The notes beneath the pieces were generated by a model, which worked only from the letters and a program-made list of their open reading frames with translations, searched no databases and had not been told where the DNA came from. From Naegleria gruberi (lineage: Eukaryota), in assembly GCA_000004985.1 (NCBI GenBank), contig GG738848.1: a DNA stretch of 64,000 nucleotides; one strand, written 5' to 3'. The position numbers and the translations under genes were made by a program. How positions within the stretch are numbered: position 1 is the first letter of the stretch; every line of letters begins with the position of its first letter. This document shows, piece after piece, positions 1-64,000 of the stretch.

Positions 1-1002
1 CACCTCACAACCAACTTGTTTAGCAAATGGTTTTCCAAGATTTTCAGTGGCATCATCAATCATTCTCATTGGTAATACCAAGGGATTACTTTCTATAATG
101 ACCTTTGAAAAAAGACCCTTACTTGCAGGACTAACTAAATGAGCAGTTGTTGAGCTAGCTCCAGCTGATTGACCTCCAATGGTTACTTGTTTAGGATCAC
201 CTCCAAATGCAGCAATATTATTTTGAATCCATTGTAATAATTGCAATTGATCAGTAAATCCATAATTGCCTTCCATTCCTGCTTTTGAGTTGACCAACCA
301 TCCCAAAGCTCCCAAACGATAAGAACCAACAATTATAATGATATTTGTCTTGTTTGCAATGTAAGTTCCATCATAGAGTATAACATCAGGTCCACCTTGC
401 TATTTTTTTTCATTGAATATTATTTTACAAAATTAAATAGTTAAATATTTAAATAGTTAAATAGTTTACAAACCTCAAAATGACCACCAGGTAAAAAAAC
501 ATAAACAGGAACAAGTTGATCCCTGATAGTATCAATCCTAGGAGTAAATAGATCAATAAATAGACAATCTTCACTCTGAGTTGACGGACAAGTTAAGGGA
601 GGTAATTCACATCGTTGCGGGCATGCTAATTGATGATAATATTCGAAAGTTAATAGATTAGTATGACATACCTGGGGTTGGGATTGTGTTATTTGCATAA
701 AAGATTCCATCATGTTTACCAATTGGTTGTGATGGTTGGAATCTCAACTTTCCAATAGGTGGTTTCGAATAACGAATTCCTGTGAAAGCTCTGGCAGTTA
801 TTTGATATTCAGGAAATGATGAGATGAAACCCTTGTATTTACCGAGAGGAGATGTTACAATCAATTCATCTTGATCACTACATTTTACTTGTTGATGATT
901 CGAATAAATGATCAATAAGAATCCCAGTAGAATGCACAGTGCAAGATTAGTTTTCATGTATTTTTTTTTTGAGAATGAAGAGTTTGAAATTTCACGAGAC
1001 AT
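1..1002 (-). CDS. Carboxylesterase type-B (cholinesterase-like) secreted esterase. 5' part only; the gene runs off the window start. About 3 exons: 1002..672, 626..481 and 396..1. Introns approx 671..627 and 480..397.
   Basis: ATG at 1002 with a hydrophobic signal peptide MKTNLALCILLGFLL. Motif RYSKPPIGKLRF matches the esterase B N-terminal signature. Reverse-strand translation of 1..400 gives the nucleophile elbow GGQSAGASS (G-x-S-x-G). GT..AG introns restore frame between ORFs 658..1002 and 441..722. Confidence 0.7.
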
Positions 1003-1390
1003 CTTTTTTCATGTCAACGAGAGCGGAGTGAAAATCTTAGCAAGGCCCACAAATCTGAATCAAAGTTTACAACATGAATTCATCCATTTTCATTGCCTCC
1101 TTACAACCATTACAATATGACCATTGAATCAAGAATAATCTCCAATCGATTAAAGCATATCAATACTCTATTTTAGGTAATAAAAATTTATTTCTCTCTC
1201 CCCAAAATCACTTGAGGAGAATCTTTAAACATCAATAACAGTAATTGCAATTCAGAGGAGGATTCGCATCTATCCTTATAAGCTGTTCGAATTTCAAGGA
1301 AAAATTCAAAAATCACTCACTCTCTTAGTCCATAGTAAGAAGAGATAACATCAAGTCAACCAAAAATATTATAACCAAAAAAGTAAAGAA

Positions 1391-1957
1391 TCACTCCTTA
1401 AAATTTCCTCCATTCCAATTCATATTTCTACAGAGGAGAGAGGCGCTGCTTAATCGCTTTCTACTACTGTTGCTTGCTGATTGCATGTGTAGAAAGAAGG
1501 GATATCTTCTACGAGGGTTGTTTGATAGATTGGATTGGAAGGAGGGCAATGTTTTGGTTTGGAGAGGCAGCTTCTGAATGGTGGATGGTTGATCTTCTTG
1601 TTTGGATGAGTGAGAGTTGTCAGAACAAGCAAGAGTGGATGAAGAAACATCTCTTGTCGATGATTGTATCTTGAGACTGTCGTTATCTGTTGATGTAATT
1701 TGAGATTGAGCATCAACAGCAACATGTTTTTGGAGTGATTTAAAATTGGTATCCAATGTAACAAGATGAGGGTATGGATGATAGGCGAGTGAATTATTGT
1801 TACTCCTTTTCATTTCAAAATGTTGATTCAGGTCTGGAACTAGACTATGATAGACATTTTCAAGGAAGCCAATAATGAGCTGAAAAAGAGAGAAGAGTAA
1901 TGCAAACATTTTTTTCTGAATGGTATTGTTGCTTTTCAGTTTTTGTGAGGAGACCAA
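1391..1957 (-). CDS. Hypothetical small Ser/Asn-rich protein with a hydrophobic N-terminus, possibly secreted.
   Basis: 188-aa ORF. N-terminal MFALLFSLFQLIIGF looks like a signal peptide. No recognisable domain. Confidence 0.25.
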   Translation of the reverse strand: MVSSQKLKSNNTIQKKMFALLFSLFQLIIGFLENVYHSLVPDLNQHFEMKRSNNNSLAYHPYPHLVTLDTNFKSLQKHVAVDAQSQITSTDNDSLKIQSSTRDVSSSTLACSDNSHSSKQEDQPSTIQKLPLQTKTLPSFQSNLSNNPRRRYPFFLHMQSASNSSRKRLSSASLLCRNMNWNGGNFKE

Positions 1958-2072
1958 AGAGCTACTTGGGAGGAGACTAGTCTACTACGATTTTGAATGG
2001 ACATTGGTCTTTAAGGATATAAAAAGAAATAATGGGTAGGGTTTATTTTGGGAAGTAGTTATGATAGTGGAT

Positions 2073-3132
2073 TTATTCTTTAACTTCAAAGCTTGGGTCG
2101 ATTTTCTTAATTCTATCTCTCAATTCTTTGAGTTCTTCATTCTTGGTCTTGACGATATTCATCATGTTTTGGAATTGAGAAGTTTGATTAACCTTGAGAG
2201 TTAATTCATTTTGAGCGGTGGCGATATCCTTCTTCAGATTATCAACAGCCTTTTCAATTTCCTTCTTTTCAGCTTCGCACTTGTCGAGAGATTGTTTGAG
2301 GGATTCCAAACTGGCCTTCAAATTGGAATTTTCATCTTGTTGGGCTTTTGATTGGGTAGATAATTGTTCAATACTGCTCTTTAATTCAGCCTTTTCTTGT
2401 TCTTCCTTTGGATCGACGGTTCCTTCAACCTTATGCTTCAATCTTGTTAATTCATCTGTGGTCTTGTTCAAAGTATCGGTGATTTCAGTCTTTGCCTTCA
2501 TCATTTCATTGTATGCCTTTTGAAGGGAGGTTAATTGATCTCTCATTTGATCATTTTCCTTTTTCAATTTGAGAGTATCATCACCACCTGCTGGTTTAAG
2601 AGATGGGAGCTTATTTCCGCTTGTTGGAACAGTCTTTGGAAACATGGCAGTTTCAATTTTTGCCATTTCCTTCAATGTTTCTCTATTAATGTATTATTGA
2701 AAATTAAATTGTTAATTAGAATTAAATTATATTCAATAAATCCAAATAATAATTATTAAATACCTACTCGTCTTCAATACTTGAAATATCAACTTTGAGT
2801 TTAAATCCAGCCTGATCAGCCTCAGAGAAAACTTGTCTTAATAATTCAATGGATGTATGGCTGGCATATTGTGTTTCCGATTTAATTGTAGTCTTGACTA
2901 CCGTTTCCACTGCGTCAATAATATTCTTAACCTCTAATAAACTATATTGGTTATCCAACAATCTACTATCCTTAATATCTTGAATACCTCTAGAAACTTC
3001 CTTGAGGTGCAAGTCAGTCTTGTGATGAGTAAACTTGATGTAACTCTTGACAACTTCCCTATAGTGATCAGAGAGACCGTCCAAAAGAAGAGATTCTTCA
3101 ATAGCTTCTTGAGAAGACATGTTGTTATACAA
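2073..3132 (-). CDS. Coiled-coil protein, probably 2 exons: 3132..2761 and about 2689..2073, with a GTAGGT..AATAG intron of about 70 nt.
   Basis: ORF 2764..3132 is a 122-aa N-terminal helical domain. ORF 2073..2675 is 200 aa of heptad-rich coiled coil (LKKENDQMRDQLTSLQKAYNEMMKAKTEITDTL...). The donor ga|gtaggt before the first ORF's stop and the acceptor aatag|A join them in frame (..ISSIED-ETLKEMAKIETAMF..). They could instead be two separate genes. Confidence 0.4.
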
Positions 3133-3553
3133 AAGAGAGAATGTAAAAGAGTTTTAAAAGGCTTTTTTTTTGTAGTTGAATAATAATTCAGAGACCCCAC
3201 GGCCATACACAGCTAATACAATGAAACCTCTCCAACCCTCAAACATTTTAATAAATCACTATCATCATCACACATTGAGCAAGTTATTATTGGTGGTGCT
3301 TGCTGCTAACATGGAGTGATGCAAGAGATCGAATAATATAATACGGAATGGTTTATTTGCTCATATAGAATTTCAATGCACCTCATGAGCATTACAATGA
3401 ACATCAATAAATCATCATTCACAATCAATAATTTAATATTAAATTTGCATTGTTCTTATCATAAATTCCATCAAATATCTTTCCACTATCATTGGTGAAG
3501 CAATCAGACACAATCTGTAGATACGAATTGGCGCCAAAACATTAAAAGAAAAA

Positions 3554-5641
3554 ATGTCTACAGCTGGCTCTCATCGTTCTCTCAGCGCAATGTCTAAGGA
3601 AAGTGCTGTAGGAACCACATCAGGTAGTAATTCAAAGCAATCCTCACAGGCTAATTTAAAACAAAGTAAATCACAACGTTCTATTATATCAGTCAAGACA
3701 ATTCCATCAATAATATCAACATCAGGGGACAAGACGAATGGAGAAAACGATGAAGGAGAATTGGATAGGACAACATCAATATCAACAGTTGGATTTGAAG
3801 ATAGCTTGGAAATAATAACGGAAAATGGAGCTACTGCTTTGGACGCCTTATTTACAAAAATAAGAAATTCTATTTATTTGGATTATTCTGAGGAGAGGAA
3901 TCGAGTTAGATTCAGAAATCAATTCATGAATCATGTCAGAGATGTATATAGAAAAATGATTTTGAAAGAGGATTGTAAAATACCAAGAATTGAAAAATTA
4001 GAGGAGGAAGGTAATTGGTCAGGAGGTGCAGCTCTGGAAATTAAAAGCACACTGTTTGCTGACATTGAATATAACCTTACGAGAGAAATTGAAAGTAATA
4101 AGCTATTGAGGGATCCTAAACCAGTAGAGTAAGTAGCTGGGTTTTTATTGTAATTAATGACAACTGAATTAGAGATATAATGTTAATGATTGCAAACAAA
4201 ATGTCACGGGATTATACACTAGATATGATCTCCTCTAAATATCTGAGAGAAGTTGACTTGTCATCATCCAAGATACAAAGCATAGACTCTGACTTTACTA
4301 AAATATGTACAAATTTAGAGATTCTGGGATTGTCTTTCAACAAGCTTAATTCTATCACAAGACTCCCAGCCAATATTTTTGGAGTAAATGCCTACTCGAA
4401 CATAATAACTAAAAGCATACCACTTGCATCTTTTGGAAATTTAATACACCTTGGATTGGGATATAATAGGCTCACCGACTTGTCGTTCTTGAATGAGTGC
4501 GAACAGTTGGCTTCCCTGGATGTGAGCTTTAATGACCTTGATAACTTAGAAAGTACTATTGGAATACTATCAAAATTACCCAAACTAATGTCGTTAAATA
4601 TGCAAGGAAACTGCTTCTGCATGTTTGACAGTTACAGAGGCGCTGTGCTAACAAATGTGCCTCAAATCAAATTATTGGATAATGATGAACTCAATGAAGA
4701 TCAAAGAAGGCGATATATGGAGTTATTTAAAGGGTTCGAAGGAGAAAAGAGTAAGTTTTTGAAATCGATCAATGATGTTTACTCTTATTAGAATCAAAGA
4801 TTATTGTCACATTATCACCACTTGTTGGGTTGAATTTTGATGAGGAAATCAAATTTGTTGAGGATGAAAATTCAGCCAATGTTGATAAGAACGGAAAAAA
4901 GACTCCTGTTAAGAGAGCTCCTTCTGCAAAGAAGAAGGCTACCAATTCAAAGAAACCTGCTGAAATCACATTCATCAAGTGTGTGTATTATGTAGTGAAA
5001 TTCTTATGGCCTGAAGATCCTGAACAAGATTTTAAAAAGACAATTGAATCCAATCCAATTTACTTACCAGACCCTGATCCAAAATCAAACTCAAGACTAG
5101 TTAATTTAGATTTTAAAGATTTATTCGAGTTTCAAATAACTGAAAAGTCAATCGGTGTTAAGCATCATTTAGAAAGTAGGTTCCTCTTTCCTTGATTTTT
5201 TAATATTTACTCATTATTTTAGAGCCAGTGAGCTTTTATGTAGAGCGAATTGTTTCCAACATTCAAGAGGACGATGAAACAAATAGAACTGAATTTTCGA
5301 GAGATTTACTTGGAATTTTAATTGCAAAATTTGATTTACTTTGGGAAAGAGGATTCACATTACCAGATCCAATACCGGATGAAGATGAATCATCCAAGAC
5401 TGGAGATGAATTAAAAGCTCTCATGAAAAATCAATGGGAGCAAAAGAACAAACTTCAAAATGACATTTCAACAGAATCTCAATCCAACCTTTCTCTTGGT
5501 GTGTCAATAACTCTGCCAAGTGAAATATGGGATAATTATGAAAAGGATTGGAAGGATCCAAAAAAGAGAAAGCAAGCCAGAGCCAATACTCTTAAAGCAA
5601 ATCAACAAAAAAGACCAACCTCCAACACACCAAAGAAATAA
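3554..5641 (+). CDS. Leucine-rich-repeat protein of about 620 aa in 4 exons: approx 3554..4127, 4168..4749, 4790..5177 and 5225..5641.
   Basis: Four consecutive same-strand ORFs are joined in frame by GTAAGT/GTAGGT..AG introns of 40-47 nt. The central exon carries SDS22-like LRRs (LxxLxLxxNxIxxI: LEILGLSFNKLNSITRL, LIHLGLGYNRLTDLSFL, LASLDVSFNDLDNLE). The N-terminus is Ser-rich and the C-terminus is basic. Confidence 0.55.
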
Positions 5642-5683
5642 ATCCATTCTCTCTCTTTTTCAATTATTTCAAATAATAAAAAA

Positions 5684-6016
5684 ATGGTAAGTGCAATCAG
5701 CAAACAACTTGTCCAAATCATCACAGTCCAAAAAACTTTCGGAACAAGATATCAATATTTACAGATTAATGTTTGAAAAGATTGATTCAGATAAATCAGG
5801 AACCATTGATCGTACCGAGTTATTTTCAATGATGAAGGAATTGACTGAAGGAAAGATTTCCGAAACTGATGTTGATGCCATGATGAAGGGTAAGTTGTAT
5901 TCTTCGTTAAATATGAAAATAATATTATAAATTAATTGATTTTTAAAGATGCTGATGTTGATCAAGATGGGCGAATTGATTTTGAAGAATTTGTCAAGCA
6001 AATGGAAAAGTTCTAA
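5684..6016 (+). CDS. Small two-EF-hand Ca2+-binding protein of about 75 aa in 3 exons. Exon 1 is the ATG alone; the introns are about 5687..5729 and 5890..5954.
   Basis: aaaaaATGgtaagt places a donor immediately after the start codon. Acceptor atcacag|TCC continues in frame. EF loops DSDKSGTIDRTE and DQDGRIDFEEF are present. A second GTAAGT..TTTAAAG intron joins ..AMMK to DADVDQDG..., and the stop is at 6014-6016. Confidence 0.6.
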
Positions 6017-6434
6017 ATAAAGTTGATGTGTTAGGATTTGCTGAATCCTTCTCTGAACATAATTGACCGATCAAAAATGAAGTGGTTGGAATTTAATAAA
6101 TTTATTGATTTTTTCATAGTTGATTTTGGTTCTGCTGAATTGATTGGCGCAACAGAATTAGACGGAGCAAGATAATCCTAACAAATCAAGTGAAATGATT
6201 CAAATAATAATTTCCAGAAAATCACAATGATCACATCTCAAGGAAACAAATTCCATTCCAGCTCTTTTTTCTACCACCACCTCAGGTGCTAATTTAAAAC
6301 AATTGTTTTGGTCAATTCTACCACAAATTACTTACTTTTATCACATTCCTTTCCATGATCTCCATAACAATCAATCAATTGTTGTGATATGTATTTTATT
6401 GACAATCCATTTGACTATATATTGTGAAAGTATG

Positions 6435-6965
6435 TTAGAAATTTAAATTCAAAAAAACACAAACAGAAGTAGGAACCCGAAGACCACATTTACAAAAGAG
6501 TGAATGTTTGGTTTCGAGTAAATGATTCTTCTTACACAAAGGACATAAATATACGGACTTTTCATAGTAATCTATTAATTGTTGTAAATCTTCAGCTTCC
6601 AAAGCTTCTTCCTCTTCAAATTGTTTTAAATGATTTTCCTCTTCCTCTCTCCATTCATTTTCAATTTCATTTCCTATCTGTACAAGTAAATCAAAATATT
6701 CATCATCGGACATGGATCCCTTCTCCTCTGCAAATATTCTTTCCATTTCTGTTTTACAAGCTTGAATATATTCATCATGGAGAGCCAAATTTTCATCATT
6801 AGAATTTGAAAAGGGATCCCGAATCATATTTTGTAATTGTCTTCTCTTTTCCTTTACATTTTCGATGGCTCTCTTCTTGATGATATTTTTATATTCGGTC
6901 TTTTTAACCTTGATCGATGCTTCTCTGGAGAGATGATGATTTCCATTGTCTTGATAATTAAACAT
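6435..6965 (-). CDS. RPA-interacting protein (RPAIN/RIP)-like zinc-ribbon protein.
   Basis: 176-aa ORF. An acidic helical region is followed by C-terminal CPLCKKNHLLETKHSLFCKCGLRVP. This is collinear with the CPVCTKYNLRI..CQCGLSIP zinc motif of RPA-interacting proteins. An EEEW..YEKS segment precedes it. Confidence 0.5.
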   Translation of the reverse strand: MFNYQDNGNHHLSREASIKVKKTEYKNIIKKRAIENVKEKRRQLQNMIRDPFSNSNDENLALHDEYIQACKTEMERIFAEEKGSMSDDEYFDLLVQIGNEIENEWREEEENHLKQFEEEEALEAEDLQQLIDYYEKSVYLCPLCKKNHLLETKHSLFCKCGLRVPTSVCVFLNLNF

Positions 6966-7242
6966 TTTTTTTTAATTTTATTGAATTTCTTGTTGTTTTT
7001 GAAATTCCAATATTTGGCGGAATTGACAAATATAAGATTCATCCAGAGTTTTTAACAATCTTCCTCACCATCTCTTAGGACTTGGAATGAACAATTTATA
7101 TATATATGGATGCCTATTGTTATTCGGTTTATATATGTCTTAATCAGTACAATATTGCCACACATACAAATAAGTCAAAGACACTTGGTTTTTTTGGACT
7201 CGGTCGCTGTAAAAAACATTGTTTGGTTACATAGATACTTAT

Positions 7243-9196
7243 TTACTTCTTCCTCTTTACAAAGCTTACGGTTAGGTCGTTTTCAGTTGCCAATTGTTTT
7301 GGAGTTTGTGAGGTTTTATCCTTTATCTTTTCACTTGCTCCTGATTGATACAAGAATCCACACAATCTCTCGGCAGTATTCTTTTCTTTCAGTCTGCAGG
7401 CGCAGTGGAGTGGTGTTTCACCCTTATCATTTTGTACATTCATACTGTCCTTACTGAGGAGAGTTAAGAGTAAATTAACAGTCTTGATGTTTGCATTTTG
7501 TACTGCCAAGTGGAGTGGTGTGTTACCAGTAGCGTCTTGTTCCTTCATCAATGCTGCACATTGGGTTGGATTCAAAAATGCAAGTCTGTTAATGAGTGGA
7601 TCGGTTCCTGTAACAGCTGCTTGATGGAGAATGTTTTGTTTCTTATCATCTCTTGAAGCAGGACCAAATACAACAGCTGGATTCGTATTTGTGAGAATAT
7701 ATTCTACAATGTTAATGTGTCCACTTGCTGCTGCTCTCATAATTGGTGTTCTACCAAACTTGTCCTTAGAGTTTATCAAAACCTTATTACCTGTTTGAGA
7801 TGAAGCCATTCCTCCCGATGAATTAACTTCAGCAGATTCACTAACTAAAAATTTGACTGAATTCAATCGTCCAGCTTCGCAAGCCATGTGTAAAATTGTT
7901 GAACCGTCAGTTGTCTTGAAATTGTAATCTCCTTCAAATTGTCCACACATTACTTGGGCAGCTTTGAAACCATGTTGAGCACTTTGCAAATCTCCAATTT
8001 CCTCATCAATAAATGCCTTATTGAAAAGCAATTGCAAAGGACTCTTTCCAAACTTATCTCTAATGTTAATCTTTGATTTGAGTTGACAAAGAATTGAAAT
8101 AGCATCGTAACCTCTATGATTACAAGCATAGTGGAGCGGTGTCGATTCAGATTCATCTGGAGCCATTATGTTACACTTGTATTTTGAGACGAGTAAAAAG
8201 ATTAATGATGATCTGTTATATTTTGCACATTGATGGAGAAGGAATGATCTTGGTTTCTCCTTATCTCTTAATTTACGTACTTCTTTATCTGTCCAAGAGA
8301 AGAATTCTTTCATTTCCTCATTACCTTCCTCCTTCAGTTTGGCACACATTTCAAGATATTGAGTAATGAACTCGTCAAACATGTCAGAACAAGTGTGGTC
8401 ATCATAACCATCAATATTTTTAACAAACTTTCTCAAGACATAGTGATATAACATTGAAGGTTTGATTTGAGTCATATCAGAAACGTCTTCGAAAGGTTCA
8501 GTTTCGGTTTCATCCTCTGCAGTTTCTACAACATCAACTACAGCATCAACAAGAGCATCCAATCCAGGTGTTGTTGGAGTACTACATTCATCCAAATTGC
8601 TCAACTATTATATATCATATGCAAATTCAATTAAATTCAATCATCATTACCGTTAATTAATTAAACAATAACAATAAACTTACTGATGGATTTGAAGGAA
8701 TTGGAGGTAATGGTCTTTGTTGATAGGATAATGATTGGGGAGATTCACTACCTGCCAAAGCCGATGATGATGAATTACTAGATGAAGACAATGGAGTTTC
8801 CTCTTCTGTAGCAAAAACAGGTTCAGAATCTTCATAACCTTCATATTTCTCTTGATTTTCCAATGCAAAATCTGTCATTGAATGATTTCTTTGGAAAGGT
8901 AAAGTTGGTGTTGAATGACTACTCTCTAACGCTGTAGGTACTGTTGGACTTTCTCCAGTTGAAGATGAATCATCTGAATATCTATTCGAATTATGTGGAT
9001 TTGGAAGAGAGGCACGAACACCAGGATTATTCAAACCAGAAGAACTTGTACTCGATGAGGTTGATGGTTTTGTAGCAGTGCCAGAAGTTACCTTTTTCTT
9101 CTTTGGTTTTCCATTCATAAATGTTTGTTTAAATAAATTCCATGATGAAGTTGTTGTTGAAGTTGGATAATAATTAGGATCGTTATATCTCGACAT
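7243..9196 (-). CDS. Ankyrin-repeat protein of about 620 aa in 2 exons: 9196..8689 and about 8602..7243, with an intron of about 8688..8603.
   Basis: Exon 1 is Ser-rich with the PxxP motif RPLPPIPSNPS and ends at a gtaagttt donor. The acceptor aatatataatag|TTG joins in frame to ..SNLDECSTP.. Exon 2 contains at least 6 ANK repeats (TPLHYAC, STILHMACEAGRLNSVKFLV, RTPIMRAAASGHINIVEYIL, NTPLHLAVQNANIKTVNLLL, ETPLHCAC). Confidence 0.7.
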
Positions 9197-10163
9197 TTTG
9201 TTCTAGTCAAATAGAGAGTGAGTAGGTCAAGAGAGAGAGTGGAAATTCGGAAGTGATATATGACTCAATCACAAGCAGAGAGTGTTGTGGTTGGTGGTAG
9301 TTTAAATTGTACAAGCCTTGATTGGTTTTATAAAAATACAAAAGAGTTTTTTCAATAGACAGAGAATTTGATATGTGCTACTACTACTATTGAGTTGTAA
9401 AGTATACTGGCACTTGTCAAAATAGTGTTGAGTCTTTTTTTCTAGTTCGTGGGCTGGATAATGAGCTGCTGCTGAACCTCGAAACAACATCAACACAAAC
9501 ATTCGCATCACAAATAGGTGGGTTTCACTTCGATGGACGTTTGGTGTCTAAAAAGATCTTTGATGGGAAAGCGTTCACATTTTAAGAAGAACGTATCAAG
9601 CCTTATGATGGGTTATTGAGAGGACGTTTGTCAGATTAAGCAGTAGGTTTCGTTTGTGTGCAACAACAAGTGAAATCATTGCCTTTTGCTAATCAGCATG
9701 AAACTGTTAAACGAAAGAAGAGGCAATTACATTGTGTTGTATGTTGCAGTTTTACTTTCAGTTTGGTGAAGAGGGGTTGTGTATTGTAGCCTTTGATATT
9801 TACTTTGTCTTTGCATTCTTCGTTATTCGACCACTCTCTTCGTTTCCTTTCAAATGTAAAAAATCGCAAAGTGCATTTGCTATTCCAACTCATCAGACAA
9901 CCGATAAATATTCATTCAACATTTTATCATCATCAAGTTTGTGTTAATTTACAGTTATACAAATATGTTTGTTTTAATTCCATATTGCAAGCTGCATTTT
10001 CAACTAATAAGAAGACACAAAAAGCACAGAAAAATTGAGAGAATTGGCCGAGGTTGTGTTTTGGGCGTTTTTTAATGATGATCTGATTGCTTAGCAACTA
10101 GGTGTGAACACGCTCAGCGTGGAATGAAAAAAGTGAACGAAAATTTCGCTTAGTCACAATAGG

Positions 10164-10179
10164 TTGGCTCATGAGCCAA
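10164..10179. promoter_or_regulatory. Perfect 16-bp palindrome TTGGCTCATGAGCCAA in the upstream region of the cyclase gene. A second hairpin CACGCT-c-AGCGTG lies at 10109..10121.
   Basis: Read directly from the sequence. It sits about 250 bp upstream of the ATG at 10430, in a locally GC-richer island (10040-10400) within AT-rich intergenic DNA. Confidence 0.3.
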
Positions 10180-10429
10180 ATTTATATTTATAGGACAAAG
10201 GTTCTACATCCTTATTTAAACAATAACACTTGTTGTTAAGGAGAAGAATCCCCCATGTAAGGTCGTGTATCTAACCACCGCCATATTTGATATTGCTGGT
10301 TTTTTATGATGCATTGTCCCTTAACAGCGCAGTGGGAAGGGTGTGCTTGCCAACTTTAAACCAGCCTTAAAAAACAACTCGAAAACAAACTTTCATCTCA
10401 TAATAACAACAACCTTCTAGAATAGTGCC

Positions 10430-13400
10430 ATGAATTCTAGAAACATCTACAGCAACAATGCAGGGTCGGTTGTTGGCTCAGATAGTTCTCAAGAATCACA
10501 CAATACTTCCAGCACAAATTCTTCATCATTTCAACACAAAATACGAGTGGAAGTCTTTAACTTTTTCTTTGCCTCACAGAATGTATCTAAAAAGCAAGGA
10601 GGTAAACGATTTTTTGCAATCCTATTATTGTACATACTAATTTATTGGAGTTATATATGGCTTCCTGTATTAAGCCCACAAGATTTTCACTTTGGTGCTT
10701 GGGGTTCATGGATATTTTCAGTATTTAACTATACAACAAGTTTATCAATGGATTTACTTCCGTATGAAGGAGCAATTGCTGTGGCTAGTATAACCATGAC
10801 TTTTATTGCAATAACCGTTTGTATTACTATTATTACTCTGTGGGCTGTAAAGTCTACTTCTCAATACATTAAGAAGATTCAAATGATTCTTCACATCAAT
10901 GCCTACTTAATAATAGTACTCTCTGCTCCTATAATATTTATTTTGACTAGTTTTGTGGATTGTGATTATGGATACAACCCAAGAGAATCATTGATAAATT
11001 TTGTATCTCACCATGCTAATGGTACTTCAATAAGTTCAACAGCAACTCTCACACCCATGCTCAACAGATTTACAAGCATGGAATGTTATTCAACAAATAA
11101 CATCATCTTGATGGCTGTCACCCTCTCATTCATTGCCTTATATTTTGTATTGTGTGTATTGGCCAACTTTTTGGTACCAAATTCACATCCATTAAGCTTT
11201 GCCCCAATGATAACGGAGGGTTACATCTTTCCTATTGGTATGAGTTTGGGAAATTGCATTGGAATTTTGGTACATTTCCTCATACCAGCAGAGTATGCTT
11301 TTGTGAGGTCTATTGTACATTTAGTATATGGCATGTGCATGCTTGTTGTTATTATGAAGAGTTTGCCAATGTATAGAAGATATGAAAACACAATTGTATG
11401 TGGAGTGGTATGCGCAAGATTTGGCACATCAATAGGAAGTATCATTTCCTTTTTTGTAAATGCATCGAACACTGCTGAAATTGGTATTGGAATGTGGGCT
11501 TTAACAACAGGACTGGCTGTTGGATTGGGTTTAGTGGGAGCTGTATCTATGGATATTTATACTCGTTACGTAATTTACTTTATCAAAACTAGATATATCT
11601 TATCAGTAAGATCATCTGATAGATCACTTGAAAAGGAAGCAACAAATATTTATTTCAAATTGGAAGAGGATGGAACCATGTACAAAATGATGTTATATAT
11701 GAGATTTGTTTTAATGAGATATGCTAGAACAAAGACAGAGGAATTAGAAGACAAGTACGACTTGGTTGCATTGATTTCATTCATTAGAGGAATAAGCTCT
11801 CAAAAGTGCTTCAGCGATATTGAACTGTTATCTATGGCTGGAACACTTGTTGGTTATCTGATGGTTGATGAAATGCACTCTTCATATTTTGCTCAAGCTT
11901 TGCTAAAGAGGGCTCTTAAACAGCGACCAGATGTCTATAAAAGATTCCTCATTCATCAAAGATTAAGGGAAGTAGAATTAACAGGTGCTGATGATGTTAA
12001 GGGAAGTAGAACCGTGCTTGAGTTGAAATCTATAATGCTCAATATTCAAAAATATATTACTGAACTCACTTCGTTACATCGTCACTTCTGGAAGGAATTG
12101 ATGCAGGAAATTGTGAACTATGAAAAGGCAGAAAATATAGTTGCAAGATGCTCTGTTATCAACCATGAATTAGATTCCATGTTCGACAACATTTTATCAC
12201 TGTACTATAATGACAAAACTGTACTGAGAACTTATGCCAGCTATTTAGAAAATTTCAAATTCAACAAAGAGCTTGCCAATGAATATTACACAGAAGCATC
12301 AAGTTTGGAAGAAGAAGAATCAAGGATTCCTCTCGCTCAAAAAGGTAATAGAAGGACAAAGAACAAGGTATTCCCAGATGTTCAGGAAAGTGTGGACATA
12401 TCTAAAAAGCTAGGCCCAAAAGGTTTGGCCGTTGGTAGAAGTGTTGCATTTGAAAATTTGGAAACAGCAAGTTACTTGTCTAGCAATATGGATTTTAATG
12501 GGGTTGAGAATGCTAATGCTGATACAAAGAGAGAAATTGGGTTTAGAAATGCCCTTTCTCTTCCTGATTCACACACCATTCACATTATTACTTTCGTTTT
12601 CTTTATTGTATTTGCTTTCATATTATTAGTTGTTGGTTTGGTTATTGGCTTACAATTCTCCAAAGGTGTAACAATGAATGTTGTTAATGTAATTGAAGCT
12701 TGCTCTCCAATATGCGCCTTGAGCAATGTTTTACAATCTGTTCGAGCATTCCAAATGCATTCAATGTTCAACTCTACCCTTGGCTCTTCCAATATTCCAT
12801 TAACTTTAACATCAGAGTCCTACATTGATTTGGCAAATACTAAGATTTTAGTTTCCAAATTCAAAGATATTCTTGTAAATCTGCAACAAAAAGCCTACAA
12901 TGCCAAGTTCGATGGAACTGTTTATTCAAATTATCATGAGGTTTACAGTGAAATTTACATGCCAAACATTGGTGATGATTCAAAATTTTATAACCACACT
13001 ACAAAGATCAATGTGACAGTGACAGATGTAACCAATACCCTTATTAAGATTTCTGATCAAATTATCAATTCAAAGGAAAATGATATAACTAAAACACTGA
13101 ACAGTTATGGATTCATGTTCCTTTACATCAATCATGAATCAATTACAGACATATATGACAAATTTTGTAATATCTTTACTGATTCTGCCAAGACTGAGGC
13201 CCTAGCAATCAACAATATCTTCACGATATATATTTCTGTGTCTCTGGCCACGTTTATATTGTGTGGAGCACTTTACATGATATTCTCAAGAAAGGAATTG
13301 ACAGTTGTTAGGGAGCAAATCAAACTCATTCAACATAATGTTTCCAAGAATGAAATTGGTAAATTATTCCATGATTTGGGTAAAAAAGTTGGTGACGAGG

Positions 13401-15695
13401 TTTCAATTCACATATCTAGAAATTCTCTATTCAAACCAAAGAATGCATTCTTGATCGTTTCTGCCTTTTTAATTATTATTGTTTCAGTGAGTTGTGGAAT
13501 TTACCTTGACCAAACTTTGGGTAATTCAACATACAGTTTTGAATCATACATTACAATGGAGGATGGTTTCGATACAATGACTCACTTGCAGTATGTTTCC
13601 TTTATTGGAACAGAGTATTTTTCACATGTAACAACAAGTATTGTCGGTTCTGAAACGTTACAGCTACTTGATGATGATGAAGTAGAAGCAATGGAGGACA
13701 AATTGTCTTATCTTACAAAGCAATTGAGATATTTTTGGAATCTGTGTATGTATGGTTCTTCAGTTAAGGCATATGAAACTCTTGTGGTTGGTATGTTCCC
13801 AGAGACTGATCAAATGATTAGAGGTTCTGTGAATTGTACTGTTGAAAAGTTGTCTGAAACCTATATTGCTGGAGGTAACAATTCCACAACATGTGAAATG
13901 GGCATTGACTATATGGTACAAGATACCATTCTAATGATTTACAAAATGGTTCAAGATTTGGAAGGTGTTCATCATTCCAAGGGTAAAACATCAATATCCA
14001 CTCTGATTGATTTATTGAATGATTATTTTAAAATCAATTATATGACCAAGACCATTTCCTTAAAGTTAATTGAATTTTCCAACATTTTTGCTGTCAAGTC
14101 ATCAACTCCTCTATTGAACAACATGATTGGTCTGGCAGTGGTTGGATTTGCAAGTAACATAATTTGTGCCATATTAATGTTCCTCTTGTTGAATAATCAT
14201 AGAAGAAGTGCATTTGCAATGAGAGGTTTATTCAACTATCTTTCCATTGATACATTGGAGAATAATGAGAAATTGAGAAACTATGCTCTATACCATACTC
14301 TTGGAGACAATGTACTTTCTAAGCTCAAGACAAAGAAACAAACTCAAAACGGAGAAGATGCTAAAGTCAGATCCATTTTGAATGCTGCTGTTGATGGTGT
14401 TGTACTTTGCTCTAGCTCTGCAAGTATTGATATTTTCAATCCAGCAGCTCAGAGAATGTTTGGTAATCAACAAGAAGATGTTATTGGCAAATACATTTTC
14501 ACTCTATTTGCACCACAGCATCATGGAGAAATTAGAAAATCAATTGAGGGAATGAAACATACTGTATCAGCCAATGATTCAAAGGGAGAAACCTTTGAAA
14601 TTGAATGTATAAGAAAGAATAATACTACATTCCCAGCTACGGTCAATATTTTCGTAACAATTTTCGACAAGAAACCAATCATTACTTGTTTTATCAAGGA
14701 TATTACTTCAGAGAAGAAGGTATGTATTTAATCAAGTAGTTATTTTAATTTACTTTTTACAATAATAGCACAATTCATTACTTGCTGAGGAAAAGAAGAA
14801 TTCAGAGACCTTATTGTTGAATATTTTGCCTGGAGCTGTTGCTTCGAAACTTAAATCTGGAGCATCTCTTATTGCAGAAAGATTCCCAGATGTAACTTGT
14901 TTCTTCTCAGACATGGTTGGATTTACATCACTCTCTTCCAAGTTGACTCCCAATGATCTAGTCCAAATGCTTAATAGTATTGTTATGGGATTTGATGATT
15001 TGATGGATAAATATCACTTGGAAAAGATTAAGACTATTGGTGATGCTTACTTTGCAGCAGGTGGTTTGCATGATTTGAATGCTCAATCTGATCACCCGGA
15101 AAGAGTTTTGAGATTTGCTATTGATACCTTCTCTGTCATTAGAGCCTACAATTCTGAGCATAGAAAGGGAAGAGTAAATGAACAAATCAATATTAGAATT
15201 GGTATAAATACTGGACCAGTTGTAGCAGGTGTTATTGGTCGTAAGAAGTTTGCCTACGATTTATGGGGTGATTCAATTAATACAGCCTCAAGAATGGAAT
15301 CTAACAGCAAGCCTGGAAGAATTCAAATTTCACGTTCGACCTATGAGAGAGTTCACGATTTGGGATTCACCTTTGAAGAAAGAAAGATTGAAGTGAAAGG
15401 AAAAGGTTTAACTCAAACTTACTTACTAGATGCCAAACATCATCAATCTGCTGTACTAACAGAGGAGGAGCTTACTGTAACTATAACAACCAATCAAGAT
15501 CACTATCAAGATGCTGATATTGAGCTAGAAGAAAATGAGGAGAGTTACCTCGAATTGGAAAAAACACATTTAGAAAAACCAAGTTTGCCTGTTGGTCAAT
15601 CAATGACATTTGGAAGTGTCAGTGAAATGAGTGATGAGCCTAATCCAAAAACTATTCCAACGATTCCAACAATCACAACAACAGAATTTGAATAA
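10430..15695 (+). CDS. Large multi-pass membrane adenylyl cyclase of about 1740 aa. It has about 7 N-terminal TM helices, a roughly 600-aa loop region, about 4 further TM helices, a PAS domain and a class-III cyclase catalytic domain. Two exons: 10430..14719 and 14769..15695.
   Basis: The intron GTATGT..AATAG (14720..14768, 49 nt) joins ..DITSEKK to HNSLLAEEKKNSETLLLNILPGAV in frame. The PAS-like block is VDGVVLCSSSASIDIFNPAAQRMFGNQQEDVIGKYIF..FEIECIRKNNTTFPATV. The cyclase domain carries FSDMVGFT and KIKTIGDAY (both metal Asp residues), YDLWGDSINTASRMES (Asn and Arg present) and the specificity pair Lys (K-TIGDAY) and Asp (YDLWG). This pair predicts ATP specificity, i.e. an adenylyl cyclase. 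Confidence 0.8.
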
Positions 15696-15704
15696 ATATT
15701 AGGT

Positions 15705-16916
15705 TTATCTTCTTCTTGTATTTGCATTGGTAGGAGCAGTATTTGGTTGACGAGGAAGTTGAGGTGGTGTTGGAGTAGGTCCTACAACCTCTTCTTCTTC
15801 CTCTGATTCATCATCAACACCATGCATGTTTCTAAATTCTGTATGAGTTGCCTTGTCGACTGTTGAACCAGTCACTTCCGTCAAAAAGTTCAGTATTTGA
15901 TCCATATCTAACAACTCCTTTCTTAGCCTAGATCCATGTTGATAAATGTACAAGGGAGTTGCACTTTCCTTTGTTTTCATACCTAGTTCATCCTTATTCT
16001 TTTCAATATAAAATTGTTTTTCAAATTGTTGGATAAGTTTTTCAGGTAATCCAAACACAGAGTGATAATGTCCTTTTTCAATTCCAAGTTTTAACAGTAA
16101 TTTCCACATTTCCTCTTCATCCAAACGATTCTTTCTTATTTGAATAAGACAGACAATTACCATCAATAATCCTATTTGTGACTGTTCAAGTCCCTCCAAA
16201 CTAAATTCACGTCTCTTACGTTGAATACTGTTCGAACTTGCTTGTTTCTTTTCCTTTTTAGACAGGTCTAATAGTGGCAAACCATCAAGGTCTGCTGGTA
16301 ATAATCGAAGAATATATATTCCTGAAGACTTTTTCTTTTGTTTTTGAGTTTGTGTAGCTTGGGTTGACTTGGTGTTAACATCAGCATTTGTGTCATGCCT
16401 ATCTATTTCAACTAATTCAAATCCAAATATTTTGATGAATCTTTGTGAGGCTTTTCCGAGTAAATTATCGAGCAACCCCTTTCTCCCCTTGTATTTTTCA
16501 CCAAGAACCGTTGCATTCAAATCTTCTTTTTTAATTGGTAATTTGTTTGCATCTTTGAACAAACAAAATCTCATCAGACTTCCAATTAAATGTTCCTCTT
16601 CCTGTTCTAATAAATTAAAATTGGGAGGCTCTTGTGTTGCTTTTGGTTTTTTAGCTCGTGGATTACTTTGTGTGGTTTTTCTCTTCCTATTATTTGATGG
16701 TACAACTTCAGCCTCTTCTTCCGAGTCATATGAATCATCTTCCTGTTGTTGTGACGCAAAACGTTGTGATGATTGCGATTGTGATGGTGGTATTACTTTT
16801 CTCTTAGGTGCCTACAATACATTGATCATCATTCCAAATAACAAATCATCAAAAAATTCGTATGTGAGTTTGCAAATTAATTTGAAAACGTTTTCTCAAA
16901 ACAAATAACGTACCAT
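15705..16916 (-). CDS. MAGE-homology-domain protein (Nse3-like) of about 369 aa in 2 exons. Exon 1 is the ATG alone (16916..16914); the intron is 16913..16812; exon 2 is 16811..15705.
   Basis: The MAGE-domain core is ILRLLPADLDGLPLLD..GLLMVIVCLIQIRKNRLDEEEMWKLLLKLGI..HSVFGLPEKLIQQFEK. The ORF extends in frame upstream (APKRKVIPP..KRKTTQ basic N-terminus) to a tgtag acceptor. aaaaaaATGgtacgtt supplies the start codon followed directly by a donor. Confidence 0.6.
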
Positions 16917-16986
16917 TTTTTTCCCAATTATTTTTAGAAATATTTTTGGAGGCAAATCAATTTTAAATTTTATTATTTTAAAAAAA

Positions 16987-17799
16987 ATGGCAAGCAATGT
17001 GCAAAAGCGTTTGGTTTTGATTGGCTTGGGAAATCCTGGTGATAAGTACAAGCTCACCCGACACAATATTGGTTGGATGATTGTTAATGAATTCATCAAG
17101 GAATATTCATTTCCGGCTTTGAGAGAATCTAACAATGATGCCATGTTGTCGCAGAGGGAAAATGTTTCGTTTTGGACACCTTCGGAATTGAGAAGAAGTT
17201 TTGTTGAGAAAGAAATTCAACGTTTGAGGAGTAAATGGTATCATGAAAAGAAGAGGGAATTAGGAGCTAATTTTGATGAAAATAATATTCAATATCCAAA
17301 CTTTGGAAATGCTGACATTGGTATGAAACAATTGGAGGATCGTGTGAAAAATATTATTGCTTATCCTACATTGGATGTTCACTGCATGTTACCATTATCT
17401 TTTATGAATTTGAGTGGTGGACCTGTCAAGAAATATTTGGATATGAATGGAATGAAAATTAATCAATTGGAGGATGTGAATAGAATTTTGGTTATTACCG
17501 ATGATGTTTCACAACCATTTGGAACATTTAAATTAAAAGCTAAGGGAACACATGGAGGACATAATGGACTCAGGGATATTGAAGCCAAGCTTGGAACTGA
17601 TAAATATCACAGACTTAAAGTTGGTATTGCTCCACTCAAAAATCCAGATATGGCCAAACAAGCAGGTCAAGATTTGGCCAGTTTTGTCTTGGGCAATTTC
17701 ACTCATGAAGAACAAAAAGACTTGCCAAAAGTCGTCTCTAGGGGTGTTGAAATTTTGAAAGACTACATTTCATTTGACTTCAAGTATGTCAAGACGTAA
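16987..17799 (+). CDS. Peptidyl-tRNA hydrolase, bacterial-type Pth1 family, likely organellar.
   Basis: 270-aa ORF with LIGLGNPGDKY..TRHNIGW and HGGHNGLRD motifs. The Pth fold carries a lineage-specific insertion. The start context is A-rich. Confidence 0.8.
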   Translation: MASNVQKRLVLIGLGNPGDKYKLTRHNIGWMIVNEFIKEYSFPALRESNNDAMLSQRENVSFWTPSELRRSFVEKEIQRLRSKWYHEKKRELGANFDENNIQYPNFGNADIGMKQLEDRVKNIIAYPTLDVHCMLPLSFMNLSGGPVKKYLDMNGMKINQLEDVNRILVITDDVSQPFGTFKLKAKGTHGGHNGLRDIEAKLGTDKYHRLKVGIAPLKNPDMAKQAGQDLASFVLGNFTHEEQKDLPKVVSRGVEILKDYISFDFKYVKT

Positions 17800-17843
17800 T
17801 TGAGTATCATTGTAAGCAAACTTCAACTTTCCACAATAAAAAA

Positions 17844-19288
17844 ATGCCTCCACGAAAAGCTTCCACACCTACATCAGCAGAGAAGAGAAAACGAGAAAAA
17901 CTCTCTTCGGGATTGAATTTGTCAGAGGAAGAAGCGAAAATGCTTGATCTTGCCATATCGGGTGGTATTAGCAACACATCACCATCTGGTAATCCAGTTA
18001 CACCAACAAAAAAGAGAAAATCAGAATCAACTAGCGAAAGAGCCTTGTTGGAAAGAAAGATGGTAGAGACTGCCAATGAATTAACCTCTCCAACAGCTTT
18101 ATCTTCTCCATCTTCTTCGGAGAAACGAGTTTTCAAAACCCCAACCCGATTGAACAAAAAAGTTGAGACTCCCTCCAGTAGTACTTCATCTAGTAGCACC
18201 ACCACTGCTTCTGCAAAATCTTCTCCAAAATCTTCTCCTCGTACTACACCAACTAAAACAACAACTCCAACAAGAACCACTTCAACTCCAACCACTCCAT
18301 CATTTAGTAGTGATGGATTTTATAGTGAGGAGCAAACTAGAGGTGGTGAGGATACAAATCAATTGAATGCTGTAGCACTGTTTGTGGAAAATGCTGCAGA
18401 TTTTCAATTTTCAGATACTCATGTAGCTTTTTTAAAGCTCAGACAGGAAATTCAAAACTCAATTCTGAGTTGTAAACATTTGATGAAATTTATTTTTCCT
18501 CCAATAATTTTAAAGCATTTACTTTACAATGAAAATGTAATTAGTGGACAAACACCAACTCAAATAGAACAAACTATTAATCAAATGATTGATACAAATG
18601 AAATAAGAAAATTCTACATTGACAGAAGTATTTACAGAGATATATTTGGATTTGTTTTTATGGAGGATTATATTAAAACTATGTGGATTCAACACGAGGT
18701 AAGTTAGTGGTAGTAGTTCAGCAGAAAATATTAAACCATTTAACCAAGACCTATATTAATAATTTAGAAAATACTTTGAACGAAGAGGATAAATCAAGAT
18801 TACCAGTATTTCAGGAGGAAAGAAAGAAAGAAATTAAAAAATTGCTCAGTGCTTCTAGAATTAATGAACTGAAAGATATTGTCAAGAAATTCTGTGAGCT
18901 TGTATTACCAATGATAAAAGAACCTTTCATTGAGAAGAGAGATTTAATCGATTTACTTTTCGAAGAAAATGATTCAAAGCAAATCACTCATGATGAAGCC
19001 ATAACACACCTCATGTCACTAGGTGCCCTAACTATAAGAGATATTGAAAGTTTCTTCTTCTCCATACCAAACCTCTCTCAATTCATGTATTATCTACACA
19101 ATGGAAGAAAAGAAATATTGAATGTATTGAGGAGAAAGCAATTCAAAGAAATAATGGTAAACACCTTGCTTCAAAAAAATATTAGAAATACCATCTTCAA
19201 TCCAATGTTTCACATAAGGGATATGATTGGGGACGGAGATGTCACCGTAATCGACATCAATGGACAAGCTATGCTAAGGCTAAAATAG
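17844..19288 (+). CDS. Hypothetical nuclear protein with a Ser/Thr/Pro-rich, NLS-bearing N-terminus. Two exons: 17844..18699 and about 18723..19288.
   Basis: The GTAAGT..TTCAG intron at 18700..18722 region links ..MWIQHE to QKILNHLTK in frame. The N-terminus MPPRKASTPTSAEKRKREK is basic. No confident domain assignment. Confidence 0.45.
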
Positions 19289-19365
19289 GGAAGCATTTTT
19301 GTTACAAATTTAGCCAACATTTACAAACTGGATGGAAATAATGTATTTATTTTAGTAACTTGGCA

Positions 19366-19405
19366 AATTAGTACCAAGTAACTACAGGTTGTTTTGGTAC
19401 TAATT
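19366..19405. promoter_or_regulatory. Hairpin with a 12-nt perfect inverted repeat, AATTAGTACCAA (19366..19377) and TTGGTACTAATT (19394..19405), and a 16-nt loop. It lies between a gene end (19288) and the histidine-kinase start (19651).
   Basis: Read directly from the sequence. A perfect palindrome ATATCTAGATAT follows at 19587..19598, about 55 bp upstream of the HK ATG. Confidence 0.3.
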
Positions 19406-19650
19406 CCTCAGTTCATACACTAATTAACCTGAGTGATTAAGATTCCACCAAATTACTGCTAGATATCGAATTAGGGCAAAGCGTACCCCTTGGTTGTCTT
19501 TCTGGTTGAAGGATTCTCCGTGTCTAACGATCATGAAGAAATAGTTTACTATTTTGAATAGAGAAATACTACAAAAAAAAACCGATCATATCTAGATATC
19601 ACACAACCACGGGTGAAAATTAGCTTCTAATCTATTTTTTTCACCAACAC

Positions 19651-22600
19651 ATGCCTTCGCCATCTCTTCTTGATAATCCTTTTCAAGCTGTGCAAAGCAC
19701 ATCTGCTTTGTACACAATCAATATTAGATCTTTCTTTCTTCAAAAGAGAGATCGAATTGTTTTCTTGTCAGTTGTGATCATACTACTAACTCTTATACTT
19801 CCGCTATATCATGATATTTATTATGAGAATAGTTTACTTTCAAATACAATATTTTGCACAAATAATTTAAATAATGAGAGGTCAAATCAAATATTTTCGA
19901 CTGATGAATGGTCTGATAGCATGCACTGCAATTCTTATGTTGCAAACCATCCATTCATCAAGAATTGTCAATTCTCTGACTATTTTCCTCAATTTTTAAG
20001 AAGCATTCCAAAGATTTATATAATTTTTGCTGAATACGCGATCAAATTTATAATTTACATGTTTCTGTTGATGATATATTGGAGATTTCATAATGTAATG
20101 AACAAGCTCTTCAAGTTTTTATTACTTAATGAAACAATAGAAATGGAAAATGAGGCAAGGCAGCAAAGAACCTCAGGGGAATCACATCATGTGTACCTGC
20201 TGTGTTCTGAAGTTTCTAGATGTTTGTGTTCATCAATTTGGATAATGAGTGTACAAATGGTGTTGGGAAGAAATGCTCCAGCTTTTTTATGGATTTTAGT
20301 ATATAGTTGTCTTGGTTCGGTTGCTCTAGAAATGAGTAAGAAGCCAAGTATCGATTCCAAACAACAAACACATGTGACGCCTCCACCTGAACGTTTGCCC
20401 ATGTACAGAAAAATATTTAACTTTTTAAGGAAACTAATAATAGGCACACATGCGACAACATACGTTACTATTACAGTAATGGTGATATGTGAGCTCTTTG
20501 TAATGATTTACTATTTGAAATATTCAGCTTCATTTTGCTCATGCGTTGTAGTTTCTATTCTTATTGTACAAGTAATGACTATTGAATTGATAGATTTTAT
20601 GAGAAATCACTCTATTGAGTTTGTACAACAACGAGAGATGCAAAGTATGAAAAAAGTAGCCAATTTATATAAGAATCTATACATGACAGCACCTGACACA
20701 TTTCTCTCATGTGTATGCGATAGTGATGATGTATTAGTAAGACCATCCGATACAAAGGTGGAATCAGCATACTTGTTTCTTCAGTCATTCAAGATTGTCC
20801 AATACAACAACACAGCAATAGATACACTTTCATGTGCTTCCTCACTCTCCATTAATCCTGATAATTATTATAATCATTCAGATCATGAAGTGACTCTTGG
20901 TGATGTGATTATTAATCCTTACAAAGAATCTGATGAGGTAATGAGAACAGCAGCACTTGGAGGAAATTTACTCAGTGTCAGCGATTTACAAAACTCTGCT
21001 GTGTTGAAGCTTGGTGAAGTGTTGCAGGATGTTATTCAATCACCTTTTGACCAAACATCTAAGCAAACACCAACTCACGAGAGAATCCTCCCCTTGTTTG
21101 TTAAAGGAAAAAATCAAACAATACTAACATGCTCTTTGAGTATATCAAAGATTTTGCTCTATGATATCGACTCTGCAGGTGAGGGAATGGTCTTTTTTAA
21201 TATCATTCTTCACGACATTACTCAAAAATACAAACTATTGGATGAAATCAATGTAGAAAAGGAGAAAGCTATTGAGGCCAACAAAGCAAAGAGTCAATTT
21301 TTAGCACAAATGTCGCACGAATTGCGAACTCCTCTTCATGGTATTATTGGCCTTACTGATGTGTTGCTATCAAAATGTAAAGAAGAAACAGAAAATGAGA
21401 AAAACTTGGACACGTTTGATAAGGCTGTAAATCTCAATAATATTTGCAAGGATAGCGCCACTATTGCATTTGTGGAAAGTGAAAAATCTCACTCACCAGT
21501 ATTGGAACAACAAACGAACATTATTCAGACAATAAGGTATAGTGGTAACATTTTACTAGGCCTTATTAATGACTTATTGGATATTTGCAAGATTGAATCC
21601 TCGAAAATCAAGTTGGAAAATAAGAAGTTCAATTTGAGACGTGCTATTGACCAAATTCATTGTGGAATGTTTCAATTACAAGCTAGAGAAAAATCATTAG
21701 AGTTCAATTTACAGCTCGGTGAGAATGTTCCAACTTTTATAGTTGGCGACGAGTATCGTCTTGTTCAAATCCTTATCAACCTGGTATACAATGCCATTAA
21801 ATTCACCGATATGGGATCAGTTTCTCTCATTATTGAGTCAAAACCACCATCTGAAGACAACGTTTATGAGCTTACATTTAAGGTAACTGATACTGGAATC
21901 GGAATTTCGCAACATGATTTGAAGAGATTGTTTCAACCCTTCTCTCAAATATTGAGCACTTCACACAAGCAGACCAAGATTAATGAAGGTACTGGCTTGG
22001 GTCTTTACATTTGCAAACAACTTGTCGAAATGATGAGAGGTACCTTGTGTGTTGATAGTGAGGAAGGCGTGGGAAGCACTTTCTGGTTTACCATTAAATT
22101 CCATGGTGAGTTTATTCCTGGCTTTGAAGAAACAACCCGCTCCAAGATACTTTCTAAGAATGTATCGTCTAAATCACTGCTATCCCTAGAAAATTGCAAG
22201 AAAAATGAGCTAACAACAGTTAGAACACCAACTATTGAGGATTTTGAATCAAGTTTACCAAAATTGAAAATTCTAATAGTTGAGGATAATGCAATCAATA
22301 GAATTGTTTTGATTAATATGTTGAAGAAAATTGGTTGTACAAATATTGCAGTGGCTCAAGATGGTTTGGAGGGTGTTCAACAATTTGAAGAATTTAAAAA
22401 GACCAATCAACTTTTTGATATAATTTTTGTTGACATTTTCATGCCTAGATTGGATGGTTATGGAACTGTAAGAAGAATACTGGAACTAGAATCCAACGAT
22501 CCTTCCGATCATCACTCGATTCTAGTAGCCCTGACAGCAAATGGGTTTGAGGAAACCAGAAATTATTGTCTAGAGCATGGATTTGATGTGTTTATGAGCA

Positions 22601-22680
22601 AGCCATTCTCAATTACTGATTTAGAGCAGTGTGTAACAAATTGCATGACCAGAATCCATCCAAGTAGTATAATTCCGTAA
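19651..22680 (+). CDS. Hybrid sensor histidine kinase with a C-terminal receiver (response-regulator) domain and an N-terminal multi-TM sensor region.
   Basis: 1009-aa ORF. The HisKA H-box is SQFLAQMSHELRTPLHGI. The HATPase N and G boxes are LINLVYNAIKFTD and GTGLGLYICKQLVEMMRGTLCVDSEEGVGSTFWF. The receiver is KILIVEDNAINRIVL..FDIIFVDIFMPRLDGYG..SKPF, with the phospho-accepting Asp in FVDIFMP. Hydrophobic segments are present in the first roughly 300 aa. Confidence 0.85.
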   Translation: MPSPSLLDNPFQAVQSTSALYTINIRSFFLQKRDRIVFLSVVIILLTLILPLYHDIYYENSLLSNTIFCTNNLNNERSNQIFSTDEWSDSMHCNSYVANHPFIKNCQFSDYFPQFLRSIPKIYIIFAEYAIKFIIYMFLLMIYWRFHNVMNKLFKFLLLNETIEMENEARQQRTSGESHHVYLLCSEVSRCLCSSIWIMSVQMVLGRNAPAFLWILVYSCLGSVALEMSKKPSIDSKQQTHVTPPPERLPMYRKIFNFLRKLIIGTHATTYVTITVMVICELFVMIYYLKYSASFCSCVVVSILIVQVMTIELIDFMRNHSIEFVQQREMQSMKKVANLYKNLYMTAPDTFLSCVCDSDDVLVRPSDTKVESAYLFLQSFKIVQYNNTAIDTLSCASSLSINPDNYYNHSDHEVTLGDVIINPYKESDEVMRTAALGGNLLSVSDLQNSAVLKLGEVLQDVIQSPFDQTSKQTPTHERILPLFVKGKNQTILTCSLSISKILLYDIDSAGEGMVFFNIILHDITQKYKLLDEINVEKEKAIEANKAKSQFLAQMSHELRTPLHGIIGLTDVLLSKCKEETENEKNLDTFDKAVNLNNICKDSATIAFVESEKSHSPVLEQQTNIIQTIRYSGNILLGLINDLLDICKIESSKIKLENKKFNLRRAIDQIHCGMFQLQAREKSLEFNLQLGENVPTFIVGDEYRLVQILINLVYNAIKFTDMGSVSLIIESKPPSEDNVYELTFKVTDTGIGISQHDLKRLFQPFSQILSTSHKQTKINEGTGLGLYICKQLVEMMRGTLCVDSEEGVGSTFWFTIKFHGEFIPGFEETTRSKILSKNVSSKSLLSLENCKKNELTTVRTPTIEDFESSLPKLKILIVEDNAINRIVLINMLKKIGCTNIAVAQDGLEGVQQFEEFKKTNQLFDIIFVDIFMPRLDGYGTVRRILELESNDPSDHHSILVALTANGFEETRNYCLEHGFDVFMSKPFSITDLEQCVTNCMTRIHPSSIIP

Positions 22681-22903
22681 ATTTATTTTTACAAAATTTC
22701 AGTCGGAAGTGATATTGAAGTTAAAATAATTCAGGCTGAATTACATCTCTTGACATTTAAAAACTCCAATTAGACACTTCAATGAAAGATGAAGTTTTTT
22801 GTCGGGCGCTATGTCGTTCGCTTAGTCGCAAACATGCCGCCAGTTGACTAGAACCGATCATTAAGAACTGCACCAATGTTAAATAATACAACATATCAAA
22901 AAA

Positions 22904-24541
22904 ATGGAAGATATTCTTGTAACTTGTTTCGTGTACATCCCTCTTGGATGTATTCTTTTACTTTCAATCTTATTGGTGGAAAGATACGTTCAATATAAGA
23001 AACTTTGCAAAAAATATGAACACTTACCAGGTGTTACTCAATTTTTACCACCTCACATTGCTCAATTCCTTCCTAAATGGATGCTCCCAGATGGAATCAT
23101 TGATAATCCATTCGAAATCTTTACTCCAGACACAATCCTTCGAATCATTAAGGAAAATAATAGTGATTACTTTAAAATCATATTTGGTATTGCCAATTTA
23201 TCATTTGTTATTGGTGACTGTCCTGAATTAGCCAAAGAATTTGCAACCAAGGGTGCAAAAGTATTCAGAAAAACAGAATTTATGGACAGATCGAGTAAAG
23301 AATTATTTTTTGGAACCAACGTATTTGCTGAGCCAGACCACCATACTTGGTTAAAGCATAGACAATTAATTGATCAAAGTTTTTCACCATCCAATTTGAA
23401 ACTTGTTGCAGATGTTACTAATGAAGTGGTTGAGAAGGATATGATTCCTGCCATTAATTCTCAACTTGAAAGAAGAGATGTAATGGTTGACATGGCGAGA
23501 TTGACAATGGATGTTATTGGAAAGGCAGCTTTTGGATATAGTCTTAATTCATTCCATTCAAAGCCAGGTGAAGTAACCTTGGAACAACAAGGTAATATTT
23601 TTATGAGCTATCTTGATTATCTGAGAGTTATTCCAACAAAATTTTTGAGAAGTAACCTCAAAATTGGTGCTGTTGGTAAATTGCACTTTGCTGTTAAATC
23701 ATTCACTGATGTCATTAGTAAGATTATTGAAAAGAGAGAACGAAGTGATGATAAAGATGAAGCTGCCGATATTTTGTCTCTCCTATTGAAGGAGAGAAAG
23801 AATAATAGAGATCAATCGAGTGGTGGCATTTTGACTGATGAAGAACTAGTGTCAAATTCATTTGTGTTATTAGTGGCCGGCCATGATACTACGTCTAGAA
23901 CACTTGGTTATGCCACTTACTTACTCTCCAAGAATCCTCATATTCAACAAGAATTGCACGATGCAGTTGACAAAGTCGTAAAGGAAACTGGAAAAGATAC
24001 ATTTGATTTCTCAGACTATGAAAGTGGAAGATTGGACTATGTGAAAGCAGTATTTAATGAAGTGTTGAGATTAATCCCTGTTGCTTTTGGTTCTTTCAGA
24101 GATTTAACCAAAAATGTTGAATATAACGGAACAGTATTTCCAAAAGGAGCCATTTTTGGCATTTCATTTGTTCACACTCTCGTCAATGAAAAGTATTGGG
24201 ACGAACCATTATCTTTCAAACCAATGAGATTTATCAAGGATGGAAAGTTTATTGTTCCAAACAGTAATCCATTTGTTTTCACGCCATTTGGTGTCGGTGG
24301 AAGAATTTGTGCAGTAAGTTATTGAAATCAATCATCATGATTATTAATATTCTCTCTATTATCTATATATCAATAGGGTCGTTATTTCTCAACAGTTGAA
24401 GGATTATGTGCATTGGCCAAGTTAGCTAGAACCTACTCTTTCAAACTCTCAGATCCAAATTATGTTGTTCAACACGAAATGCACATTACATTGAAGCCAA
24501 AAGAGACTCTCTATGTTGATTTCATTCCTCGTCAACTCTAA
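22904..24541 (+). CDS. Cytochrome P450 monooxygenase in 2 exons: 22904..24313 and about 24377..24541.
   Basis: N-terminal membrane anchor. ETLR and PERF-like regions are present. The heme-loop FGVGGRICA|G is split by a GTAAGT..CAATAG intron of about 63 nt, and exon 2 supplies GRYFSTVEGL..DFIPRQL*. Confidence 0.8.
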
Positions 24542-24711
24542 TACCTATATTCTTCCGTTGCGCCTAATAATAAAACAAACTACCTTACTGCATCTTTGTT
24601 CTATCTCTTGAACTAATTCCGTGAAGTCTTCACATCCTATTAAGGTCAAATTACCATCCTCTTTGCAGGCAATAAATCCGAGAAAAACGCATTGCGAATA
24701 ACTCAAAGAAA

Positions 24712-27083
24712 ATGTCTCGTGTTCAACCAATCACTGAGAATGGTGCAGTAGAAACAACCACACCTTATACACCAAGGAAGATTATTGAAAGCAAATCCAA
24801 AGTTCTCAACTTTTTAACCTCTATCAAATTTACTCTGACACTAATAATATTTCTGGTGATATTGTCATGTACAATAGTGTTCGATTCTATTTGGATGTCT
24901 GTCTTTGCAGGCGAAGTGAGTAAATTAAGTGAGAATGTGAGAAAATCAGAGTTTAATTTAATAATATCCAACACTGAGAGATCCATTAAGAAAGTGGTGT
25001 TGGCTTCGGAATTGGCAAAATCTCAACTTTATTCTGGTTTTGACTTCTCAAATGAAACCCAGTCTATGTCTCATACTTTTAGAATGCACAAAGCTATCAA
25101 ATCACATTTGAATGATCTACATATGCTCCTAGTTGGTGATTCCAATGGAAATATGTATGGAATAGAGCTGGAAGAAACCTCAGTAATGTTCACCATTGTA
25201 AACCAAGAAAAGGATCAAAGTTATTGGAATTGTACAGATCCAGATAAAAATGACGAATGTATTCACGGTGATTTTCCAGAGAGAGTTGAACCCTATTCGG
25301 ATTATACTTTCATTCCTCAGATAGCATCCAATAATCAAGGAAGGACGCTTTTCTCACCACCATTTATTGATTCACATTCTAATCAATTGAGTATTGCTTG
25401 CACTAGTATTTTAGCCATTCCTCCCTCATCCAAAACCATTAACTTTGTAACCATGCTTTGAATCTTGGGGAGTTTTTTGAGTTTCTTCATGAACAAGCAG
25501 ATAATATTCTAGAGGCTATTGCATTTGTCTTTGATACAAAATCCAGACTCTTGATTGTCTCTAGTAGTAAACAGAAGTTCTCTTCTGAGAGTTCCTCCAC
25601 ACTGAAAACATTCTCTGATGTTGGGGGAAGAATAGAAATAATTGGAAATCAAGTGGCAGCTCAGTTCAATAATGACTTGCAAAATTTTCCATGCAACACT
25701 AACTTGACTTTTGTGTTTGATCTTGTTACCTATGTATCTGTAGGAAGAATGTGTAATGAAGAAGGAATTGATTGGATATTTGTATATGATGTTCCTCAAT
25801 GGAATTACATGGGTTATACTACTCACCTTATTGCTTCGGGTAATGGGTCAATTGGGCTGTTGATAACCATGTTTATTCTGGCGTTTATATTTTCCAGTAT
25901 AGTTGTTAAGCCATTCAAAACGTTGATAGCATCGTTTGAATTGGTTTCGAATATGCAACTGGATAATTTTCAACTTTCGCCATCACTCATTTCTGAAGTG
26001 AAATCCTTGCAAGTTCACTTTATAGGTATGGTGGAAAGAATTAGATTGTACAGAAAGTTTATTCCAAGTCACTTGTTGAGTAAGTTGGACAACAACAATT
26101 CAGAAGATGATGTTGAGAATGTTGAAACATCTTTACAAGAAAAACCACAGGATTCACCTTTCTCAAATTCTCATTCAAGCAGTCTTTCAAGAAAACATCC
26201 CAAACAACAACCTTCAGATAATGTATTCTCGCTTTATTTGGAGAATAAGAAAGTTACAGTAGTGGCAGTGTTTTTGGACGGTGTCAATAACTTGTTCAAC
26301 AATGCCAATCCAAAAGAGTGTCTTTCCATTTTGACAGATGTTTTTGATGTAATTAACTATGTAGCAAAGATTAGTAATGGACAAGTTGGTAAATTTGAAA
26401 ATGAAACAGTTACAATTCTCTTCAATGCTTCAGGTGATCAACATAAACATGAAATGAAGGGTCTTCAATGCTGTCACTCCTTATTGAAGAAATTGATAAC
26501 TTTACAGGAAAATAAGCTATCACAGCATATTGTTTATGAGAATAATCCGACATTGAATTTAGATTTCCATATTGTTGCAACAACTCAAGAATGTATGTGT
26601 GGTAATGTGGGAACAAAGGAGATTATGAACTTTGGTGTTTTTGGAAGTGTTCAATACAATATTCAAGGCATGATTGAAACTACAAAAGAGTTGGATATTC
26701 CAATAGTTATTTCTCATGAATTATTCCAGAAAATTGACAACAAATTTCAAGTTAGATTTGTTGATTTTAAGAATTTTGTGTTGGATGATTATTATTCATA
26801 TCCAAACATTGCAGATAAAAGTCAAATTCACACACCAAGAAAAGTTTACGAATTGGGTGAAAGTATTAACAATGAAGCTGATGAATGGATGTATGAATTG
26901 AATGCAAAGGAGAAGAATGAACAATGGAATATTTACAATGAAGCATCACAAGAATATTTCAATGAGAATTTCAATAATGCTGCCACCTTACTTTCAACAT
27001 ATTTACAAAATAATGCAAGTGACAAAGTTGCTATCCATTTGAAGAAAAATTGTGAAAAGAGAATGACCATTGCAGATCTATAA
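24712..27083 (+). CDS. Receptor-like membrane protein of about 790 aa. The layout is cytoplasmic N-terminus, TM, a roughly 310-aa ectodomain, TM, a HAMP-like linker, and a degenerate class-III cyclase-homology domain (pseudo-cyclase). It is built from two abutting ORFs with an unresolved frame break near 25446-25482.
   Basis: ORF 24712..25461 has TM FTLTLIIFLVILSCTIVF. ORF 25458..27083 has TM IGLLITMFILAFIFSSIVV, then VTVVAVFLDGVNNLF...FHIVATTQECMCGNVGTKEIMNFGVFGSVQYNIQGMIET. This is collinear with the cyclase motifs VTILFSDIVGFT...IRIGIHSGPVVAGVVG..RYCLFGDTVNTASRMES. The second metal Asp and the Asn/Arg transition-state residues are substituted. A 35-nt GTAACC..TTTTTTGAG intron would join the two ORFs in frame; alternatively there is a frameshift. 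Confidence 0.5.
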
Positions 27084-27165
27084 ACAATTTTTATAAACTC
27101 TAATTGCGGATTGGTATTTAAGACAGAGGACTGATTGTAAAAGGATAATTTCGAATAAGAAAAAA

Positions 27166-28955
27166 ATGAAAAGACAATTTCAAGATGTCTCCTCGGCTAA
27201 TACTGTTGATACCACACTGAAAAAAGTGAAAGAAAATCCACATGATGATGCGTATTCACTTCTTGATCAATTATCGGAAGAATGCATTGAATCAGTGTTG
27301 GTGTTTTTAGGAGTTTTGAAGAAGGTATTCCATGACAAGATTAAAATGGAAAATGATGAAGACAATGATGATGATGATGATTATACTGGGTTAATTGTAA
27401 AGGGAATTGATAGAAATCAATTTGCGAAACATGCAGTGGTTAACTGGCAACAATTGAGGAATATTAGTTTAGTTTCAAAGAACTTATTCTCTAAATGTGC
27501 TCCTTTCATGTTTGAGCACGAGACTAGGCAAGTTACAAACCAAGTATTTGATAACATTTTTTCAAACCTATTGAAGCTCAGTTGAAAATGCTCGAATGTA
27601 AAATGACTTCAGACAAGTTGAAATTGAAAAAGATTAAACAATGGGAACAGTGGTTTGCTGGTGAGATTGGCCATCTTCACAAGGTACAATCCGTTGAATC
27701 ACAAAATGAATTGAAGGAAAAGGTTTTGAATAGAGCAAGCTATTCATTTAAGAATAGTAATCAGCAAATGAATGGAAGATGGGAAATTTCTGCATACTGC
27801 CACTTGATGGAAGATTTACATTTACATCATGCATTTGAATGTGATTATGATAGTTGCAGTTTTACTATTGGTTTGTTTGGAGATCTTGATCAAGTCAACC
27901 AGTCGATTAAGGAAGATTTAATGAAATATTTAGATCTTCCTAATAATACAAGTTTTAAGAGTGAAGATAGTGATGAAGATTTCTATGACGAAGAAGAAGA
28001 AGAAGACAATAGAAAGTACAATCCAGTTGAACTAATGACCTCTCAATATGTTAACAGCTCAGTTAACACCTGTGTTCTCAATTATATCAGAGAAAAGCTT
28101 GGAATTTCTTCTCAAGTCACTAATTTAGAGCTTGTTGCTGCTTTGGTTTATATCTTTCCCTATGATATTTCTGTAAAATCATCAGATATTGTCTACGAAG
28201 ATGTTCAATTTAACGACGAGGAAGTTGAGATTGATTTTACACTCAACCATACTCCAAAGAAAAGTAAGGAAAGGACATATAATGAAGAAACAGATAAGGA
28301 TATATGTTGCAAACCTTGTGAAGGTCGTTCTATTTTTGATATTGGAAATGATATGTTGCTTCAAATCCTTTCCTTTTTAAGATTTAGATATGTTGCAACA
28401 CTCTCAGAAACAAGCAAGACATTTTACAGTGCTTATTTAAGAAGTGGGTGGTCATTCCCAATTAGAATGGGTAAGGTTATCGATTCACTCTCTCCAATTC
28501 TAAACAAGCAAGGTATTGAGAGATCTCTTTCAGTTGTACGTGATGCCAGATACTATGCATTTAACACTCACCCTTATTTTGTTCAATATTTGGAAGTAAG
28601 ATATGAAAATATCGACTACCTATCCTCTGTTAAAACAGTAATGAAAGTTGGAAACCGTACTTATAGCTTTGAAGGATTTGATGATGAAGGATCAAGTCCT
28701 TATTTTACAATGGATGACATTACAAATGGGAAAGTTAAGAAATATTATCCTAAGGACCATGATTTTTACTGTTCAAATGGCGATCTAGTTGTGAGAGTGG
28801 AAGCCATTGCTACCCTAACCAACATGTTTGGATATATGGATGGTAAGGATTTAGTAGAGAAATTCTTGGAACTTCTTCCTTTTGAAAATTGGAGATATGT
28901 AAGTGAAATTAGAATTGGAGATGAGAAAAAGAAACCAAAGCCAAAGAGAAAATAA
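27166..28955 (+). CDS. F-box-like acidic protein. It is annotated as two abutting ORFs (27166..27585 and 27588..28955) that would fuse into one protein of about 595 aa with a 1-nt change in a T6 run.
   Basis: Both ORFs carry F-box-like helices (LRNISLVSKNLFSKC; DMLLQILSFLRFRYVATLSETSKTFYSAY) and acidic tracts (DEDNDDDDDY; DSDEDFYDEEEEEDNR). The first ORF's stop TGA lies 2 nt before the second ORF's ATG. Inserting one T in tttttt (about 27555) reads through in frame as ..IFFKPIEAQLKMLECKMT.. Confidence 0.4.
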
Positions 28956-28981
28956 ACTAAACTTAAGTAACCATGATTTAT

Positions 28982-29878
28982 TTACAAAGTTTGATGAATA
29001 TCACCAGGGAATAGAGGAATAATATCTGCAGAAACATGAGCAAATGAATCCCTGCCCAAAATTTCATCATAATGTGAGAGAGTTCCATGATGAACAATTA
29101 GAGTTTGCTTTGGAACTAATTTCTTATGGAGCTCAATGATATTTTGAGAATTGTTGGTAATGTTTCCAATAACATTAGTGGAAATATCACCAACAAATGG
29201 TGTTTTCTTCAATGATGCTTCTCCTCCATTAGTAATTACAAAATCAAATTGTTCTCTTGTCAATTCATCCACATCTTTGGCAATGTTTCTCTCATTAAAG
29301 ACTGAATCTCCAGTGACATAAAACTTAGTTTGATTTTCCTTAATTTTGACAATGTAACCATTAGCATTACCCATTGTAATATTGCCAAATTCTTCATTTT
29401 GTCCATGGATTGCATTCACTGAATGGATGGAAATGGTCAACCCTTTAACTTGAAGTTCCAAATCTTGTTGAGGATTCATCCAATGAACAACTCTGCCATC
29501 AAATGTGATATCCTCATGTTTGAATATTTGAGTCAATAGGAATTGAACACCTGGATGAGCAACGATAATAGATTTTGGATTTCCTTTCAAAATCTTTTCC
29601 AAGCCATATCTGTCTACGTGATCTTCGTGTCCATGAGTGAGAAGCCACAAATCAATATTGGTCAAATCATTTTCACCTTTGAGAGAAGGAGCATTCAAAC
29701 GCTCTGATTTGAACAAACCAAAATCAAAGACATGACCTTGTGGACAAAGCATTGGATCAATGGCAATTTGAACTGTTTCGTTTGAGTTTTCAGTTGTTGT
29801 TTCATAGACAAAGGTAGCTCCACCAATTGATCTAATGGTACCTTTTGGAAGTTGTTCTGTACTTGTTGCTGTGCTCAT
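28982..29878 (-). CDS. Metallo-beta-lactamase-fold hydrolase.
   Basis: HxHxDH motif LLTHGHEDHVD with downstream His/Asp ligands. The start is taken at the internal Met (MSTATSTEQ..., 29878) because it has an A/T-rich upstream context. The ORF track extends 53 codons further upstream to 30037, probably 5'UTR. Confidence 0.6.
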   Translation of the reverse strand: MSTATSTEQLPKGTIRSIGGATFVYETTTENSNETVQIAIDPMLCPQGHVFDFGLFKSERLNAPSLKGENDLTNIDLWLLTHGHEDHVDRYGLEKILKGNPKSIIVAHPGVQFLLTQIFKHEDITFDGRVVHWMNPQQDLELQVKGLTISIHSVNAIHGQNEEFGNITMGNANGYIVKIKENQTKFYVTGDSVFNERNIAKDVDELTREQFDFVITNGGEASLKKTPFVGDISTNVIGNITNNSQNIIELHKKLVPKQTLIVHHGTLSHYDEILGRDSFAHVSADIIPLFPGDIHQTL

Positions 29879-30267
29879 GTTTTTTTGATTTAGGTAATCA
29901 TTTAGCAGTGCAATAGTTTGTAAAATAGGTTTACGGATATGAAAAAGTTTCGGTTTTTGAGCGTGCGGACTTTTTTTCCCTCCAAACTTTAACTTCAATC
30001 CCTTAGTGTTTCGAAAGAGATTACAGTCCTCGACCATTCTACTGCCTTTGACAGTAAATTATTACTGGCTGACACAGTAGTCAATCAGCCGAAATCTGGA
30101 TGCAATATTAAAAATGAAATTACAATTTGTTTTTTTTAATTTTTAAAGAATAATAACTGTACACAAAGATTTTATCTTTTGGAATAGGAAGGATGGAAGA
30201 GGAAAGAGATTGGAATATTCTCTCGATTATAAATTAATAATTTTGTAAACATGACACTAGATTTTTC

Positions 30268-31268
30268 TTATCCACAACATGATTTCTTCTTCTTTTCGTT
30301 GGATGTATTTTGATTTTGATCAATTCTAACAGTACCAGAGTTGGATGTTTTTGGCTTTTCTTCTTCAGTTGACTTTTTAGTGTTTGAAGGAGAGCTATCT
30401 TCGACTATTGGTTCTACTTCTCCAGAATCAATTAATCTGGATTTAATTTCTCTAGCAATAGTAAAGAAAGCTTCCTCCACATTAATATTGTTTTTAGCAC
30501 TGGTTTCCATGAATGGAATTCCATAACTCTTGGCCAATGATTGTCCTCTTTCTGTTTCCACAATTTTCTTTTCGATTAAATCACACTTATTTCCGATCAA
30601 CATCTTATTGACATTATCAGCTGCATGTTCTTCTATATTTTTCATCCAATTTCTAATGTTCAAGAATGATTGTTCATCAGTAACGTCATAAGTTAACATA
30701 ATACCCATAGCACCTCTATATTATTATTATTATTAAATTAATATTTAGACAAATGACTATTATTCTTACCTATAATACGCTGTTGTAATAGTTCTAAATC
30801 TCTCTTGTCCAGCACTAAATAATTATCATCATTTCATGTTGTTGTATTATTATTTTACTTACGTATCCCAAATTTGTAATTTTACTCGCTTTCCATCTAA
30901 TTCAATAGTTCTTATTTTGAAATCAATACCGATGGTAGTTATAAAGTTTGTTGTAAAAGTGTCATCACTAAATCTGAGAAGCAGACAACTCTTTCCCACA
31001 CCTACATGATTTTAAATTTGTTATTTTTGTTGTTATTTCATCATCATCATACAAGTATTAATATCATATAATATTATACAAATAATATCATCATCATTCC
31101 GTCATCAATTCCAACGTAGGCAATTTAAATTTTAAAAAACAAAATAATCCACCCACACTCAACTTGATTAAAATCCAGTGTATACTTACCACTATCTCCA
31201 ATGAGCAATAATTTACAAAGGTAATCATACTGTGCGTTACCAGATCGTGATGGTGGAGGGACTGACAT
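30268..31268 (-). CDS. rab8: Rab8-family small GTPase in 4 exons: 31268..~31188, ~30992..~30862, ~30814..~30772 and 30715..30268.
   Basis: The spliced product is [129 protein letters not shown]. The effector and switch regions match Rab8/Sec4. The protein ends in a C-terminal Cys motif. GTAAGT donors and AG acceptors bound each exon. Confidence 0.8.
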
Positions 31269-31715
31269 GACGATTTTCTATTAATTTTTTAAAATAAAAA
31301 TTTAAACGTTGGAAATGACGAGGCAAACAAGATGATGGAAAAATGCCCATTTGATGACTAAAAAATAAATATTCGCAGCTCATCACCCGTTGAAAATGTT
31401 GAAGTTTGTTGTGTTGAAATCATGTCTCTCTTGACATTAAACAAGTGTACGATTAAAATGGATATCGGAAGATGGTGTGTTGGCATATCCAATGAAAATA
31501 TTCGAATTGGGTATTTTTTATTGTAAGATAGTATGAATTTTGAAATTGAATCAATATAGTCATGAAATATTTCAATAGGAATACTGATTCAATTCTTTAA
31601 TCAGTTTCATTTCCTTCTTATTAAGACGATGAGGATTAGCTTTGATTTTCTGAATAACAATAGGACTACTTTCGTTTATCTTTAATTATTATATTGTAAC
31701 AATTTTAAATAGAAT

Positions 31716-34700
31716 TTACATGTCTTCCCAATCGTCGTCGTCATCCATATCATCATATGGATTACCAATATCCAATCCATGAGCTGTATTGCTCAAAACA
31801 AGTACTAATTGGAAAACGTACTTGTTAAAGAATTTTCCTGGTTCTCTCTCAATGACTGTTGGTTGGTGGAATGTTGGTTCAAACAAATTATAGTCTAGTT
31901 CTGAATCAATATATGGTGTATCTTCAAGGTCCATTTCGATTTCAGATTTCCTCTCATATTTTCCAATTTGAACGCTATCCATATCGAAGGATTCATTTGC
32001 AAATAAATATTTAACTTTGTAGAGATCTGTTGGAATGAATTGATCAGTGAGATCAACTGCAAACAATCCACTCTTTCTTGATTTTGGCTTAATGTAAAAG
32101 TGAACATTATTCCCAAATGCATGAATGGTATCAGATGAAAAACAATCATCCACTAGAGTTTCTAATGGTGTAAGGATGGTTATTGTTTCGTGGTGAATTG
32201 GTCTTTCCTTTGAAATTTGTCTAGAGAGCCAAGGATGCTTGTTACTTAAATAATTGAGAGGATTATTTGGAAAGGTAGTTAATGGGTGGACTTGTTTCAT
32301 CTTCTTTTCAAGTAATTTAATACAAATAATAGTTCTATAATTGAACTCAGTCAATGATTTTTCATAAGGATCCTTGTTATAATAGACGTTATCTGAAACA
32401 AAATCATCTTTGAACTTGAACTTGTGGGTTTTCACATAATAATATGATGGATCAAAATTGAAATTCATAAACAAAACTTTGACTTGCAAATGGTCCAATT
32501 GTAAGCTGATTTCATCTGGATTCGTAGAATGTACTGAATCCAAATGTAATGAGGTTCTCACCTCTCCAAGATACTCTCCATTCTGAATACTGAGATACCA
32601 CTTGAAACCAAAGGCTTCAAAAGTATGAGACTTGATCTTTTTAAAGAGCTCCACGTTGAAACCATGGGAAATATCAATACAATCCACATATGTATTCTTA
32701 TCTGCCCATGCAGGATCCACTGCTATGGAAACCCTCTCCCTTGTTGGAATTGATACATCTAGTGGATCAACTTTACGGAAAGCTTCCTTTTCTTTCTTCA
32801 CTTTAGCGGAAAGATTAGTGAAAGGATTATAAATATGTTGAATGCTACTGAACTTTTCAAAGTATTGTGCCATAACTGCAGGGCAATTAATGTTAAAACA
32901 GTATGCAGATGTGATGGCATGACAAAATTCAGAAAATGATGGAGTACTAGTTATTTCCATGGAAAAAGAAATGGTGGAAAGGATTAGAAACAAATCTGGG
33001 AAGGAGAATATTTGTAATAAACAGTCTTTTTCTCTGACACATCTTTCCATGAACTTGGTAACTGTTTTGACTAATTGTGGATTAACCATGAATAAAGCTT
33101 GTGGCAGTGAGCTAGAAATCTTGGATATTGTATCCAAGTCATTCAAATCCAGTAAAATAGACAGTATTGCTAGTACTATTCCATAACTTGCTCCCTTGAT
33201 AAATGGTTCAATTGAATTTGAGCAGCAAAACTGTAATCTAGCTATTTGCTCTTGGCTGAGTATTCCTTCATTCAATCTAGCAAAAACAGAATTGACAAAT
33301 TTTAACATGTCATTTTGGTGTAGAGGCATAAAGTCACTATTCGTTGATAGCAATAGGTAATAGAAAAGCCAAAACTCATTGTCACGCTCAAGACGTAATC
33401 CTTTCTCTTTCAAAAGAGTCAAAACAGAGCAAGCACAAAGGTTCAATTCTATCAGTTTTCTCTCCTTCATCAATTTGGTAAAGTGAGTTGTGTGTAATTC
33501 TTGGAAAAGAGTATCTATTGACTTGTACGTTTCCATCATTAGCCTGCTTTTAAGTTCCTCATTGACTGTGGAATAGGCTTTTTCAAAATCAAATTTTCTT
33601 TCCTTAATTTTAGATGAGAACATGTGGAAATTTCTTTCGTATTCTAGGAGAGATATTTCATTACAATCCTTAAATTCTCTACAGTCTATTACCATTAAAT
33701 TTCTCAAATTTTCCATTGAGGTGAAGTGGTGAGTGATAGAATTGGTTAAAAACTTGGATCCACCAATTAACAATTCTTCTATTGGAGAATCCTTTGTACA
33801 AATAGTGGCAACTGTTTCATTTTGCAAACATTCCATCTTGAGCTTGAGTATTCTTAGATTTTTGAGTGCCAAAATATTATTGATAAAACCAGTATAACTC
33901 GGATCAACAATGTGGGAAAAGACTTCCAAATTATTTAAGGAGAGTGGCAGGACAATATCATTTGGGAGGCAAACATTCAAAGAAAGTTCCAAGTTTTTGA
34001 GCGTCTTGAATTGTGTAAGATCCATATCGCTATCATAGACCATTTTGAGAGATTTGATATTTTGCTTATTAGGAAGTAAATTTACAATATTACAAGTAAA
34101 TAATTTTCCAGAAACTGTTCTCAAGTTTGGTAAATGAATCTTGGAGCTGAGCGTAGCCGACAAGTTGTTATTTTCTGTCTCAAAATCCAAATTCAATGTT
34201 TCAATATTTGAGCATCTCTTTAAGAATGAGAAATCGAAATATTCTTCTTCTTCTCCTTGTAAATTGATTTCCTTGATGGCGTTGTCAACAATAATAGGTA
34301 CCAAAGAACCAGCACCACTATTCAAAGTACATGTAAGAGATTCCAAATGTTTCAAAGTTGAATTATTTGAAAGGGAATGGAGACATTTTGATGTGAACTT
34401 GACTTCCTCCACATCGAACACCAATTTCAGTTTCTTCAAGTTCTTTAAACAAACAATAGAATTTAACAATATATCATTCATTTCTAGCCCAGTACAATAC
34501 AAGCCTAGATAGGTCAACTTTTCTGAATAGATACCAAAGGGATTAATTGCTGATTTTGTATTGATACTATAAGGCAAAGAAATGGAAGATATATTGAGAG
34601 TAATTCCTTTTTTTTTGAAAATTGAAAAGAAAGAGCTTGACATGGTAGTGCATGATTCATCAAGAGTAACATGAAATGATGTTAATTTGGGCAATGATTC

Positions 34701-35396
34701 AATTAGTTCTATAGCAACATCATCTGATACTCCTTTAACACGTAAATCAGTTAAATTGGGACATTGCTTGCCTATACTTGCTACAAAGGTATCTGGTAGC
34801 TCGTAATCTAAAACTAATGTCTCCAAAGAAGGTGGAAATTTAAAGGTATCAAACTCAATATCTACGGCATCCTTTCCTATCAGTACTAATTTCTTCAGAT
34901 TTTCAAATGCTTCCATAGTCATATTCTGAAGTTCAAAGTCAATATCTCTAATCAACATCTCCTCAATAGTGTACAATGCTGGAATTTTCTTCTCTGCAAT
35001 GTCCTGTATAAAGTTGCCACACAGAGTATCATACCGTGCCAGATCTAACTTTTTAAGTTTACCACTCAAACTCTCCAACATTTTAAAAAGTGAAAAATCA
35101 TCCAGCTGTTGACAAAACCCATCATCATCAAGACTTTTCTCTGCTCCAATCTCTGTCAAATTGGCCAACTTGCAAAGAAAATGTTTGTAAATATTCTCAA
35201 ATCTGCCACATGCAATTCCGTATGGAATAGAGTAGCTTGTCTTGTATTTGATCCAGTAATCCCAAACCAATTTGTTAAAATATTGATTAGTTGTTTTAAG
35301 AGAAATTAGTGCCTTGTGATGAACAAAAGGAAGAAAGTGGTCAATTAGAATTTCTTCCGGAACACAAGCAAGTTGATGATCATCTCTTGATTGCAT
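31716..35396 (-). CDS. Large F-box/leucine-rich-repeat protein of 1226 aa.
   Basis: N-terminal F-box VPEEILIDHFLPFVHHKALISLKTTNQYFNKLVWDYW. Many LRR-like segments follow (LKNLKKLKLVF, LKHLESLTCTL, LPNLRTVSGKL, LKNLRILKLKM...). The C-terminus is acidic, ending DDMDDDDDWEDM. Confidence 0.6.
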   Translation of the reverse strand: MQSRDDHQLACVPEEILIDHFLPFVHHKALISLKTTNQYFNKLVWDYWIKYKTSYSIPYGIACGRFENIYKHFLCKLANLTEIGAEKSLDDDGFCQQLDDFSLFKMLESLSGKLKKLDLARYDTLCGNFIQDIAEKKIPALYTIEEMLIRDIDFELQNMTMEAFENLKKLVLIGKDAVDIEFDTFKFPPSLETLVLDYELPDTFVASIGKQCPNLTDLRVKGVSDDVAIELIESLPKLTSFHVTLDESCTTMSSSFFSIFKKKGITLNISSISLPYSINTKSAINPFGIYSEKLTYLGLYCTGLEMNDILLNSIVCLKNLKKLKLVFDVEEVKFTSKCLHSLSNNSTLKHLESLTCTLNSGAGSLVPIIVDNAIKEINLQGEEEEYFDFSFLKRCSNIETLNLDFETENNNLSATLSSKIHLPNLRTVSGKLFTCNIVNLLPNKQNIKSLKMVYDSDMDLTQFKTLKNLELSLNVCLPNDIVLPLSLNNLEVFSHIVDPSYTGFINNILALKNLRILKLKMECLQNETVATICTKDSPIEELLIGGSKFLTNSITHHFTSMENLRNLMVIDCREFKDCNEISLLEYERNFHMFSSKIKERKFDFEKAYSTVNEELKSRLMMETYKSIDTLFQELHTTHFTKLMKERKLIELNLCACSVLTLLKEKGLRLERDNEFWLFYYLLLSTNSDFMPLHQNDMLKFVNSVFARLNEGILSQEQIARLQFCCSNSIEPFIKGASYGIVLAILSILLDLNDLDTISKISSSLPQALFMVNPQLVKTVTKFMERCVREKDCLLQIFSFPDLFLILSTISFSMEITSTPSFSEFCHAITSAYCFNINCPAVMAQYFEKFSSIQHIYNPFTNLSAKVKKEKEAFRKVDPLDVSIPTRERVSIAVDPAWADKNTYVDCIDISHGFNVELFKKIKSHTFEAFGFKWYLSIQNGEYLGEVRTSLHLDSVHSTNPDEISLQLDHLQVKVLFMNFNFDPSYYYVKTHKFKFKDDFVSDNVYYNKDPYEKSLTEFNYRTIICIKLLEKKMKQVHPLTTFPNNPLNYLSNKHPWLSRQISKERPIHHETITILTPLETLVDDCFSSDTIHAFGNNVHFYIKPKSRKSGLFAVDLTDQFIPTDLYKVKYLFANESFDMDSVQIGKYERKSEIEMDLEDTPYIDSELDYNLFEPTFHQPTVIEREPGKFFNKYVFQLVLVLSNTAHGLDIGNPYDDMDDDDDWEDM

Positions 35397-35502
35397 TTTT
35401 TTTAAAATTATTTTTAAATCTAATTGTGGCGGGAATTTTCAATATTGAATAATAAAATAGGTATGAATGAGAATGAAAATAATTATTTTTATGGTATAAT
35501 AT

Positions 35503-37016
35503 CTAGAATTTAGTCTTTCCAACAATGGCATTGGCAACCATAGTATTAATACCACACTTATCCTTACCTCTAATGAGACGGAACTGTTTGTCAAGAAAAT
35601 TGTTAAATAATTGTTAATTATTAAAAAATTGAACAAGTAAACCTACATAACCCTTTTCACCCCAAGATTCTCCCCAACTGTTCTTAACAATCCAATAATT
35701 AGTCTTTTCTCCAAGCCAATTAGTGCTATTAAGGTTGTTATGATAAATAACATGACAATTTTAAAACTTACTGAGTACCAAAACCAACAAGCAAAACAGC
35801 ATGGTCAATATCTGGAGGACAATACTTTTGCATGTCAATATTTGAATTGAAATGAATAAACTTACCATTGGATCACTAATACCACTATGATAGAATTGCA
35901 ACCACATGGCATTAAGGCAAATGGAGAGTGGTCCATTCTTTACCAAGTATGCGGCAATATCGTCTTCATTTTGAGAGACATTTTCATAACCAGCAACCTT
36001 TGCAACAAGTTGATAGTTTTGAACTGAACAAGTACGATTGCAATATTCTCCACTAGGACAATAGGTCTTGTTAGTGTTACACGGGAAACAGTTTCCTAAT
36101 GGTGGAATGCAGTATGGGTAAGAAGATTCAGTAGCCAAACCTCCTCTCTTTTGGATATATTGCATGGCAATAAATGGAAAACCTCCAACTATTTCCTATT
36201 TAGCATTTGCATATTTACTAATACTTACAACATCCACAATTCAAATTATCACAATCAACAAGTTGTTGAGGAGAGAATTTAGTCAAATTGTGACCAGCCA
36301 AAAAGTATGCTATTACAATGTCAATATTTCCGAAAAAAAGAATACTGACCTCCTTCAATATTTTCGACAGTACTAGATAAATTAATGGGCCTTTAAATAA
36401 TATTCAAATAACAAATACAAACCTGAAAGCCCAACAACTTCCGCAACTATTTTACAATGTCAATATTTAAAATTCTAAAGTATGTTTAACCTTACCTAGC
36501 TTGATCTTTAACAGCAGTAACAGCACCATGTTCTCTCCAATCAAATGATTCAGGAAGAGCATCAATTTGATACTTTTCCTTTGGTGCAGTTGGAGTGTGG
36601 TTGATATCCTTTTGTTTTGTTGGTGGCAAGAGTTTGACACGAGCAAATTCATTTGGACTCATATCCATAAATTGAGTGATACCATATTGAGCAACTGGTT
36701 TACCTGCAATTTCGTTTGGTTTATGCATAATATTTAATTGATTAACTAAATTAATATTATCATAGAAAATCTTCCATCTACGATGATGTTCCTCTTCAGT
36801 GGCATATCTCTTCAAATACAACTTTTTAAAATGTTGGAAATAATTTAAAGCTTCCTTTTCATCATAGGCTCCACCATACATAACTTTCAATGGAATACCT
36901 GCTTGATATTCTTCATTATCAGTTTGATCAATAGGTGAGCGAGCGTCGATCCATGATGCAAAATACATCAAGATGACGAAAACAACAGCGAGGGAAAGGA
37001 ACAAGTTCTTGCTCAT
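35503..37016 (-). CDS. Papain-family (C1A, cathepsin L-like) cysteine protease precursor. About 8 exons with many 40-50-nt introns.
   Basis: Signal peptide [22 protein letters not shown] and I29 propeptide ([21 protein letters not shown]). The spliced mature region is ..[121 protein letters not shown]. Catalytic Cys, His and Asn are present. Stop TAG at about 35503. Confidence 0.8.
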
Positions 37017-37215
37017 TTTTTTCTTCGGTGAATTTGCTAATTGGTTACTTGAGCGATTTGGACAATGGATTGGTGGAATTTTTGAGTACATTTTGTAAAG
37101 AAAGCAGTGCATGCATTATTGAATTACTTGAGACAGAATCTCTTTCTTGTAATTGTTTGTCTGAACTATTGCAAATGATATTATCGCACAGATAAATAAA
37201 TTAAAATTAAAAAAA

Positions 37216-38097
37216 ATGTCAAAACAAACTCCAATAGTTTCATGGTCACAGAGGAAGGAATTTATCAATTTAAATGTAGAAATTACTGATGCAAAAAATG
37301 TTCAAGTTTCTTTCACTGATGAGGGTTTAGTACGAGTGAATGCAAGCAATTCCGATGATAAAGACTTTGAATTACAATTGGAATTATTTAATCAAATTAG
37401 AGCTGAGTTGTGTAAATATAAAGTGACTGGAAGAAAGATTGAATTGAGAATTGAAAAATTGGTTGATGATGTTGAATTTTGGCCAAGATTAACAAAGAGC
37501 AAGGAAAAGAATAGAAATATTACTATTGATTGGAGTAGATGGGTTGATGATGAGGATGAAATTGAAGATGAGGAAGAACAAGAGGATGATGAATCTAATT
37601 GGATGAATCAAAATCAATTCCTAAATAATAATAATCAATCACTTCCAGAAGAATATGATGAAGAAAATGAGGAAGATTACAACGAGGATGATGAAGAAAA
37701 TGAGGAGGAAGAAAAGATTCATGATGGTGAATATGTTTGGTATGAAAACTTGGAAACTAAAGATGCACTCTATCAACATTTCATTGACTCTTACAGATTG
37801 AGAGTTGAGGATGACTATTCACTTAGAGGCAAGCAAAGAGGTCTCTATGCTCAAGAAGATCCATTACAAGATTTCAAAAAGTATCTTGGTAAGGCAAAGG
37901 AAAGAAAAGTATTCCCAGAATGGTGGACTGATAATAATGAACAAGAAATGATTCACATGGCTCTCAACGATGAGTGGGCCAACATTAAGTATGCAGTAGA
38001 GAAACACGACATTCAAGACAAGTACAATGCCATCACTCCTCTCGAACTACGAGCTCTTGCTGAGCTTGTTTTGGATAAAAATTATAGAAACCTTTAA
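37216..38097 (+). CDS. p23/CS-domain Hsp90 co-chaperone with a long acidic C-terminal extension.
   Basis: The N-terminal CS domain is WSQRKEFINLNVEITDAKNV..FELQLELFNQI..YKVTGRKIELRIEK. The signature FWPRLTKSKEKNRNITIDWSRWVDDEDE is collinear with p23 SWPRLTKER..WLSVDFNNWKDWEDDSDE. Confidence 0.7.
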   Translation: MSKQTPIVSWSQRKEFINLNVEITDAKNVQVSFTDEGLVRVNASNSDDKDFELQLELFNQIRAELCKYKVTGRKIELRIEKLVDDVEFWPRLTKSKEKNRNITIDWSRWVDDEDEIEDEEEQEDDESNWMNQNQFLNNNNQSLPEEYDEENEEDYNEDDEENEEEEKIHDGEYVWYENLETKDALYQHFIDSYRLRVEDDYSLRGKQRGLYAQEDPLQDFKKYLGKAKERKVFPEWWTDNNEQEMIHMALNDEWANIKYAVEKHDIQDKYNAITPLELRALAELVLDKNYRNL

Positions 38098-38234
38098 GTG
38101 CTTTTTATTAAATCCACCAATAGTCATTTATTATTTAATACTTTCCAAAACAAATAATTCAAATTGATTACTTCAATTCCACGATAGAAATGAAAAACCA
38201 AATTGAAAATATTTTATAAAATTAGATTGAAAAA

Positions 38235-40413
38235 ATGTCTCAAACATCGCAAGCTGCTGCTACTGATGAATTGAATCCTCACATACAATTAGACAACCAA
38301 AACAAGGTGGTGGTGGAGGAGGAGACTTGTTTGGATCATCATCATGATGATGTGAATATTGAAGAATCTTTAGAATCAACTATTGAACATTACCATGATG
38401 AAATTGAGGAGAATGAGGTAGTAGCAGATAATGATGATCATCATCAACAACATTCGGACTTGAATCAACAAAAGAATAAGAATAGAAAAAACAAGCCAAA
38501 GAAGGTTTTTCCTGCTTCTCAATTCTTTATTGCCAATCAATCAAAGAGTAATGAAGAAGCTAATCTAGTCGAAACGAATGATGATCATGATGAAGAAGAA
38601 TATTTTCATTCCGAAGAACCAGAACTTGCCTATCACTATAAAGGACATAGTTTTATAGTTAACAAGACAGCATATAAGCCAAATAGTAATTCTGGCAATG
38701 GCAGTAGTAGTAGCAATACAAACAACAAGAATAACAAATCAAAGAAGCAACATCACCACAATCATAGTCATCATCACAAATACAATAATTACTATCAAAG
38801 ACCAAAGACAAAGGAGGAATTTGTGTTGGCCAAGTAGGTATTACTGAAAATTTCAAATTAATATATACTAACCAATTTGAAAGCTTTCATTTCGTTTTGA
38901 GACCCCTTTCTCAGAGTAATACCAATTTTATTAATCAACAATTTCATATCACTGAATATAACAATGGAAAATTTGATGCAGACACACTAGTTGATTGGGA
39001 TACCATTGAATTGGTTATTCAACAAACTCATGATGAAAATCAAGAATGTCCAATTTGTCTTGATACATTTAAGGCACCTAAAATGACAAAATGTGGCCAT
39101 GGTAAGTTTTTAACATGTTTGAATATTGAATATTAAATTTATGATTAGTTTTTTGTTATCCTTGCATTTTGAGACATGTTGCTTTAGGAGAAACAAACTA
39201 TAGAAAGTGTCCTCTCTGCAATGAAAGTGTTTATATAGATGCATTGAGAAGTGTAAGAGTTGAATACAGGAAGAAATATAAAGAAAATGACAAGATGAAT
39301 TTAGTTTTGCTTAAACGAGATAAGAAACTTATAATTCCAGACCTTGTTTCTGAGTTGAACACTACCAAGGAGGGTGTTCAATCAAAGGATTTACCTACTA
39401 TTTATCCAGTTGATGGTGATTCTGAAAGTGCCAAATTTTCCCGATTTAATGTTACCTATGATATTTCTCAAATATTAGAAAAGGAACTTGCTGATTTGGA
39501 CAATTCTCTTAAAACATCTGAAAGTGCTGCGGAATCTGAATTTATAGTATTGGCAAAGGATCAAGTTCTTCAAAGAAAAAAGGATTGGCTTGAATGGACA
39601 AAAACACATTTGGCAAAGGGAAAACCAACCCAACCAAAAAACAAATCCTCACAAAAACCTGAAGTATCTCAAGCCACAGAGAAGAAAGAAGTTGAGGATT
39701 ATTGGTATTATCAATCCTCTGATTGTCAAATGATATTCTTACATCCTCTCTGTTCAAAAATGTTAATTCACGAATTCCAAGATTACAGTAATTTTCCAAC
39801 CAATCTCAATGATTGTCCAATATTAGAAATTGAAACAGTTGAACTCAATGAGGAATTAAGAAGGAGATATCCTGTTCTTAAGCATGTTCCTTGTGGTTGT
39901 TACATTTCTCTGGTAGAAATTGATATGAGGAATATTGTATCAAAGGAGACGATTAATACATTTATAAAAGATATTAAGCATAGAAAATATAGAAGAGACG
40001 AAAAGGTGAGAATGAGAATAAGAGAAGAACAAGAGGAAAAGAAGAATGAGGAAAAGAGAAAGGAAGAAGAAAGACTTGCCAGGGAAAGATTAATTCAAGA
40101 GTTGCACATTTCTAACTTTCCAGAACTTATTTCCACTCCTCCACCTGTTAACAGTGATTTCCACTTCCCTACAACGTTGAAAACAGTAACACCTGTCCAA
40201 CAACAACAGCAACCTGAAAAGAAACAAAAGAAGCCAAACGATTGGTCAAAACGTAAGCAACAAATAGACATTACCCAATCAGTAGCAAGTTCTTCAGTAC
40301 AATTACAAGGAGATTGGGCTAAGAAAACTAACACAAATACTACAACAAAGAATGTATCAACCAGTTCTGGTAAAAAAGATGATTTTCCATCCATAAAGTC
40401 AAAGAAGAAGTAA
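38235..40413 (+). CDS. RING-finger protein, RNF10-like, in 3 exons: 38235..38837, ~38910..39108 and ~39155..40413.
   Basis: Exon 1 is low-complexity and His/Asn-rich. The RING is CPICLDTFKAPKMTKCGHG|FCYPCILRHVA..KCPLC and is split by a GTAAGT..GATTAG intron. The downstream block YWYYQSSDCQMIFLHPLCSKMLIHEF is typical of the RNF10 family. The C-terminus is Lys/Glu-rich. Confidence 0.65.
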
Positions 40414-40467
40414 TTTTTACAATAAACTTAGTATTAGTTTTATTCTTAGGTATTTTACATGTACAGG

Positions 40468-43400
40468 TTATGCATTTTTAGCAAGATATTTTTCAATTTT
40501 TTCTTTAAACATATCATCAATGTAAGTATTTTGAATGTTAATTACTCGAATGGTATTATTCGATTTGGCAAAATCAATCAAAGCTAAAGCTGCACCAATT
40601 GAAATCAAATTTCCACTCAAATCAAGCTCAACAATTGTTGGATGAGGCTTGAGAATTGAGACTAGGGTTTCAATAGCTGGATTTCTGAACCCTTGTTTTG
40701 GCAAACTCAATTTGTGGAATTCAACATTTAAAAGAGTTTCCAAGAAAGGCTCTAATCCCTTATCACCTAAATAATTGTCTGATAAATTAACTTCTCCATC
40801 GGTGACGATAGTATTTGTGCCAAATTGAGCTCTAAGACGAGTGTTTGGTCTAAGAGATCTCTTTTCACAGTTTTCAACATACACATCCTCAAGAGTTCTT
40901 TCCTTAACAGGTTCTTCTTCCTTAGTTTCTTCCACCACATATTCAGCTTGAGCTTCTTCGACATGTGTTTCTTCTGGTTGTTTGTGTTTTTCTGGTGCGT
41001 CAACACTTGTTTCCTCATGAGGTTCTTGTTTTTCCTCTGGTTGTTGGTGTTTTTCTTGCTTGTCTTCTTGTGTTTCTTCTTTTTGAGATGATTTCACGTG
41101 TGTTTCTTCTGAGAGTTTGGTATCAACAAAAGTTTCTTGGTGTGTTTCTTCCTGTGTTTCTTCATGATGGTTTGTTTCATCTTGTGTTGTGTATGAATCT
41201 TCAATTGTTTTAGTTTCTTCAGCAAATCTCACATGATGTTCCTCTTCAGTGGAAGATTCTTCTGAAGGTTGTTCTTCAAAGGTTTCAAAATCTTCTTCAA
41301 ACGAGTCAAACTCATCTTCCTTTTGAAGTTCAGCTTGTTCTTCTTCATGAGTTGTCTCCTTTTGTTCTTTTTGGTTATCTGCTGTCTCAATCTCTTCTGC
41401 TTGTACCTCCTCTTGTTGGTCAACCTCAAAAGGCAAACTTTCTTCATGGAATGGTTCTTGAACTGTTTGTTCTCTTGGAGATTCTTCTCCAGGAAAATGA
41501 TCCATATCTGTTTCTTGTTGATGACTTGTATCTTCTTTTTCTTCAGCTTCTTCTGATTGTTCTTTCATTTCCTTTTCCACTTGATCAACAAACTCGTTTG
41601 ATTCTTGTTTAATTTCTGTTGATTCCTCATTTGCAAACTCTTCGAATTGTTCCTCGAATTGATCTTCGAAGTGATCTTCGAATTGTTCCTCATGTTGATC
41701 TTGAGTTTCCTCTTGAGTTGGTTCATGGTCTTCTTGAGTTTCTTCTTGAGTTTCCTCATATTTCTCTTCGAAAAATTGATCTGTTTCATTGAACTCTTCC
41801 GTATTTTGCTCGAATTCATCAGTAGTTTCATTGAATTGATTTTCCTCAAAGTTTTCTTCATGACTTTCAATATTTTCAAAATTCTCATGTGTTTGTTCTT
41901 GGTTTTCAAGGCTCTCGAAGGTTTCTTCTTCAGTATTTTCTAGGGCAACTTCGTTATTTTCTGAGAATTCTTGTTCAACATGTTGTTTGCTGTTTTCAAA
42001 TTCATCCTCTTTAGTGACTTCCTCAGAAGATACTTCCTTAATGGACTCTTCATGTGCTGTTTGGTGAACCTCAAAGTCCTCTTCTTCTGAAACATGTACC
42101 TCTTCTGATTGTTCTTCATGTGATTCTTCCAATTCCTCTTGCTTACTTTCCACATATTCAACTGTTTCTTCAACTTGTTTAATCTCGCTTTCCTGATTGC
42201 TTTCTTGATGTCCAATATGTTCTTCGGTGCATTTAATTTCATCATTTTGTTCTTTGTGACTGTGTTCCTCAATAATTTGCTCCTCTTGTTCCTCAACCTT
42301 TTTGACCTCATCAACACTTTCGTGCTTAACTTGATGATGATCTTCAACCCTATCATGGTGTTCTTCATTCTTGATATCTTCCCTATGTTCTTCAGTTGTC
42401 TCAATGTTTTCATGATTCTCTTCGGTATGTTTATGCTCTTCAACAGATGCTTCCTCAATAGCTTGAGGTTTCTCTGTATTGGCAACTTCAAAAGGTAAGC
42501 TTTCCTCTTGAGGTGGTTCTGTAACTGGTTCCATTTTTGGTTCTTCTTCTTTGACAATTTCTTGTGCATGGATTTCTACTATTTCTTCAGTTTGCTCTTC
42601 GGAGGATTTGTTAATAATCTCAGTCTCTTGATATGCAATATTTTCTTGCTTATCATCGTGATTATGCTTTTCCTTCTTCTCTTCATTATCATGCTTTTCC
42701 TTCTTCTCTTCGTGATCATGTTTCTCAACCTTTTCTTCTTTCTTATCGTCTTTCTTCTCTTCAGGATCATGTTTTTTCTTCTCTTCCTTTTCTTCCTCAA
42801 CTTTCTCATCGTGTTTAAGCTCGTTTTTCTTCTCTTCATGATCATGCTTTTCCTTTTTCTCTTCACGATCATGAATCTCAACCTTTTCTTCCTTAACTTC
42901 CTCATGGTTATGTTTATCCTTCTCTTCATGAACATGTTTCTCAACATTTTCTTCCTTAACTTCCTTCTCATGGTTATGTTTATCCTTCTTTTCTTCATGA
43001 TCATGTTTCTCAACATTTTCTTTCTTATCCTCGTCGTGATTATGTATATCCTTCTTTTCTTCATGATCATTCTTTTCCTTCTCTTCGTGGTCATGTTTCT
43101 CAACATTTTCTTCCTTAACTTCCTTAACCTCCTCGTGGTTATGCTTATCCTTCTTTTCTTCATTTTCTGATTTTTTCTCATGACCTATTTCAAATGGCAA
43201 ACCTTCTTCTTGGAGTGGTTCTTGAATCGTTTGTTCTCTTGGGGATTCCACGTCTGCAAAATGATCCATATCTTCAATGTCTCTATGGCTTTTAGTTTCA
43301 GTATCTTCTTGTTCATGTGTTTCATGATCATCTAAGGTTTGATATTGCTCATGGTCGTGGCTTTCAGGAAGGGTAGAGCTGGTTTCATCATGATCCTCCT

Positions 43401-46308
43401 CAGTACACTCTTGTTCAGAGTGCACATCATGGAGATGAATAATAGATGTGTTGATTTCTTCCACATATTCGTTATGTTGGTCCGAATGTACTTCTTGCTT
43501 GATTTCTTCAATATGTTCACCGTGTTCCTCAACCTTTGTTTCCTCATGATTATACTGTTCATCTTGATGATCTGATGGTTCATGATGTTGAGTGGAATCG
43601 TGAGATTCCTGCTCTTCCATTTTTTCTACATGCTCGTCTTGCGCGCCAAATTGTTCATCTGTTTGCTCTACAGTATTAAGGGTGGACTCTTCAACATTCA
43701 CTTCCTCTTCATGTTGTATTTCTTCAGATTTAGGTTCTTCTACTTGTTGGACAGGTTCCTCTTCAAGTGGTTCGGCTGGTTCTTCCTCAGATGGAGATTC
43801 TTCTTGAACTGTGTCCTCATGAGTTGCTTCTATGGCTTGCTCTTCCAGTGGTGTCTCTTCAATAGGTTGCGATTCTTCTTGAATCAGATCTTGTGATTCT
43901 TGAACCTCTTCCTCTGGAGAAACAGGTTCCTCTTGTTCAATTTCTTCTTGTTGAGCTTCTTCGAAAAGTTGCTCTTCTTGAGTCTCTCCGGCTGAATTTT
44001 CTTGGACTGGTTCTTCCTCTTGTGTTTCTTCTTGAACAGTAGATTCCTCAATTGGTGCTTCTTGAACTGTTGCTTCTGGTGTTTCCTCAATTGGTTGATC
44101 ATCTTCAGTTTCTTGAGGAATTTCTTCAGTCTGTTCTTGAGCAGGTTGCTCTTCTTGAACATATTCCTCAATGTCAGCAGGTTGTGCTTCTTGAGCAACT
44201 TCCTCTTGAGAAACAGGTTCTTCCTGTTGAAGTTCTTCTTGTTTATCCTCAACTTCATGAGCAGTTGCTTCTAATGGTTGTTCTTCGTGTACTGGTTCCT
44301 CATCTACAACTTGCTCTATTGCAGGTTCTTCTGGTTGAACTTCTTCTTGTAGTGGCTCTTCATGCTCCTGGGTAGTTTCTTCTTGAGTTGTTACTTCTTC
44401 TGGTTGAGTTTCTACAATCTCCTCAGCTGGTTGAACTTCTTCTTGTAGTGGCTCTTCAGGAGAAGCTTCTTCTGGTTGAGGTTCTTCAATTCTTTCCTCC
44501 TGGGTTTCTTCCACTGGTGGTTCTTCTACTGGCCCAACTTGCTCTGGTTCTTGGGTCTCATCAACAGCTGATAGCTCTTCTTGGTGAGTTTCCACTTCTT
44601 GATCTGTAGATTCGTCAACCTCCTGCACTGGAACAGTTTCTGGGGAGGGGTCTTCATTGAGTTTCTCTTCCTCAGCTTGTTCCCCAACAGGTTGAGCTTC
44701 TTGAACCTCTTCCTCTGGTTGAATTTCTTCTTGCTCTTCTTGAACATGATCTTGGGAAGATTCTTCCTGGGTTGGTTCTTCAACTGGTTGTGATTCTTCT
44801 TGAATCAGATCTTGTGATTCTTGTTGGACCTCTTCCTCTTTAGAAACAGGTTCCTCTTGTTGAAGTTCTTCTTGTTTATCCTCAACTTCATGAGCAGTTG
44901 CTTCTAATGGTTGTTCTTCGTGTACTGGTTCCTCATCAACAACTTGCTCTATTGCAGGTTCTTCTGGTTGAGCTTCTTCAGCAGGAGATTCTTCTTGAAC
45001 TGTCTCTTGAGTTGGCTCGACAGGAAGGTCTTCTTGTGTCTCCAATGGTGCATCTTCAACAGGTTGAGCTTCTTCCTGGGTTGGTTCTTCAACTGGTTGT
45101 GATTCTTCTTGAATCAGATCTTGGGAATATTCTTCCTGGGCTACTGGTTGTTCTTCTTGAGCTACTTCCTCTTGTTCAATTTCTTCTTGTTGAGCTTCTT
45201 CTTCGAAACGTTGCTCTTCTTGAGTCTCTTCAGCCGAATGTTCTTGGATTGCTTCTTCCTCTTGTGTTTCTTCTTGAATAGTAGATTCCTCAATTGGCTC
45301 TTCTTGAACTGTTTCTTCAGGTGATTCTTGGATTGGTTCTTCTTGAGGAACTTCTTCTGTGGATTGAAGTATTTCTTGAGTTTCTTCTGCTTGAGGTTGC
45401 TCTTCTTCAGAAGGAGAAGAATTCACTTCTTGAGGAATTTCTTCAGTCTGTTCTTGAGGAGAATTCACTTCTGTTGCCTCAACAGGTAGGGTTTCCTCTT
45501 CCACTTGTTCTTGAGCTGGAGATTCTTCTGTTTGAGGTTGCTCTTCCAACGGAGCTTCCTCTTCAATAGGCTTATCCTCTTCTTGTGAAGGTTCTTCCTG
45601 AAGTTGTTCGTCCTTAGCTTCAGGCTGGTTTTCCTCGTTCAATTGATCAACCTGGGTTTGTTCTGCTGTTTCCTCTGCAACAGTTTGATTTTCCTCCTGA
45701 AATTCATTTAATTCAGTTTCCCCAGTTGGTGCTGATTCTTGTGGCTTCTCTTCCTCTACTGGTTGATTTTCTTGAGGTGATTCTTCTTGGATTGGTTCTT
45801 CTTGAGGTACTTCTTCTGTTTCTTCGGCCGTAGAAGTATTCACTTCTGTTACTGCTTCGGAAACTTCGGCAGCATCTGAGACAGGTTGTTCCTCTGTTTT
45901 TTCGTCCACTTTGGAATCCTCTTCCTTTGTTGGTTCTGAAATTTCTTCAGTAGTATTATTCTCGATTTGTTCCTTTTTTTCCTCTACAGGATGTTCCTCA
46001 GTATTTTCATTATTTACAGAATTTGATGGTTCCTTATGCTCTTTTTCATCAGAATTGAGGTTAGAAGCCGATACATTTTTTGAACCTTGTTGTTTTTGCT
46101 GATACTCATCCTTGACTGTATTTGCTAGAGCATCTCTGAAAGAAGCATTATCGATAAGAACAGGCGTAAGCTCGACACTTGTAGGAAGACTTTCCACTAC
46201 AGGTTCTGTAATTTCATCTTCATTAAAGTCATCTGTTGTATTTCCGATTAGATTATTATCGTTATGAACCTCAGTGCTCATTCTTTTTGTTTTTTCAATG
46301 TTATACAC
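40468..46308 (-). CDS. Giant acidic low-complexity repeat protein of 1946 aa with a C-terminal RI-type leucine-rich-repeat cap.
   Basis: Single uninterrupted ORF. About 1750 aa are Glu/Gln/Pro/Val-rich imperfect repeats (EEPxQEE..., duplicated 40-mers EEPAIEQVVDEEPVHEEQPLEATAHEVEDKQEELQQEEPVS). There is a His/Lys/Glu block of decapeptide repeats (KHDHEEKKDKHNHEE...). The C-terminal 150 aa are LRR (NLSDNYLGDKGLEPFLETLLNVEFHKLSLPKQGF..ELDLSGNLISIGAALALIDFAKSNNTIRVINIQNTYI). Confidence 0.6.
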   Translation of the reverse strand: MYNIEKTKRMSTEVHNDNNLIGNTTDDFNEDEITEPVVESLPTSVELTPVLIDNASFRDALANTVKDEYQQKQQGSKNVSASNLNSDEKEHKEPSNSVNNENTEEHPVEEKKEQIENNTTEEISEPTKEEDSKVDEKTEEQPVSDAAEVSEAVTEVNTSTAEETEEVPQEEPIQEESPQENQPVEEEKPQESAPTGETELNEFQEENQTVAEETAEQTQVDQLNEENQPEAKDEQLQEEPSQEEDKPIEEEAPLEEQPQTEESPAQEQVEEETLPVEATEVNSPQEQTEEIPQEVNSSPSEEEQPQAEETQEILQSTEEVPQEEPIQESPEETVQEEPIEESTIQEETQEEEAIQEHSAEETQEEQRFEEEAQQEEIEQEEVAQEEQPVAQEEYSQDLIQEESQPVEEPTQEEAQPVEDAPLETQEDLPVEPTQETVQEESPAEEAQPEEPAIEQVVDEEPVHEEQPLEATAHEVEDKQEELQQEEPVSKEEEVQQESQDLIQEESQPVEEPTQEESSQDHVQEEQEEIQPEEEVQEAQPVGEQAEEEKLNEDPSPETVPVQEVDESTDQEVETHQEELSAVDETQEPEQVGPVEEPPVEETQEERIEEPQPEEASPEEPLQEEVQPAEEIVETQPEEVTTQEETTQEHEEPLQEEVQPEEPAIEQVVDEEPVHEEQPLEATAHEVEDKQEELQQEEPVSQEEVAQEAQPADIEEYVQEEQPAQEQTEEIPQETEDDQPIEETPEATVQEAPIEESTVQEETQEEEPVQENSAGETQEEQLFEEAQQEEIEQEEPVSPEEEVQESQDLIQEESQPIEETPLEEQAIEATHEDTVQEESPSEEEPAEPLEEEPVQQVEEPKSEEIQHEEEVNVEESTLNTVEQTDEQFGAQDEHVEKMEEQESHDSTQHHEPSDHQDEQYNHEETKVEEHGEHIEEIKQEVHSDQHNEYVEEINTSIIHLHDVHSEQECTEEDHDETSSTLPESHDHEQYQTLDDHETHEQEDTETKSHRDIEDMDHFADVESPREQTIQEPLQEEGLPFEIGHEKKSENEEKKDKHNHEEVKEVKEENVEKHDHEEKEKNDHEEKKDIHNHDEDKKENVEKHDHEEKKDKHNHEKEVKEENVEKHVHEEKDKHNHEEVKEEKVEIHDREEKKEKHDHEEKKNELKHDEKVEEEKEEKKKHDPEEKKDDKKEEKVEKHDHEEKKEKHDNEEKKEKHNHDDKQENIAYQETEIINKSSEEQTEEIVEIHAQEIVKEEEPKMEPVTEPPQEESLPFEVANTEKPQAIEEASVEEHKHTEENHENIETTEEHREDIKNEEHHDRVEDHHQVKHESVDEVKKVEEQEEQIIEEHSHKEQNDEIKCTEEHIGHQESNQESEIKQVEETVEYVESKQEELEESHEEQSEEVHVSEEEDFEVHQTAHEESIKEVSSEEVTKEDEFENSKQHVEQEFSENNEVALENTEEETFESLENQEQTHENFENIESHEENFEENQFNETTDEFEQNTEEFNETDQFFEEKYEETQEETQEDHEPTQEETQDQHEEQFEDHFEDQFEEQFEEFANEESTEIKQESNEFVDQVEKEMKEQSEEAEEKEDTSHQQETDMDHFPGEESPREQTVQEPFHEESLPFEVDQQEEVQAEEIETADNQKEQKETTHEEEQAELQKEDEFDSFEEDFETFEEQPSEESSTEEEHHVRFAEETKTIEDSYTTQDETNHHEETQEETHQETFVDTKLSEETHVKSSQKEETQEDKQEKHQQPEEKQEPHEETSVDAPEKHKQPEETHVEEAQAEYVVEETKEEEPVKERTLEDVYVENCEKRSLRPNTRLRAQFGTNTIVTDGEVNLSDNYLGDKGLEPFLETLLNVEFHKLSLPKQGFRNPAIETLVSILKPHPTIVELDLSGNLISIGAALALIDFAKSNNTIRVINIQNTYIDDMFKEKIEKYLAKNA
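42650..43170. repeat. Intragenic tandem array of about 30-33-nt units (..atcatgcttttccttcttctcttc..). These encode the KHDHEEKK(E/D)KHNHEE repeats of the giant protein.
   Basis: Visible as periodic near-identical strings in the sequence. An antisense ORF (42579..43181) of RKK/MRK repeats mirrors it. Confidence 0.7.
43860..45400. repeat. Intragenic segmental repeats inside the giant gene. A near-identical copy pair of about 120 nt lies at about 44225..44345 and 44867..44987. A roughly 40-nt motif (ggttgtgattcttcttgaatcagatcttg..) recurs at about 43861, 44781 and 45081.
   Basis: Direct comparison of the sequence lines (cttcttgtttatcctcaacttcatgagcagttgcttctaatggttgttcttcgtgtactggttcctcatc.acaacttgctctattgcaggttcttctggttga). 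This matches the duplicated 40-aa peptide blocks. Confidence 0.7.
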
Positions 46309-47002
46309 CTAGTTTATGTAATAAATAATTGTTTAAGTCCTTATTATTTAAAAAAATTAATGACCAACAATGTGTTGAGGGTTGTTGGGATTTTTTTTGT
46401 TCTGTCTCTTGCCCTTAAAATGCTCTTGCTAAGACTACAATGCAGCCAATATGACACATGCACAACCCGCCAATAAAAACTACAAAAAATCCTCTTTTAC
46501 GCCTGTACCTAACCAAGTACAAGGAGGTTCTTTGCAAAGATTTAAACTCACACCCAACGCTTTGACGATAATTGATGTGTTTGTGCCTCTCTACGAGTTG
46601 GGCGGGAAAGTAATAAAAAGAAAATGGGCATATAAAATACCAATTCTGTAAATTCTGTATCGATCACAGAAGAGATCCATTAGTATGATCTTCATCATTC
46701 TCTATTGTGAATAATTCTAAAGTTCAACTGAGATTTTAAACCTTGGAAAGAAATCAACACCAAACAAGTGTCTTCTCATTGTTACCAACTTGGAGAGCTC
46801 ATTATATCCAAACAGAACTCACAACAAATTGTAGGAATTTGTCTCATTTTGATGATCAGTTTCGTCTGCCTAATTTTATTAGACAAGTAAGATTTGAATT
46901 TGTATTTAAAGATTTAACAGGTCTTAATCTGGAATATTTCTGAATTACCATTAGGTAGCTATTCCAATGAAAACAAGATAAAGTTATGTAGACTATTATT
47001 AT

Positions 47003-48145
47003 TTAGTTTGATCCCAGAGCTCTTCCAGAACCCCAGCTGTGATTATTGGCTGATTGGTCGTTCGAATTATTGTTTCCTCCTCTAAACCACCCACTAATAC
47101 TGCTCATAAATCCACCTGAACTTGGTTGACTCGGGGTTGATTGAGTATCTTGTTGATTTGTTTGTGCTGTTGCGCTTGTAAAAACAGCCTCATTAGATAC
47201 AAAGTAAAAAGATCTTTCTCTGATAAATTTTGGAATTTTTCTGTCAATAAACAGGAATACCTTATTAATTGGTGTTACAAATCTCACAAGGATCCAAATC
47301 AAATATCCAGAAATCATGCCAGTCAAATGTCCCATCAATGAGACATTTGGCATTAACAATGAAGTAACAATTAACATTAACCATGGAATTAATTTAGGTG
47401 CAAAATCATCTGCATTGGCACCAGGATATAACTGTTCAAAAAGTGGTCTATATTGAACTGTAAAAACTAAATATCCAAACAAAACACCACTATATCCCAC
47501 AGTGCATCTATCCAATAAAAAGGAAAGTGTTTGTCCAGCTCCAAAACCTTGAATAAAAAGTGCATCAATAGCAACCCAAACAGCAGATCCAAATATTATC
47601 ATAAATAATGAAATAAAGAAAAAGTATATAGTTCCAAGTGTTGATTCAATCCTATTTCCGAATTGATATAAAGCCAGCATGTTAAACAATATATGTGTTA
47701 TACTCCCATGAAAGAAAGGGAATGTAAATAATTGCCAAACTTTAGTGGTTAATATTGTTGTGGAGTATCTATAGCAAATATCAGAAGACTTTGGTTCATT
47801 GAAAACGCCCTGTACAATATACAAAATAATACAAACACAAAATACAATATTACTACATAATGGAAAATATAAAAACCAATTTTTAACTTTGATATGAATA
47901 GGATCTTCAATATGATAGCCAGATTCAGGCTGCGAAGGAATTGTATGAATATTTGATGATCCACCTGTTGATGATCCAATTGCAGTATTCGTTAGAAATC
48001 CTCCTGAAGAAGATGATGATGTTTGTTGATTATTATTGTGGCTTCCTCCTCTTTGTAAGTCTTGTACTCGACCACTTGGAGAGAAAAACTCCCTTCCAAA
48101 CGAAAACATTTTTTGTTGTTTGTTGATGGGAGATTTTCGATGCAA
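47003..48145 (-). CDS. Rhomboid-family intramembrane serine protease.
   Basis: 380-aa ORF. Multi-TM. Catalytic-Ser motif GYSGVLFG (GxSG) and a downstream TM His (MGHLTGMISGYLIW). The preceding HGSITHILFNMLALYQFG is a typical rhomboid TM2 and L1 region. The N-terminal tail is Ser/Gly-rich. Confidence 0.7.
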   Translation of the reverse strand: MHRKSPINKQQKMFSFGREFFSPSGRVQDLQRGGSHNNNQQTSSSSSGGFLTNTAIGSSTGGSSNIHTIPSQPESGYHIEDPIHIKVKNWFLYFPLCSNIVFCVCIILYIVQGVFNEPKSSDICYRYSTTILTTKVWQLFTFPFFHGSITHILFNMLALYQFGNRIESTLGTIYFFFISLFMIIFGSAVWVAIDALFIQGFGAGQTLSFLLDRCTVGYSGVLFGYLVFTVQYRPLFEQLYPGANADDFAPKLIPWLMLIVTSLLMPNVSLMGHLTGMISGYLIWILVRFVTPINKVFLFIDRKIPKFIRERSFYFVSNEAVFTSATAQTNQQDTQSTPSQPSSGGFMSSISGWFRGGNNNSNDQSANNHSWGSGRALGSN

Positions 48146-48322
48146 AATGGAAATTAAAAATAGGGTAGAGGGATGCCTTGGAAAAATAGAATAGTTTCGA
48201 AATAAGGAGGCGAAATTAAGGATTCAAGTAAACTAAATGGTAAATCCCAACCCAAGGACTCTTTCAATTTATACTTATTTTGTAAAATACAATATTTATT
48301 ATGGATATAATATATTTACAAA

Positions 48323-49376
48323 TTAAAAAAAGTCACTCATATCCTCGAATGAATAGTTTGATGGATAATCTATATTTTCAAACCCAGTCCTTGGTGGGCT
48401 TGTAATGAAGAATGTTGGCGAAATATCCAATCCAGGTGATGAACAACTTGATGCCATCAAATTGGTTGGAGAACACATGCCAAAAGTATTACTTGTCAAT
48501 AATGGAACAGAAAGTGGTGAAGGTCTTGGTTTTGTAATTTTGGTTAATTGACTCATTGTACTAGGGATTTGTTGAGTAAGCGCAGAAGGAATTGAATTTT
48601 GATCAAATTGCAATTTTCCAGTTAGAATATCGCTTACTAACTTTTCCAACTCGGCAACTCTCTTCTTGAGCCCTTGATTTTCTTCGAAAAGGTTTGTTTG
48701 GTCTTGTGCAGGAATAATATTAATATCAATAGCCGGTTGCTTCTTTCTCTTCGAGTCACTGCTGTAACTACTTTCAGAGTCTTCTTCATATTCTCGCTTT
48801 TTCAGTTTCTTGTCTTCTGTTGTCTTTTTATCATTGGTGACGGTCTCTTTTCTAGTCTTTGTTCTAATCCAAAAGTTGTTTGATAAACCAACAAGCTTGA
48901 CTTGTTCTCCTTGTTTTTGAACAAGTTTCAAATAACCAATACGAGATTTGCCATTGCTTCCTCCCTGCCAAAGATAAGAATTTATGTAAATAATAAATAC
49001 TTACTTTGTTACATCTTGGAATTGTCAAATTACATTCGTGTAATTCGTTAAAGGCTTTTTCTGTATGGAGAGTTTCGTTAATAAATAACTGACAAACAAG
49101 TGATGAACCATCAATATCTAGTGGTTTAAAAAGTTGAACTTTAAGTTGATCAGAAACAAAGACATTATGAGTGGTGTTGCTAGGAGATCGTTTGCCATTA
49201 ACATTAAAACCGTTTGGTAAACATTCAATCCTTGCCAAACCACCATTAATTGTCTTATCATTGATGGAGAAAAGTATTGTAATGTCATTGTTTTTTGTTG
49301 TATTGTTATTTGTTGTTTCTTCATCATCAAATAATTTGCAAACGTCTTCTTCAGTAAACTCCATTTTTCTCTCCAA
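48323..49376 (-). CDS. Hypothetical nuclear protein with a putative coiled-coil/zipper. Two exons: 49376..49005 and 48964..48323, with a 40-nt intron.
   Basis: The GTAAGT donor after ..IPRCNK and the acceptor ctttggcag|GGA join ORFs 48864..49376 and 48323..48931 in frame (..RCNKGGSNGKSRIGYLKLVQKQGEQVKLVGLSNNFWIRTK..). The protein has a basic stretch KKLKKREYEE and a helix LKKRVAELEKLVSDIL. No confident family. Confidence 0.45.
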
Positions 49377-49771
49377 TTAGTGTTCGTGATGTTCTTGCTG
49401 CTTCCCTCTTCTCAACGTTTTGGGATTTTTTTTGTGGAAGAAATTCTGGGCGAAAATACTTCCCAGAGTTATATCATCATTTTTTTTCAGTGTTGCTGTG
49501 GTGCTTTTAATAGAACACCTTATGGCGCGCAGAAGCAATGATGAAATATTGAAAATTGAATACCAACACAATAATCACAACAAATAACCAATGTGAATGT
49601 AAATAAATTGTAGTCTCTTCTGGGAGTGCTATTTATTATTAATATTTAAATTCTTCTTTAATAATTTAAGTTTGATGAAAATATGGTACAACAACTGATA
49701 GTAGGGGAATAATGGAAGAATAAAAATAATAGCCAAATACTTTGGGAAGAGATGATGAATATACAATAATA

Positions 49772-52510
49772 TTACTTTCTGTGGGCAAGAATGTGTACAC
49801 CATCATTAATTCTGGCACGAATATTACCCAAACTTTCCTTGATCTTATCACGGAAAGCATTATCTGCTTCCTCTTTAGAGGCATCGAGAATTAAACATTT
49901 TCTCAACCACAAGACATCTTCAATACTTGACAATTCTGGGATACCTGTACCCAACATTAATGTAAACAAGGTCATTATCATGTGACCATATTTACGTAAA
50001 ATATTGTAAGCCTTACAACCTAATTCACTGAATTTTTCATACATGACACTATTTTCACCACCCATAACATAGGCATACATTGGAGTGAAAACGAAAGGAG
50101 TAGTTTCACGTTTCAAACCAGCAAATGTCTTAAAGTGCCCCAAAAAGTGGCCAAAGTCAATGTGGAACAAGTCTCCCTTCTTGGTTATCATAATATTGTC
50201 ATTGTGTCTGTCACCAATACCTAAAACATAGGTTGCAGAACAGTAACCTGCACAAGAGTGTACAAAGTTATTAACTACTGTATCCCATTCTTCTTCACCG
50301 TTATGTTCTTTGAGCCATTTGTAAATTGGATCTTGTTTGAAAGCACCAGAGAAACCAGCTCTCTTCTTTGTAATATTTGCAATGGTTTGACTGTTTAAAA
50401 CAATTTCAAGCATACCAGTCATATAACCAGTACAAATACAACCATAAGGTTGCATATGAAGATCTAAACCTTCCTTCTTCCACAACTGATCCATAACACG
50501 TAAAACTTGCAAGGTCAATAAATCCTGACGTAAATCGTCACCAGCCTTAAACATGACAAGAATATCATCACCTGTTTCGTCAGCATTCTTGAAACAAAGC
50601 CATAATGGCCTCTTTGCAGAGTCCATGACTCTACATTTTTCTGGAATGATACCAATAACTTCCATACGTGGAGAGAGTGGTAACTTGTATTTTGGTGGTT
50701 GTTTGAGTCCATGAAGTAATTGTACAAGTGCTTCATTAACAGTAGCCTTCTTTTCATGTTTGATCTTAATGGCAATATCGAGCAATTGATCCAAAACACC
50801 GTTTTGTTTCAACAATTCTCTTCTGTGACCACCTGAATTCAATAAATATTCTTCCAAGATAAGACCGTGTCTCTCTTTTGCTGTTGGAACGTGCATTTCG
50901 GCCTTCAAATGCCAAAAGAGAATGTGACCAATGATGTGTGTTGATCTCAAACCTCTTTGAAGCAAAAATCTAGCAAGACTACTGTCATGATATAATTCAT
51001 ACTTAAGTGTTTGAACTAATTGAAGCAAAAAGTCACTCAATTGAACATCTCCTAATTCATTAAGTCTTTCAACTGAATATTGTCTAACTTTTGCATCAGC
51101 AAAGTTATAGTCCAATAATTCTAAAGCATCAACTGGAGTCATTGGTTTCCATCTAGGAAGTAATGTGTGAACAGTATAGACAGCTTGTGGCATCTTCCAT
51201 GGCACGCTCAAAATAAACTTTGGTAAAGCTTTTGGTATGTCAACAAGCTTTTCCTTATTGGACCAAAGTAACCATTTTTCTTCCTCTGTTAGATTTTGAA
51301 GTGGATCTTTGGAAATAATCTGATCAAGTCTCTGTTTCAGTTGTTCTCCTTGTGGTAAATCTTTGAAAAATTCATTAATCTTTTGTTCAAAAGAGGCCAA
51401 ACGTTTAGCCATCTTCTTTGGAGGTCTACCTTGAGGGAAGACCACTGGCAGTGGATAACGATCAAATTGATAAGCAATAACGATTGGTGTTTCATCAGTT
51501 CCAGTATTTTCAGCAACGACACTAATTGGTTTAGCTCTATCATTTGGCCACATTGGAGAAAGATAATCTCCTTGGTTCAAAAATCCCTTAAAGTTAATCA
51601 TTGTCTTAATCACATAACCGAGAGGAATATCCTTTGTACTGACGTGTGAAGGTGTATGGAAAGGATCTTTGGAAGTTGTTTGATTCTTTGTTATCACTCT
51701 TGAGAAGAGAGTAAAGCAGAGCTTTGTTTCTCTTGGAATATCAGAAAGTAAAACATCATCAAATACTATGAATTGATTCCATCTAGGAGATCTACTGAAA
51801 GGTACCATTTTAGTAAATCTGGCTTTTGTAAGTGGTGTACCACCGTGATATAATTCACAGCATACATATAAATAGGTATCGTCAATTTGAGACAAATTTG
51901 AAATAGAGTTGAAATTGAGATTGTCAATGCCCATAATTTTAACTCGTGCACATTTGACTAAATCCCACAAACTCAAATACTGCATTTTGTGCCATTCCTT
52001 TTCTCCAAAACGAATGTCATCATGTGCATAAATTTTTTGGTCCTTCTCGTGTTTAAAATCATATGAAACAGTTTTAAGAGTGACATCTCTAGGATCCAAT
52101 TCAGCCTTCACAGTTTCCTTATCTAAAAGTGTTAGTGTTGGCTTAACTGCCTTTTTCATACATTTTCTAATATGTTCAAATTCTGCCATTTTGTAATCAC
52201 CATACATGTATTCGGCAGTACCAGCTGCTTTAAATACCCAATCTTCCTTCTTTCTTCTCTGTTGATGGGCTGTATTCAATTTGTTTAAAAATATTTCAGC
52301 AAAATCGTCAGCTGTCGTGTTAAAATCACATTCAACAAGTTTTGCTGCCTTATTACCATCAAGTGTACAATTTACGTTAATGTAGAATTTTTTAGTCAAT
52401 TCATTTGGATTAATTGGTTCAACACTCAAAAATACAGGTGGAAGGAAAGCTTCTCTGTCTTCACTTTTCTTATCACTCTTTTCAAAGTGTTGAAGTCTGA
52501 AATTTTCCAT
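49772..52510 (-). CDS. Phosphatidylinositol 3-kinase catalytic subunit, class I-like. It has Ras-binding, C2, PIK-helical and PI3/4-kinase domains.
   Basis: 912-aa ORF. The RBD-like N-terminus is VFKAAGTAEYMYGDYKMAEFEHIRKCM. The helical domain is LWSNKEKLVDIPKALPKFILSVPW..LELLDYNF. The kinase domain has GDDLRQD, the catalytic loop GIGDRHNDNIM and the activation loop HIDFGHFLG. Confidence 0.85.
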   Translation of the reverse strand: MENFRLQHFEKSDKKSEDREAFLPPVFLSVEPINPNELTKKFYINVNCTLDGNKAAKLVECDFNTTADDFAEIFLNKLNTAHQQRRKKEDWVFKAAGTAEYMYGDYKMAEFEHIRKCMKKAVKPTLTLLDKETVKAELDPRDVTLKTVSYDFKHEKDQKIYAHDDIRFGEKEWHKMQYLSLWDLVKCARVKIMGIDNLNFNSISNLSQIDDTYLYVCCELYHGGTPLTKARFTKMVPFSRSPRWNQFIVFDDVLLSDIPRETKLCFTLFSRVITKNQTTSKDPFHTPSHVSTKDIPLGYVIKTMINFKGFLNQGDYLSPMWPNDRAKPISVVAENTGTDETPIVIAYQFDRYPLPVVFPQGRPPKKMAKRLASFEQKINEFFKDLPQGEQLKQRLDQIISKDPLQNLTEEEKWLLWSNKEKLVDIPKALPKFILSVPWKMPQAVYTVHTLLPRWKPMTPVDALELLDYNFADAKVRQYSVERLNELGDVQLSDFLLQLVQTLKYELYHDSSLARFLLQRGLRSTHIIGHILFWHLKAEMHVPTAKERHGLILEEYLLNSGGHRRELLKQNGVLDQLLDIAIKIKHEKKATVNEALVQLLHGLKQPPKYKLPLSPRMEVIGIIPEKCRVMDSAKRPLWLCFKNADETGDDILVMFKAGDDLRQDLLTLQVLRVMDQLWKKEGLDLHMQPYGCICTGYMTGMLEIVLNSQTIANITKKRAGFSGAFKQDPIYKWLKEHNGEEEWDTVVNNFVHSCAGYCSATYVLGIGDRHNDNIMITKKGDLFHIDFGHFLGHFKTFAGLKRETTPFVFTPMYAYVMGGENSVMYEKFSELGCKAYNILRKYGHMIMTLFTLMLGTGIPELSSIEDVLWLRKCLILDASKEEADNAFRDKIKESLGNIRARINDGVHILAHRK

Positions 52511-52513
52511 AAA

Positions 52514-53137
52514 TTAATATTTGATCATATTTGTGAAATAGTCCCCGAGAGTTAGATAAATTGTTGGATGATAATTGTGGTCAATCATTCTATTCAAAAT
52601 AGTTTTTACATACTTTTTAAAGGTTTCACGAGTAATTTGAACTTCTTCAGAATTCGAACTCCATTCTTTTGTTGGTCCAAGAATAATTTCAATTTCCTTT
52701 CTAATTTCCTCTTGTGTTGATGAGTTAGCCAAACGTTTACTTGTCTATTATTGTCAAATAACAAGAGTGACAATAAAAGTGATGATCAATGTGATTGTAA
52801 AGATGATAATAGCAATGACGATCCGCAAATAGTGATAAAAGAATAACCATCAATTAATAGATTGAATAGTAGATTATCAACAACACATTCCATCAATATA
52901 TTCCAACAATATAAACATTGTTACTACTAGTTGTTGAAGATTACTACTAACCTCATCGTCTTCCTCCAAAATTTTTCTCCAATGTTCCTCATCTCTTGCT
53001 GTTACTTTACCAAATTTTTCCAATCGCTTGATCATAGCCTCCATTTCTTTAGAGTCCTGTACTGATTCTCCATTTTCACCTCCATTCTCTGTTGTTGTTG
53101 GAGTTGTTGGTGTTTTTGGCTCTGCTTCGACAGGCAT
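52514..53137 (-). CDS. Small two-exon ORF of about 132 aa: 53137..~52958 and ~52745..52514. It ends 3 nt upstream of, and in frame with, the PI3K ORF.
   Basis: Exon 1 (MPVEAEPKTPTTPTT..RKILEEDDE) ends at a gttagtag donor. The acceptor aataatag|ACA continues TSKRLANSSTQEEIRKEIEIILGPTKEW... The stop TAA is at 52516..52514, followed by TTT and the PI3K ATG, all in the same frame. Confidence 0.4.
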
Positions 53138-54200
53138 TTTTTTATTGGCTTGATTGGTTAATCATCTATCACAAAATTCTTCTTTCGCTACTCGACATCA
53201 ATGGTTTCTTTGCCTTTTGATGATTACTTGTTGGTTATTATGCACACAATTGTTGACAGAATTTATTCAAGTTGTTAGGGAAACCAATTGTTACATTAGT
53301 TTAGAGAGTAAATAATGGGCTCAACTTTACAAAATATCAAATGAAAAATGTTTCTAAACAATATGTAAAAGCAAAAATCAACAAGCAAGTTGTGACCTAG
53401 GAAAGTGATGAAAACTCAGTAATCATCAGTCTTTTTATCCGTGGTTGTGAACTAGGTTGTAAAAATTAATCATCTTAACATATTCTTGTCAAAGTCTTTC
53501 GTGACAATGTTTTAACATTGACCGTTGCAACATTAGTTTCATTACAACAGTAAATCAAGGGGTTGGATAGTAGGAAACAATACATAGCCAAGTCAGATAA
53601 GGGATCATGTTTTAACAAAACTGTAGTAAAATTCCTTGTTTCTACAAATTTCGCCACTCATTCTCAATTTAGACAAAAATCAACAACTTTTTTTTCACAA
53701 CTGGTTGACGATCCTTAACGCGATGAACATCCAAATCTCCATTGATAAGCAACAACAACTGCTCATTGAATGATTATCTAATCACTAAAAACTTTTGTAT
53801 CAAAATAATTATTGGAAATGAAAGTGAAACTGGGTATTCAATCAAATTGTCTGATTGATTATCCACTACAGCTCGGTCTCAATGACGAGGAACAAAGGAT
53901 TCTCAAACTCTGGCCGAAATGATTGAATAAAAATAAATCATGACCAGAAAAGTTAATTTTGCGAGAGAAATCACCGTTATGAATCGCCTCCAAGCAATAA
54001 TATTGTAGCGCTAGCTAATCAATTTGACAAAAAAAACGTGCGTTCAATCAATTGTACAAACCGCCAAACAACAACAACAACTAGTGATAGGTACTTTCAA
54101 TAACAAGTTTGTTCCTATTCCCAACCCATTTCATACCTAGAGATTTATGCTCCTATAAGCCAATCATTTTCTATAATTTCATTCCTTACAAATCATCATC

Positions 54201-55964
54201 ATGAATTTTGAATCAAACATCCCAAAGAACTCTTCCCTTGAAGACTTTTTTAGTGGTGTTTTCAATACTAGTGCATCACACTCTTTCATGATGAATAATG
54301 ATGATAACATGTACTTGGATGAAAATGTTAATGAATTCTTTGGAACTAGTCCTGAGCAAGATCCATTCTCCTCCTACTTCCCTTTCAATAATAACAATAA
54401 TAGTTTTTATGCCACCTCCTTCCCTGAAAATTCATCACCAATTAATAACATCAATGAAACCCAACAACAAATTGCCAAATCCTCCTCTATCCTCTCCCTA
54501 ACTGATTTTAAGCCTTCCTTCTCTAGAACCTCTTCCTCTACCTCATTTGCAGGATTGCAAACCCCATCTATTCTCCACAATGGTGAATCCTCGCCGATGG
54601 AAAGCTTCCATCAAATGGATGAATTCCAACGTCAATTAGATGAAGATTTTTTGAGAAATGGTGGTGTTACCTCTCTCAATATTTCTTCAGAAAGTGCTTT
54701 CAAACCAAGATCTGATCAACATTTGTTTAAATTTAATAAGCAAATGGACTTTTTAAGCGGTATTCCAAAACCATCAACTACAGAATCAAATCAAGACATT
54801 TTTGCCTCATTGAATGATATTTCAGAGTCACTTATTGAAGAACCACCAAAAGATTCTACTATTGATGCTATGGATACTTCGAGTGTAAATTCCAAAACTA
54901 CACCTGGTCTTCCACCAGGTCATAAGATAATCAACGGTGAAATGTATAATGACAGAGGATATAAGATTTGTGGTTTTATGAATCAACATAATAGACCATG
55001 TCAAAGAATTGGTAAATGCCCATTCCACGATAGAATGAAGAGTGATAAACCTTTATCCACAAATAGTGATGGTATTATTGCTGCTCAGGATAGTATTGAA
55101 CCAGAACATTTTGCACCAACTCAGGTCGTTAAAGAAAAGAAGAAGAGTGAAAAGAAATCAAAGAAGAAACAAGACGAAACTCTGTTAGAAGTTCCATCAG
55201 TTGAATCTTTGACTACAAGTACTACCACAGCCAGTGCTTCAACAACAACTGAAGATAAACCAGCAACCAAGAAGCCATACAAGCAAGGTTGGACCAAGGA
55301 AGAACATATTCTCTTCCTTAAAGGTCTTGAACTTCACGGCAAGGGAAGCTGGAAGGAAATAAGTGCAATTGTTGGTACAAGAAGTCCAACTCAAATCCAA
55401 TCACATGCTCAAAAATATTTCCTCAGACAAAAACAACAAAAGAAGAATAAGCGATCAATTCATGACTTTACAATGGATGACATGAAGAAACAAGATTCAG
55501 TTGAAGAAGTTGAAGAAAACAATCACAAGAGAAAGAGAAACAAATCCAAATCAAAAGAATCCAAGAAGACTGGAGCTGTTCATTCTGAAGATTCATTATC
55601 ATCAGAACCACAATTAGAAGTATTTGGTGAAACTCTTGTTGGTGATGCTAATGCCTCACTTATGAAACAATTCACTTTAGCTCCTCCTAAACCACAACAA
55701 CCTCAACCACAAGATGCAAACTATATGGATATTATTAACAAGTTGAACCATTTGAAAAGCTTTCCCAAACAGTCACCTTCTACTGGCAAGTCTTCTGCTT
55801 TCAGCAGCGTTTCCTCGGACGAATTAGACTTTCACTTCAATACAAACAACGAATCAATTCCAACAGTTACAGAGGAACATTCTGATCTTTATGATGCTTG
55901 GGAAATTGGCGAATCATCAACAATAGATGATGTTGCTCCTTTCCAAAAGAAAATCAAATTGTAA
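54201..55964 (+). CDS. Myb-related DNA-binding protein of SHAQKYF class with a single SANT/Myb repeat.
   Basis: 587-aa ORF. The Myb repeat is WTKEEHILFLKGLELHGKGSWKEISAIVGTRSPTQIQSHAQKYF. Basic NLS-like tracts and Asn/Ser-rich low complexity are present. A Cys/His cluster C..C..C..H is upstream. Confidence 0.7.
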   Translation: MNFESNIPKNSSLEDFFSGVFNTSASHSFMMNNDDNMYLDENVNEFFGTSPEQDPFSSYFPFNNNNNSFYATSFPENSSPINNINETQQQIAKSSSILSLTDFKPSFSRTSSSTSFAGLQTPSILHNGESSPMESFHQMDEFQRQLDEDFLRNGGVTSLNISSESAFKPRSDQHLFKFNKQMDFLSGIPKPSTTESNQDIFASLNDISESLIEEPPKDSTIDAMDTSSVNSKTTPGLPPGHKIINGEMYNDRGYKICGFMNQHNRPCQRIGKCPFHDRMKSDKPLSTNSDGIIAAQDSIEPEHFAPTQVVKEKKKSEKKSKKKQDETLLEVPSVESLTTSTTTASASTTTEDKPATKKPYKQGWTKEEHILFLKGLELHGKGSWKEISAIVGTRSPTQIQSHAQKYFLRQKQQKKNKRSIHDFTMDDMKKQDSVEEVEENNHKRKRNKSKSKESKKTGAVHSEDSLSSEPQLEVFGETLVGDANASLMKQFTLAPPKPQQPQPQDANYMDIINKLNHLKSFPKQSPSTGKSSAFSSVSSDELDFHFNTNNESIPTVTEEHSDLYDAWEIGESSTIDDVAPFQKKIKL

Positions 55965-56041
55965 AATAAGAAGATAAAGTTTTCTCCAATAATCTAGATT
56001 AAATAGAACCTTTTTAGAAAAAGTTATCTTCACACAAAAAA

Positions 56042-59000
56042 ATGGTCACCAACAGTCACAACCATTTTCTTATCATCACAATCATCACTCTCCTCTTGTT
56101 TTCGGAGAGATTATTTTGCCAACAAATGCCCAAAGTTAACCTCTTTGTGGATACAACATCAACAACACCTTCGATAAATAATTGCACAACAATAGAAAGT
56201 CCATGTACTTCAATACTGGAAGCAGTAGGAATTGTGGACACTTTTAATTCTGTGAGGAGTGCAACTGCATTCTCCATTTTACTTTTATCTGACATTATTA
56301 AAAATGATGAAGGAATTAACTGTTTTGTTCCTATAACTTTGAAAAATCCAAGTTTTGTCTCAAAATTTACTTTCCAAGCCTACAATAACACAATTCGATC
56401 GGAATGCCAAATAATTTTAAATTCAAATGTATTTATTACTTTTTCTAACATAGAATTTACATCAGTAGAATCACTTCCAACATCAGTTGAAGTTGTTACA
56501 ATAGAATATTCTTATTGTAAATTTATTGGAATTAATGTGGTGAAGACTTTTGTGAGAGGTTTATATTCTTTTGCAAATTCTATCATTGAGAATAGCTCTA
56601 TAGAAATTAGGTCTGCCTATGGGATAACATTTAGAGATTCAATTATCAGGAATAGTCAACTCAAATTTTCATCTTCAAACTCGTTTTTTTTCATGAGTAG
56701 TGAATTAAGAGATTCTTCAATGACAGTAGAAGATACAAGGACATCCCAAGCTCTATATTCAAAATTTTATAATGATTCCTCAAGCTTTTTTTCGATTGGA
56801 TCTTTGAGTTTTTTCAATTCTAATTTTGATCAAGGAAGATTAAGGGAATATTTCTTTATCAATAGTTTAGTAATGCAATCATGTACATCCAACAGCGGTA
56901 AATGGTTCAACGCTAGATCAATAATTTCGGCAGCATTCACAGATTGTACAATAACTGGTGATGGAAGAAATAGAAACTCTGAATCAGTTTTATTAGATAC
57001 AATAGATTCTGTGAGGATTATTGGCTTTGTTATTACAAATTATAAGGGCAGTGGTATTAGAAGTTTTAATATTGGAAATTTGAGTATTTTATCCTCAATA
57101 TGCAAAAATCTGGAATCTTTTGCCGGAGATGCGTGCTTTACAACTTCAGGTGTTAATATAGTTACTTTTGACCAGTGCTATTTCACAAATACTTTAGGTA
57201 CATCTCTTTCAATTTCGAGCACAAACGAAATTACCGTTAAGAATTCATTATTTTCGAATGGCATTGGTACATCCATTAATGCTCTTATTTCAGAAAATCT
57301 ATTGTTAGACTCAGTTTCCTTCCTAAATAATACAATTGCACCAAGGGTAAACGAATTACAAAATGGTTTTGACCTTAGTATAATGAATATTCGTCAAGTA
57401 ACTATTCGATCCACAACAACAAATGGCCCAGAAATTACAAATGGTTTTAGTATTTATTGCAGATTACTAAACGTTAAAAAAGTAAAAGGGGAGTTTGAAT
57501 GCAAGAGATCTAGTTCTGGACAAGTTAGTGGCTGCTTTTTTATGTGGTTAAATGAACCGTATGTGCCTGGAACTGTAGATGTTGAGGTCAAGACAAATCA
57601 AGATATTTCTAAATTGGAATATGGAAAACTAATTGCTTCAACGCCAAATAGAGTGGAGGTCAGCCCAGATAATGAAGTATATAAGAATGGGATGGTGAAT
57701 TTATATCCGGGTCAAGTTACAAATTTGAAATTATTGGCATATGATTACCTTAATATTAGTCAGCCATATCTTTACAAAAGGTTAATTTTACAAATGAATG
57801 GAACCCACATTTATTCAGATGATTTTGTAAACACTACTATGATGGGGGTTTCATTTTACATATTTCATCCCTCACTTATAGGTACAGTTGCATATATGAA
57901 GTTTATCAGGGAGCGTACAATATCAAATGTGTCAGTATTAATTTCTGATTGCCCTTCTGGACATAAACTAAGTTGTGTAAATGAGAACCACTATATTTGC
58001 GAAAAAGTTTTGGATCTGACTTCTATAGTTGTTGGTGCTGTATTTGGATTTATTTTGCTATTAATTATAGGTATATCAGTAGGGTCAATTTCATTTTATG
58101 TTGTTAGAAAACAAGTTGTAAACAAACTTAAAACTCTGAAAAACAAAGAGATGGCTGAAAAGGAAATACAAGAAAAGATTATTTCTAAGGATATCATTTT
58201 TGATGGATTGGAAAGTGAAGGAAATTGTATAGATTCCACAAAATTTGCCCCATCATTTTTAATTCCTGTAGATAGCCTTTGTATCGTTAAACAATTAGGT
58301 TCAGGAGGAGGAGGAATTGTTTATGAGTGCACCTGGTATGTTTTTAATTTATTTTGATTATTCAAATTTGAATTTTTGTGGAATTAGGAATGGAACTCAG
58401 GTTGCAATTAAAACTATAAGAAATGATAATGTGGACAATGAGGAATTTGAGACTGAGGTTTCACTTCTTAAGAGTTTAAGGTAAGCATATAGAATATTTG
58501 AAAAATAGTGGTCTAACTCAAACAGACATCCAAATATTGTTTCTTTTTATGGAATAAGTCTAACTTCTAACTCTAAAATTCTAGTTATTGAATATATGGA
58601 GAAAGGTAGCTTGGATACTCTAATTAACGAGTGTAGGGTAGGAAGAACTTCAATTTCACTAAAAAAGAAATTGGATATTTTGCTTGATATTTCCAGTGGT
58701 ATGGATTATCTTCACACAATCAATCCAAAGATTATTCATAGGTAAGTTCAGAAATAATATTAATTTTCTAATTATTTCATTCTAATTACAGAGATTTAAA
58801 ACCTGGTAATGTCTTGCTGGATAAGAATTTAAGATGTAAAATTTCAGATTTTGGATTGAGTAAAGTTTCTACTGAGGGAACAATGACACAAAATATAGGT
58901 ACCATGTTGTATCTAGCTCCAGGTAAGTTTTAATCTAGTCTCATTGTGTTGTAAAATATCTCCAGAGATGTTTAACGGTACCAATCCAAGCGAAATATCA

Positions 59001-59387
59001 GAAAAATTGGACGTCTTTAGTTTCAGTATTATAATGTATGAATTACTGTTTGAAGTTACGCCCTACCTGACTTTTTCATCAAGAAAGATTTATCGTTTTC
59101 GATCTGCTCCAAATATCAATCAAGATACTGCAGCCTTCTCAGTTCCATCAAAGGTTGCAAAAGGAATTCGTCCAGTAGTTCCCTTCTTAAATGATGAAGA
59201 GTTGGAATTGTGGGTTCAGGAACATATTTATCCCTCAGAACAATCCACACTGAATTCACTCCAAACCTGCATTACAATTATTTCCAGATATGTTTCATTG
59301 ATGCAAAAATGTTGGAGTCAAACACCTAGTGAAAGACCCTCATTCTCATACATTTTACATGAATTATCAAATCTTCAATCTCTTTAA
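56042..59387 (+). CDS. Receptor-like TKL-family protein kinase of about 1000 aa. It has a signal peptide, a large ectodomain with beta-helix-like repeats, a single TM helix and a cytoplasmic kinase domain. Five exons: 56042..58335, 58389..~58480, ~58526..58750, 58797..58922 and 58965..59387.
   Basis: Signal peptide [21 protein letters not shown]. Ectodomain repeats [28 protein letters not shown] helix [27 protein letters not shown]. The spliced kinase reads [13 protein letters not shown]|[43 protein letters not shown]|MF. GTATGT/GTAAGT donors and AG acceptors bound each intron (46-53 nt). Confidence 0.75.
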
Positions 59388-59508
59388 TTGTTTTGGATAA
59401 TTAATTTTATACTTTACAATAATTGGACACAACTGCGCATAAACAAACCAATAAATATCTATGGTTACCGAATGTTACGCATAACACCAAGGAAGCACAT
59501 ATTGACGG

Positions 59509-60888
59509 ATGCATTCTATTGAAATCATGTTTACAATAAAAAAAATGTCGCAACAACCAACAATGCCTTCCCTTTCCAAACGTTCAGAACACTTCTCTGT
59601 AAATCCAAGTTTTGTATTGGCAATGGGAAAGGTATTTTCCAATGTCTATCATCCTGAGAATAATCCGAATGGTATTATAAATTTAGCTGTTGCTGAAAAT
59701 GTTCTTGTTTCCGATTGGCTTTGCAAGACTTTTCATCAAGTTGCTGTTGATTCTCCTCTTTTACCTATTAATTTGAATTATACAAATTTCTGTGGAGAAA
59801 ATAATTTCCGAAAGTATTTGGTTGATAATTTGATGAACAAGCACATCTTTAAGAGATTGGGAAATTCTGAATTTGATAAGGAATTTGCTAACATTAATAA
59901 TTATTACTTGTGTAATGGTGCAGGAAACGTTATTGAAATGTTGGCTGCTACTATTTGTGATGCTGGTGAATATATCATGGTTCCAGCTCCTTTGTATTTG
60001 GGATTTGAGAATGATTTTAATAAGAGATTCTTTGCTAAAGTTCTCCCAGTTGATATGGAATTTGATTCATCATCAAATACATACAAATTAACAGTTGAAA
60101 AAGTTAGAGAAACATATGAGGAACATAGTAAGACAAAGAGTATTAGAGGATTTCTATTATGTAATCCAAACAATCCTACTGGTGATTTGTTTGGTTCTGC
60201 AATTGTTAGACAATTGATTGATTTTTGTAAGGAAAAGAATATTCACTACATTAGTGATGAATTGTATGCTTTATCTGTTTTTGATCCAAATACTAGTTTT
60301 GAAAGTGTTTCAAATGTAATGACTGAGGATGATAGAAATCATGTTCATGTTATTTATTCCTTTTCAAAGGATTTGTGTTTGAATGGTTTTAGAATGGGTG
60401 TGTTATTTACAATGAATACTGGTGTGAAAGCTGTATTTGATTCATGTTCTTACTTTATGGGAGTTTCATCTGGAACACAACACATGATGGCCAACTTTTT
60501 AAAGAATGAAGAATATGTGGAAAATTATCTCAATCTTAATAAGAGCAAGTTATTGGAACAATACACAATGATGTGTGATTATTTCAAACAACATGACATT
60601 ACCTATGTTGATGCTAAGGCTGGCCTATTTGTTTGGTTCAATCTTGAAAGACAAATGAAGAAGTACCTTACTAGAAAGCATCCAGAAATTGATGTGAGCT
60701 TGCCTCTCACAGAGCAAGAAGAATACGAAGTATGGTTGGATGCCATCGATATTGCAGCTGTTAATGTTTCTGCTGGCAGTTTCTTTAAGACTAAACAATT
60801 TGGTTGGTTGAGAATTTGTTTCACCTCTGCTCATTGGCCAACAATGAAAATTGGTTTAGATAGATTATTTAATTTATTAAATCATTAA
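59509..60888 (+). CDS. PLP-dependent aminotransferase class I/II, ACC-synthase-like.
   Basis: 459-aa ORF. The Lys-box SFSKDLCLNGFRMGV is present (SxSK..G.G.R.G, with the PLP-binding Lys in SK). LCNPNNPTG and the fold-type-I layout are present. The true start may be the second Met (MSQQP). Confidence 0.7.
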   Translation: MHSIEIMFTIKKMSQQPTMPSLSKRSEHFSVNPSFVLAMGKVFSNVYHPENNPNGIINLAVAENVLVSDWLCKTFHQVAVDSPLLPINLNYTNFCGENNFRKYLVDNLMNKHIFKRLGNSEFDKEFANINNYYLCNGAGNVIEMLAATICDAGEYIMVPAPLYLGFENDFNKRFFAKVLPVDMEFDSSSNTYKLTVEKVRETYEEHSKTKSIRGFLLCNPNNPTGDLFGSAIVRQLIDFCKEKNIHYISDELYALSVFDPNTSFESVSNVMTEDDRNHVHVIYSFSKDLCLNGFRMGVLFTMNTGVKAVFDSCSYFMGVSSGTQHMMANFLKNEEYVENYLNLNKSKLLEQYTMMCDYFKQHDITYVDAKAGLFVWFNLERQMKKYLTRKHPEIDVSLPLTEQEEYEVWLDAIDIAAVNVSAGSFFKTKQFGWLRICFTSAHWPTMKIGLDRLFNLLNH

Positions 60889-60898
60889 ACTATTGATC

Positions 60899-62512
60899 TC
60901 ATTTCACTTTCATATTTGGGTGAACACCTGTAACGAGTAGTGCTTTGGATTTGCCGTTGATGTTTGCTCTATTGATGGAAAAACTTGGAGCATTAATGTG
61001 TTTCACATTCTTGCAATCCCTAATTTCACCTCCTAATGAGTTGTTACATTTCACCGATTTCAAATCGTTACAGTTAGAAAGAGAAAAGAATTTACAACTC
61101 CTAGAATTCTTTGAAAGGTCAATGGTTGAAAGTTTGGAACAATTGTCGAGAGTAAGATTTGATATAATAGAGTTGTCCAGAATGTTTGCCATCTCATCGT
61201 CTTCAATTTTTGTATTTTTGATTGTTAATTTCAAATCTGAAGACCGTATTTCTACATATTTAAGCTTTTCCATATTTTCAATTACGAGTGAAATTGAAGA
61301 AATATCAACTGATAGTTTCCTCAGCGTTCTACAATCCTTAACTACCCAATTCGAAATAGATGAAGAGTTAGATGAATGAACTCTTATTTTTCTAATACTC
61401 TTAAAAATTGATAAATCCATTAAATAAGACAGCCACGTAGAGAATGTAGATTCTGAAAAATCCAAATGTGATTGAATGTCCAATTCCAATGATTGAAGTA
61501 AGCTCAACTTGGGTAATGTCAATGTACATAATGTCTCTTGCTTAATTGCTAACCCCAGCGTATCCAATACAGGACAATCAAGAATGTGAATTCCTTTCTC
61601 TTCCTCTCTTGAAAAATTATTTACAGTAAGCTTTTTCAAATTCGGCAAATTGGAGAATTTGAATTTGTCACAGTATGAATCCAGGTACTTTCCATTAAAA
61701 GAAAGAGTGTACGTAGATGTTTTAAGGGATATGGATTTGATATTTGGTGTTAAAAGGTAATGTTGAGAATGAGATGTCGTCTCACTATTATTGTAACATG
61801 GCGAAGGCAGTGTATGAAATTGAAAATGTTTCAATTTTGGAAAATGGTTTCCCAGCTGCATAACAAATGAATCGTCTCGTAAGTGTACAGTTATTGATAA
61901 ATATTTCAAATTTTCAAAATGATCCTTAAATCCTTCATATAATGAAATCTTCTTAAATTTGATTGATTTGAATGTCAAAATTAAATGTTTTAAATTTGGA
62001 ACCCAAGAGGGGTTGAGTAAAAATTGATGCATATTTGAAGATTCGATGTGCACAGAAGTTAATTGATTCACTTTTGTGAATAATTCATGGCAAACCTTTT
62101 CAGATACTTGCAAACAATTGGTAGAATACCATTCCCTAATTGCAAAATTACTCCTCTCAATAATTTCCAATAACTTTTCCTCCTTCAAAATTGAACGTTT
62201 AGAGAAGCAATCATTCTTTAATAAAATTGATCTGAGAGTTTGATTGTCACCACTTGGTTTTGCAAGTGAGGAATCCAAATATATTGTTTTAAATATCAAT
62301 CCCGAGAGTAATCCTCTCTCAATCACATTATAAAAACACTTGTTTATATATTTGAGACAAGCAAAAAATTCCGTGGTAGAGGAATATTGCAAAATAGTGG
62401 CAACAATCTCATCAATTGAGAATAGGCAATAATCCAACTTTTTAACCTTTCTTTGAGGATTCTCATTCATTGCTCGAGCCGAAGAAGAAATAGATGCTCG
62501 GCTTCGTTTCAT
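60899..62512 (-). CDS. F-box/leucine-rich-repeat protein of 537 aa.
   Basis: F-box-like LFSIDEIVATILQYSSTTEFFACLKYINKCFYNVI. LRR segments LKHLILTFKSIKF, LKYLSITVHL, LPNLKKLTVNNF, LQSLELDIQSHL. Confidence 0.5.
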   Translation of the reverse strand: MKRSRASISSSARAMNENPQRKVKKLDYCLFSIDEIVATILQYSSTTEFFACLKYINKCFYNVIERGLLSGLIFKTIYLDSSLAKPSGDNQTLRSILLKNDCFSKRSILKEEKLLEIIERSNFAIREWYSTNCLQVSEKVCHELFTKVNQLTSVHIESSNMHQFLLNPSWVPNLKHLILTFKSIKFKKISLYEGFKDHFENLKYLSITVHLRDDSFVMQLGNHFPKLKHFQFHTLPSPCYNNSETTSHSQHYLLTPNIKSISLKTSTYTLSFNGKYLDSYCDKFKFSNLPNLKKLTVNNFSREEEKGIHILDCPVLDTLGLAIKQETLCTLTLPKLSLLQSLELDIQSHLDFSESTFSTWLSYLMDLSIFKSIRKIRVHSSNSSSISNWVVKDCRTLRKLSVDISSISLVIENMEKLKYVEIRSSDLKLTIKNTKIEDDEMANILDNSIISNLTLDNCSKLSTIDLSKNSRSCKFFSLSNCNDLKSVKCNNSLGGEIRDCKNVKHINAPSFSINRANINGKSKALLVTGVHPNMKVK

Positions 62513-62576
62513 TTTTTTTGTTGAATTTATTTACAATTCATTTGGACAATCTTGCCTAGACATGTATCGAACAATG

Positions 62577-63401
62577 TTAATTCTTGGTGGTGCCTCCTCT
62601 GTATTCAGAGATTGGTTTAGTAAAAGTGGTATTTCTATTCCATGGATTTGTGCTGGAGACTGGAGCTGAATGGTAAATGTTAGTGTGGAGTAAAGAGTTG
62701 AGGGGATTTTGGTTTTTGGCTTGTTCTGTGTGGAATGTGATTGGAATGTCTGATTTGTAAGTTTCATTTGTTTTCATCATACTGTTTGAGAGAGGTGGAA
62801 CGTTTCGTTCGTGTTCAACATGGTAAGTTGTCTTGTAAGATTCCTCCAGAACGGCTCTCTTATGAGCTTCTGAGTACAATTGTTCTTGTTGATCCAATTC
62901 TTTTGCTGCTTGTTCCAATAATTGTCTTTCTTCCATTTTCTTTCTTCTACCAATTACATTTTCCTCTTTTGGAAGAGCTGGTGGATTATATTTACGAGAA
63001 TTCAAACTCTTCTTAAATTCCTCGTCATTTCCAGTAATCATCATTGTTGATTTTTCCTTTTCCTTAGGTGTTGTATTAATGTAATCAGCAAAGAATGTTG
63101 TTGTTTTGCCTGTCAAATCCGTTGCCACTGTTGCACTATTCTTTCCCCTTCGGAAGTGTTGTTGTTCATTGAGATGAGGTGGCCCTCTATTTTGTTTTGA
63201 TGGCAAATTAGTATCAATTGTTGCCTCTTCTTGCCAATTACCAACCAAAACTCCCTTTCCGTGATTGTGTCTATTGTACTGACTCTCCTCAACCCAATCT
63301 CCATCTATATGGCTCGTATCTAAATTCCTAAAGGCTCTCTGTCTTCTATCCACCGTTCTACCTGGATCAGGTAAATAAGGCTCGTTGATTGTTCTATTCA
63401 T
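62577..63401 (-). CDS. Hypothetical protein of 274 aa with no recognised domain.
   Basis: Single ORF with an A-rich start context. Basic, Asn/Thr-rich, with no TM helix. Confidence 0.3.
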   Translation of the reverse strand: MNRTINEPYLPDPGRTVDRRQRAFRNLDTSHIDGDWVEESQYNRHNHGKGVLVGNWQEEATIDTNLPSKQNRGPPHLNEQQHFRRGKNSATVATDLTGKTTTFFADYINTTPKEKEKSTMMITGNDEEFKKSLNSRKYNPPALPKEENVIGRRKKMEERQLLEQAAKELDQQEQLYSEAHKRAVLEESYKTTYHVEHERNVPPLSNSMMKTNETYKSDIPITFHTEQAKNQNPLNSLLHTNIYHSAPVSSTNPWNRNTTFTKPISEYRGGTTKN

Positions 63402-63532
63402 TTTTTTCTTATTTGAATTTAAGGAGAACTGTAAATATTAATAATAATTGTGAGAGCCAAAATGGGAAATTGATAGACTCTGATGTCAAAATATTGGCGC
63501 TTATTATCAAAATTAATTTCTTATTGAATTTT

Positions 63533-64000
63533 TTATTTTTTGCAAATTGACTCGTGTTTCTCTATTCTATCAGGATTGAATTTTCTTCCACAGACTCTAC
63601 ATGGCACTCGATGTGGTTCAGAAGATGAAGTTTGAGAGGATATTTTAGTTGTCACATTGTCAAGACTAGGATTTGGCATGTTCTTAATCTTTTCAGTAAG
63701 AATTTTGCTTGGTGATGGTTGGACCTCTTTCTTGGATCCTTTACAACTATTTTCGTGAATGGCCAATCGATCAAGAGCAAACTTTCTTCCACATTTTGAA
63801 CATTCTGCTCTTTCAAGTTCCTCATAAGCTTCTGAATTGTTTGAAGATTGTTTTCCAACAACAGCAGAAAATGGAACAACACCTCCTCTTGCTGCTGCAC
63901 CTGGTTGATTTTTGCCGAATGGAGGAGGGTTCTTATCTGCCTGTTTTTCACAAGATCTCAAATGGACAATTAAAGCTTCTGCATTGAATTTTCTGCCACA
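63533..64000 (-). CDS. Zinc-finger C2HC-type (zf-C2HC1) protein. Only the 3' part is in the window; the gene continues past the window end.
   Basis: Two C2HC fingers: CSKCGRKFALDRLAIHENSC and CRVCGRKFNPDRIEKHESIC. The reverse-strand reading continues open at position 64000. Confidence 0.55.
   Translation of the reverse strand, partial: CGRKFNAEALIVHLRSCEKQADKNPPPFGKNQPGAAARGGVVPFSAVVGKQSSNNSEAYEELERAECSKCGRKFALDRLAIHENSCKGSKKEVQPSPSKILTEKIKNMPNPSLDNVTTKISSQTSSSEPHRVPCRVCGRKFNPDRIEKHESICKK

What the first reader, a model, noticed from the sequence alone, without database searches (positions are those of the whole stretch)
10430..15695. Unusual architecture: 7-TM block, second TM block, PAS and a catalytically complete class-III adenylyl cyclase in one polypeptide
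The cyclase domain keeps both metal-binding Asp residues (FSDMVGFT; TIGDAY). It keeps the Asn/Arg transition-state pair (NTASRM). It keeps the Lys/Asp substrate-specifying pair (K-TIGDAY; YDLWG). So it should be an ATP-specific homodimeric cyclase. It is preceded by a PAS sensor, and further upstream by about 11 predicted TM helices split into two clusters by a roughly 300-aa soluble loop. This is neither the 2x6-TM ACA topology nor the single-TM CHASE ACG topology known from Dictyostelium. It is also not a rhodopsin-cyclase. It may be a new receptor-cyclase type that senses a small ligand via PAS.
Basis: partly seen in the sequence, partly recalled or inferred. Interest (0 to 1): 0.7.

Follow-up and report, generated by a model that had tools for sequence, protein, structure and literature searches.

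The report
Naegleria TmcB-like PAS adenylyl cyclase
This is a real gene of the amoeboflagellate Naegleria gruberi for a 12-helix membrane protein that ends in a PAS domain and a complete cAMP-making enzyme; it belongs to a large, catalogued but untested receptor-cyclase family of Naegleria and its relatives.

Summary
Window 10430-15695 (+) is one gene: exon 10430-14719, a 49-nt GT..AG intron, exon 14769-15695. It encodes 1738 aa, identical to an NCBI 'predicted protein [Naegleria gruberi]'.

- The organism is Naegleria, not a dictyostelid.
- The first membrane block has 8 helices, not 7, so the total is 12.
- The 335-aa 'soluble loop' is a TPR_TmcB domain.
- The second block is 4 helices carrying two ~190-aa extracellular helical bundles that resemble bacterial four-helix-bundle/NIT sensors.

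PAS (PAS_9, E 5e-18) and a class IIIa cyclase (E 1.6e-55) are confirmed, with all seven catalytic and ATP-specifying residues.

It is not a one-off. About 34 cluster representatives from three Naegleria species, Willaertia, Acrasis and Pharyngomonas carry PAS and cyclase after the same membrane module. One N. gruberi paralogue is already named 'membrane bound adenylate/guanylate cyclase with PAS domain'. None is characterised.

The N-terminal module is homologous to Dictyostelium TmcB, which is genetically linked to cAMP signalling.

Most likely it is a homodimeric receptor adenylyl cyclase, with variable extracellular sensors signalling through TM12, PAS and a fixed-length helix to a conserved catalytic dimer. 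This is a new variant of a known kind, of moderate interest.

The parts
10430..14719 (+). Exon 1, codons 1-1430: N-terminal tail, 8-TM block, TPR_TmcB domain, 4-TM sensor block, PAS, and the start of the signalling helix
   Evidence: ORF list, translation, spliced product identical to the NCBI model
14720..14768 (+). 49-nt intron, GTATGT...AATAG, phase 0
   Evidence: Read from the DNA. Removing it joins the two ORFs in frame and reproduces the database protein exactly
14769..15695 (+). Exon 2, codons 1431-1738 plus the stop: rest of the signalling helix/CTE, the cyclase domain and an acidic C-terminal tail
10607..11557 (+). N-terminal 8-TM block (aa 60-376), N-in/C-in, homologous to the membrane block of Dictyostelium TmcB-family proteins. 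A Cys pair in the third outside loop is widely conserved (C219 nearly invariant) and the motif L-P-x-Y-R-R-x-E-N has invariant P313 and N320
   Evidence: Hydropathy; AF2 helices 58-80, 112-142, 147-175, 222-248, 266-284, 287-311, 317-343, 349-395; K+R in short loops 19 inside versus 2 outside; the family HMM hits a D. firmibasis TmcB/TmcC protein at E 3e-15; invariant columns
11627..12340 (+). Cytosolic all-helical TPR-like domain (aa 400-637), containing Pfam TPR_TmcB (aa 529-632)
12575..14197 (+). 4-TM sensor block (aa 716-1256): TM9 716-745, extracellular domain 1 746-928, TM10 929-953, cytosolic loop 954-1000, TM11 1001-1028, extracellular domain 2 1029-1229, TM12 1230-1256
14345..14707 (+). 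Cytosolic PAS domain (aa 1306-1426) ending in the D-I-T motif
14708..14882 (+). Signalling helix plus cyclase transducer element (aa 1427-1468, interrupted by the intron): SEKKHNSLLAEEKKNSETLLLNILPGAVASKLKSGASLIAER
   Evidence: Aligns with the helical segment that precedes the C2 catalytic domain of AC8 and AC9. There are no internal indels from the DIT motif to the LKxG motif in 34 family members, apart from one 1-residue insertion (P0076) just before the conserved Gly; mean identity is 63%
14874..15431 (+). Class IIIa cyclase catalytic domain (aa 1466-1651): D1478, K1518, D1522, D1594, N1601, R1605, K1642
   Evidence: Pfam PF00211 E 1.6e-55; PDB matches to AC8, AC9, AC5 and mycobacterial Cya at E 1e-58 to 1e-47; residue table

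Best explanation
The gene encodes a receptor-type, homodimeric class IIIa adenylyl cyclase of Naegleria gruberi, one paralogue of a gene family found across the Heterolobosea.

Shown:
- Gene structure: a single polypeptide of 1738 aa.
- 12 TM helices with the N-terminus, the TPR domain, PAS and the cyclase on the cytosolic side, and two ~190-aa helical domains outside.
- A complete set of catalytic and ATP-specifying residues.
- A PAS-to-cyclase helix of essentially fixed length.
- Homology of the first ~640 aa to the TmcB family.

Inferred:
- Two chains dimerise through the cyclase domains and the coiled-coil, as every single-domain class III cyclase must in order to form two symmetric active sites.
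- An external signal is read by the divergent extracellular four-helix-bundle-like domains flanked by TM9-TM12.
- The resulting shift of TM12 passes through the membrane-proximal PAS domain and the rigid signalling helix/cyclase transducer element, re-registers the catalytic dimer, and switches cAMP synthesis.
- PAS acts mainly as a transducer or dimerisation joint and perhaps as a second, intracellular input.
- The 8-TM plus TPR (TmcB-like) module is an accessory regulatory or scaffolding module whose biochemical role is unknown.
For: Gene model and identity.

Domains.

Catalytic residues aligned with AC8/AC9 C1 and C2. The D-K-D-D-N-R-K signature is complete in this protein and in 20 further family members; most of the rest are truncated models.

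Topology: hydropathy; AF2 models at pLDDT 81 and 86; positive-inside count of 19 versus 2 in short loops and sequon enrichment outside.

Conservation gradient typical of a receptor repertoire: extracellular domains 20%, 8-TM block 25%, TPR 30%, PAS 36%, signalling helix 63%, cyclase 64% mean pairwise identity.

Linker length is essentially invariant across 34 members. The concept of signalling through the S-helix and cyclase transducer element comes from PMC7384201.

The fusion is real and old. The same architecture occurs in N. gruberi (at least 10 paralogues), N. fowleri, N. lovaniensis, Willaertia magna and Acrasis kona, and in a complete transcript-derived ORF of Pharyngomonas kirbyi.

Link to cAMP: Dictyostelium tmcB is described as a regulator of the cAMP signalling pathway in sexual development (Muramoto 2005, as cited in PMC8516963 and PMC12750705).
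Against: There is no biochemical datum for any family member. Four-helix bundles are a generic fold, and neither Pfam nor any sequence search links the extracellular domains to 4HB_MCP or NIT, so the sensor analogy rests on a predicted structure. The two extracellular domains are not detectably related to each other (hhalign probability 5%). The role of the large, conserved 8-TM plus TPR module is unexplained. It has conserved polar residues in or near the membrane (R330 in TM7, invariant N320) that could point to transport or ligand binding there instead. Dimerisation was not modelled. The divergence of the extracellular domains could reflect weak constraint rather than diversified ligand specificity.
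Confidence: 0.6

Rival explanations
1. One reading: the cytosolic PAS domain is the primary sensor. It binds a small ligand, cofactor or gas and controls the cyclase, while the membrane part is only an anchor or localisation device.
For: PAS sits directly before the signalling helix, as in many bacterial PAS-regulated enzymes. The closest solved sequences are the heme-binding O2 sensors FixL and EcDOS (E 1.5e-7 to 2e-4). In one of the printed alignments a His of this protein (QHHGE) falls on the proximal heme His of R. meliloti FixL.
Against: That His is not conserved. The closest N. fowleri homologue found (44% identity over aa 10-1177; orthology not tested) has EKQEE and other members have NKQDT, SNRDK and so on. 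The alternative alignment to B. japonicum FixL puts an Arg at the heme His position. PAS is more conserved (36%) than the extracellular domains (20%) across paralogues, which fits a common transducer better than a diversified ligand pocket. A 1250-aa, 12-TM module with conserved extracellular cysteines is excessive for an anchor.
Confidence: 0.2
2. The TmcB-like 8-TM module is a channel or transporter, and the cyclase is coupled to, or reports on, its transport cycle. This would be analogous to the K+-channel adenylyl cyclases of Paramecium and Plasmodium or the P4-ATPase guanylyl cyclases of alveolates.
For: The 8-TM block has conserved polar or charged positions in or near the membrane (ARxGxSIG in TM7, invariant P313 and N320). 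It is conserved well beyond Heterolobosea, in Dictyostelium and Cyanophora. Fusions of transporters with cyclases are an established theme in protists (PMC13466520, listed; otherwise my own background knowledge).
Confidence: 0.12
3. Annotation artefact: two neighbouring genes (a TmcB-like membrane protein and a PAS-cyclase) are wrongly merged, or the cyclase exon is not spliced to the upstream ORF.
For: The cyclase lies behind an intron, and no transcript evidence for this particular gene was available here.
Against: The membrane blocks and PAS lie in one uninterrupted 1430-codon ORF. The intron is 49 nt with GT..AG ends and keeps the frame. The PAS-to-cyclase helix that crosses the junction matches the family consensus residue for residue. 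The same architecture recurs in more than 30 proteins of six species, including a complete ORF from a Pharyngomonas transcript.
Confidence: 0.02

Closest known systems
Paralogues and orthologues in Heterolobosea, e.g. N. gruberi XP_002674931 'membrane bound adenylate/guanylate cyclase with PAS domain', N. fowleri XP_044563997, Acrasis kona KAL0481386 'adenylate cyclase'
   Same: In most members the order of modules is the same: multi-TM block, TPR_TmcB, 4-TM block with two large outside loops, PAS, fixed-length helix, class III cyclase with the D-K-D-D-N-R-K signature. Some models are N-terminally incomplete, including XP_002674931 and the Acrasis protein.
   Different: Only 20-44% identical over the membrane part. 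The extracellular domains are the most divergent regions. None has been studied experimentally as far as the held literature shows.
Dictyostelium TmcB/TmcC family ('tiny macrocysts protein B'; Pfam PF25474)
   Same: It shares a homologous N-terminal multi-TM block and cytosolic TPR domain, followed by four more widely spaced TM helices. tmcB is genetically tied to cAMP signalling.
   Different: The Dictyostelium and Cyanophora proteins looked up here lack PAS and cyclase. Their distal 4-TM region is not detected by the heterolobosean 4-TM-block HMM at E <= 1e-3. Their biochemical function is unknown.
Mycobacterial Rv1625c/Cya and mammalian membrane adenylyl cyclases (class IIIa)
   Same: These are the best PDB sequence matches (E 1e-58 to 1e-47). 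The catalytic residues are the same and there is a helical 'transducer' segment before the catalytic domain. Like Rv1625c, this protein has one catalytic domain per chain and so presumably forms a homodimer.
   Different: Those enzymes have 6 TM helices (or 2x6) with minimal outside loops and no PAS. This protein has 8+4 TM helices, a TPR domain, two large outside domains and a PAS domain.
Bacterial four-helix-bundle and NIT sensor proteins (chemoreceptor ligand-binding domains such as PcaY and PilJ, sensor kinase Adeh_2942, NasR)
   Same: The predicted fold and the membrane topology of the outside domains match: helices continuous with the flanking TM helices, followed by a cytosolic PAS and a signalling helix.
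   Different: There is no sequence-level relationship. This protein is eukaryotic, has two such domains in tandem within one chain, has extra beta-hairpin and Cys-rich insertions, and has a cyclase output.
Other protist receptor cyclases: Dictyostelium ACG, trypanosomatid receptor ACs, rhodopsin-guanylyl cyclases, K+-channel ACs, P4-ATPase GCs
   Same: The general principle is shared: a class III cyclase fused to a membrane sensor or transport module.

Membership tests
Class III nucleotidyl cyclase (Pfam PF00211), subclass IIIa | Match to the family profile above the curated threshold | tested here: met
   188 bits against a cut-off of 21.9, E 1.6e-55, covering profile positions 3-182 of 183
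Class III nucleotidyl cyclase (Pfam PF00211), subclass IIIa | Two metal-binding Asp, the transition-state Asn and Arg, and the triphosphate-binding Lys, all in one domain (homodimer type) | tested here: met
   D1478, D1522, N1601, R1605 and K1642 align with the corresponding residues of AC8/AC9 C1 and C2
Class III nucleotidyl cyclase (Pfam PF00211), subclass IIIa | Lys/Asp pair that selects ATP (guanylyl cyclases have Glu/Cys) | tested here: met
   K1518 (KTIGDAY) and D1594 (YDLWG); K in 32 of 34 and D in 27 of 34 family members, gaps excluded
Class III nucleotidyl cyclase (Pfam PF00211), subclass IIIa | Helical cyclase transducer element directly before the catalytic domain | tested here: met
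   AEEKKNSETLLLNILPGAVASKLK aligns with the helix preceding C2 of AC8 and AC9. It is 63% conserved and of essentially fixed length in the family
Class III nucleotidyl cyclase (Pfam PF00211), subclass IIIa | Measured cAMP synthesis | not testable with these tools
   Needs an enzyme assay
PAS domain | Profile match and the five-stranded PAS fold | tested here: met
Heme-binding PAS (FixL/EcDOS type) | Conserved proximal His on the F-alpha helix | tested here: not met
   A His is present in this protein in one alignment only. The position is not conserved in the family, including the closest N. fowleri homologue
TmcB/TmcC family (Pfam PF25474 TPR_TmcB) | TPR_TmcB domain above the curated threshold | tested here: met
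   59.3 bits against a cut-off of 27, E 4.6e-16, aa 529-632
TmcB/TmcC family (Pfam PF25474 TPR_TmcB) | Homologous multi-TM block N-terminal to the TPR domain | tested here: met
   The HMM of the heterolobosean 8-TM block hits a D. firmibasis TmcB/TmcC protein (E 3e-15, aa 53-341), an unnamed JGI protein (E 6e-16) and Cyanophora (E 1.5e-7). Shared invariant P313 and N320
TmcB/TmcC family (Pfam PF25474 TPR_TmcB) | Homology of the distal 4-TM region | tested here: inconclusive
   The Dictyostelium and Cyanophora proteins have four further TM helices spaced about 200 aa apart, but the 4-TM-block HMM does not reach them at E <= 1e-3
ACA/mammalian-type membrane adenylyl cyclase | Two 6-TM cassettes and two complementary catalytic domains (C1, C2) in one chain | tested here: not met
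   One catalytic domain only and an 8+4 TM layout
ACG/trypanosomatid receptor cyclase | Single TM helix between one extracellular sensor domain and the cyclase | tested here: not met
   12 TM helices. No CHASE or periplasmic-binding-protein domain in Pfam at E <= 1
Rhodopsin-cyclase / GPCR | 7-TM (or 8-TM) microbial rhodopsin or GPCR fold | tested here: not met
4HB_MCP / NIT extracellular sensor domains | Four-helix-bundle sensor between two TM helices, recognisable by profile | tested here: inconclusive

The most novel reading that the evidence does not exclude
The fusion works as a 'Rosetta stone' for the TmcB family, which is widespread in eukaryotes and has no assigned biochemical function. 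On this reading, TmcB-like membrane proteins are sensor or regulator modules of adenylyl cyclases. In Heterolobosea they are wired in cis to a PAS-cyclase, with bacterial-chemoreceptor-like extracellular bundles as ligand sensors. In Dictyostelium and other lineages they act in trans on cAMP signalling. The ten-plus divergent paralogues per Naegleria genome would then be a chemosensory receptor repertoire that couples directly to cAMP without G proteins.
Probability: 0.3. Interest if true: 0.6.

Novelty: new variant of a known kind. Interest (0 to 1): 0.4.

Why it matters
Naegleria genomes carry on the order of a hundred cyclases (at least 81 in the pangenome study, PMC9928731), yet no signal is known for any membrane-bound one. 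This gene shows what a large subset looks like: variable extracellular helical sensors, a PAS joint, a fixed helix and a conserved adenylyl cyclase.

This gives a concrete hypothesis for how these amoebae, including the pathogen N. fowleri, which has close homologues, read their surroundings without G-protein coupling.

It also gives the first mechanistic hint for TmcB, a Dictyostelium gene known only genetically as a regulator of cAMP signalling. In another eukaryotic supergroup, its homologue is physically fused to the enzyme that makes cAMP.

The PAS-helix-cyclase cassette is compact and could be tested or re-used as a signalling module.

Tried and rejected
1. Word-index homology search. 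The full-length query returned only 6 hits, the only family member among them being the query itself. A 10-sequence profile of the TmcB-like part returned 1 hit. The candidate filter seems to be swamped by hydrophobic words. The exhaustive HMMER search was what revealed the family.

2. Heme/O2-sensor idea. It was raised by the FixL/EcDOS matches and rejected as a family feature because the candidate proximal His is not conserved.

3. Internal duplication of the two TM-bundle-TM units. hhalign probability was 5%, so this is not supported.

4. Paralogues inside the window. tblastn of the protein against the window found only the gene itself.

6. Literature. Fritz-Laylin 2010 (the N. gruberi genome paper) is not held. 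Searches on Naegleria cyclases, PAS and TmcB found only gene counts and the Dictyostelium tmcB citation, with no description of this architecture.

7. Distribution of the fusion outside Heterolobosea. Among the 133 hits, every named protein carrying PAS and cyclase is heterolobosean.


Full report
**What is in the sequence**

The window is about 34% G+C. On the + strand an ORF runs from the ATG at 10430 to a stop at 14731, and a second ORF in a compatible frame ends at 15695. The DNA between them shows GAAGAAG|GTATGT...AATAG|CACAAT. This is a 49-nt intron (14720-14768) bounded by GT and AG and lying exactly between codons.

Splicing 10430-14719 to 14769-15695 gives a 1738-aa protein without internal stops. 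That protein is 100% identical over its whole length to an NCBI/UniProt 'predicted protein [Naegleria gruberi]' on a 712,659-bp contig. The gene model is the public one.

**Domains**

Pfam finds:
- Guanylate_cyc at aa 1466-1651 (E 1.6e-55)
- PAS_9 at aa 1322-1426 (E 5.2e-18)

The C-terminal 308 residues match the catalytic domains of mammalian AC8, AC9 and AC5 and of mycobacterial Cya at E 1e-58 to 1e-47. The printed alignments place:
- FSDMVGFT on the C1 metal-binding Asp
- TIGDAY on the second metal-binding Asp
- K of KTIGDAY and D of YDLWG on the adenine-specifying Lys/Asp of C2
- NTASRM on the transition-state Asn/Arg
- KGKG on the triphosphate-binding Lys

The segment AEEKKNSETLLLNILPGAVASKLK aligns with the helix that precedes C2. 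This is the 'handle' or cyclase transducer element through which class III cyclases are thought to receive signals (PMC7384201).

**Membrane topology**

Hydropathy gives eight peaks between aa 60 and 376 and four more at 713-749, 925-953, 999-1031 and 1228-1256.

An AlphaFold2 model of aa 1-720, built on 39 family sequences, has mean pLDDT 81 and pTM 0.76. It shows eight TM helices (58-80, 112-142, 147-175, 222-248, 266-284, 287-311, 317-343, 349-395), then an all-helical repeat domain (400-637) and a disordered stretch (642-695).

A second model, of aa 700-1430, has pLDDT 86 and pTM 0.69. It shows four very long helices that cross the membrane and continue into two helical bundles, followed by a PAS fold.

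With an N-in orientation, short loops carry 19 Lys+Arg inside against 2 outside. N-glycosylation sequons are three times denser in the predicted outside segments.

The protein therefore has 12 TM helices, arranged as 8 + 4. The N-terminus, TPR domain, PAS and cyclase are cytosolic. Two domains of 183 and 201 aa (746-928 and 1029-1229) lie outside and carry nearly invariant cysteines. The '7-TM block' of the finding's title is one helix short, and nothing links it to GPCRs or rhodopsins:
- no such Pfam hit
- no Foldseek hit at E <= 0.001
- a family-profile search of PDB sequences finds nothing below E 0.46

**It is a family**

An exhaustive HMMER search of 1.84 billion cluster representatives with aa 1-1200 found 133 proteins, 58 of them below E 1e-30.

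I mapped five pieces of the query onto these hits. About 34 representatives of roughly 840-2430 aa carry PAS and cyclase after the same membrane module. Most have all five pieces in the same order, and some models are truncated.

Look-ups place them in:
- N. gruberi: at least ten paralogues, including XP_002670998, XP_002672713, XP_002669010, XP_002683621, XP_002673642, XP_002682792, XP_002673480, XP_002674931 and XP_002674868
- N. fowleri
- N. lovaniensis
- Willaertia magna
- Acrasis kona, annotated 'adenylate cyclase'
- Pharyngomonas kirbyi, as a complete transcript-derived ORF

One N. gruberi paralogue already bears the name 'membrane bound adenylate/guanylate cyclase with PAS domain'. The architecture is thus old within Heterolobosea, expressed as one transcript, and already visible in public annotation. 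None of the papers I could search describes it beyond counting cyclases.

The catalytic signature D-K-D-D-N-R-K is complete in 21 of the 34 members compared. Most exceptions are truncated models.

**Relation to TmcB**

An HMM of the heterolobosean 8-TM block detects:
- a Dictyostelium firmibasis 'TmcB/TmcC TPR repeats domain-containing protein' (E 3e-15)
- an unnamed JGI protein (E 6e-16)
- a Cyanophora paradoxa protein (E 1.5e-7)

A joint alignment keeps P313, N320, F553 and W554 invariant. These proteins lack PAS and cyclase. They have four further, widely spaced TM helices, but the heterolobosean 4-TM-block HMM does not reach them.

Dictyostelium tmcB is cited as acting in, or regulating, the cAMP signalling pathway during sexual development (Muramoto et al. 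2005, as cited in PMC8516963 and PMC12750705). So a protein family linked genetically to cAMP in Amoebozoa is covalently joined to an adenylyl cyclase in Heterolobosea.

**Sensor candidates**

The topology matches that of bacterial sensors, with bundle helices continuous with the flanking TM helices, then PAS, then a signalling helix. This similarity rests on a predicted model of a generic fold and has no sequence support, so I treat it as an analogy. The two outside domains are not detectably related to each other.

Mean pairwise identity across 14 full-length members rises from the outside inwards:

| Region | Mean pairwise identity |
|---|---|
| Extracellular domains | 20% |
| 8-TM block | 25% |
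| TPR domain | 30% |
| PAS | 36% |
| Signalling helix | 63% |
| Cyclase | 64% |

The stretch from the PAS D-I-T motif to the catalytic domain has no indels in the 34 sequences, apart from one single-residue insertion in one paralogue. This is the pattern expected of a receptor repertoire with diversified input and a common, geometry-sensitive output.

**The PAS domain**

Its closest solved relatives by sequence are the heme PAS domains of FixL and EcDOS. In one alignment a His of this protein (QHHGE) falls on the proximal heme ligand. The other alignment shifts the register, and the His is absent from the closest N. fowleri homologue and most paralogues. I therefore reject a FixL-like heme site as a family property. 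Whether this PAS binds anything is open.

**Most likely mechanism**

The protein is most likely a homodimeric receptor adenylyl cyclase.

Shown:
- one catalytic domain per chain, with all residues needed for both halves of a symmetric active site
- ATP-type specificity residues
- a 12-TM topology with large outside domains
- a fixed-length helical connection from PAS to the cyclase

Inferred:
- ligand binding at the outside bundles displaces TM12
- PAS and the coiled-coil/transducer element convert this displacement into a change of the catalytic dimer interface
- the TmcB-like 8-TM plus TPR module adds regulation, partner binding or localisation

Rivals:
- PAS is the true sensor (0.2).
- The 8-TM block is a transporter or channel coupled to the cyclase (0.12).
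- The gene model is a merger artefact (0.02).

**Comparison with known systems and verdict**

The protein is a bona fide class IIIa cyclase and a bona fide PAS protein, and it carries a bona fide TmcB-type N-terminal module. It is not an ACA-type, ACG-type, trypanosomatid-type, rhodopsin-type, channel-type or P-type-ATPase-type cyclase.

As a sequence it is already in the databases with these domains attached, and its family was noticed by the genome annotators. As a mechanism it is uncharacterised.

I rate it a new variant of a known kind (receptor class III cyclases) and of moderate interest (0.4). The main value is the TmcB-cyclase link and the chemoreceptor-like outside domains, both of which are testable.

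Noticed in passing
window 19651-22680 (+): A 1009-aa ORF encodes a hybrid histidine kinase (HisKA, HATPase_c and a receiver domain) 4 kb downstream of the cyclase gene. It is a second sensory signalling gene in the neighbourhood. Its N-terminal ~540 aa have no Pfam match.
   Followed up: partly
window 15705-16574 (-): A MAGE-homology-domain ORF (E 1e-32) converges on the cyclase gene. Its lowest coordinate, 15705, lies only 9 nt beyond the cyclase stop codon at 15693-15695, so the two 3' ends must nearly touch or overlap.
   Followed up: no
window 40468-46308 (-): A 1946-aa ORF with 29% Glu and 10% Gln, made of degenerate E/Q/P/V-rich low-complexity sequence, ends in a short leucine-rich-repeat-like C-terminus. 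It explains the strong AT skew (-0.44 to -0.47) and raised G+C (0.38-0.43) at 42-46 kb. It has no Pfam match.
   Followed up: partly
window 49772-52510 (-): A class I-type phosphoinositide 3-kinase with Ras-binding, C2, PIK and kinase domains.
   Followed up: no
window 31716-35396 (-) and 17844-18707 (+): Long ORFs (1226 aa and 287 aa) without any Pfam match at E <= 0.001. I did not examine them further.
   Followed up: no
window 7243-8604 (-) and 16987-17799 (+): An ankyrin-repeat protein and a peptidyl-tRNA hydrolase. These are ordinary neighbours with no evident functional link to the cyclase.
   Followed up: no
protein aa 1349-1350, window 14474-14479: This paralogue has a His-His pair on the PAS F-alpha helix, where FixL carries its heme ligand in one alignment. 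The pair is absent from the closest N. fowleri homologue and from other paralogues. It could be a paralogue-specific cofactor site or chance.
   Followed up: partly

What the first reader, a model, noticed from the sequence alone, without database searches (positions are those of the whole stretch)
24712..27083. Receptor-like protein with a degenerate cyclase-homology domain (candidate pseudo-cyclase)
The cytoplasmic domain is collinear with class-III cyclases (VTVVAVFLDG...TVTILFNASGD...FHIVATTQECMCGNVGTKEIMNFGVFGSVQYNIQGMIETT). The first metal Asp appears to be retained. The second metal Asp, the substrate-specificity residue and the Asn/Arg pair are replaced. Upstream are two TM helices flanking a roughly 310-aa ectodomain, and a HAMP-like amphipathic linker follows TM2. 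The protein looks like a ligand-sensing receptor that signals through a dead cyclase scaffold.
Basis: partly seen in the sequence, partly recalled or inferred. Interest (0 to 1): 0.65.

Follow-up and report, generated by a model that had tools for sequence, protein, structure and literature searches.

The report
Frameshifted receptor with dead cyclase domain
This Naegleria gruberi locus encodes a bacterial-style membrane sensor whose cyclase-like output domain has lost its catalytic residues; it belongs to a large amoeboflagellate family of such "dead-cyclase" receptors, but this copy is broken by a one-base frameshift and is probably a recent pseudogene.

Summary
Window 24712-27083 (+), in Naegleria gruberi, encodes TM1, a dCache ectodomain of about 315 aa, TM2, a HAMP-like linker, a cyclase-transducer motif (FIPSHLL), a Ser-rich disordered linker, a class III cyclase-homology domain (CHD) and a helical tail.

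Pfam finds nothing in the window protein. The homology is still solid: family profile vs PDB cyclase CyaB E 3e-12, hhalign vs canonical CHDs E 4e-25, and AlphaFold/Foldseek TM 0.83 with only class III cyclases in the top 50.

- Metal Asp1 is lost (Phe). The Asp in FLDG sits two residues further on.
- Metal Asp2 is Glu.
- The substrate Lys and the Asn are kept.
- Substrate Asp/Thr is Gly.
- Arg is Met.

At least 100 Heterolobosea relatives share this degeneracy. A Willaertia relative with matching sensor sequence keeps the canonical residues.

The 25440-25520 problem is not an intron. It is a single-base frameshift in a T-run (25457-25459). No annotated N. gruberi protein matches the gene. A 98-99% identical metagenome contig lacks 1920 bp of it, and a contig 99% identical over the CHD carries a 2-nt deletion. 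dN/dS of about 0.2 argues that any decay is recent.

Verdict: a new variant of a known kind, of moderate interest.

The parts
24712..25458 (+). Upstream reading frame (249 codons; stop TGA at 25459-25461). It encodes the N-terminal cytoplasmic stub, TM1 and the first ~185 aa of the ectodomain.
   Evidence: ORF list. Aligns to the N-terminal halves of P0001-P0006.
24826..24903 (+). TM1 (about residues 39-64, SIKFTLTLIIFLVILSCTIVFDSIWMSVF)
   Evidence: Kyte-Doolittle 19-residue windows above 1.6 at residues 30-49. The SIK...IW motif is invariant in the family.
24904..25826 (+). Ectodomain of about 315 aa with a double-Cache (dCache) fold, interrupted by the frameshift
   Evidence: AF2 model of P0001, the 65%-identical homologue (ectodomain pLDDT 85-92). 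Foldseek then returns dCache ligand-binding domains: PctD, TlpQ, Tlp3, TlpC, Mlp37 and PctA, with target TM 0.55-0.69. Pfam MCP-like_PDC_1 or dCache_1 hit 5 and 3 of 50 family members.
25443..25461 (+). Frameshift zone. Both frames are open only here. One base is missing from the T-run at 25457-25459 (ATGCTTTGAAT). Adding one T restores ...FVTMLLNLGEF...
   Evidence: Three-frame translation. Collinearity with P0001 (FVTIVMNLEVL) and the other homologues. Nucleotide alignment with L001. There is no room for an intron.
25458..27083 (+). Downstream reading frame (541 codons plus stop TAA at 27081-27083). It encodes the rest of the ectodomain, TM2, HAMP, CTE, the linker, the CHD and the tail.
   Evidence: ORF list. 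Alignments A1 and A3.
25827..25907 (+). TM2 (residues ~373-399, core IGLLITMFILAFIFSSIVV)
   Evidence: Hydropathy windows at residues 373-389. AF2 shows a continuous helix into the HAMP-like segment.
25908..26051 (+). HAMP-like helix-connector-helix (KPFKTLIASFELVSNM / QLDNFQLSPSLIS / EVKSLQVHFIGMVERIRLY)
   Evidence: AF2 helices 2-19 and 34-56 with a 14-residue connector. P13 and E41 are invariant in 25 family segments. Family profile vs PDB gives NarQ HAMP residues 174-228 at E 0.04 and the Af1503 HAMP chimera at E 1.3, in the correct register. No Pfam HAMP match.
26046..26090 (+). Cyclase-transducer-like motif LYRKFIPSHLLSKLD
   Evidence: F and P are invariant, and Y about 90% conserved, in the family. 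It resembles LNILPGAVASKL in the window's canonical cyclase and FLPPHLAEMI in P0165. The name CTE comes from my own knowledge of class III cyclases.
26091..26225 (+). Ser-rich, low-complexity, predicted-disordered linker between the transducer motif and the CHD
   Evidence: AF2 pLDDT about 30 for model residues 69-113. Its length is 40-88 aa (median 58) in 94 family members. It is absent from the canonical Willaertia relative P0108, which has about 20 aa there.
26226..26870 (+). Degenerate class III cyclase-homology domain. Asp1 is F, Asp2 is E, the substrate Lys is kept, substrate D/T is G, Asn is kept and Arg is M.
26871..27080 (+). C-terminal helical tail, TPR-like (DEWMYEL...W..YN.A...F...A..L...D..A....C)
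   Evidence: Three AF2 helices with pLDDT 75-92. D, E and W are conserved in 70-78% of 105 members. A similar tail is visible by eye in the bacterial CHASE2 cyclases P0010 and P0161. A few members hit TPR Pfam families.

Best explanation
The locus is an unannotated copy, disrupted by a frameshift, of a family found across Heterolobosea. The family consists of bacterial-type receptors with the layout TM1, dCache sensor, TM2, HAMP, cyclase-transducer motif, Ser-rich disordered linker, class IIIb cyclase-homology domain and TPR-like tail.

In this family the CHD keeps its fold and generic structural residues (GNxG, His, Arg184). It has lost the residues needed to make cAMP or cGMP: the first metal Asp, the transition-state Arg and the KGK hairpin Lys.

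Inferred mechanism for intact family members: a small ligand binds the extracellular dCache module and the signal crosses the membrane through the TM2/HAMP dimer. The output is not nucleotide cyclisation. Instead it is a change in how the dead CHD dimer and its helical tail engage partner proteins, or active cyclases, with the Ser-rich linker a possible phosphorylation target. The CHD would serve as a scaffold or regulator rather than an enzyme.

For this particular copy in N. gruberi, a missing base in a T-run splits the gene inside the ectodomain. Most likely no full-length receptor is made from this allele, which makes it a recent pseudogene.

What is shown: the architecture, CHD homology, loss of catalytic residues, family size and spread, and the frameshift. 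What is inferred: the non-catalytic signalling mode, and that the frameshift is real rather than an assembly error.
For: Organism: three neighbouring ORFs are exact matches to N. gruberi proteins EFC49187, EFC49194 and EFC49195.

CHD homology:
- Profile vs PDB: CyaB E 3e-12, Cya2 E 7e-10.
- hhalign probability 99.65%, E 4e-25.
- Foldseek TM 0.83 to CyaB, with all top-50 hits class III cyclases.

Degeneracy:
- In 105 aligned family CHDs, the Asp1 column is D in only 4 (mostly K/Y/H/R/L; F in the window).
- The Arg column is L or M in 85 of 105.
- The canonical controls P0010 and P0108 read D, D, N, R in the same columns.

Family:
- 137 representatives (50% identity clusters) at E<=1e-30, many full length.
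- Named members come from N. gruberi, N. lovaniensis, N. fowleri, Percolomonas, Pharyngomonas and Willaertia.

Other domains: dCache fold and the HAMP-like segment.

Linker: 40-88 aa of disordered sequence separates the transducer motif from the CHD in 94 members. The catalytically canonical Willaertia relative has a tight junction of about 20 aa.

Disruption:
- Frames switch within 25443-25461 with no missing residues relative to homologues.
- No identical annotated protein appears in any search or exact look-up.
- Contig L002, 98-99% identical in the flanks, lacks window 24748-26667.
- Contig L001, 99% identical across the CHD, has a 2-nt deletion at 26594-26597 that truncates the CHD.
Against: - dN/dS between the window copy and the L001 copy is 0.19-0.25 in every domain. 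Apart from the single frameshift, both frames are free of stops over 790 codons. Any pseudogenisation is therefore very recent, or the frameshift is an assembly error or a single allele.
- L001 and L002 come from one metagenome assembly and could be chimeric or represent minority variants.
- No data here show that intact paralogues are expressed, that they dimerise, or that they lack activity.
- Asp2 (as D or E), Thr/Ser at the substrate position and Asn survive in about half of the family. Residual nucleotide binding cannot be excluded.
Confidence: 0.6

Rival explanations
1. The gene is intact and functional in the organism. The frameshift would then be a sequencing or assembly error, or be confined to one haplotype, and the locus encodes a working 790-aa dCache-HAMP pseudo-cyclase receptor that the annotation missed.
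For: There is only one lesion. Both frames are otherwise stop-free, and one added T restores perfect collinearity with homologues. dN/dS is 0.19-0.25 against the L001 copy. The CHD is 95% identical in protein to the L001 copy. Intact paralogues exist in N. gruberi (P0002, P0005, P0015).
Against: Three independent sequences of this gene or its near-identical copy each carry a different disruption: a 1-nt loss in the window, a 2-nt loss in L001 and a 1920-bp loss in L002. No gene model matching it was found. From my own knowledge, the N. gruberi draft is a Sanger assembly, in which errors in a run of 3-4 T's are uncommon.
Confidence: 0.25
2. The CHD is still an enzyme. It would be a non-canonical nucleotidyl cyclase, or the substrate-binding (C2-like) half of a heterodimer with a canonical cyclase, such as the one encoded 10 kb upstream.
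For: The window CHD keeps the substrate Lys, an acidic residue at Asp2 and the Asn. Half of the family keep Thr/Ser and Asn. From my own knowledge, heterodimeric class III cyclases need only one complete site. N. gruberi has many canonical cyclases (PMC9928731; window 14769-15692).
Against: A C1-like role needs both Asp residues, and Asp1 is Phe. A C2-like role needs Lys, Asp/Thr, Asn and Arg. Arg is Met or Leu in 85 of 105 members, the window has Gly at Asp/Thr, and the KGK hairpin is gone. The 'catalytic' columns vary freely across the family (K/Y/H/R/L at Asp1), which is not expected of a conserved alternative active site. The disordered 40-88 aa linker uncouples the CHD from the transducer helix.
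Confidence: 0.1
3. The resemblance to cyclases is a chance similarity, or the domain is a GGDEF-type or other palm-like domain mislabelled as a CHD.
For: Pfam Guanylate_cyc gives no hit on the window protein at E<=1. One family member gave a weak GGDEF_GdpP match at E 0.06.
Against: Profile, profile-profile and fold searches all return class III cyclases exclusively and over the full domain. 18 of 50 family members hit Guanylate_cyc at E<=0.01, the best at 2.5e-10.
Confidence: 0.02

Closest known systems
Bacterial class IIIb sensor adenylyl/guanylyl cyclases (P. aeruginosa CyaB 3r5g, Synechocystis Cya2 2w01, Spirulina CyaC 1wc1) and dCache/CHASE2-HAMP-CHD receptors
   Same: The CHD fold (TM 0.78-0.83), the GN[ILM]G motif and the conserved His and Arg. 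The layout is also shared: an extracytoplasmic sensor, then TM, HAMP, transducer motif and CHD. A similar helical tail is visible by eye in the CHASE2 cyclases P0010 and P0161.
   Different: Metal Asp1, the transition-state Arg and the KGK Lys are lost. A disordered Ser-rich linker of 40-88 aa is inserted between the transducer motif and the CHD. The host is a eukaryote (Heterolobosea).
Willaertia magna KAL9648894 (P0108), which matches the family profile across part of the ectodomain (profile positions 18-330) and has a canonical CHD
   Same: It matches the family profile in the sensor region. Its CHD aligns column for column with the family.
   Different: P0108 keeps D, K..GD, N and R, and has a tight junction of about 20 aa between transducer motif and CHD. 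It is presumably an active cyclase. The window's family is the degenerate offshoot.
The single Cache-containing 'bacterial-type adenylate cyclase' reported for Naegleria (Upadhyay et al. 2016, PMC4822843)
   Same: A Cache sensor fused to a class III cyclase domain in Naegleria, interpreted there as horizontally acquired.
   Different: That survey reported one such protein, found with Pfam models. The family here has several named N. gruberi members, and Cache-type Pfam models hit only 3-5 of 50 family members. Its CHD is degenerate.
Pseudo-symmetric, non-catalytic sites of heterodimeric class III cyclases (the mammalian AC C1/C2 forskolin site, soluble guanylyl cyclase alpha/beta). This comparison rests on my own knowledge.
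   Same: A CHD that has lost part of the catalytic set is retained for its fold and its dimerisation or regulatory role.
   Different: In those enzymes each half still contributes a complementary subset of residues to one active site. Here neither the C1-type set (two Asp) nor the C2-type set (K, D/T, N, R) is complete.

Membership tests
Class III nucleotidyl cyclase homology domain (Pfam PF00211 Guanylate_cyc) | CHD fold and sequence homology over the whole domain | tested here: met
   Foldseek TM 0.83 and E 1.4e-12 to CyaB, with all top-50 hits class III cyclases. Family profile vs PDB E 3e-12. hhalign E 4e-25. Single sequence vs PDB E 4.8e-5.
Class III nucleotidyl cyclase homology domain (Pfam PF00211 Guanylate_cyc) | Score above Pfam's curated threshold | tested here: not met
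   No Pfam family at E<=1 for either window ORF. 18 of 50 family members reach E<=0.01.
Catalytically competent class III cyclase | Two metal-binding Asp residues (F-x-D-I-x-G-F-T and K-x-x-G-D) | tested here: not met
   The Asp1 column is Phe in the window and D in only 4 of 105 family members. The Asp2 column is Glu in the window. The controls P0010 and P0108 read D and D.
Catalytically competent class III cyclase | Substrate-specifying pair (Lys plus Asp/Thr for ATP; Glu plus Cys for GTP) | tested here: not met
   Lys is retained (GKFENE), but Gly occupies the Asp/Thr position (NFGVFG).
Catalytically competent class III cyclase | Transition-state Asn and Arg (N-x-x-x-R) | tested here: not met
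   Asn is retained (QYN) in the register validated by controls P0010 and P0108. Arg is Met, and L or M in 85 of 105 members. The ungapped hhalign register would put Tyr at Asn and Gly at Arg. Arg is absent in either register.
Catalytically competent class III cyclase | Measured formation of cAMP or cGMP | not testable with these tools
   This needs an enzyme assay on an intact paralogue.
HAMP domain (PF00672) | A helix-connector-helix of about 50 aa directly after the last TM, with Pro in helix 1 and Glu at the start of helix 2 | tested here: met
   AF2 helices 2-19 and 34-56 with a 14-residue connector, starting at the end of TM2. P13 and E41 are invariant in 25 family segments.
HAMP domain (PF00672) | Significant sequence match to HAMP models or known HAMP domains | tested here: inconclusive
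   No Pfam HAMP hit. Family profile vs PDB gives NarQ HAMP at E 0.04 and the Af1503 HAMP chimera at E 1.3, in the right register but below threshold.
dCache (double Cache) extracellular sensor | A long N-terminal helix plus two stacked PAS-like modules between two TM helices | tested here: met
   Tested on P0001, the closest intact homologue (about 55% identical in the ectodomain), because the window's ectodomain is split by the frameshift. AF2 pLDDT is 85-92. Foldseek returns dCache LBDs (PctD, TlpQ, Tlp3, TlpC, Mlp37, PctA) at E 1e-8 to 1e-6 with target TM 0.55-0.69.
dCache (double Cache) extracellular sensor | Pfam dCache_1 or MCP-like_PDC_1 match | tested here: not met
   None for the window ORFs. 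3 and 5 of 50 family members match. The family profile does retrieve dCache-annotated proteins P0011 and P0162.
Pseudogene | A disrupted reading frame relative to intact homologues | tested here: met
   A one-base frameshift at 25457-25459 with no intron possible. Whether it is real or an assembly error could not be tested.
Pseudogene | Relaxed selection or multiple lesions | tested here: not met
   There is a single lesion. dN/dS is 0.19-0.25 against the L001 copy. This fits only a very recent inactivation.

The most novel reading that the evidence does not exclude
Heterolobosean amoeboflagellates carry a large radiation of bacterial-type dCache-HAMP receptors: at least 100 representatives at 50% identity across Naegleria, Percolomonas and Pharyngomonas. 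Their class III cyclase domain has become a true pseudoenzyme. It is uncoupled from the transducer helix by a disordered Ser-rich linker and is used as a ligand-controlled scaffold, or as a regulator of the many active Naegleria cyclases. This would be a receptor pseudo-cyclase class analogous to pseudokinase receptors, and it is largely invisible to Pfam models.
Probability: 0.45. Interest if true: 0.6.

Novelty: new variant of a known kind. Interest (0 to 1): 0.42.

Why it matters
Class III cyclases are among the most widespread signalling enzymes. Naegleria is known for its huge cyclase repertoire (81 or more; PMC9928731). If a sizeable share of its 'cyclase domain-containing' receptors cannot make cyclic nucleotides, then counts of cyclases overstate cAMP/cGMP signalling capacity in these amoebae, including the pathogen N. 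fowleri, which has family members.

A family-wide loss of catalytic residues with the fold retained would add cyclases to the list of enzyme folds recycled as pseudoenzyme receptors. A published survey reported a single Cache-containing protein in Naegleria. This family shows that Cache-type sensors are more common there than that.

For this specific locus the practical consequence is small. It is a missed, probably broken, gene in the N. gruberi annotation.

Tried and rejected
1. Intron models across 25440-25520. GT..AG combinations with the right phase exist only at lengths of 26, 35 or 68 nt from GT 25447, or by removing conserved residues from GT 25406. Homologues are collinear with no residues missing, so a one-base frameshift explains the junction. 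The intron was rejected.
2. Pfam on the window ORFs at E<=1 found nothing. On 7 close members it gave only one marginal Guanylate_cyc hit (E 0.04) and one dCache_1 hit (E 0.16).
3. Widening the word-indexed protein search with alignments added few sequences. This kept the AF2 alignments shallow, at 11-12 rows.
The ectodomain fold therefore had to be tested on P0001 rather than on the window protein.
5. Exact-product look-ups of the three possible window ORF products found none on record.
6. Two metagenome pattern scans, one for the frameshift site and one for a conserved CHD 26-mer, gave no matches. There is therefore no independent read on the T-run.
7. Literature searches for pseudocyclase or pseudo-cyclase terms and for PRJEB11402 gave no papers.
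8. Reading the L002 junction as splicing. The only splice-like boundary is a non-canonical GC..AG 'intron' of 1920 nt, inside a contig that retains the intergenic DNA. A genomic deletion at a GCA microhomology is more likely, but this was not proven.
9. The idea that the Asp of FLDG could be the metal ligand was rejected, because all three alignment methods agree on the register and the canonical controls confirm it.
Full report
**What is there**

The window is Naegleria gruberi. Three nearby ORFs are exact matches to EFC49187, EFC49194 and EFC49195, on a 712,659-bp scaffold.

At the reported coordinates there are two abutting + strand ORFs in different frames: 24712..25461 (249 aa) and 25458..27083 (541 aa). 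Hydropathy gives two TM segments that flank about 315 aa.

**The junction is a frameshift, not an intron**

Both frames are open only between 25443 and 25461. The closest homologue, P0001, reads ...FVTIVMNLEVL... where the window reads ...FVTML(stop) in one frame and LNLGEF... in the other. The two proteins are therefore collinear residue for residue. Adding one T to the run at 25457-25459 restores a 790-aa protein. No sequence is left over for an intron.

**Is the C-terminal domain a cyclase-homology domain?**

Pfam says nothing about the window protein, even at E<=1. Every more sensitive test agrees on homology:

| Test | Result |
|---|---|
| phmmer, window CHD alone vs PDB | Cya2 E 4.8e-5; CyaB E 1.6e-3 |
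| Six-sequence family profile vs PDB | CyaB E 3.1e-12; Cya2 E 6.8e-10; CyaC E 5.5e-5, all full-domain |
| hhalign, 102 family CHDs vs canonical CHDs (including the window's own cyclase at 14769-15692) | probability 99.65%, E 4e-25 |
| AF2 model of window 25893-27080 (CHD core pLDDT 85-95) vs PDB by Foldseek | only class III cyclases in the top 50; best CyaB, target TM 0.83 |

**Catalytic residues**

Three alignments give the same register:
- HMMER alignment to CyaB
- hhalign to the neighbouring canonical cyclase
- hmmalign with the canonical proteins P0010 and P0108 as internal positive controls, which read D, D, N, R

| Position | Canonical | Window |
|---|---|---|
| Metal Asp1 (D of F-x-D-I-x-G-F-T) | D | Phe |
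| Metal Asp2 | D | Glu |
| Substrate Lys | K | kept |
| Substrate Asp/Thr | D or T | Gly |
| Asn | N | kept |
| Arg | R | Met |
| KGK hairpin Lys | K | absent |

The ungapped hhalign register would shift the Asn/Arg pair by one residue, and Arg is still absent.

**Family context**

A full-length profile search of 1.84 billion representatives found 137 proteins at E<=1e-30. Many cover the whole architecture. Named members come from N. gruberi, N. lovaniensis, N. fowleri, Percolomonas cosmopolitus, Pharyngomonas kirbyi and Willaertia magna. A subfamily adds N-terminal ankyrin repeats (15 of 50).

In 105 aligned CHDs:
- The Asp1 column is D in only 4, and otherwise a free mix of K/Y/H/R/L.
- The Arg column is L or M in 85.
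- Generic CHD structural residues stay above 90% conserved (GNxG, His, Arg184).

The Willaertia protein P0108 matches the family profile across part of the ectodomain (profile positions 18-330). It keeps the canonical residues and a tight junction of about 20 aa between the transducer motif and the CHD. The degenerate members instead carry a disordered Ser-rich insert of 40-88 aa there.

Some members are auto-named 'Guanylate cyclase domain-containing protein' by UniRef. I found no paper describing them as non-catalytic. A 2016 survey reported Cache in only one Naegleria protein (PMC4822843).

**Sensor and linker**

I therefore modelled P0001, which is about 55% identical in the ectodomain. 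The ectodomain pLDDT is 85-92. Foldseek returns dCache ligand-binding domains of bacterial chemoreceptors and kinases, with target TM 0.55-0.69.

The segment after TM2 is predicted as helix, 14-residue connector, helix. Its Pro and Glu are invariant. It gives sub-threshold but correctly registered matches to the NarQ and Af1503 HAMP domains. It is HAMP-like in structure, and sequence membership is inconclusive.

**Is this copy alive?**

No annotated N. gruberi protein matches it. Two contigs from one metagenome assembly are informative.
- L002 is 98-99% identical to the window flanks (P450 upstream, F-box gene downstream). It jumps from 24747 to 26668, so it lacks 1920 bp of the gene.
- L001 has different upstream genes. 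It is about 70% identical over the ectodomain and 99% identical from about 26270 onward. It has a 2-nt deletion in GTATGTGTGG (26594-26597) that truncates the CHD.

So three sequences carry three different lesions. Against long-standing decay, dN/dS between the window copy and L001 is 0.19-0.25 in every domain. dS falls from 1.2 in the ectodomain to 0.13 in the CHD, which suggests gene conversion at the 3' end. I put about 70% on a real, recent inactivation and about 25% on an intact gene with an assembly or allele artefact.

**Mechanism**

This part is inferred. Intact family members probably act as dimeric ligand sensors (dCache, then TM2/HAMP). Their dead CHD and TPR-like tail would then serve as an interaction or regulatory platform rather than an enzyme.

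Heterodimerisation with active cyclases is possible. By canonical rules, however, the domain can supply neither a complete C1-type set of residues nor a complete C2-type set.

**Verdict**

The finding is a new variant of a known kind, namely a degenerate, eukaryote-expanded branch of bacterial-type sensor cyclases. The specific locus is probably a recent pseudogene. Interest is moderate.

Noticed in passing
window 10430-15692 (+): A large canonical cyclase gene lies 9 kb upstream. It consists of a 1433-aa ORF with TPR_TmcB and PAS domains, followed after a break of about 40 nt by an ORF with a full Guanylate_cyc domain (E 1.3e-56; FFSDMVGFT, KTIGDAY, NTASRME all canonical). The two are probably one gene joined by a short intron near 14729-14768. 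It served here as the canonical control.
   Followed up: partly
window 19651-22677 (+): A hybrid histidine kinase (HisKA, HATPase_c, Response_reg) with an N-terminal TM region lies two genes upstream. The neighbourhood is therefore rich in bacterial-type sensor proteins (cyclase, histidine kinase, dCache pseudo-cyclase).
   Followed up: no
L001 1322-3500 vs window 24712-26819: Identity between the two copies climbs from about 70% (ectodomain) through 85% (HAMP) to 99% (from window ~26270 onward). dS is 1.2, 0.43 and 0.13 respectively. This is the signature of a 3' gene-conversion tract between paralogues, or of a chimeric metagenome contig.
   Followed up: partly
L002 ~2164 (window 24747/26668): The deletion junction sits in a 3-nt GCA microhomology. 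The 1920 bp removed is a multiple of three. Whether it is a real allele in a close relative of N. gruberi or an assembly artefact is unknown.
   Followed up: partly
window 26871-27080 and P0010/P0161 C-termini: The helical tail of the family (DEW..EL...W..Y..A...F....A..L....D..A....C) resembles, by eye, the C-terminal tail of the bacterial CHASE2-type class III cyclases P0010 and P0161 (EEQKKWKLLYEEALRRYWAKDFAGARRLFAQVLE...). This hints at the bacterial lineage from which the heterolobosean family derives.
   Followed up: no
window 40471-46281 (-), especially 42641-43163: A 1937-aa ORF with no Pfam match lies in a region of extreme strand composition (AT skew -0.44 to -0.47, GC up to 0.425). 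It contains 27-, 48- and 66-nt tandem repeats, and 200-aa ORFs overlap it on both strands. It is probably a low-complexity, charged repeat protein.
   Followed up: partly
window 22904-24325 (+): The cytochrome P450 ORF (473 aa, Pfam E 1.4e-55) is not in the protein collection as an exact sequence, although its neighbours are. The N. gruberi annotation probably uses a different gene model here. The metagenome relative L002 also has a 473-aa call.
   Followed up: no
window 27166-27585 and 27582-28955 (+): A 139-aa ORF ends four bases into the next ORF. The next ORF is the annotated F-box protein EFC49194, which starts at 27588, and it is in another frame. This is either very tight gene packing or another frame break.
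   Followed up: no
window 49775-52510 (-), 54201-55961 (+), 59509-60885 (+), 7246-8475 (-): Ordinary eukaryotic genes that confirm the gene-dense context: a class I-like PI3-kinase (RBD, C2, PIK and kinase domains), a Myb protein, a class I/II aminotransferase and an ankyrin-repeat protein.
   Followed up: no

What the first reader, a model, noticed from the sequence alone, without database searches (positions are those of the whole stretch)
40468..46308. 1946-aa Glu/Gln/Pro-rich repeat protein with a His/Lys/Glu decapeptide array and a C-terminal LRR cap
A single 5.8-kb exon encodes an extremely acidic protein made of nested repeats. The DNA shows tandem arrays of about 30-nt units (42650-43170) and longer near-identical segments (about 44225-44345 versus 44867-44987). 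The only globular part is a roughly 150-aa RI-type LRR at the extreme C-terminus. The His-rich KHDHEEKK array could bind metal. Internal repeats are nearly identical, which suggests recent expansion, and such arrays risk collapse in short-read assemblies.
Basis: seen in the sequence. Interest (0 to 1): 0.5.

Follow-up and report, generated by a model that had tools for sequence, protein, structure and literature searches.

The report
Giant acidic protein with LRR anchor
This is a real but apparently unannotated gene of the amoeboflagellate Naegleria gruberi that encodes a 227-kDa, almost entirely disordered, extremely acidic protein ending in one small folded leucine-rich-repeat module; that module most resembles the one in the flagellar central-pair protein FAP101, and the protein's function has not been tested.

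Summary
The ORF is real: window 40468-46308, minus strand, with the likely ATG at 46281, giving 1937 aa. The protein has 29.5% Glu, 10% Gln, net charge about -540 and pI 4.1. The window is Naegleria gruberi NEG-M.

Single-exon orthologues that share the same downstream neighbour exist in N. fowleri (2426 aa) and N. lovaniensis (2410 aa). A more distant one exists in Willaertia (1572 aa). All are annotated as hypothetical, and no N. gruberi model was found in the protein collections.

Few parts are conserved:
- a 45-aa N-terminal motif;
- "EESLPF" short motifs;
- a Phe/Glu-rich cluster;
- the C-terminal 143-aa module of two cap helices plus four RI-type LRRs (AF2 pLDDT 96).

The roughly 1750 aa in between cannot be aligned and differ in composition between species (Glu/Gln/Pro, His/Glu or Lys/Glu).

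The His/Lys/Glu array has a 27-nt (9-aa) period with 63-82% matching copies. Only one 148-nt pair is near-identical (96.6%).

Best reading: an LRR-anchored polyanionic tail. The mechanism is inferred. Interest is modest.

The parts
40468..46281 (-). Coding sequence: ATG at 46281, stop codon at 40468-40470, 1937 aa, single exon.
   Evidence: ORF list and translation. First ATG, with an in-frame TAG upstream of the GTG. Orthologues are single-exon genes.
46081..46227 (-). Conserved N-terminal island, aa 19-67 ([35 protein letters not shown]).
   Evidence: BLASTP gives 63-67% identity to N. fowleri and N. lovaniensis. It is the only alignable region apart from the C-terminus, and tblastx agrees.
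43582..45984 (-). Glu/Gln/Pro/Val-rich disordered half, aa ~100-900, built from diverged segmental duplications.
   Evidence: Composition per 100 aa, self-BLAST and charge-hydropathy plot.
44832..44979 (-). Copy A of the only near-identical internal duplicate (aa 435-483).
   Evidence: 148 nt at 96.6% identity to 44199-44346, with 5 nt and 3 aa differences.
44199..44346 (-). Copy B of the near-identical duplicate (aa 646-694).
45071..45407 (-). Older segmental duplicate (aa 292-403), paired with 43841-44156 (aa 709-813).
   Evidence: 340 nt at 77% identity. At protein level the blocks are 44-71% identical.
42641..43163 (-). His/Lys/Glu array (aa ~1040-1214) with nonapeptide core EKHDHEEKK. It holds most of the protein's 14 HxH motifs.
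   Evidence: TRF gives periods of 27, 66 and 48 nt with 63-82% matches. Repeat family D1. Register printout.
43190..43273 (-). EESLPF-type motif, copy 1 (DMDHFADVESPREQTIQEPLQEEGLPFE, aa ~1003-1031).
   Evidence: Repeat family D10: 85% identical to copy 3. Motif scan.
42488..42571 (-). EESLPF-type motif, copy 2 (EPKMEPVTEPPQEESLPFE, aa ~1240-1265).
   Evidence: tblastx match to the single N. fowleri motif.
41426..41509 (-). EESLPF-type motif, copy 3 (DMDHFPGEESPREQTVQEPFHEESLPFE, aa ~1591-1619).
   Evidence: It aligns with SEPLTEESLPF of N. fowleri and N. lovaniensis.
41182..42084 (-). Phe/Glu-rich acidic-aromatic zone (aa ~1400-1700), e.g. EQFEDHFEDQFEEQFEEF and EDEFDSFEEDFETFEE.
   Evidence: Phe count per 100 aa rises to 7-9 here. 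The same feature occurs at the equivalent position in N. fowleri and N. lovaniensis (EETFEEEFEDFE).
40471..40899 (-). C-terminal folded module, aa 1795-1937: two cap helices (Y..C......PN) followed by four RI-type LRRs.

Best explanation
Shown: this is a genuine, intron-less Naegleria gruberi gene that seems to be missing from the public annotation. It is the orthologue, sharing the same downstream neighbour, of N. fowleri FDP41_009509 and N. lovaniensis C9374_014364. A more distant counterpart is Willaertia ABK040_006661. The product is about 1790 aa of intrinsically disordered polyanion, followed by one compact, autonomously folding LRR module of two cap helices and four RI-type repeats. Only the LRR module, a 45-aa N-terminal island, EESLPF-type short motifs and a Phe/Glu cluster are held constant. 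The long middle turns over by duplication and compositional drift.

Inferred: it works as an 'anchor and tail'. The C-terminal LRR module docks the protein on a fixed partner, and its closest solved relative is the module of the central-pair C1a protein FAP101. The conserved short motifs would recruit further partners. The huge Glu-rich, partly His-rich tail would project as a charged spacer or brush and act as a low-affinity, high-capacity sink for cations (Ca2+, Zn2+ and similar).
For: Gene reality:
- The ORF and its improbability by chance.
- Organism identified through exact matches of neighbouring genes.
- Orthologues found by an exhaustive HMMER scan and named from their sources.
- The convergent downstream neighbour is conserved in all three Naegleria species.

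Conservation pattern:
- BLASTP aligns only aa 19-67 and aa 1795-1936.
- Motif copies and His, Phe and Pro profiles across the four species.
- Alignment of the region from the motif to the LRR.

Disorder:
- Charge-hydropathy plot.
- AF2 pLDDT 41-58 upstream of the LRR.

Folded module:
- pLDDT 96.4.
- The FAP101 LRR fragment scores best against the single-module family rather than against generic multi-LRR proteins.

Anchor role:
- The module exists alone as proteins of 135-147 aa.
- In other relatives it sits at the extreme C-terminus behind low-complexity, often acidic, tails of 30 to 2280 aa (up to 41% Glu).
- It also forms the N-terminal domain of NACHT-like/WD40 STAND proteins.
- This pattern is typical of a portable docking domain.

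No signal peptide, transmembrane segment or basic run was found.
Against: - No binding partner, cellular location or expression data exist. No paper mentions the orthologues.
- The FAP101 link rests on one domain at 31% identity.
- The rest of FAP101 is structured and shows no match to this protein: there is a single matched stretch.
- The cation-sink role rests on composition only, and His content is not conserved (5% in N. gruberi, 14% in N. fowleri, 3% in Willaertia).
- AF2 gave no confident contact between the EESLPF motif and the LRR, so the partners of the motifs remain unknown.
Confidence: 0.5

Rival explanations
1. It is the heterolobosean counterpart of FAP101/C1a-86. It would be made in the flagellate stage, dock through the LRR module on the C1a projection of the axonemal central pair (with PF6/SPAG17, FAP119 and calmodulin), and carry a greatly expanded acidic tail.
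For: - It is also the best single-stretch sequence hit in PDB: 35.9 bits for the protein and 87 bits for the family profile.
- FAP101 carries the same Y..C......N cap motif.
- Naegleria and Willaertia both have flagellate stages (established knowledge).
- The closest module relatives come mainly from flagellated Discoba.
- FAP101 is reported as conserved between Chlamydomonas and T. brucei (bioRxiv 10.1101/2025.05.29.656921).
Against: - The architecture differs. FAP101 is 835 aa and largely structured (602 residues modelled), its cap motif lies about 330 residues before its LRRs, and nothing outside the module matches.
- The FAP101 fragment prefers ~185-aa kinetoplastid-type proteins (58 bits) to the Naegleria proteins (34-37 bits). 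A smaller Naegleria paralogue could therefore be the true counterpart.
- I could not search whole Naegleria proteomes.
- FAP101 is absent from the mouse central-apparatus map (PMC12297659).
Confidence: 0.2
2. Its main role is metal or cation storage and buffering. The His/Glu arrays (HxH nonapeptides in N. gruberi, poly-His in N. fowleri) would bind Zn2+, Ni2+, Cu2+ or Ca2+, and the LRR would only position the store.
For: - N. gruberi has 14 HxH motifs, concentrated in the 27-nt array.
- The orthologues have 13-14% His, with 66-79 HxH motifs and His runs of up to 11.
- The protein has about 35% acidic residues.
- By established knowledge it is analogous to histidine-rich Ca-binding protein, calsequestrin and other His-rich metal binders.
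Against: - His-richness is not conserved: Willaertia has 2.7% His and one HxH motif, and N. gruberi has 5%.
- There is no signal peptide for a storage compartment.
- Nothing was measured.
Confidence: 0.15
3. It is a tropomodulin/leiomodin-like actin-filament end binder. The C-terminal LRR cap would bind actin at the pointed end, and the disordered N-terminal part would carry auxiliary binding motifs.
For: - The overall layout is the same: a disordered N-terminal part with short motifs and a C-terminal LRR cap.
- Naegleria amoebae rely on very active actin-based motility (established knowledge).
Against: - Sequence identity is only 11-24%, and phmmer gives E = 0.04.
- Pfam finds no Tropomodulin domain and no tropomyosin-binding helices.
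Confidence: 0.05
4. It is a nuclear acidic chaperone analogous to ANP32 or nucleoplasmin. The LRR would provide specificity, and the polyacidic region would bind histones or other basic proteins.
For: An LRR cap of about 150 aa combined with a long acidic low-complexity region is the ANP32 design (established knowledge). The protein has an extreme negative charge.
Against: - The domain order is reversed, and the LRR is RI-type rather than the ANP32 type.
- No ANP32 chain appears among the PDB hits listed (the best 60 of each search).
- There is no basic NLS-like run.
- The tail is more than ten times longer than in ANP32.
Confidence: 0.05
5. It is an artefact: a chance ORF in low-complexity DNA, a pseudogene, or a mis-assembled repeat region.
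For: - No public N. gruberi protein model covers the ORF.
- Repeats can mislead assemblers.
Against: - The chance of this ORF arising without a stop is about 1e-63.
- Intact 7.2-kb single-exon orthologues with the same downstream neighbour exist in two other species.
- The LRR is 72-73% identical at protein level, and the N-terminal island is conserved.
- Most repeats are diverged enough (61-89%) to assemble unambiguously.
Confidence: 0.03

Closest known systems
FAP101 / C1a-86 (Chlamydomonas reinhardtii central-pair C1a projection; PDB 7N6G chain 4T, 7SQC)
   Same: - It is also the top Foldseek hit.
- FAP101 matches as one module-sized stretch, unlike RI or NLRs.
- It has the same Y..C......N cap motif, the 'HP' position and the LRR asparagines.
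   Different: - FAP101 is 835 aa and mostly structured.
- Its cap motif lies about 330 residues before its LRRs, and the module is internal rather than C-terminal.
- It has no giant acidic tail, and nothing outside the module is similar.
- Orthology is not established.
Uncharacterised Discoba proteins ending in the same cap + 4-LRR module (e.g. Cryptobia EP00758_P009277, Stygiella, Ploeotia, Jenningsia, Acrasis AKO1_007374)
   Same: - 28-37% identity over the full module.
- The module sits at the extreme C-terminus.
- The N-terminal extension is variable, low-complexity and often acidic.
   Different: - Most are 135-320 aa. The Naegleria proteins carry tails of 1800-2300 aa.
- None has a known function.
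Tropomodulin / leiomodin
   Same: - Layout: a disordered N-terminal part with short binding motifs and a small C-terminal LRR cap.
- These are the best matches of comparable domain size by Foldseek (TM 0.5-0.67 both ways).
   Different: - Identity is 11-24%.
- There are no tropomyosin- or actin-binding helices and no Pfam Tropomodulin match.
- The tail here is about 10 times longer and polyanionic.
Ribonuclease inhibitor / NLR-type (RI-like) LRR proteins
   Same: The repeat type is the same: 28-29-residue strand-helix units with LxxLxLxxNxL and 'LGDxG' features. RI scores E = 4e-13.
   Different: Those are long horseshoes of 8 to more than 15 repeats. Here there are four repeats with a dedicated two-helix cap, and the module functions as a terminal domain.
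Polyanionic or His-rich disordered proteins (titin PEVK/poly-E, histidine-rich Ca-binding protein, calsequestrin, ANP32 acidic tails)
   Same: Composition and predicted physical behaviour: an extended, highly charged chain, with His/acidic arrays that could bind cations. The comparison rests on established knowledge of those proteins.
   Different: There is no sequence homology, no signal peptide (unlike HRC and calsequestrin) and no Ig/Fn domains (unlike titin). The analogy is compositional only.

Membership tests
RI-type (ribonuclease-inhibitor-like) LRR class | Repeats of about 28-29 residues, each a beta-strand followed by an alpha-helix, with the LxxLxLxxN consensus. | tested here: met
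   AF2 DSSP shows four strand-helix units at about 28-residue spacing. phmmer gives RI at 4e-13. The family profile hits RI at 1e-46.
RI-type (ribonuclease-inhibitor-like) LRR class | Passes Pfam's own threshold for LRR_6 (PF13516). | tested here: not met
   The score is 21.7 bits against a cutoff of 23.4 on the isolated C-terminus, and there is no hit on the full-length protein. This is a sensitivity issue: several relatives do pass.
FAP101 / C1a-86 | The cap + LRR module with the same boundaries and fold. | tested here: met
   [not shown]
FAP101 / C1a-86 | Similarity over the rest of the protein (the ~600 structured residues outside the LRR). | tested here: not met
   Only one matched stretch, restricted to the module, appears. 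The rest of the target is predicted to be disordered.
FAP101 / C1a-86 | Reciprocal best match (orthology). | tested here: inconclusive
   The FAP101 LRR fragment scores 58 bits with ~185-aa kinetoplastid-type proteins and 34-37 bits with the Naegleria proteins. Complete Naegleria proteomes could not be searched.
FAP101 / C1a-86 | Location in the central-pair C1a projection, associated with PF6, FAP114, FAP119, FAP227 and calmodulin (PMC6548120, PMC6891083). | not testable with these tools
   Needs localisation or flagellar proteomics.
Tropomodulin / leiomodin | N-terminal tropomyosin-binding and actin-binding helices (Pfam Tropomodulin). | tested here: not met
   No Pfam hit on the full protein or on the N-terminal 199 aa.
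Tropomodulin / leiomodin | C-terminal LRR actin-binding site 2. | tested here: inconclusive
   [not shown]
Heterolobosean orthologue group (N. fowleri FDP41_009509, N. lovaniensis C9374_014364, Willaertia ABK040_006661) | Shared N-terminal island, EESLPF motif, C-terminal module, giant low-complexity middle and conserved gene neighbour. | tested here: met
   For Willaertia, only the module (43% identity) and an ETSLPIED motif are shared, and its gene neighbourhood was not examined.
Secreted or ER-lumenal His-rich/acidic Ca-binding proteins (HRC, calsequestrin) | N-terminal signal peptide. | tested here: not met
   The N-terminus is hydrophilic. The most hydrophobic 19-aa window outside the LRR has a Kyte-Doolittle mean of 0.75.

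The most novel reading that the evidence does not exclude
The cap + 4-LRR module may define a Discoba-wide family, extending to green algae through FAP101, of appendages of the axonemal central pair. In such proteins the module would dock on the C1a projection, and a variable acidic tail would set the charge or the cation environment at the interface between the central pair and the radial spokes. Naegleria would have inflated that tail to about 1800-2300 residues (net charge -460 to -540, His-rich in the pathogen N. fowleri). That would make it a natural extreme for testing electrostatic or Ca2+/Zn2+-dependent control of flagellar beating.
Probability: 0.12. Interest if true: 0.55.

Novelty: new variant of a known kind. 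Interest (0 to 1): 0.3.

Why it matters
- It adds a large gene (5.8 kb, 227 kDa) that seems to be missing from the public Naegleria gruberi protein set, and links it to 'hypothetical' genes in the pathogen N. fowleri and in N. lovaniensis.
- It defines a compact cap + 4-LRR docking module shared with the central-pair protein FAP101 and with many small Discoba proteins. This gives a concrete, testable lead (flagellar central apparatus) for a set of orphan proteins.
- The protein is an unusually clean case of constraint restricted to the termini and to short motifs. The middle of about 1,750 residues has drifted to different compositions in related species: Glu/Gln/Pro, His/Glu and Lys/Glu.
- None of this overturns current understanding. 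The value lies in annotation and in generating a hypothesis.

Tried and rejected
1. A word-indexed protein search with the C-terminal 183 aa found nothing, although the exhaustive HMMER scan and a later full-length search found the orthologues. The first negative was a tool-sensitivity failure, not real absence.
2. I looked for a public N. gruberi model of this ORF. The exact 1937-aa protein is not in the collection. Gene tables around annotated neighbours could not be retrieved. The claim that the gene is unannotated therefore rests only.
3. Self-docking hypothesis: the EESLPF motif might bind the protein's own LRR, giving auto-inhibition or network formation. AF2 on the natural segment aa 1585-1937 gave pLDDT of about 52 for the motif and no contact. 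This does not support the idea, but the alignment was shallow over the motif, so the test is weak.
4. Known short-motif classes were compared by eye with EESLPF and with the FEDHF/FEDQF motifs: the clathrin box, FFAT, LIR and FxDxF. Only two FxDxF matches occur in N. gruberi and none in the orthologues. No match is consistent across species, so no claim is made.
5. The afdb50 fold library was unavailable.
6. A profile search with alignment A1 in the word-indexed database returned only 19 small proteins, none with an informative name. Their precomputed Pfam label PF27087 is not in the local Pfam copy.
7. Literature searches for the orthologue locus tags and for 'Naegleria' plus 'histidine-rich' or 'glutamic acid-rich' found nothing relevant.
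8. No Rfam family matches in 39000-48500 on either strand, and there are no tRNAs in the window. The other-frame and opposite-strand ORFs inside the gene (e.g. 42508-43170 +) are by-products of the codon repeats.
Full report
**1. Observation**

It is listed from a GTG directly after an in-frame TAG. The first ATG is at 46281, in an A-rich context, and gives a 1937-aa product.

From the window's base composition, a stop is expected about every 14 codons. The chance of 1946 open codons is about 1e-63.

The protein has these properties:
- 29.5% Glu, 10.0% Gln, 5.6% Pro and 5.1% His
- no Trp and only three Cys
- net charge about -542, pI 4.1, about 227 kDa

Pro and Gln are concentrated in aa 100-900, His in aa 900-1400 and Phe in aa 1400-1700. 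The strong negative AT skew at 42-46 kb reflects the GAA/CAA codon bias on the coding strand.

**2. Repeats**

- *His/Lys/Glu array.* TRF and the repeat finder confirm an array at 42641-43163. Its core period is 27 nt (the nonapeptide EKHDHEEKK), with 66-nt and 48-nt higher-order units, and its copies match only 63-82%. 'Decapeptide' and '30 nt' are therefore approximations.
- *Near-identical pair.* The 'near-identical longer segments' are real but were mis-registered by 9 nt. 44199-44346 and 44832-44979 share 96.6% identity over 148 nt, with 5 nt and 3 aa differences. At the coordinates as written, the identity is 39%.
- *Other duplications.* These are older. The pair 45071-45407 versus 43841-44156 is 77% identical, and the rest are 61-89% identical.
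- *Species specificity.* The N. fowleri orthologue has no comparable arrays, only short His-codon repeats. The N. gruberi arrays are therefore species-specific, but most are not recent.

**3. Organism and context**

Neighbouring ORFs match Naegleria gruberi NEG-M proteins exactly: XP_002681939 (CS domain, 37216-38097) and XP_002681941 (SANT, 54201-55964), both from a 712,659-bp scaffold. The surrounding genes are ordinary eukaryotic genes: a PI3K, a rhomboid, a cathepsin-propeptide protein, a hybrid histidine kinase, a P450 and others.

The 1937-aa product is not in the 15-billion-protein collection. A full-length search returned only the N. fowleri and N. lovaniensis proteins. The exhaustive HMMER scan with the C-terminus had a 74%-identical N. 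fowleri protein as its best hit, not a 100% self-match. The gene therefore appears to be unannotated in the public N. gruberi protein set. I could not retrieve the scaffold's own gene table to confirm this directly.

**4. Orthologues and what is conserved**

The orthologues are all labelled hypothetical:
- N. fowleri FDP41_009509, 2426 aa
- N. lovaniensis C9374_014364, 2410 aa
- Willaertia magna ABK040_006661, 1572 aa, more distant

The two Naegleria genes are single exons of 7281 and 7233 nt. Their convergent downstream neighbour, a RING-finger gene, matches window 38.8-40.3 kb, so orthology is supported by position. The upstream neighbours differ.

BLASTP aligns only two regions between N. 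gruberi and the other Naegleria species. These are aa 19-67 (63-67% identity) and aa 1795-1936 (72-73% identity; 43% to Willaertia).

Motif scans add further conserved elements:
- An E-[ET]-[SG]-L-P-[FI] motif occurs three times in N. gruberi, with conserved flanks.
- A related EPVVESLP opens the N-terminal island.
- The motif occurs once each in N. fowleri and N. lovaniensis, and ETSLPIED occurs in Willaertia.
- A Phe/Glu-rich cluster (EETFEEEFEDFE, FEDHFEDQFEEQFEEF) lies a few hundred residues before the LRR.

The middle cannot be aligned and differs in composition:

| Species | Glu | His | Lys | Other |
|---|---|---|---|---|
| N. gruberi | 30% | 5% | 6% | 10% Gln |
| N. fowleri / N. lovaniensis | 18% | 13-14% | 4% | His runs up to 11 |
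| Willaertia | 21% | 2.7% | 12% | |

**5. The folded part**

The C-terminal 143 aa were modelled from a 31-sequence alignment. The result has pLDDT 96.4 and consists of two cap helices followed by four strand-helix LRR units.

Sequence searches place it in the RI-like class (RI at 4e-13; family profile at 1e-46). Pfam's LRR_6 falls just below its own threshold.

FAP101 matches as a single module-sized stretch. It shows the family's cap motif (VYIEACERHKVPANS) and most of the signature positions. In the reverse direction, the FAP101 LRR fragment scores best against the single-module family: 9 of its top 10 hits, up to 58 bits. The best single block of any multi-LRR protein scores lower. The Naegleria proteins score 34-37 bits.

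FAP101 is C1a-86, a component of the central-pair C1a projection together with PF6, FAP114, FAP119, FAP227 and calmodulin (PMC6548120, PMC6891083). It is described as stalk-attached and is absent from the mouse sperm map (PMC12297659). It is reported as conserved in T. brucei (bioRxiv 10.1101/2025.05.29.656921).

**6. The module family**

About 30 single-stretch relatives at 28-43% identity share these invariant or nearly invariant positions: Y8, C12, N20, N43, G46, G49, G71, N74, H87, N98 and N115.

Where a source is known, they come almost entirely from Discoba:
- Acrasis
- Stygiella
- Jenningsia and Ploeotia
- Cryptobia and Papus
- Artemidia

The module occurs in three settings:
- on its own, as proteins of 135-147 aa;
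- at the extreme C-terminus behind low-complexity, often acidic, tails of very different lengths;
- at the N-terminus of NACHT-like/WD40 STAND proteins.

This distribution is what one expects of a portable docking or adaptor domain.

**7. Disorder and targeting**

Every 100-aa window from aa 1 to 1800 lies on the disordered side of the charge-hydropathy boundary, and the LRR lies on the folded side. AF2 on aa 1585-1937 gives pLDDT 41-58 and no secondary structure before the LRR. There is no hydrophobic N-terminus, no transmembrane-like segment and no run of four or more basic residues.

**8. Mechanism**

*Shown:*
- a real gene, under constraint only at its termini and at short motifs;
- one folded LRR module whose nearest solved relative is the FAP101 module;
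- a giant polyanionic disordered remainder.

*Inferred:* the LRR module anchors the protein to a fixed partner, the conserved motifs recruit others, and the tail acts as a charged spacer or brush and cation sink. I give this about 0.5.

The specific idea that it is the Naegleria FAP101 counterpart in the flagellar central pair is a good lead (about 0.2), but it fails on architecture and is undecided on reciprocity. Other readings are less likely:
- metal storage as the primary role (0.15);
- tropomodulin-like actin capping (0.05);
- an ANP32-like nuclear chaperone (0.05);
- an artefact (0.03).

The idea that the EESLPF motifs bind the protein's own LRR found no support in AF2.

**9. Novelty and verdict**

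RI-like LRR modules and acidic disordered proteins are both familiar. The FAP101-type cap placed at the end of a polyanion of about 1800 aa is an undescribed variant, and the N. gruberi gene seems to be unannotated. No literature exists on the orthologues. Interest is modest (0.3). The finding is a solid annotation result and a testable lead, not a surprise to the field.

Noticed in passing
window 49772-52510 (-): An intact 912-aa class-I-like PI3K ORF (RBD, C2, PIK and kinase domains). The NCBI N. gruberi model in the same 90% cluster (EFC49347.1 / XP_002682091.1) is a partial 522-aa protein, so the public model looks truncated.
   Followed up: partly
L001 (ENA ERZ929261, PRJEB11402, contig k127_25066): The exact 912-aa N. 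gruberi PI3K is encoded on a contig of an assembly labelled as a metagenome. This implies N. gruberi, or a near-identical strain, in that sample.
   Followed up: no
window 38235-38837 and 39169-40413 (+): These two ORFs together match the 818-833-aa RING-finger genes that lie convergent to the orthologues in N. fowleri and N. lovaniensis (tblastx covers window 38781-40320). They are probably one gene with an intron. Pfam found no RING domain in either ORF, so the RING exon may lie elsewhere or be diverged.
   Followed up: partly
P0130, P0135, P0146 (Artemidia motanka and unnamed contigs): The same cap + 4-LRR module forms the N-terminal domain of ~1450-1650-aa proteins with WD40 propellers; P0130 and P0146 also have a NACHT-like NTPase (NPHP3_N/AAA_16), which Pfam did not detect in P0135. 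It occupies the position usually taken by an effector or adaptor domain in STAND proteins.
   Followed up: partly
P0057 (934 aa, Logan assembly): Another protein ending in this cap module carries its own repeated short motif (EKEPTYVPFQQWIAHEI / EKEPAFVPFQYWIAQEI) in its tail. This suggests that short motifs in the tails are a general feature of the family.
   Followed up: no
Several small relatives carry a precomputed Pfam label, PF27087, that is absent from the local Pfam copy. Its name and scope could not be checked, and it may already describe this module.
   Followed up: partly
window 19651-22680 (+) and 10430-14731 (+): A 1009-aa hybrid histidine kinase (HisKA, HATPase_c, receiver) and a 1433-aa protein with TPR and a C-terminal PAS domain lie upstream. 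These are two-component-type signalling genes in a eukaryote.
   Followed up: no
window 31716-35396 (-), 25458-27083 (+), 27582-28955 (+), 56042-58357 (+), 60899-62512 (-): Five sizeable ORFs (457-1226 aa) have no Pfam match at the thresholds used. They are further uncharacterised Naegleria genes.
   Followed up: no
The word-indexed protein search missed the 72-74%-identical orthologues when queried with the C-terminal 183 aa, but found them with the full-length query. Negative results from that tool should be read with caution.
   Followed up: yes

What the first reader, a model, noticed from the sequence alone, without database searches (positions are those of the whole stretch)
52500..53137. 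In-frame TAA stop 3 nt upstream of the PI3K start codon, with the upstream two-exon ORF possibly being the PI3K N-terminus
On the minus strand the sequence reads ..ATC AAA TAT TAA TTT ATG GAA.. The upstream 132-aa two-exon ORF and the 912-aa PI3K ORF are in the same frame, separated only by a TAA codon and one TTT codon. A 3-nt intergenic spacer is implausible for two independent eukaryotic genes. The PI3K ORF begins at its Ras-binding domain with no adaptor-binding or N-terminal region. The options are a single gene with a stop codon that is a sequencing error, a nonsense polymorphism, or translational read-through; or a uORF-like arrangement.
Basis: seen in the sequence. Interest (0 to 1): 0.55.

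Follow-up and report, generated by a model that had tools for sequence, protein, structure and literature searches.

The report
Overlooked intron in Naegleria PI3K gene

Summary
On the minus strand, TAA (52516-52514), TTT and ATG (52510-52508) separate two ORFs in the same frame, and the 912-aa ORF starts about 30 residues before its Ras-binding domain.

The TAA is not a functional stop. It lies in a canonical GT-AG intron at 52613-52497: AAAAA|GTATGT…CTAAC…TTTCAG|A, phase 2, 117 nt.

Splicing gives E1 53137-52952, E2 52744-52614 and E3 52496-49772, a 1013-aa class I PI3K.

Evidence:
- Two relatives' contigs have an intron at exactly this site and phase, and L001's exon 2 is the same 131 nt long.
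- L002 and several other relatives, including a Pharyngomonas transcript, read continuously across the site.
- Of all 21 in-frame GT..AG options, this intron fits a relatives-only profile best (233.6 bits; read-through 215.8; 912-aa ORF alone 156.2).
- An independent 99.6%-identical assembly carries the same TAA, so it is not a sequencing error.
- TAA ends 17 of 20 long ORFs in the window, so it is not reassigned.
- The AlphaFold model (pLDDT 88) runs one helix across the junction.
- Exon 2 aligns to the ABD-RBD linker of mammalian p110.

The window is N. gruberi NEG-M. The public model, XP_002682091.1, is a 522-aa partial. This is ordinary biology and an annotation fix. No RNA data were available.

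The parts
52952..53137 (-). Exon 1 (186 nt, 62 codons): start ATG at 53137-53135, MPVEAEPK...KILEEDDE; phase-0 donor follows.
   Evidence: model; in-frame TGA 27 nt upstream of the ATG. Naegleria-like metagenome fragments P0026/L082 and P0087 share the MP.. start and the ...HWRKILEEDDE|GTTAGTAGTAAT boundary; DNA similarity collapses right after the donor.
52745..52951 (-). Intron 1 (207 nt, phase 0): GTTAGT...ACAATAATAG; GC 0.28; stops in all three frames.
   Evidence: The same intron position occurs in L001 (53 nt) and L002 (35 nt). Relatives without this intron read ..EDDETSK.. continuously (L083/P0056, P0039, Pharyngomonas transcript P0004). The near-identical strain L084 has a 3-nt indel here.
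52614..52744 (-). Exon 2 (131 nt): TSKRLANSSTQEEIRKEIEIILGPTKEWSSNSEEVQITRETFK + the first two bases (AA) of a split Lys codon. Encodes the conserved helical module homologous to the p110 ABD-RBD linker.
   Evidence: L001 exon 2 is also exactly 131 nt; L002 starts with the identical TSKRLA; G85, W90, E96 invariant in 15 sequences; profile aligns to p110gamma 117-307 and p110delta 97-274; pLDDT 85-92.
52497..52613 (-). Intron 2 (117 nt, phase 2): GTATGT donor (52613-52608), CTAAC branch-like motif (52555-52551), TTTCAG acceptor (52502-52497). Contains the in-frame TAA (52516-52514), TTT (52513-52511) and the supposed PI3K start ATG (52510-52508). GC 0.26.
   Evidence: Best of 21 in-frame GT..AG candidates against a relatives-only HMM. 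Introns at the same site and phase in L001 (46 nt, GTATGT..TACTAAC..CAG) and L083 (123 nt, GTACGT..CACAG). No intron and a continuous ORF at this site in L002. The proposed acceptor is the first AG downstream of the CTAAC (read from the sequence). Identical in independent assembly L084. No Rfam hit inside it.
49772..52496 (-). Exon 3 (2725 nt including the TAA stop at 49774-49772): starts with the third base of the split Lys codon, then LQHFEK...; encodes RBD (about 52118-52420), C2, PIK helical domain and kinase domain (about 49928-50557).
   Evidence: Pfam PI3K_rbd, PI3K_C2, PI3Ka, PI3_PI4_kinase; p110alpha E=2.5e-151; AF2 pTM 0.90; Foldseek TM 0.76-0.79 to p110alpha/gamma over 972-991 alignment columns.

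Best explanation
The window is Naegleria gruberi NEG-M. The two ORFs are exons of one class I PI3K catalytic-subunit gene on the minus strand. The gene has three exons (53137-52952, 52744-52614, 52496-49772) and two ordinary U2-type GT-AG introns (207 nt and 117 nt).

The TAA, the TTT and the 'start' ATG all lie near the 3' end of intron 2 (52613-52497) and are removed from the mRNA. The intron splits a Lys codon (AA|A, phase 2). Its length happens to be a multiple of three, which is why the flanking exons look in-frame in genomic DNA. Translation starts at ATG 53137 and gives a 1013-residue enzyme.

The enzyme consists of a short disordered tail, an all-helical N-terminal module (the counterpart of the ABD-RBD linker of mammalian p110, with no ubiquitin-like adaptor-binding domain), then RBD, C2, helical and kinase domains.

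Shown here: the splice signals, the conserved intron position, collinearity with relatives, the presence of the TAA in a second assembly, and the fold. Inferred: that the intron is actually spliced in vivo. No RNA data were available.
For: (1) Signals. AAAAA|GTATGT...CTAAC...TTTCAG|A, with the acceptor being the first AG after the CTAAC. Other introns in the same window use the same GTATGT/GTAAGT donors and ..ATAG/TTAG acceptors, e.g. GAAG|GTATGT...ACAATAATAG| at 14732. Intron GC is 0.26-0.28 against 0.32-0.41 in the exons.

(2) Conserved intron position. L001 (metagenome relative, 52% identity overall) has a 46-nt GTATGT..TACTAAC..CAG intron at the same codon and phase after an exon 2 of the identical 131 nt. 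That intron is not 3n, so it must be spliced. L083 has a 123-nt GTACGT..CACAG intron at the same site and phase.

(3) Relatives without the intron read straight through. L002 (56% identity over 877 aa) runs TSKRLA...FRESMTQTRTFGERKENVERQDLLPPVF in one ORF. The distance from TSKRLA to LPPVF is 62 aa in the spliced window protein, 61 in L002 and 56 in L001. The unspliced window would add 39 codons and hit the TAA.

(4) Exhaustive search of 1.84 billion representatives with the spliced N-terminus. Full-length PI3Ks of Acrasis kona (P0002), Pharyngomonas kirbyi (P0004, a complete transcriptome ORF) and others (P0005, P0007) align in one stretch from about residue 3-33 to 372, across junction 105/106. 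The 15-sequence alignment has no gap at the junction.

(5) Unbiased enumeration. Of 21 stop-free in-frame GT..AG introns, 52613-52497 scores highest against an HMM built only from relatives: 233.6 bits, against 215.8 for read-through and 156.2 for the 912-aa ORF alone.

(6) Independent assembly L084 (ENA ERZ929261, 99.6% identical, 10 SNPs + 2 indels) has identical exon 2 and intron 2, including the TAA. Its two exon-3 SNPs are synonymous.

(7) TAA terminates 17 of 20 long ORFs in the window, including this gene.

(8) AF2 of the spliced protein: pLDDT 88.3, pTM 0.90. Residues 31-110 reach about 85-92 (63 for 41-50), and helix 95-107 spans the junction. Foldseek aligns 972-991 columns to p110alpha/gamma. 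A profile of the N-termini hits p110gamma residues 117-307, E=8.7e-13.
Against: There is no transcript, EST or peptide evidence from N. gruberi itself, so splicing is inferred. At 117 nt, intron 2 is longer than the 45-80-nt introns seen elsewhere in the window, although intron 1 of the same gene is 207 nt. The CTAAC lies 55 nt from the acceptor, rather far for a branch point, and the other introns printed from the window do not contain an exact CTAAC, so the motif adds little. Alternative boundaries (e.g. 52609/52478) score only 7 bits lower, so the exact acceptor rests on homology plus signal quality. The public annotation does not contain this model, which is absence of confirmation rather than contradiction.
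Confidence: 0.93

Rival explanations
1. There are two independent genes, or a uORF-like bicistron. A 138-aa upstream protein terminates at TAA 52516-52514, and the PI3K is translated separately from ATG 52510, for example by termination-reinitiation.
For: The genome is compact, with same-strand spacers of 64-77 nt in this window. The ATG follows the stop by 3 nt. A prokaryote-style ORF caller does produce a clean 912-aa ORF.
Against: The upstream exons are not an independent protein family. In every relative found they are the N-terminus of a PI3K, joined to the RBD, and they align to the p110 ABD-RBD linker. The last 33 residues of the putative 138-aa protein (YVKTILNR...MIKY) have no homologue. 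The TAA-TTT-ATG arrangement is not conserved: the L001 intron is 46 nt, and the L083 intron has a different sequence. A search with the 138-aa product finds only ORF-caller fragments of exon 1.
Confidence: 0.02
2. It is a single gene whose coding sequence is interrupted by a genuine in-frame TAA, arising from a sequencing or assembly error, a strain-specific nonsense polymorphism, or a pseudogene.
For: The frame is the same on both sides, and there is only one stop in the 39 intervening codons.
Against: The same TAA and identical flanks occur in an independently sequenced, non-identical isolate (L084), whose only coding differences are two synonymous SNPs. That pattern fits purifying selection, not a pseudogene. 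Treating the 117 nt as coding inserts 39 residues absent from all 14 aligned relatives and lowers the profile score by 18 bits. 17% of shuffles have at most one in-frame stop, so the open frame is unremarkable.
Confidence: 0.015
3. The TAA is decoded rather than terminating, through programmed stop-codon read-through or a reassigned/ambiguous TAA, giving a 1052-residue protein.
For: The frame is preserved across the stop. Context-dependent stop reassignment is known in some protists (general knowledge).
Against: TAA ends 17 of 20 long ORFs in the window, including this very gene, and long ORFs contain no internal TAA. The read-through peptide is not conserved. A canonical intron at a conserved position fully explains the data.
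Confidence: 0.005
4. The intron is real, but its retention is regulated. Because it is 3n with a stop followed by an ATG, a retained-intron mRNA could yield the N-terminal module alone, and/or a 912-aa enzyme starting at the RBD by reinitiation.
For: The geometry (3n length, one in-frame stop, ATG 3 nt later) permits it. Intron retention is reported as the commonest form of alternative splicing in non-animal eukaryotes (abstract of PMC6142364, listed). L083's homologous intron is also 3n (123 nt) with an in-frame stop.
Against: The arrangement is expected by chance in about 1% of introns. Neither the intron sequence nor the stop-ATG pair is conserved in relatives: the L001 intron is 46 nt, not 3n. 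No expression data are available.
Confidence: 0.03

Closest known systems
Mammalian class I PI3K catalytic subunits (p110alpha/beta/delta/gamma; e.g. PDB 4jps, 8aj8, 8so9)
   Same: The domain order is the same: RBD, C2, helical (PIK) and kinase. Sequence E=2.5e-151 to p110alpha over residues 191-991. The predicted fold superposes over 972-991 alignment columns, TM 0.76-0.79. The exon-2 module aligns to the helical segment between ABD and RBD.
   Different: No PI3K_p85B/ABD domain is detectable. The N-terminus is all-helical and only about 125 residues long before the RBD. No regulatory subunit was looked for.
Heterolobosean class I PI3Ks: Acrasis kona KAL0485481.1/KAL0487727.1, Pharyngomonas kirbyi transcript GECH01004784.1, N. 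gruberi paralogue XP_002678075.1
   Same: They share the N-terminal module (..ILEDDETS..EI.KEIE.LLG..KEWSSESEE..FR.. about 18 aa ..LPPVYL) directly upstream of the RBD; 35-58% identity.
   Different: Exon-intron structures differ among the relatives whose DNA was read (metagenome contigs of unidentified organisms). The intron-2 site is occupied in the window, L001 and L083 and empty in L002. N-terminal tails vary in length. The public N. gruberi paralogue model lacks the RBD, probably through mis-modelling.
Public N. gruberi gene model for this locus, XP_002682091.1 / EFC49347.1 ('predicted protein, partial', 522 aa)
   Same: It is identical in sequence to residues 490-1011 of the 1013-aa model, covering the helical and kinase domains.
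   Different: It lacks exons 1-2, the RBD, the C2 and the last two residues. No protein containing exons 1-2 joined to the PI3K exists in the 15-billion-sequence collection.
Canonical short GT-AG spliceosomal introns of Naegleria gruberi
   Same: GTATGT/GTAAGT donors, AT-rich body and YAG acceptor, as in other introns of this window. N. gruberi introns are reported often to sit at positions shared with other eukaryotes (PMC3488318, citing the genome paper).
   Different: Nothing unusual except the 3n length and a single in-frame stop, which makes it look like an ORF junction.

Membership tests
Class I PI3K catalytic subunit (p110-type) | Ras-binding domain (PF00794) | tested here: met
   E=8.6e-16, residues 31-131 of the 912-aa ORF; residues 132-232 of the spliced protein, E=7.8e-17.
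Class I PI3K catalytic subunit (p110-type) | C2 (PF00792), helical PIK (PF00613) and PI3/PI4-kinase catalytic (PF00454) domains, in that order | tested here: met
   E=1.4e-17, 1.1e-54 and 6.8e-62. E=2.5e-151 to p110alpha.
Class I PI3K catalytic subunit (p110-type) | Helical linker N-terminal to the RBD (the ABD-RBD linker of p110) | tested here: met
   the profile of 15 N-termini aligns positions 32-212 to p110gamma 117-307 (E=8.7e-13), and to p110delta/beta from the linker onward; helices 61-107 are confident.
Class I PI3K catalytic subunit (p110-type) | Adaptor-binding domain (PI3K_p85B, PF02192; defines class IA) | tested here: not met
   no hit, even at E<=10; the N-terminus is all-helical with no beta-grasp. 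It is therefore class I by RBD/C2/PIK/kinase, but not demonstrably class IA.
Class I PI3K catalytic subunit (p110-type) | Overall p110 fold | tested here: met
   AF2 pTM 0.90; Foldseek E about 3e-60, TM 0.76-0.79 to 4jps_A, 8aj8_A and 8so9_A.
Class I PI3K catalytic subunit (p110-type) | Produces PtdIns(3,4,5)P3 and binds Ras-GTP | not testable with these tools
   Biochemistry is required.
U2-type GT-AG spliceosomal intron (for 52613-52497) | Consensus 5' splice site | tested here: met
   GTATGT at 52613-52608. The same hexamer starts other introns in the window and the homologous intron in L001.
U2-type GT-AG spliceosomal intron (for 52613-52497) | 3' splice site YAG preceded by a T-rich stretch; branch-point motif upstream with no intervening AG | tested here: met
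   TTTCAG at 52502-52497; CTAAC at 52555-52551; no AG between them (sequence). The branch-to-AG distance of 55 nt is long, so the branch assignment itself is tentative.
U2-type GT-AG spliceosomal intron (for 52613-52497) | Removal restores a continuous frame collinear with homologues | tested here: met
   best of 21 candidates, 233.6 bits against 215.8 for read-through.
U2-type GT-AG spliceosomal intron (for 52613-52497) | Position and phase shared with orthologous genes | tested here: met
   L001 and L083 have a phase-2 intron at the same codon. L002 lacks it and reads through.
U2-type GT-AG spliceosomal intron (for 52613-52497) | Absent from mature mRNA | not testable with these tools
   No N. 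gruberi RNA data are accessible. The only transcript-level support is indirect, from the Pharyngomonas TSA ORF P0004.
Stop-codon read-through / reassigned TAA | TAA occurs in-frame inside other conserved genes, or is avoided as a terminator | tested here: not met
   17 of 20 long ORFs end in TAA. ORFs of up to 1946 aa have no internal stops.
uORF / termination-reinitiation bicistron | The upstream ORF is a unit separate from the main protein, and the stop-start overlap is conserved | tested here: not met
   The upstream exons are part of the PI3K in all relatives. The stop-ATG pair is absent from the homologous introns.

The most novel reading that the evidence does not exclude
Regulated retention of the 3n intron 2 acts as a switch. 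The unspliced mRNA would terminate at TAA 52516-52514 to give the free N-terminal helical module. By reinitiation at the ATG 3 nt downstream, it would also give a 912-aa PI3K that starts at its RBD, splitting the enzyme from its N-terminal linker module. Separately, the conserved ABD-less helical module (ILEDDETS...LLGxxKEWSSESEE...FR) shared by the heterolobosean relatives, and by two Asn-rich fragments of unidentified origin (P0120, P0145), might bind an unknown, non-p85 partner.
Probability: 0.03. Interest if true: 0.4.

Novelty: already known. Interest (0 to 1): 0.1.

Why it matters
Biologically this is an ordinary spliced gene. No recoding, bicistron or pseudogene is involved. The practical value is a corrected, complete model for one Naegleria gruberi class I PI3K: 1013 aa in three exons. 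The public record is a 522-aa partial without RBD or C2. The case also shows that in this compact, intron-poor genome a 3n intron can look like a stop-start junction. The alignment further delimits a conserved, ABD-less helical N-terminal module in heterolobosean class I PI3Ks. That module corresponds to the p110 ABD-RBD linker and may interest people studying how PI3K regulation evolved or targeting Naegleria PI3Ks.

Tried and rejected
- **First homologue search.** The word-indexed search with the read-through N-terminus gave a single hit, P0001. It was useful only because its contig, L001, could be fetched.
- **First metagenome scan.** The scan with the N-terminal alignment found no relative. 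The second scan, with the full-length alignment, gave L002-L081; only L002 carried detectable N-terminal exons.
- **Intronic snoRNA or other RNA explaining the longer intron.** Rfam found nothing in the window at gathering thresholds, and nothing in 52300-53300 at E<=1. There are no tRNAs.
- **Alternative genetic code.** Rejected on stop-codon usage.
- **ABD in exon 1.** Pfam is negative and AF2 shows only helices.
- **Public N. gruberi gene calls around the locus and for the paralogue.** These are not on record in the gene-position index, so I could not see whether the upstream exons are annotated as anything in GenBank. A search of the protein collection shows no NCBI protein containing them.
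- **Initial L001 intron-1 acceptor.** My first choice (TTATAG) broke the frame. The correct acceptor is CAACAG, 10 nt downstream.
Full report
**Observation.** On the minus strand the window reads ...ATC AAA TAT TAA TTT ATG GAA..., with TAA at 52516-52514 and ATG at 52510-52508. The ATG opens a 912-aa ORF (49772-52510) that is in frame with the upstream ORF. Pfam finds PI3K_rbd at residues 31-131 of that ORF, followed by PI3K_C2, PI3Ka and the PI3/PI4-kinase domain. PDB sequence search gives E=2.5e-151 to p110alpha. It is 138 aa rather than 132.

Thirty-three codons upstream of the TAA, the sequence AAAAA|GTATGT (52613-52608) is a textbook 5' splice site. Fourteen bases downstream of the TAA, TTTCAG|A (52502-52497) is a textbook 3' splice site. 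A CTAAC lies at 52555-52551, with no AG between it and the acceptor. The segment 52613-52497 is 117 nt and splits a Lys codon (AA|A, phase 2). Because 117 is a multiple of three, the two exons look in-frame in genomic DNA. Splicing gives a three-exon CDS of 3042 nt, encoding 1013 aa. Other introns in the same window use the same signals, for example GAAG|GTATGT...ACAATAATAG| at 14732 and several GTAAGT...TAG introns of 45-80 nt. Intron GC is 0.26-0.28, against 0.32-0.41 for the three exons.

**Comparative test 1: the same intron in relatives.** The only hit to the N-terminus in the word-indexed database, P0001, lies on metagenome contig L001. Hand-splicing L001 with canonical sites yields an uninterrupted 1000-aa PI3K, 52% identical to the window protein.
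- Its exon 1 ends ..QEDAE|GTAAGT; the window has ..EEDDE|GTTAGT.
- Its exon 2 starts ACAAGT (Thr-Ser), as in the window.
- Its exon 2 is exactly 131 nt, as in the window.
- It is followed by a 46-nt GTATGT...TACTAAC...CAG intron in phase 2 at the homologous codon.
- Since 46 is not a multiple of three, that intron must be removed to keep the frame.

A further relative, L083, fetched through fragment P0056, has a 123-nt GTACGT...CACAG intron at the same codon and phase. A prokaryote-style ORF caller read into it, giving '...FRKSMKRYVV...'. This parallels the window's '...ETFKKYVK...'; in both the Tyr-Val comes from the first intron bases (GTATGT here, GTACGT there) read in frame.

**Comparative test 2: relatives without the intron.** L002 (56% identity over 877 aa) has 35-nt introns elsewhere. 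At this site it reads continuously: TSKRLAHEASEEEKRKETTTLIGKTRVWSSEGSEATNFRESMTQTRTFGERKENVERQDLLPPVFIASEP. The distance from TSKRLA to LPPVF is 61 residues in L002, 56 in L001 and 62 in the spliced window protein. The unspliced window would add 39 residues and a stop.

An exhaustive HMMER scan of 1.84 billion representative proteins with the spliced N-terminus (residues 1-372) gave 191 hits. Four full-length or near-full-length PI3Ks align in a single stretch from about residue 3-33 to 372, across junction 105/106: P0002, P0004, P0005 and P0007. P0002 is Acrasis kona PI3K. P0004 is a complete ORF from the Pharyngomonas kirbyi transcriptome, which is mRNA-level evidence in a relative that the N-terminal module and the RBD form one protein. 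A 15-sequence alignment shows no gap at the junction. Columns G85, W90 and E96 (exon 2) and L124 and P125 (exon 3) are invariant.

**Unbiased enumeration.** I generated every GT..AG intron that removes the TAA and keeps a stop-free frame, 21 in all. Each product was scored against an HMM built from the 14 relatives only.
- 52613-52497 is best, at 233.6 bits.
- The next candidates score 226.7, 226.2 and 224.2.
- Read-through of the TAA scores 215.8.
- The 912-aa ORF alone scores 156.2.

The upstream exons therefore add 77 bits of PI3K-specific signal, and the 39 intronic 'codons' cost 18.

**Organism and public annotation.** The neighbouring 587-aa ORF (54201-55961, plus strand) is an exact match to N. 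gruberi NEG-M XP_002681941.1. The 912-aa ORF clusters with XP_002682091.1/EFC49347.1, a 522-aa 'predicted protein, partial' that covers only the helical and kinase domains. Neither the 1013-aa model nor the 138-aa product exists in the 15-billion-sequence collection. The only database proteins containing exon 1 are ORF-caller fragments from metagenomes. Class I PI3Ks have already been reported in N. gruberi (PMC3823935). N. gruberi introns are reported often to sit at positions shared with other eukaryotes (PMC3488318).

**Rivals.**
- *Sequencing error or nonsense polymorphism.* An independent ENA assembly (L084, ERZ929261) is 99.6% identical over 4.2 kb, with 10 SNPs and 2 indels, so it is a different isolate or run. 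It carries identical exon 2 and intron 2, including the TAA. Its differences are intergenic, a 3-nt indel in intron 1, and two synonymous SNPs in exon 3.
- *Reassigned TAA or read-through.* TAA terminates 17 of 20 long ORFs in the window, including this gene.
- *Separate genes or uORF.* The upstream exons have no existence apart from PI3Ks, and the stop-ATG arrangement is not conserved in the homologous introns.
- *Chance.* 3.2% of shuffled versions of this intron show exactly one in-frame stop followed by an in-frame ATG. With the 1/3 chance of a 3n length, about 1% of introns would look like this.
- *Regulated intron retention.* This cannot be excluded without RNA data, but nothing supports it.

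**What the N-terminus is.** A profile of the aligned N-termini hits full-length p110gamma (8aj8_A residues 117-307, E=8.7e-13), p110delta (97-274) and p110beta. The match starts in the helical segment that precedes the RBD. AlphaFold2 on the spliced protein with a 30-sequence alignment gives mean pLDDT 88.3 and pTM 0.90. Residues 1-23 are disordered. Residues 20-107 form six helices, with pLDDT about 85-92 from residue 31 (63 for 41-50). Helix 95-107 runs straight across the exon 2/exon 3 junction. Foldseek aligns 972-991 columns to p110alpha and p110gamma structures, TM 0.76-0.79. No PI3K_p85B domain is detectable. The enzyme is class I by RBD/C2/PIK/kinase architecture and has the p110-type linker, but it has no recognisable adaptor-binding domain.

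**Verdict.** The finding is an overlooked canonical intron. The result is an annotation correction for one N. gruberi gene, not new biology. The remaining uncertainty is the lack of direct N. gruberi transcript evidence, and therefore the exact acceptor and the extent of any intron retention.

Noticed in passing
window 40468-46308 (-): A 1946-aa ORF with 29% glutamate and many short degenerate tandem repeats (e.g. a 66-nt unit x3.6 at 42836-43070). It ends in a C-terminal segment of about 120 aa that looks like an RNI-type leucine-rich repeat. It accounts for the strong AT-skew (-0.45) and raised GC (0.43) at 41-46 kb.
   Followed up: partly
window 10430-14731 and 14814-15695 (+): A 1433-aa ORF joined by a roughly 50-nt GTATGT...AATAATAG intron to an exon with an adenylate/guanylate-cyclase-like motif (..FFSDMVGFTSLSS..). 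It served as a reference for the local splice signals.
   Followed up: no
N. gruberi paralogue XP_002678075.1 (P0003, not in the window): The public 866-aa model has the same N-terminal module (..EEIRKEIELIIGPENEW..FREK..) but jumps straight to ..ISYDFKYERDQ.., skipping the whole RBD. This is probably a second mis-modelled PI3K gene. Its DNA could not be retrieved.
   Followed up: partly
window 49772-52510 (-) versus XP_002682091.1: The public model for this locus is a 522-aa 'partial' protein lacking RBD and C2, even though a 912-aa ORF is open in the genome.
   Followed up: yes
window 55964-56042 and 62512-62577: Same-strand neighbouring ORFs are separated by only 77 and 64 nt. The genome is very compact, which weakens any argument based on 'implausibly short' spacers.
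   Followed up: no
P0019 (190-aa metagenome fragment; not in the window): At the homologous junction it reads ..NNMAKYVFRKSYLKFARKRLGNKTKESAVLPPVY.. The 'KYV' would be a GTATGT read in frame, but only 24 residues separate it from LPPVY. It is unclear whether this is a short in-frame intron read through or true coding sequence.
   Followed up: no
L001, L002, L083 (metagenome relatives): Intron sizes are tightly lineage-specific: all seven L001 introns are 46-54 nt with CTAAC-like branch motifs, both L002 introns are exactly 35 nt, and the L083 introns are 87-123 nt.
   Followed up: partly
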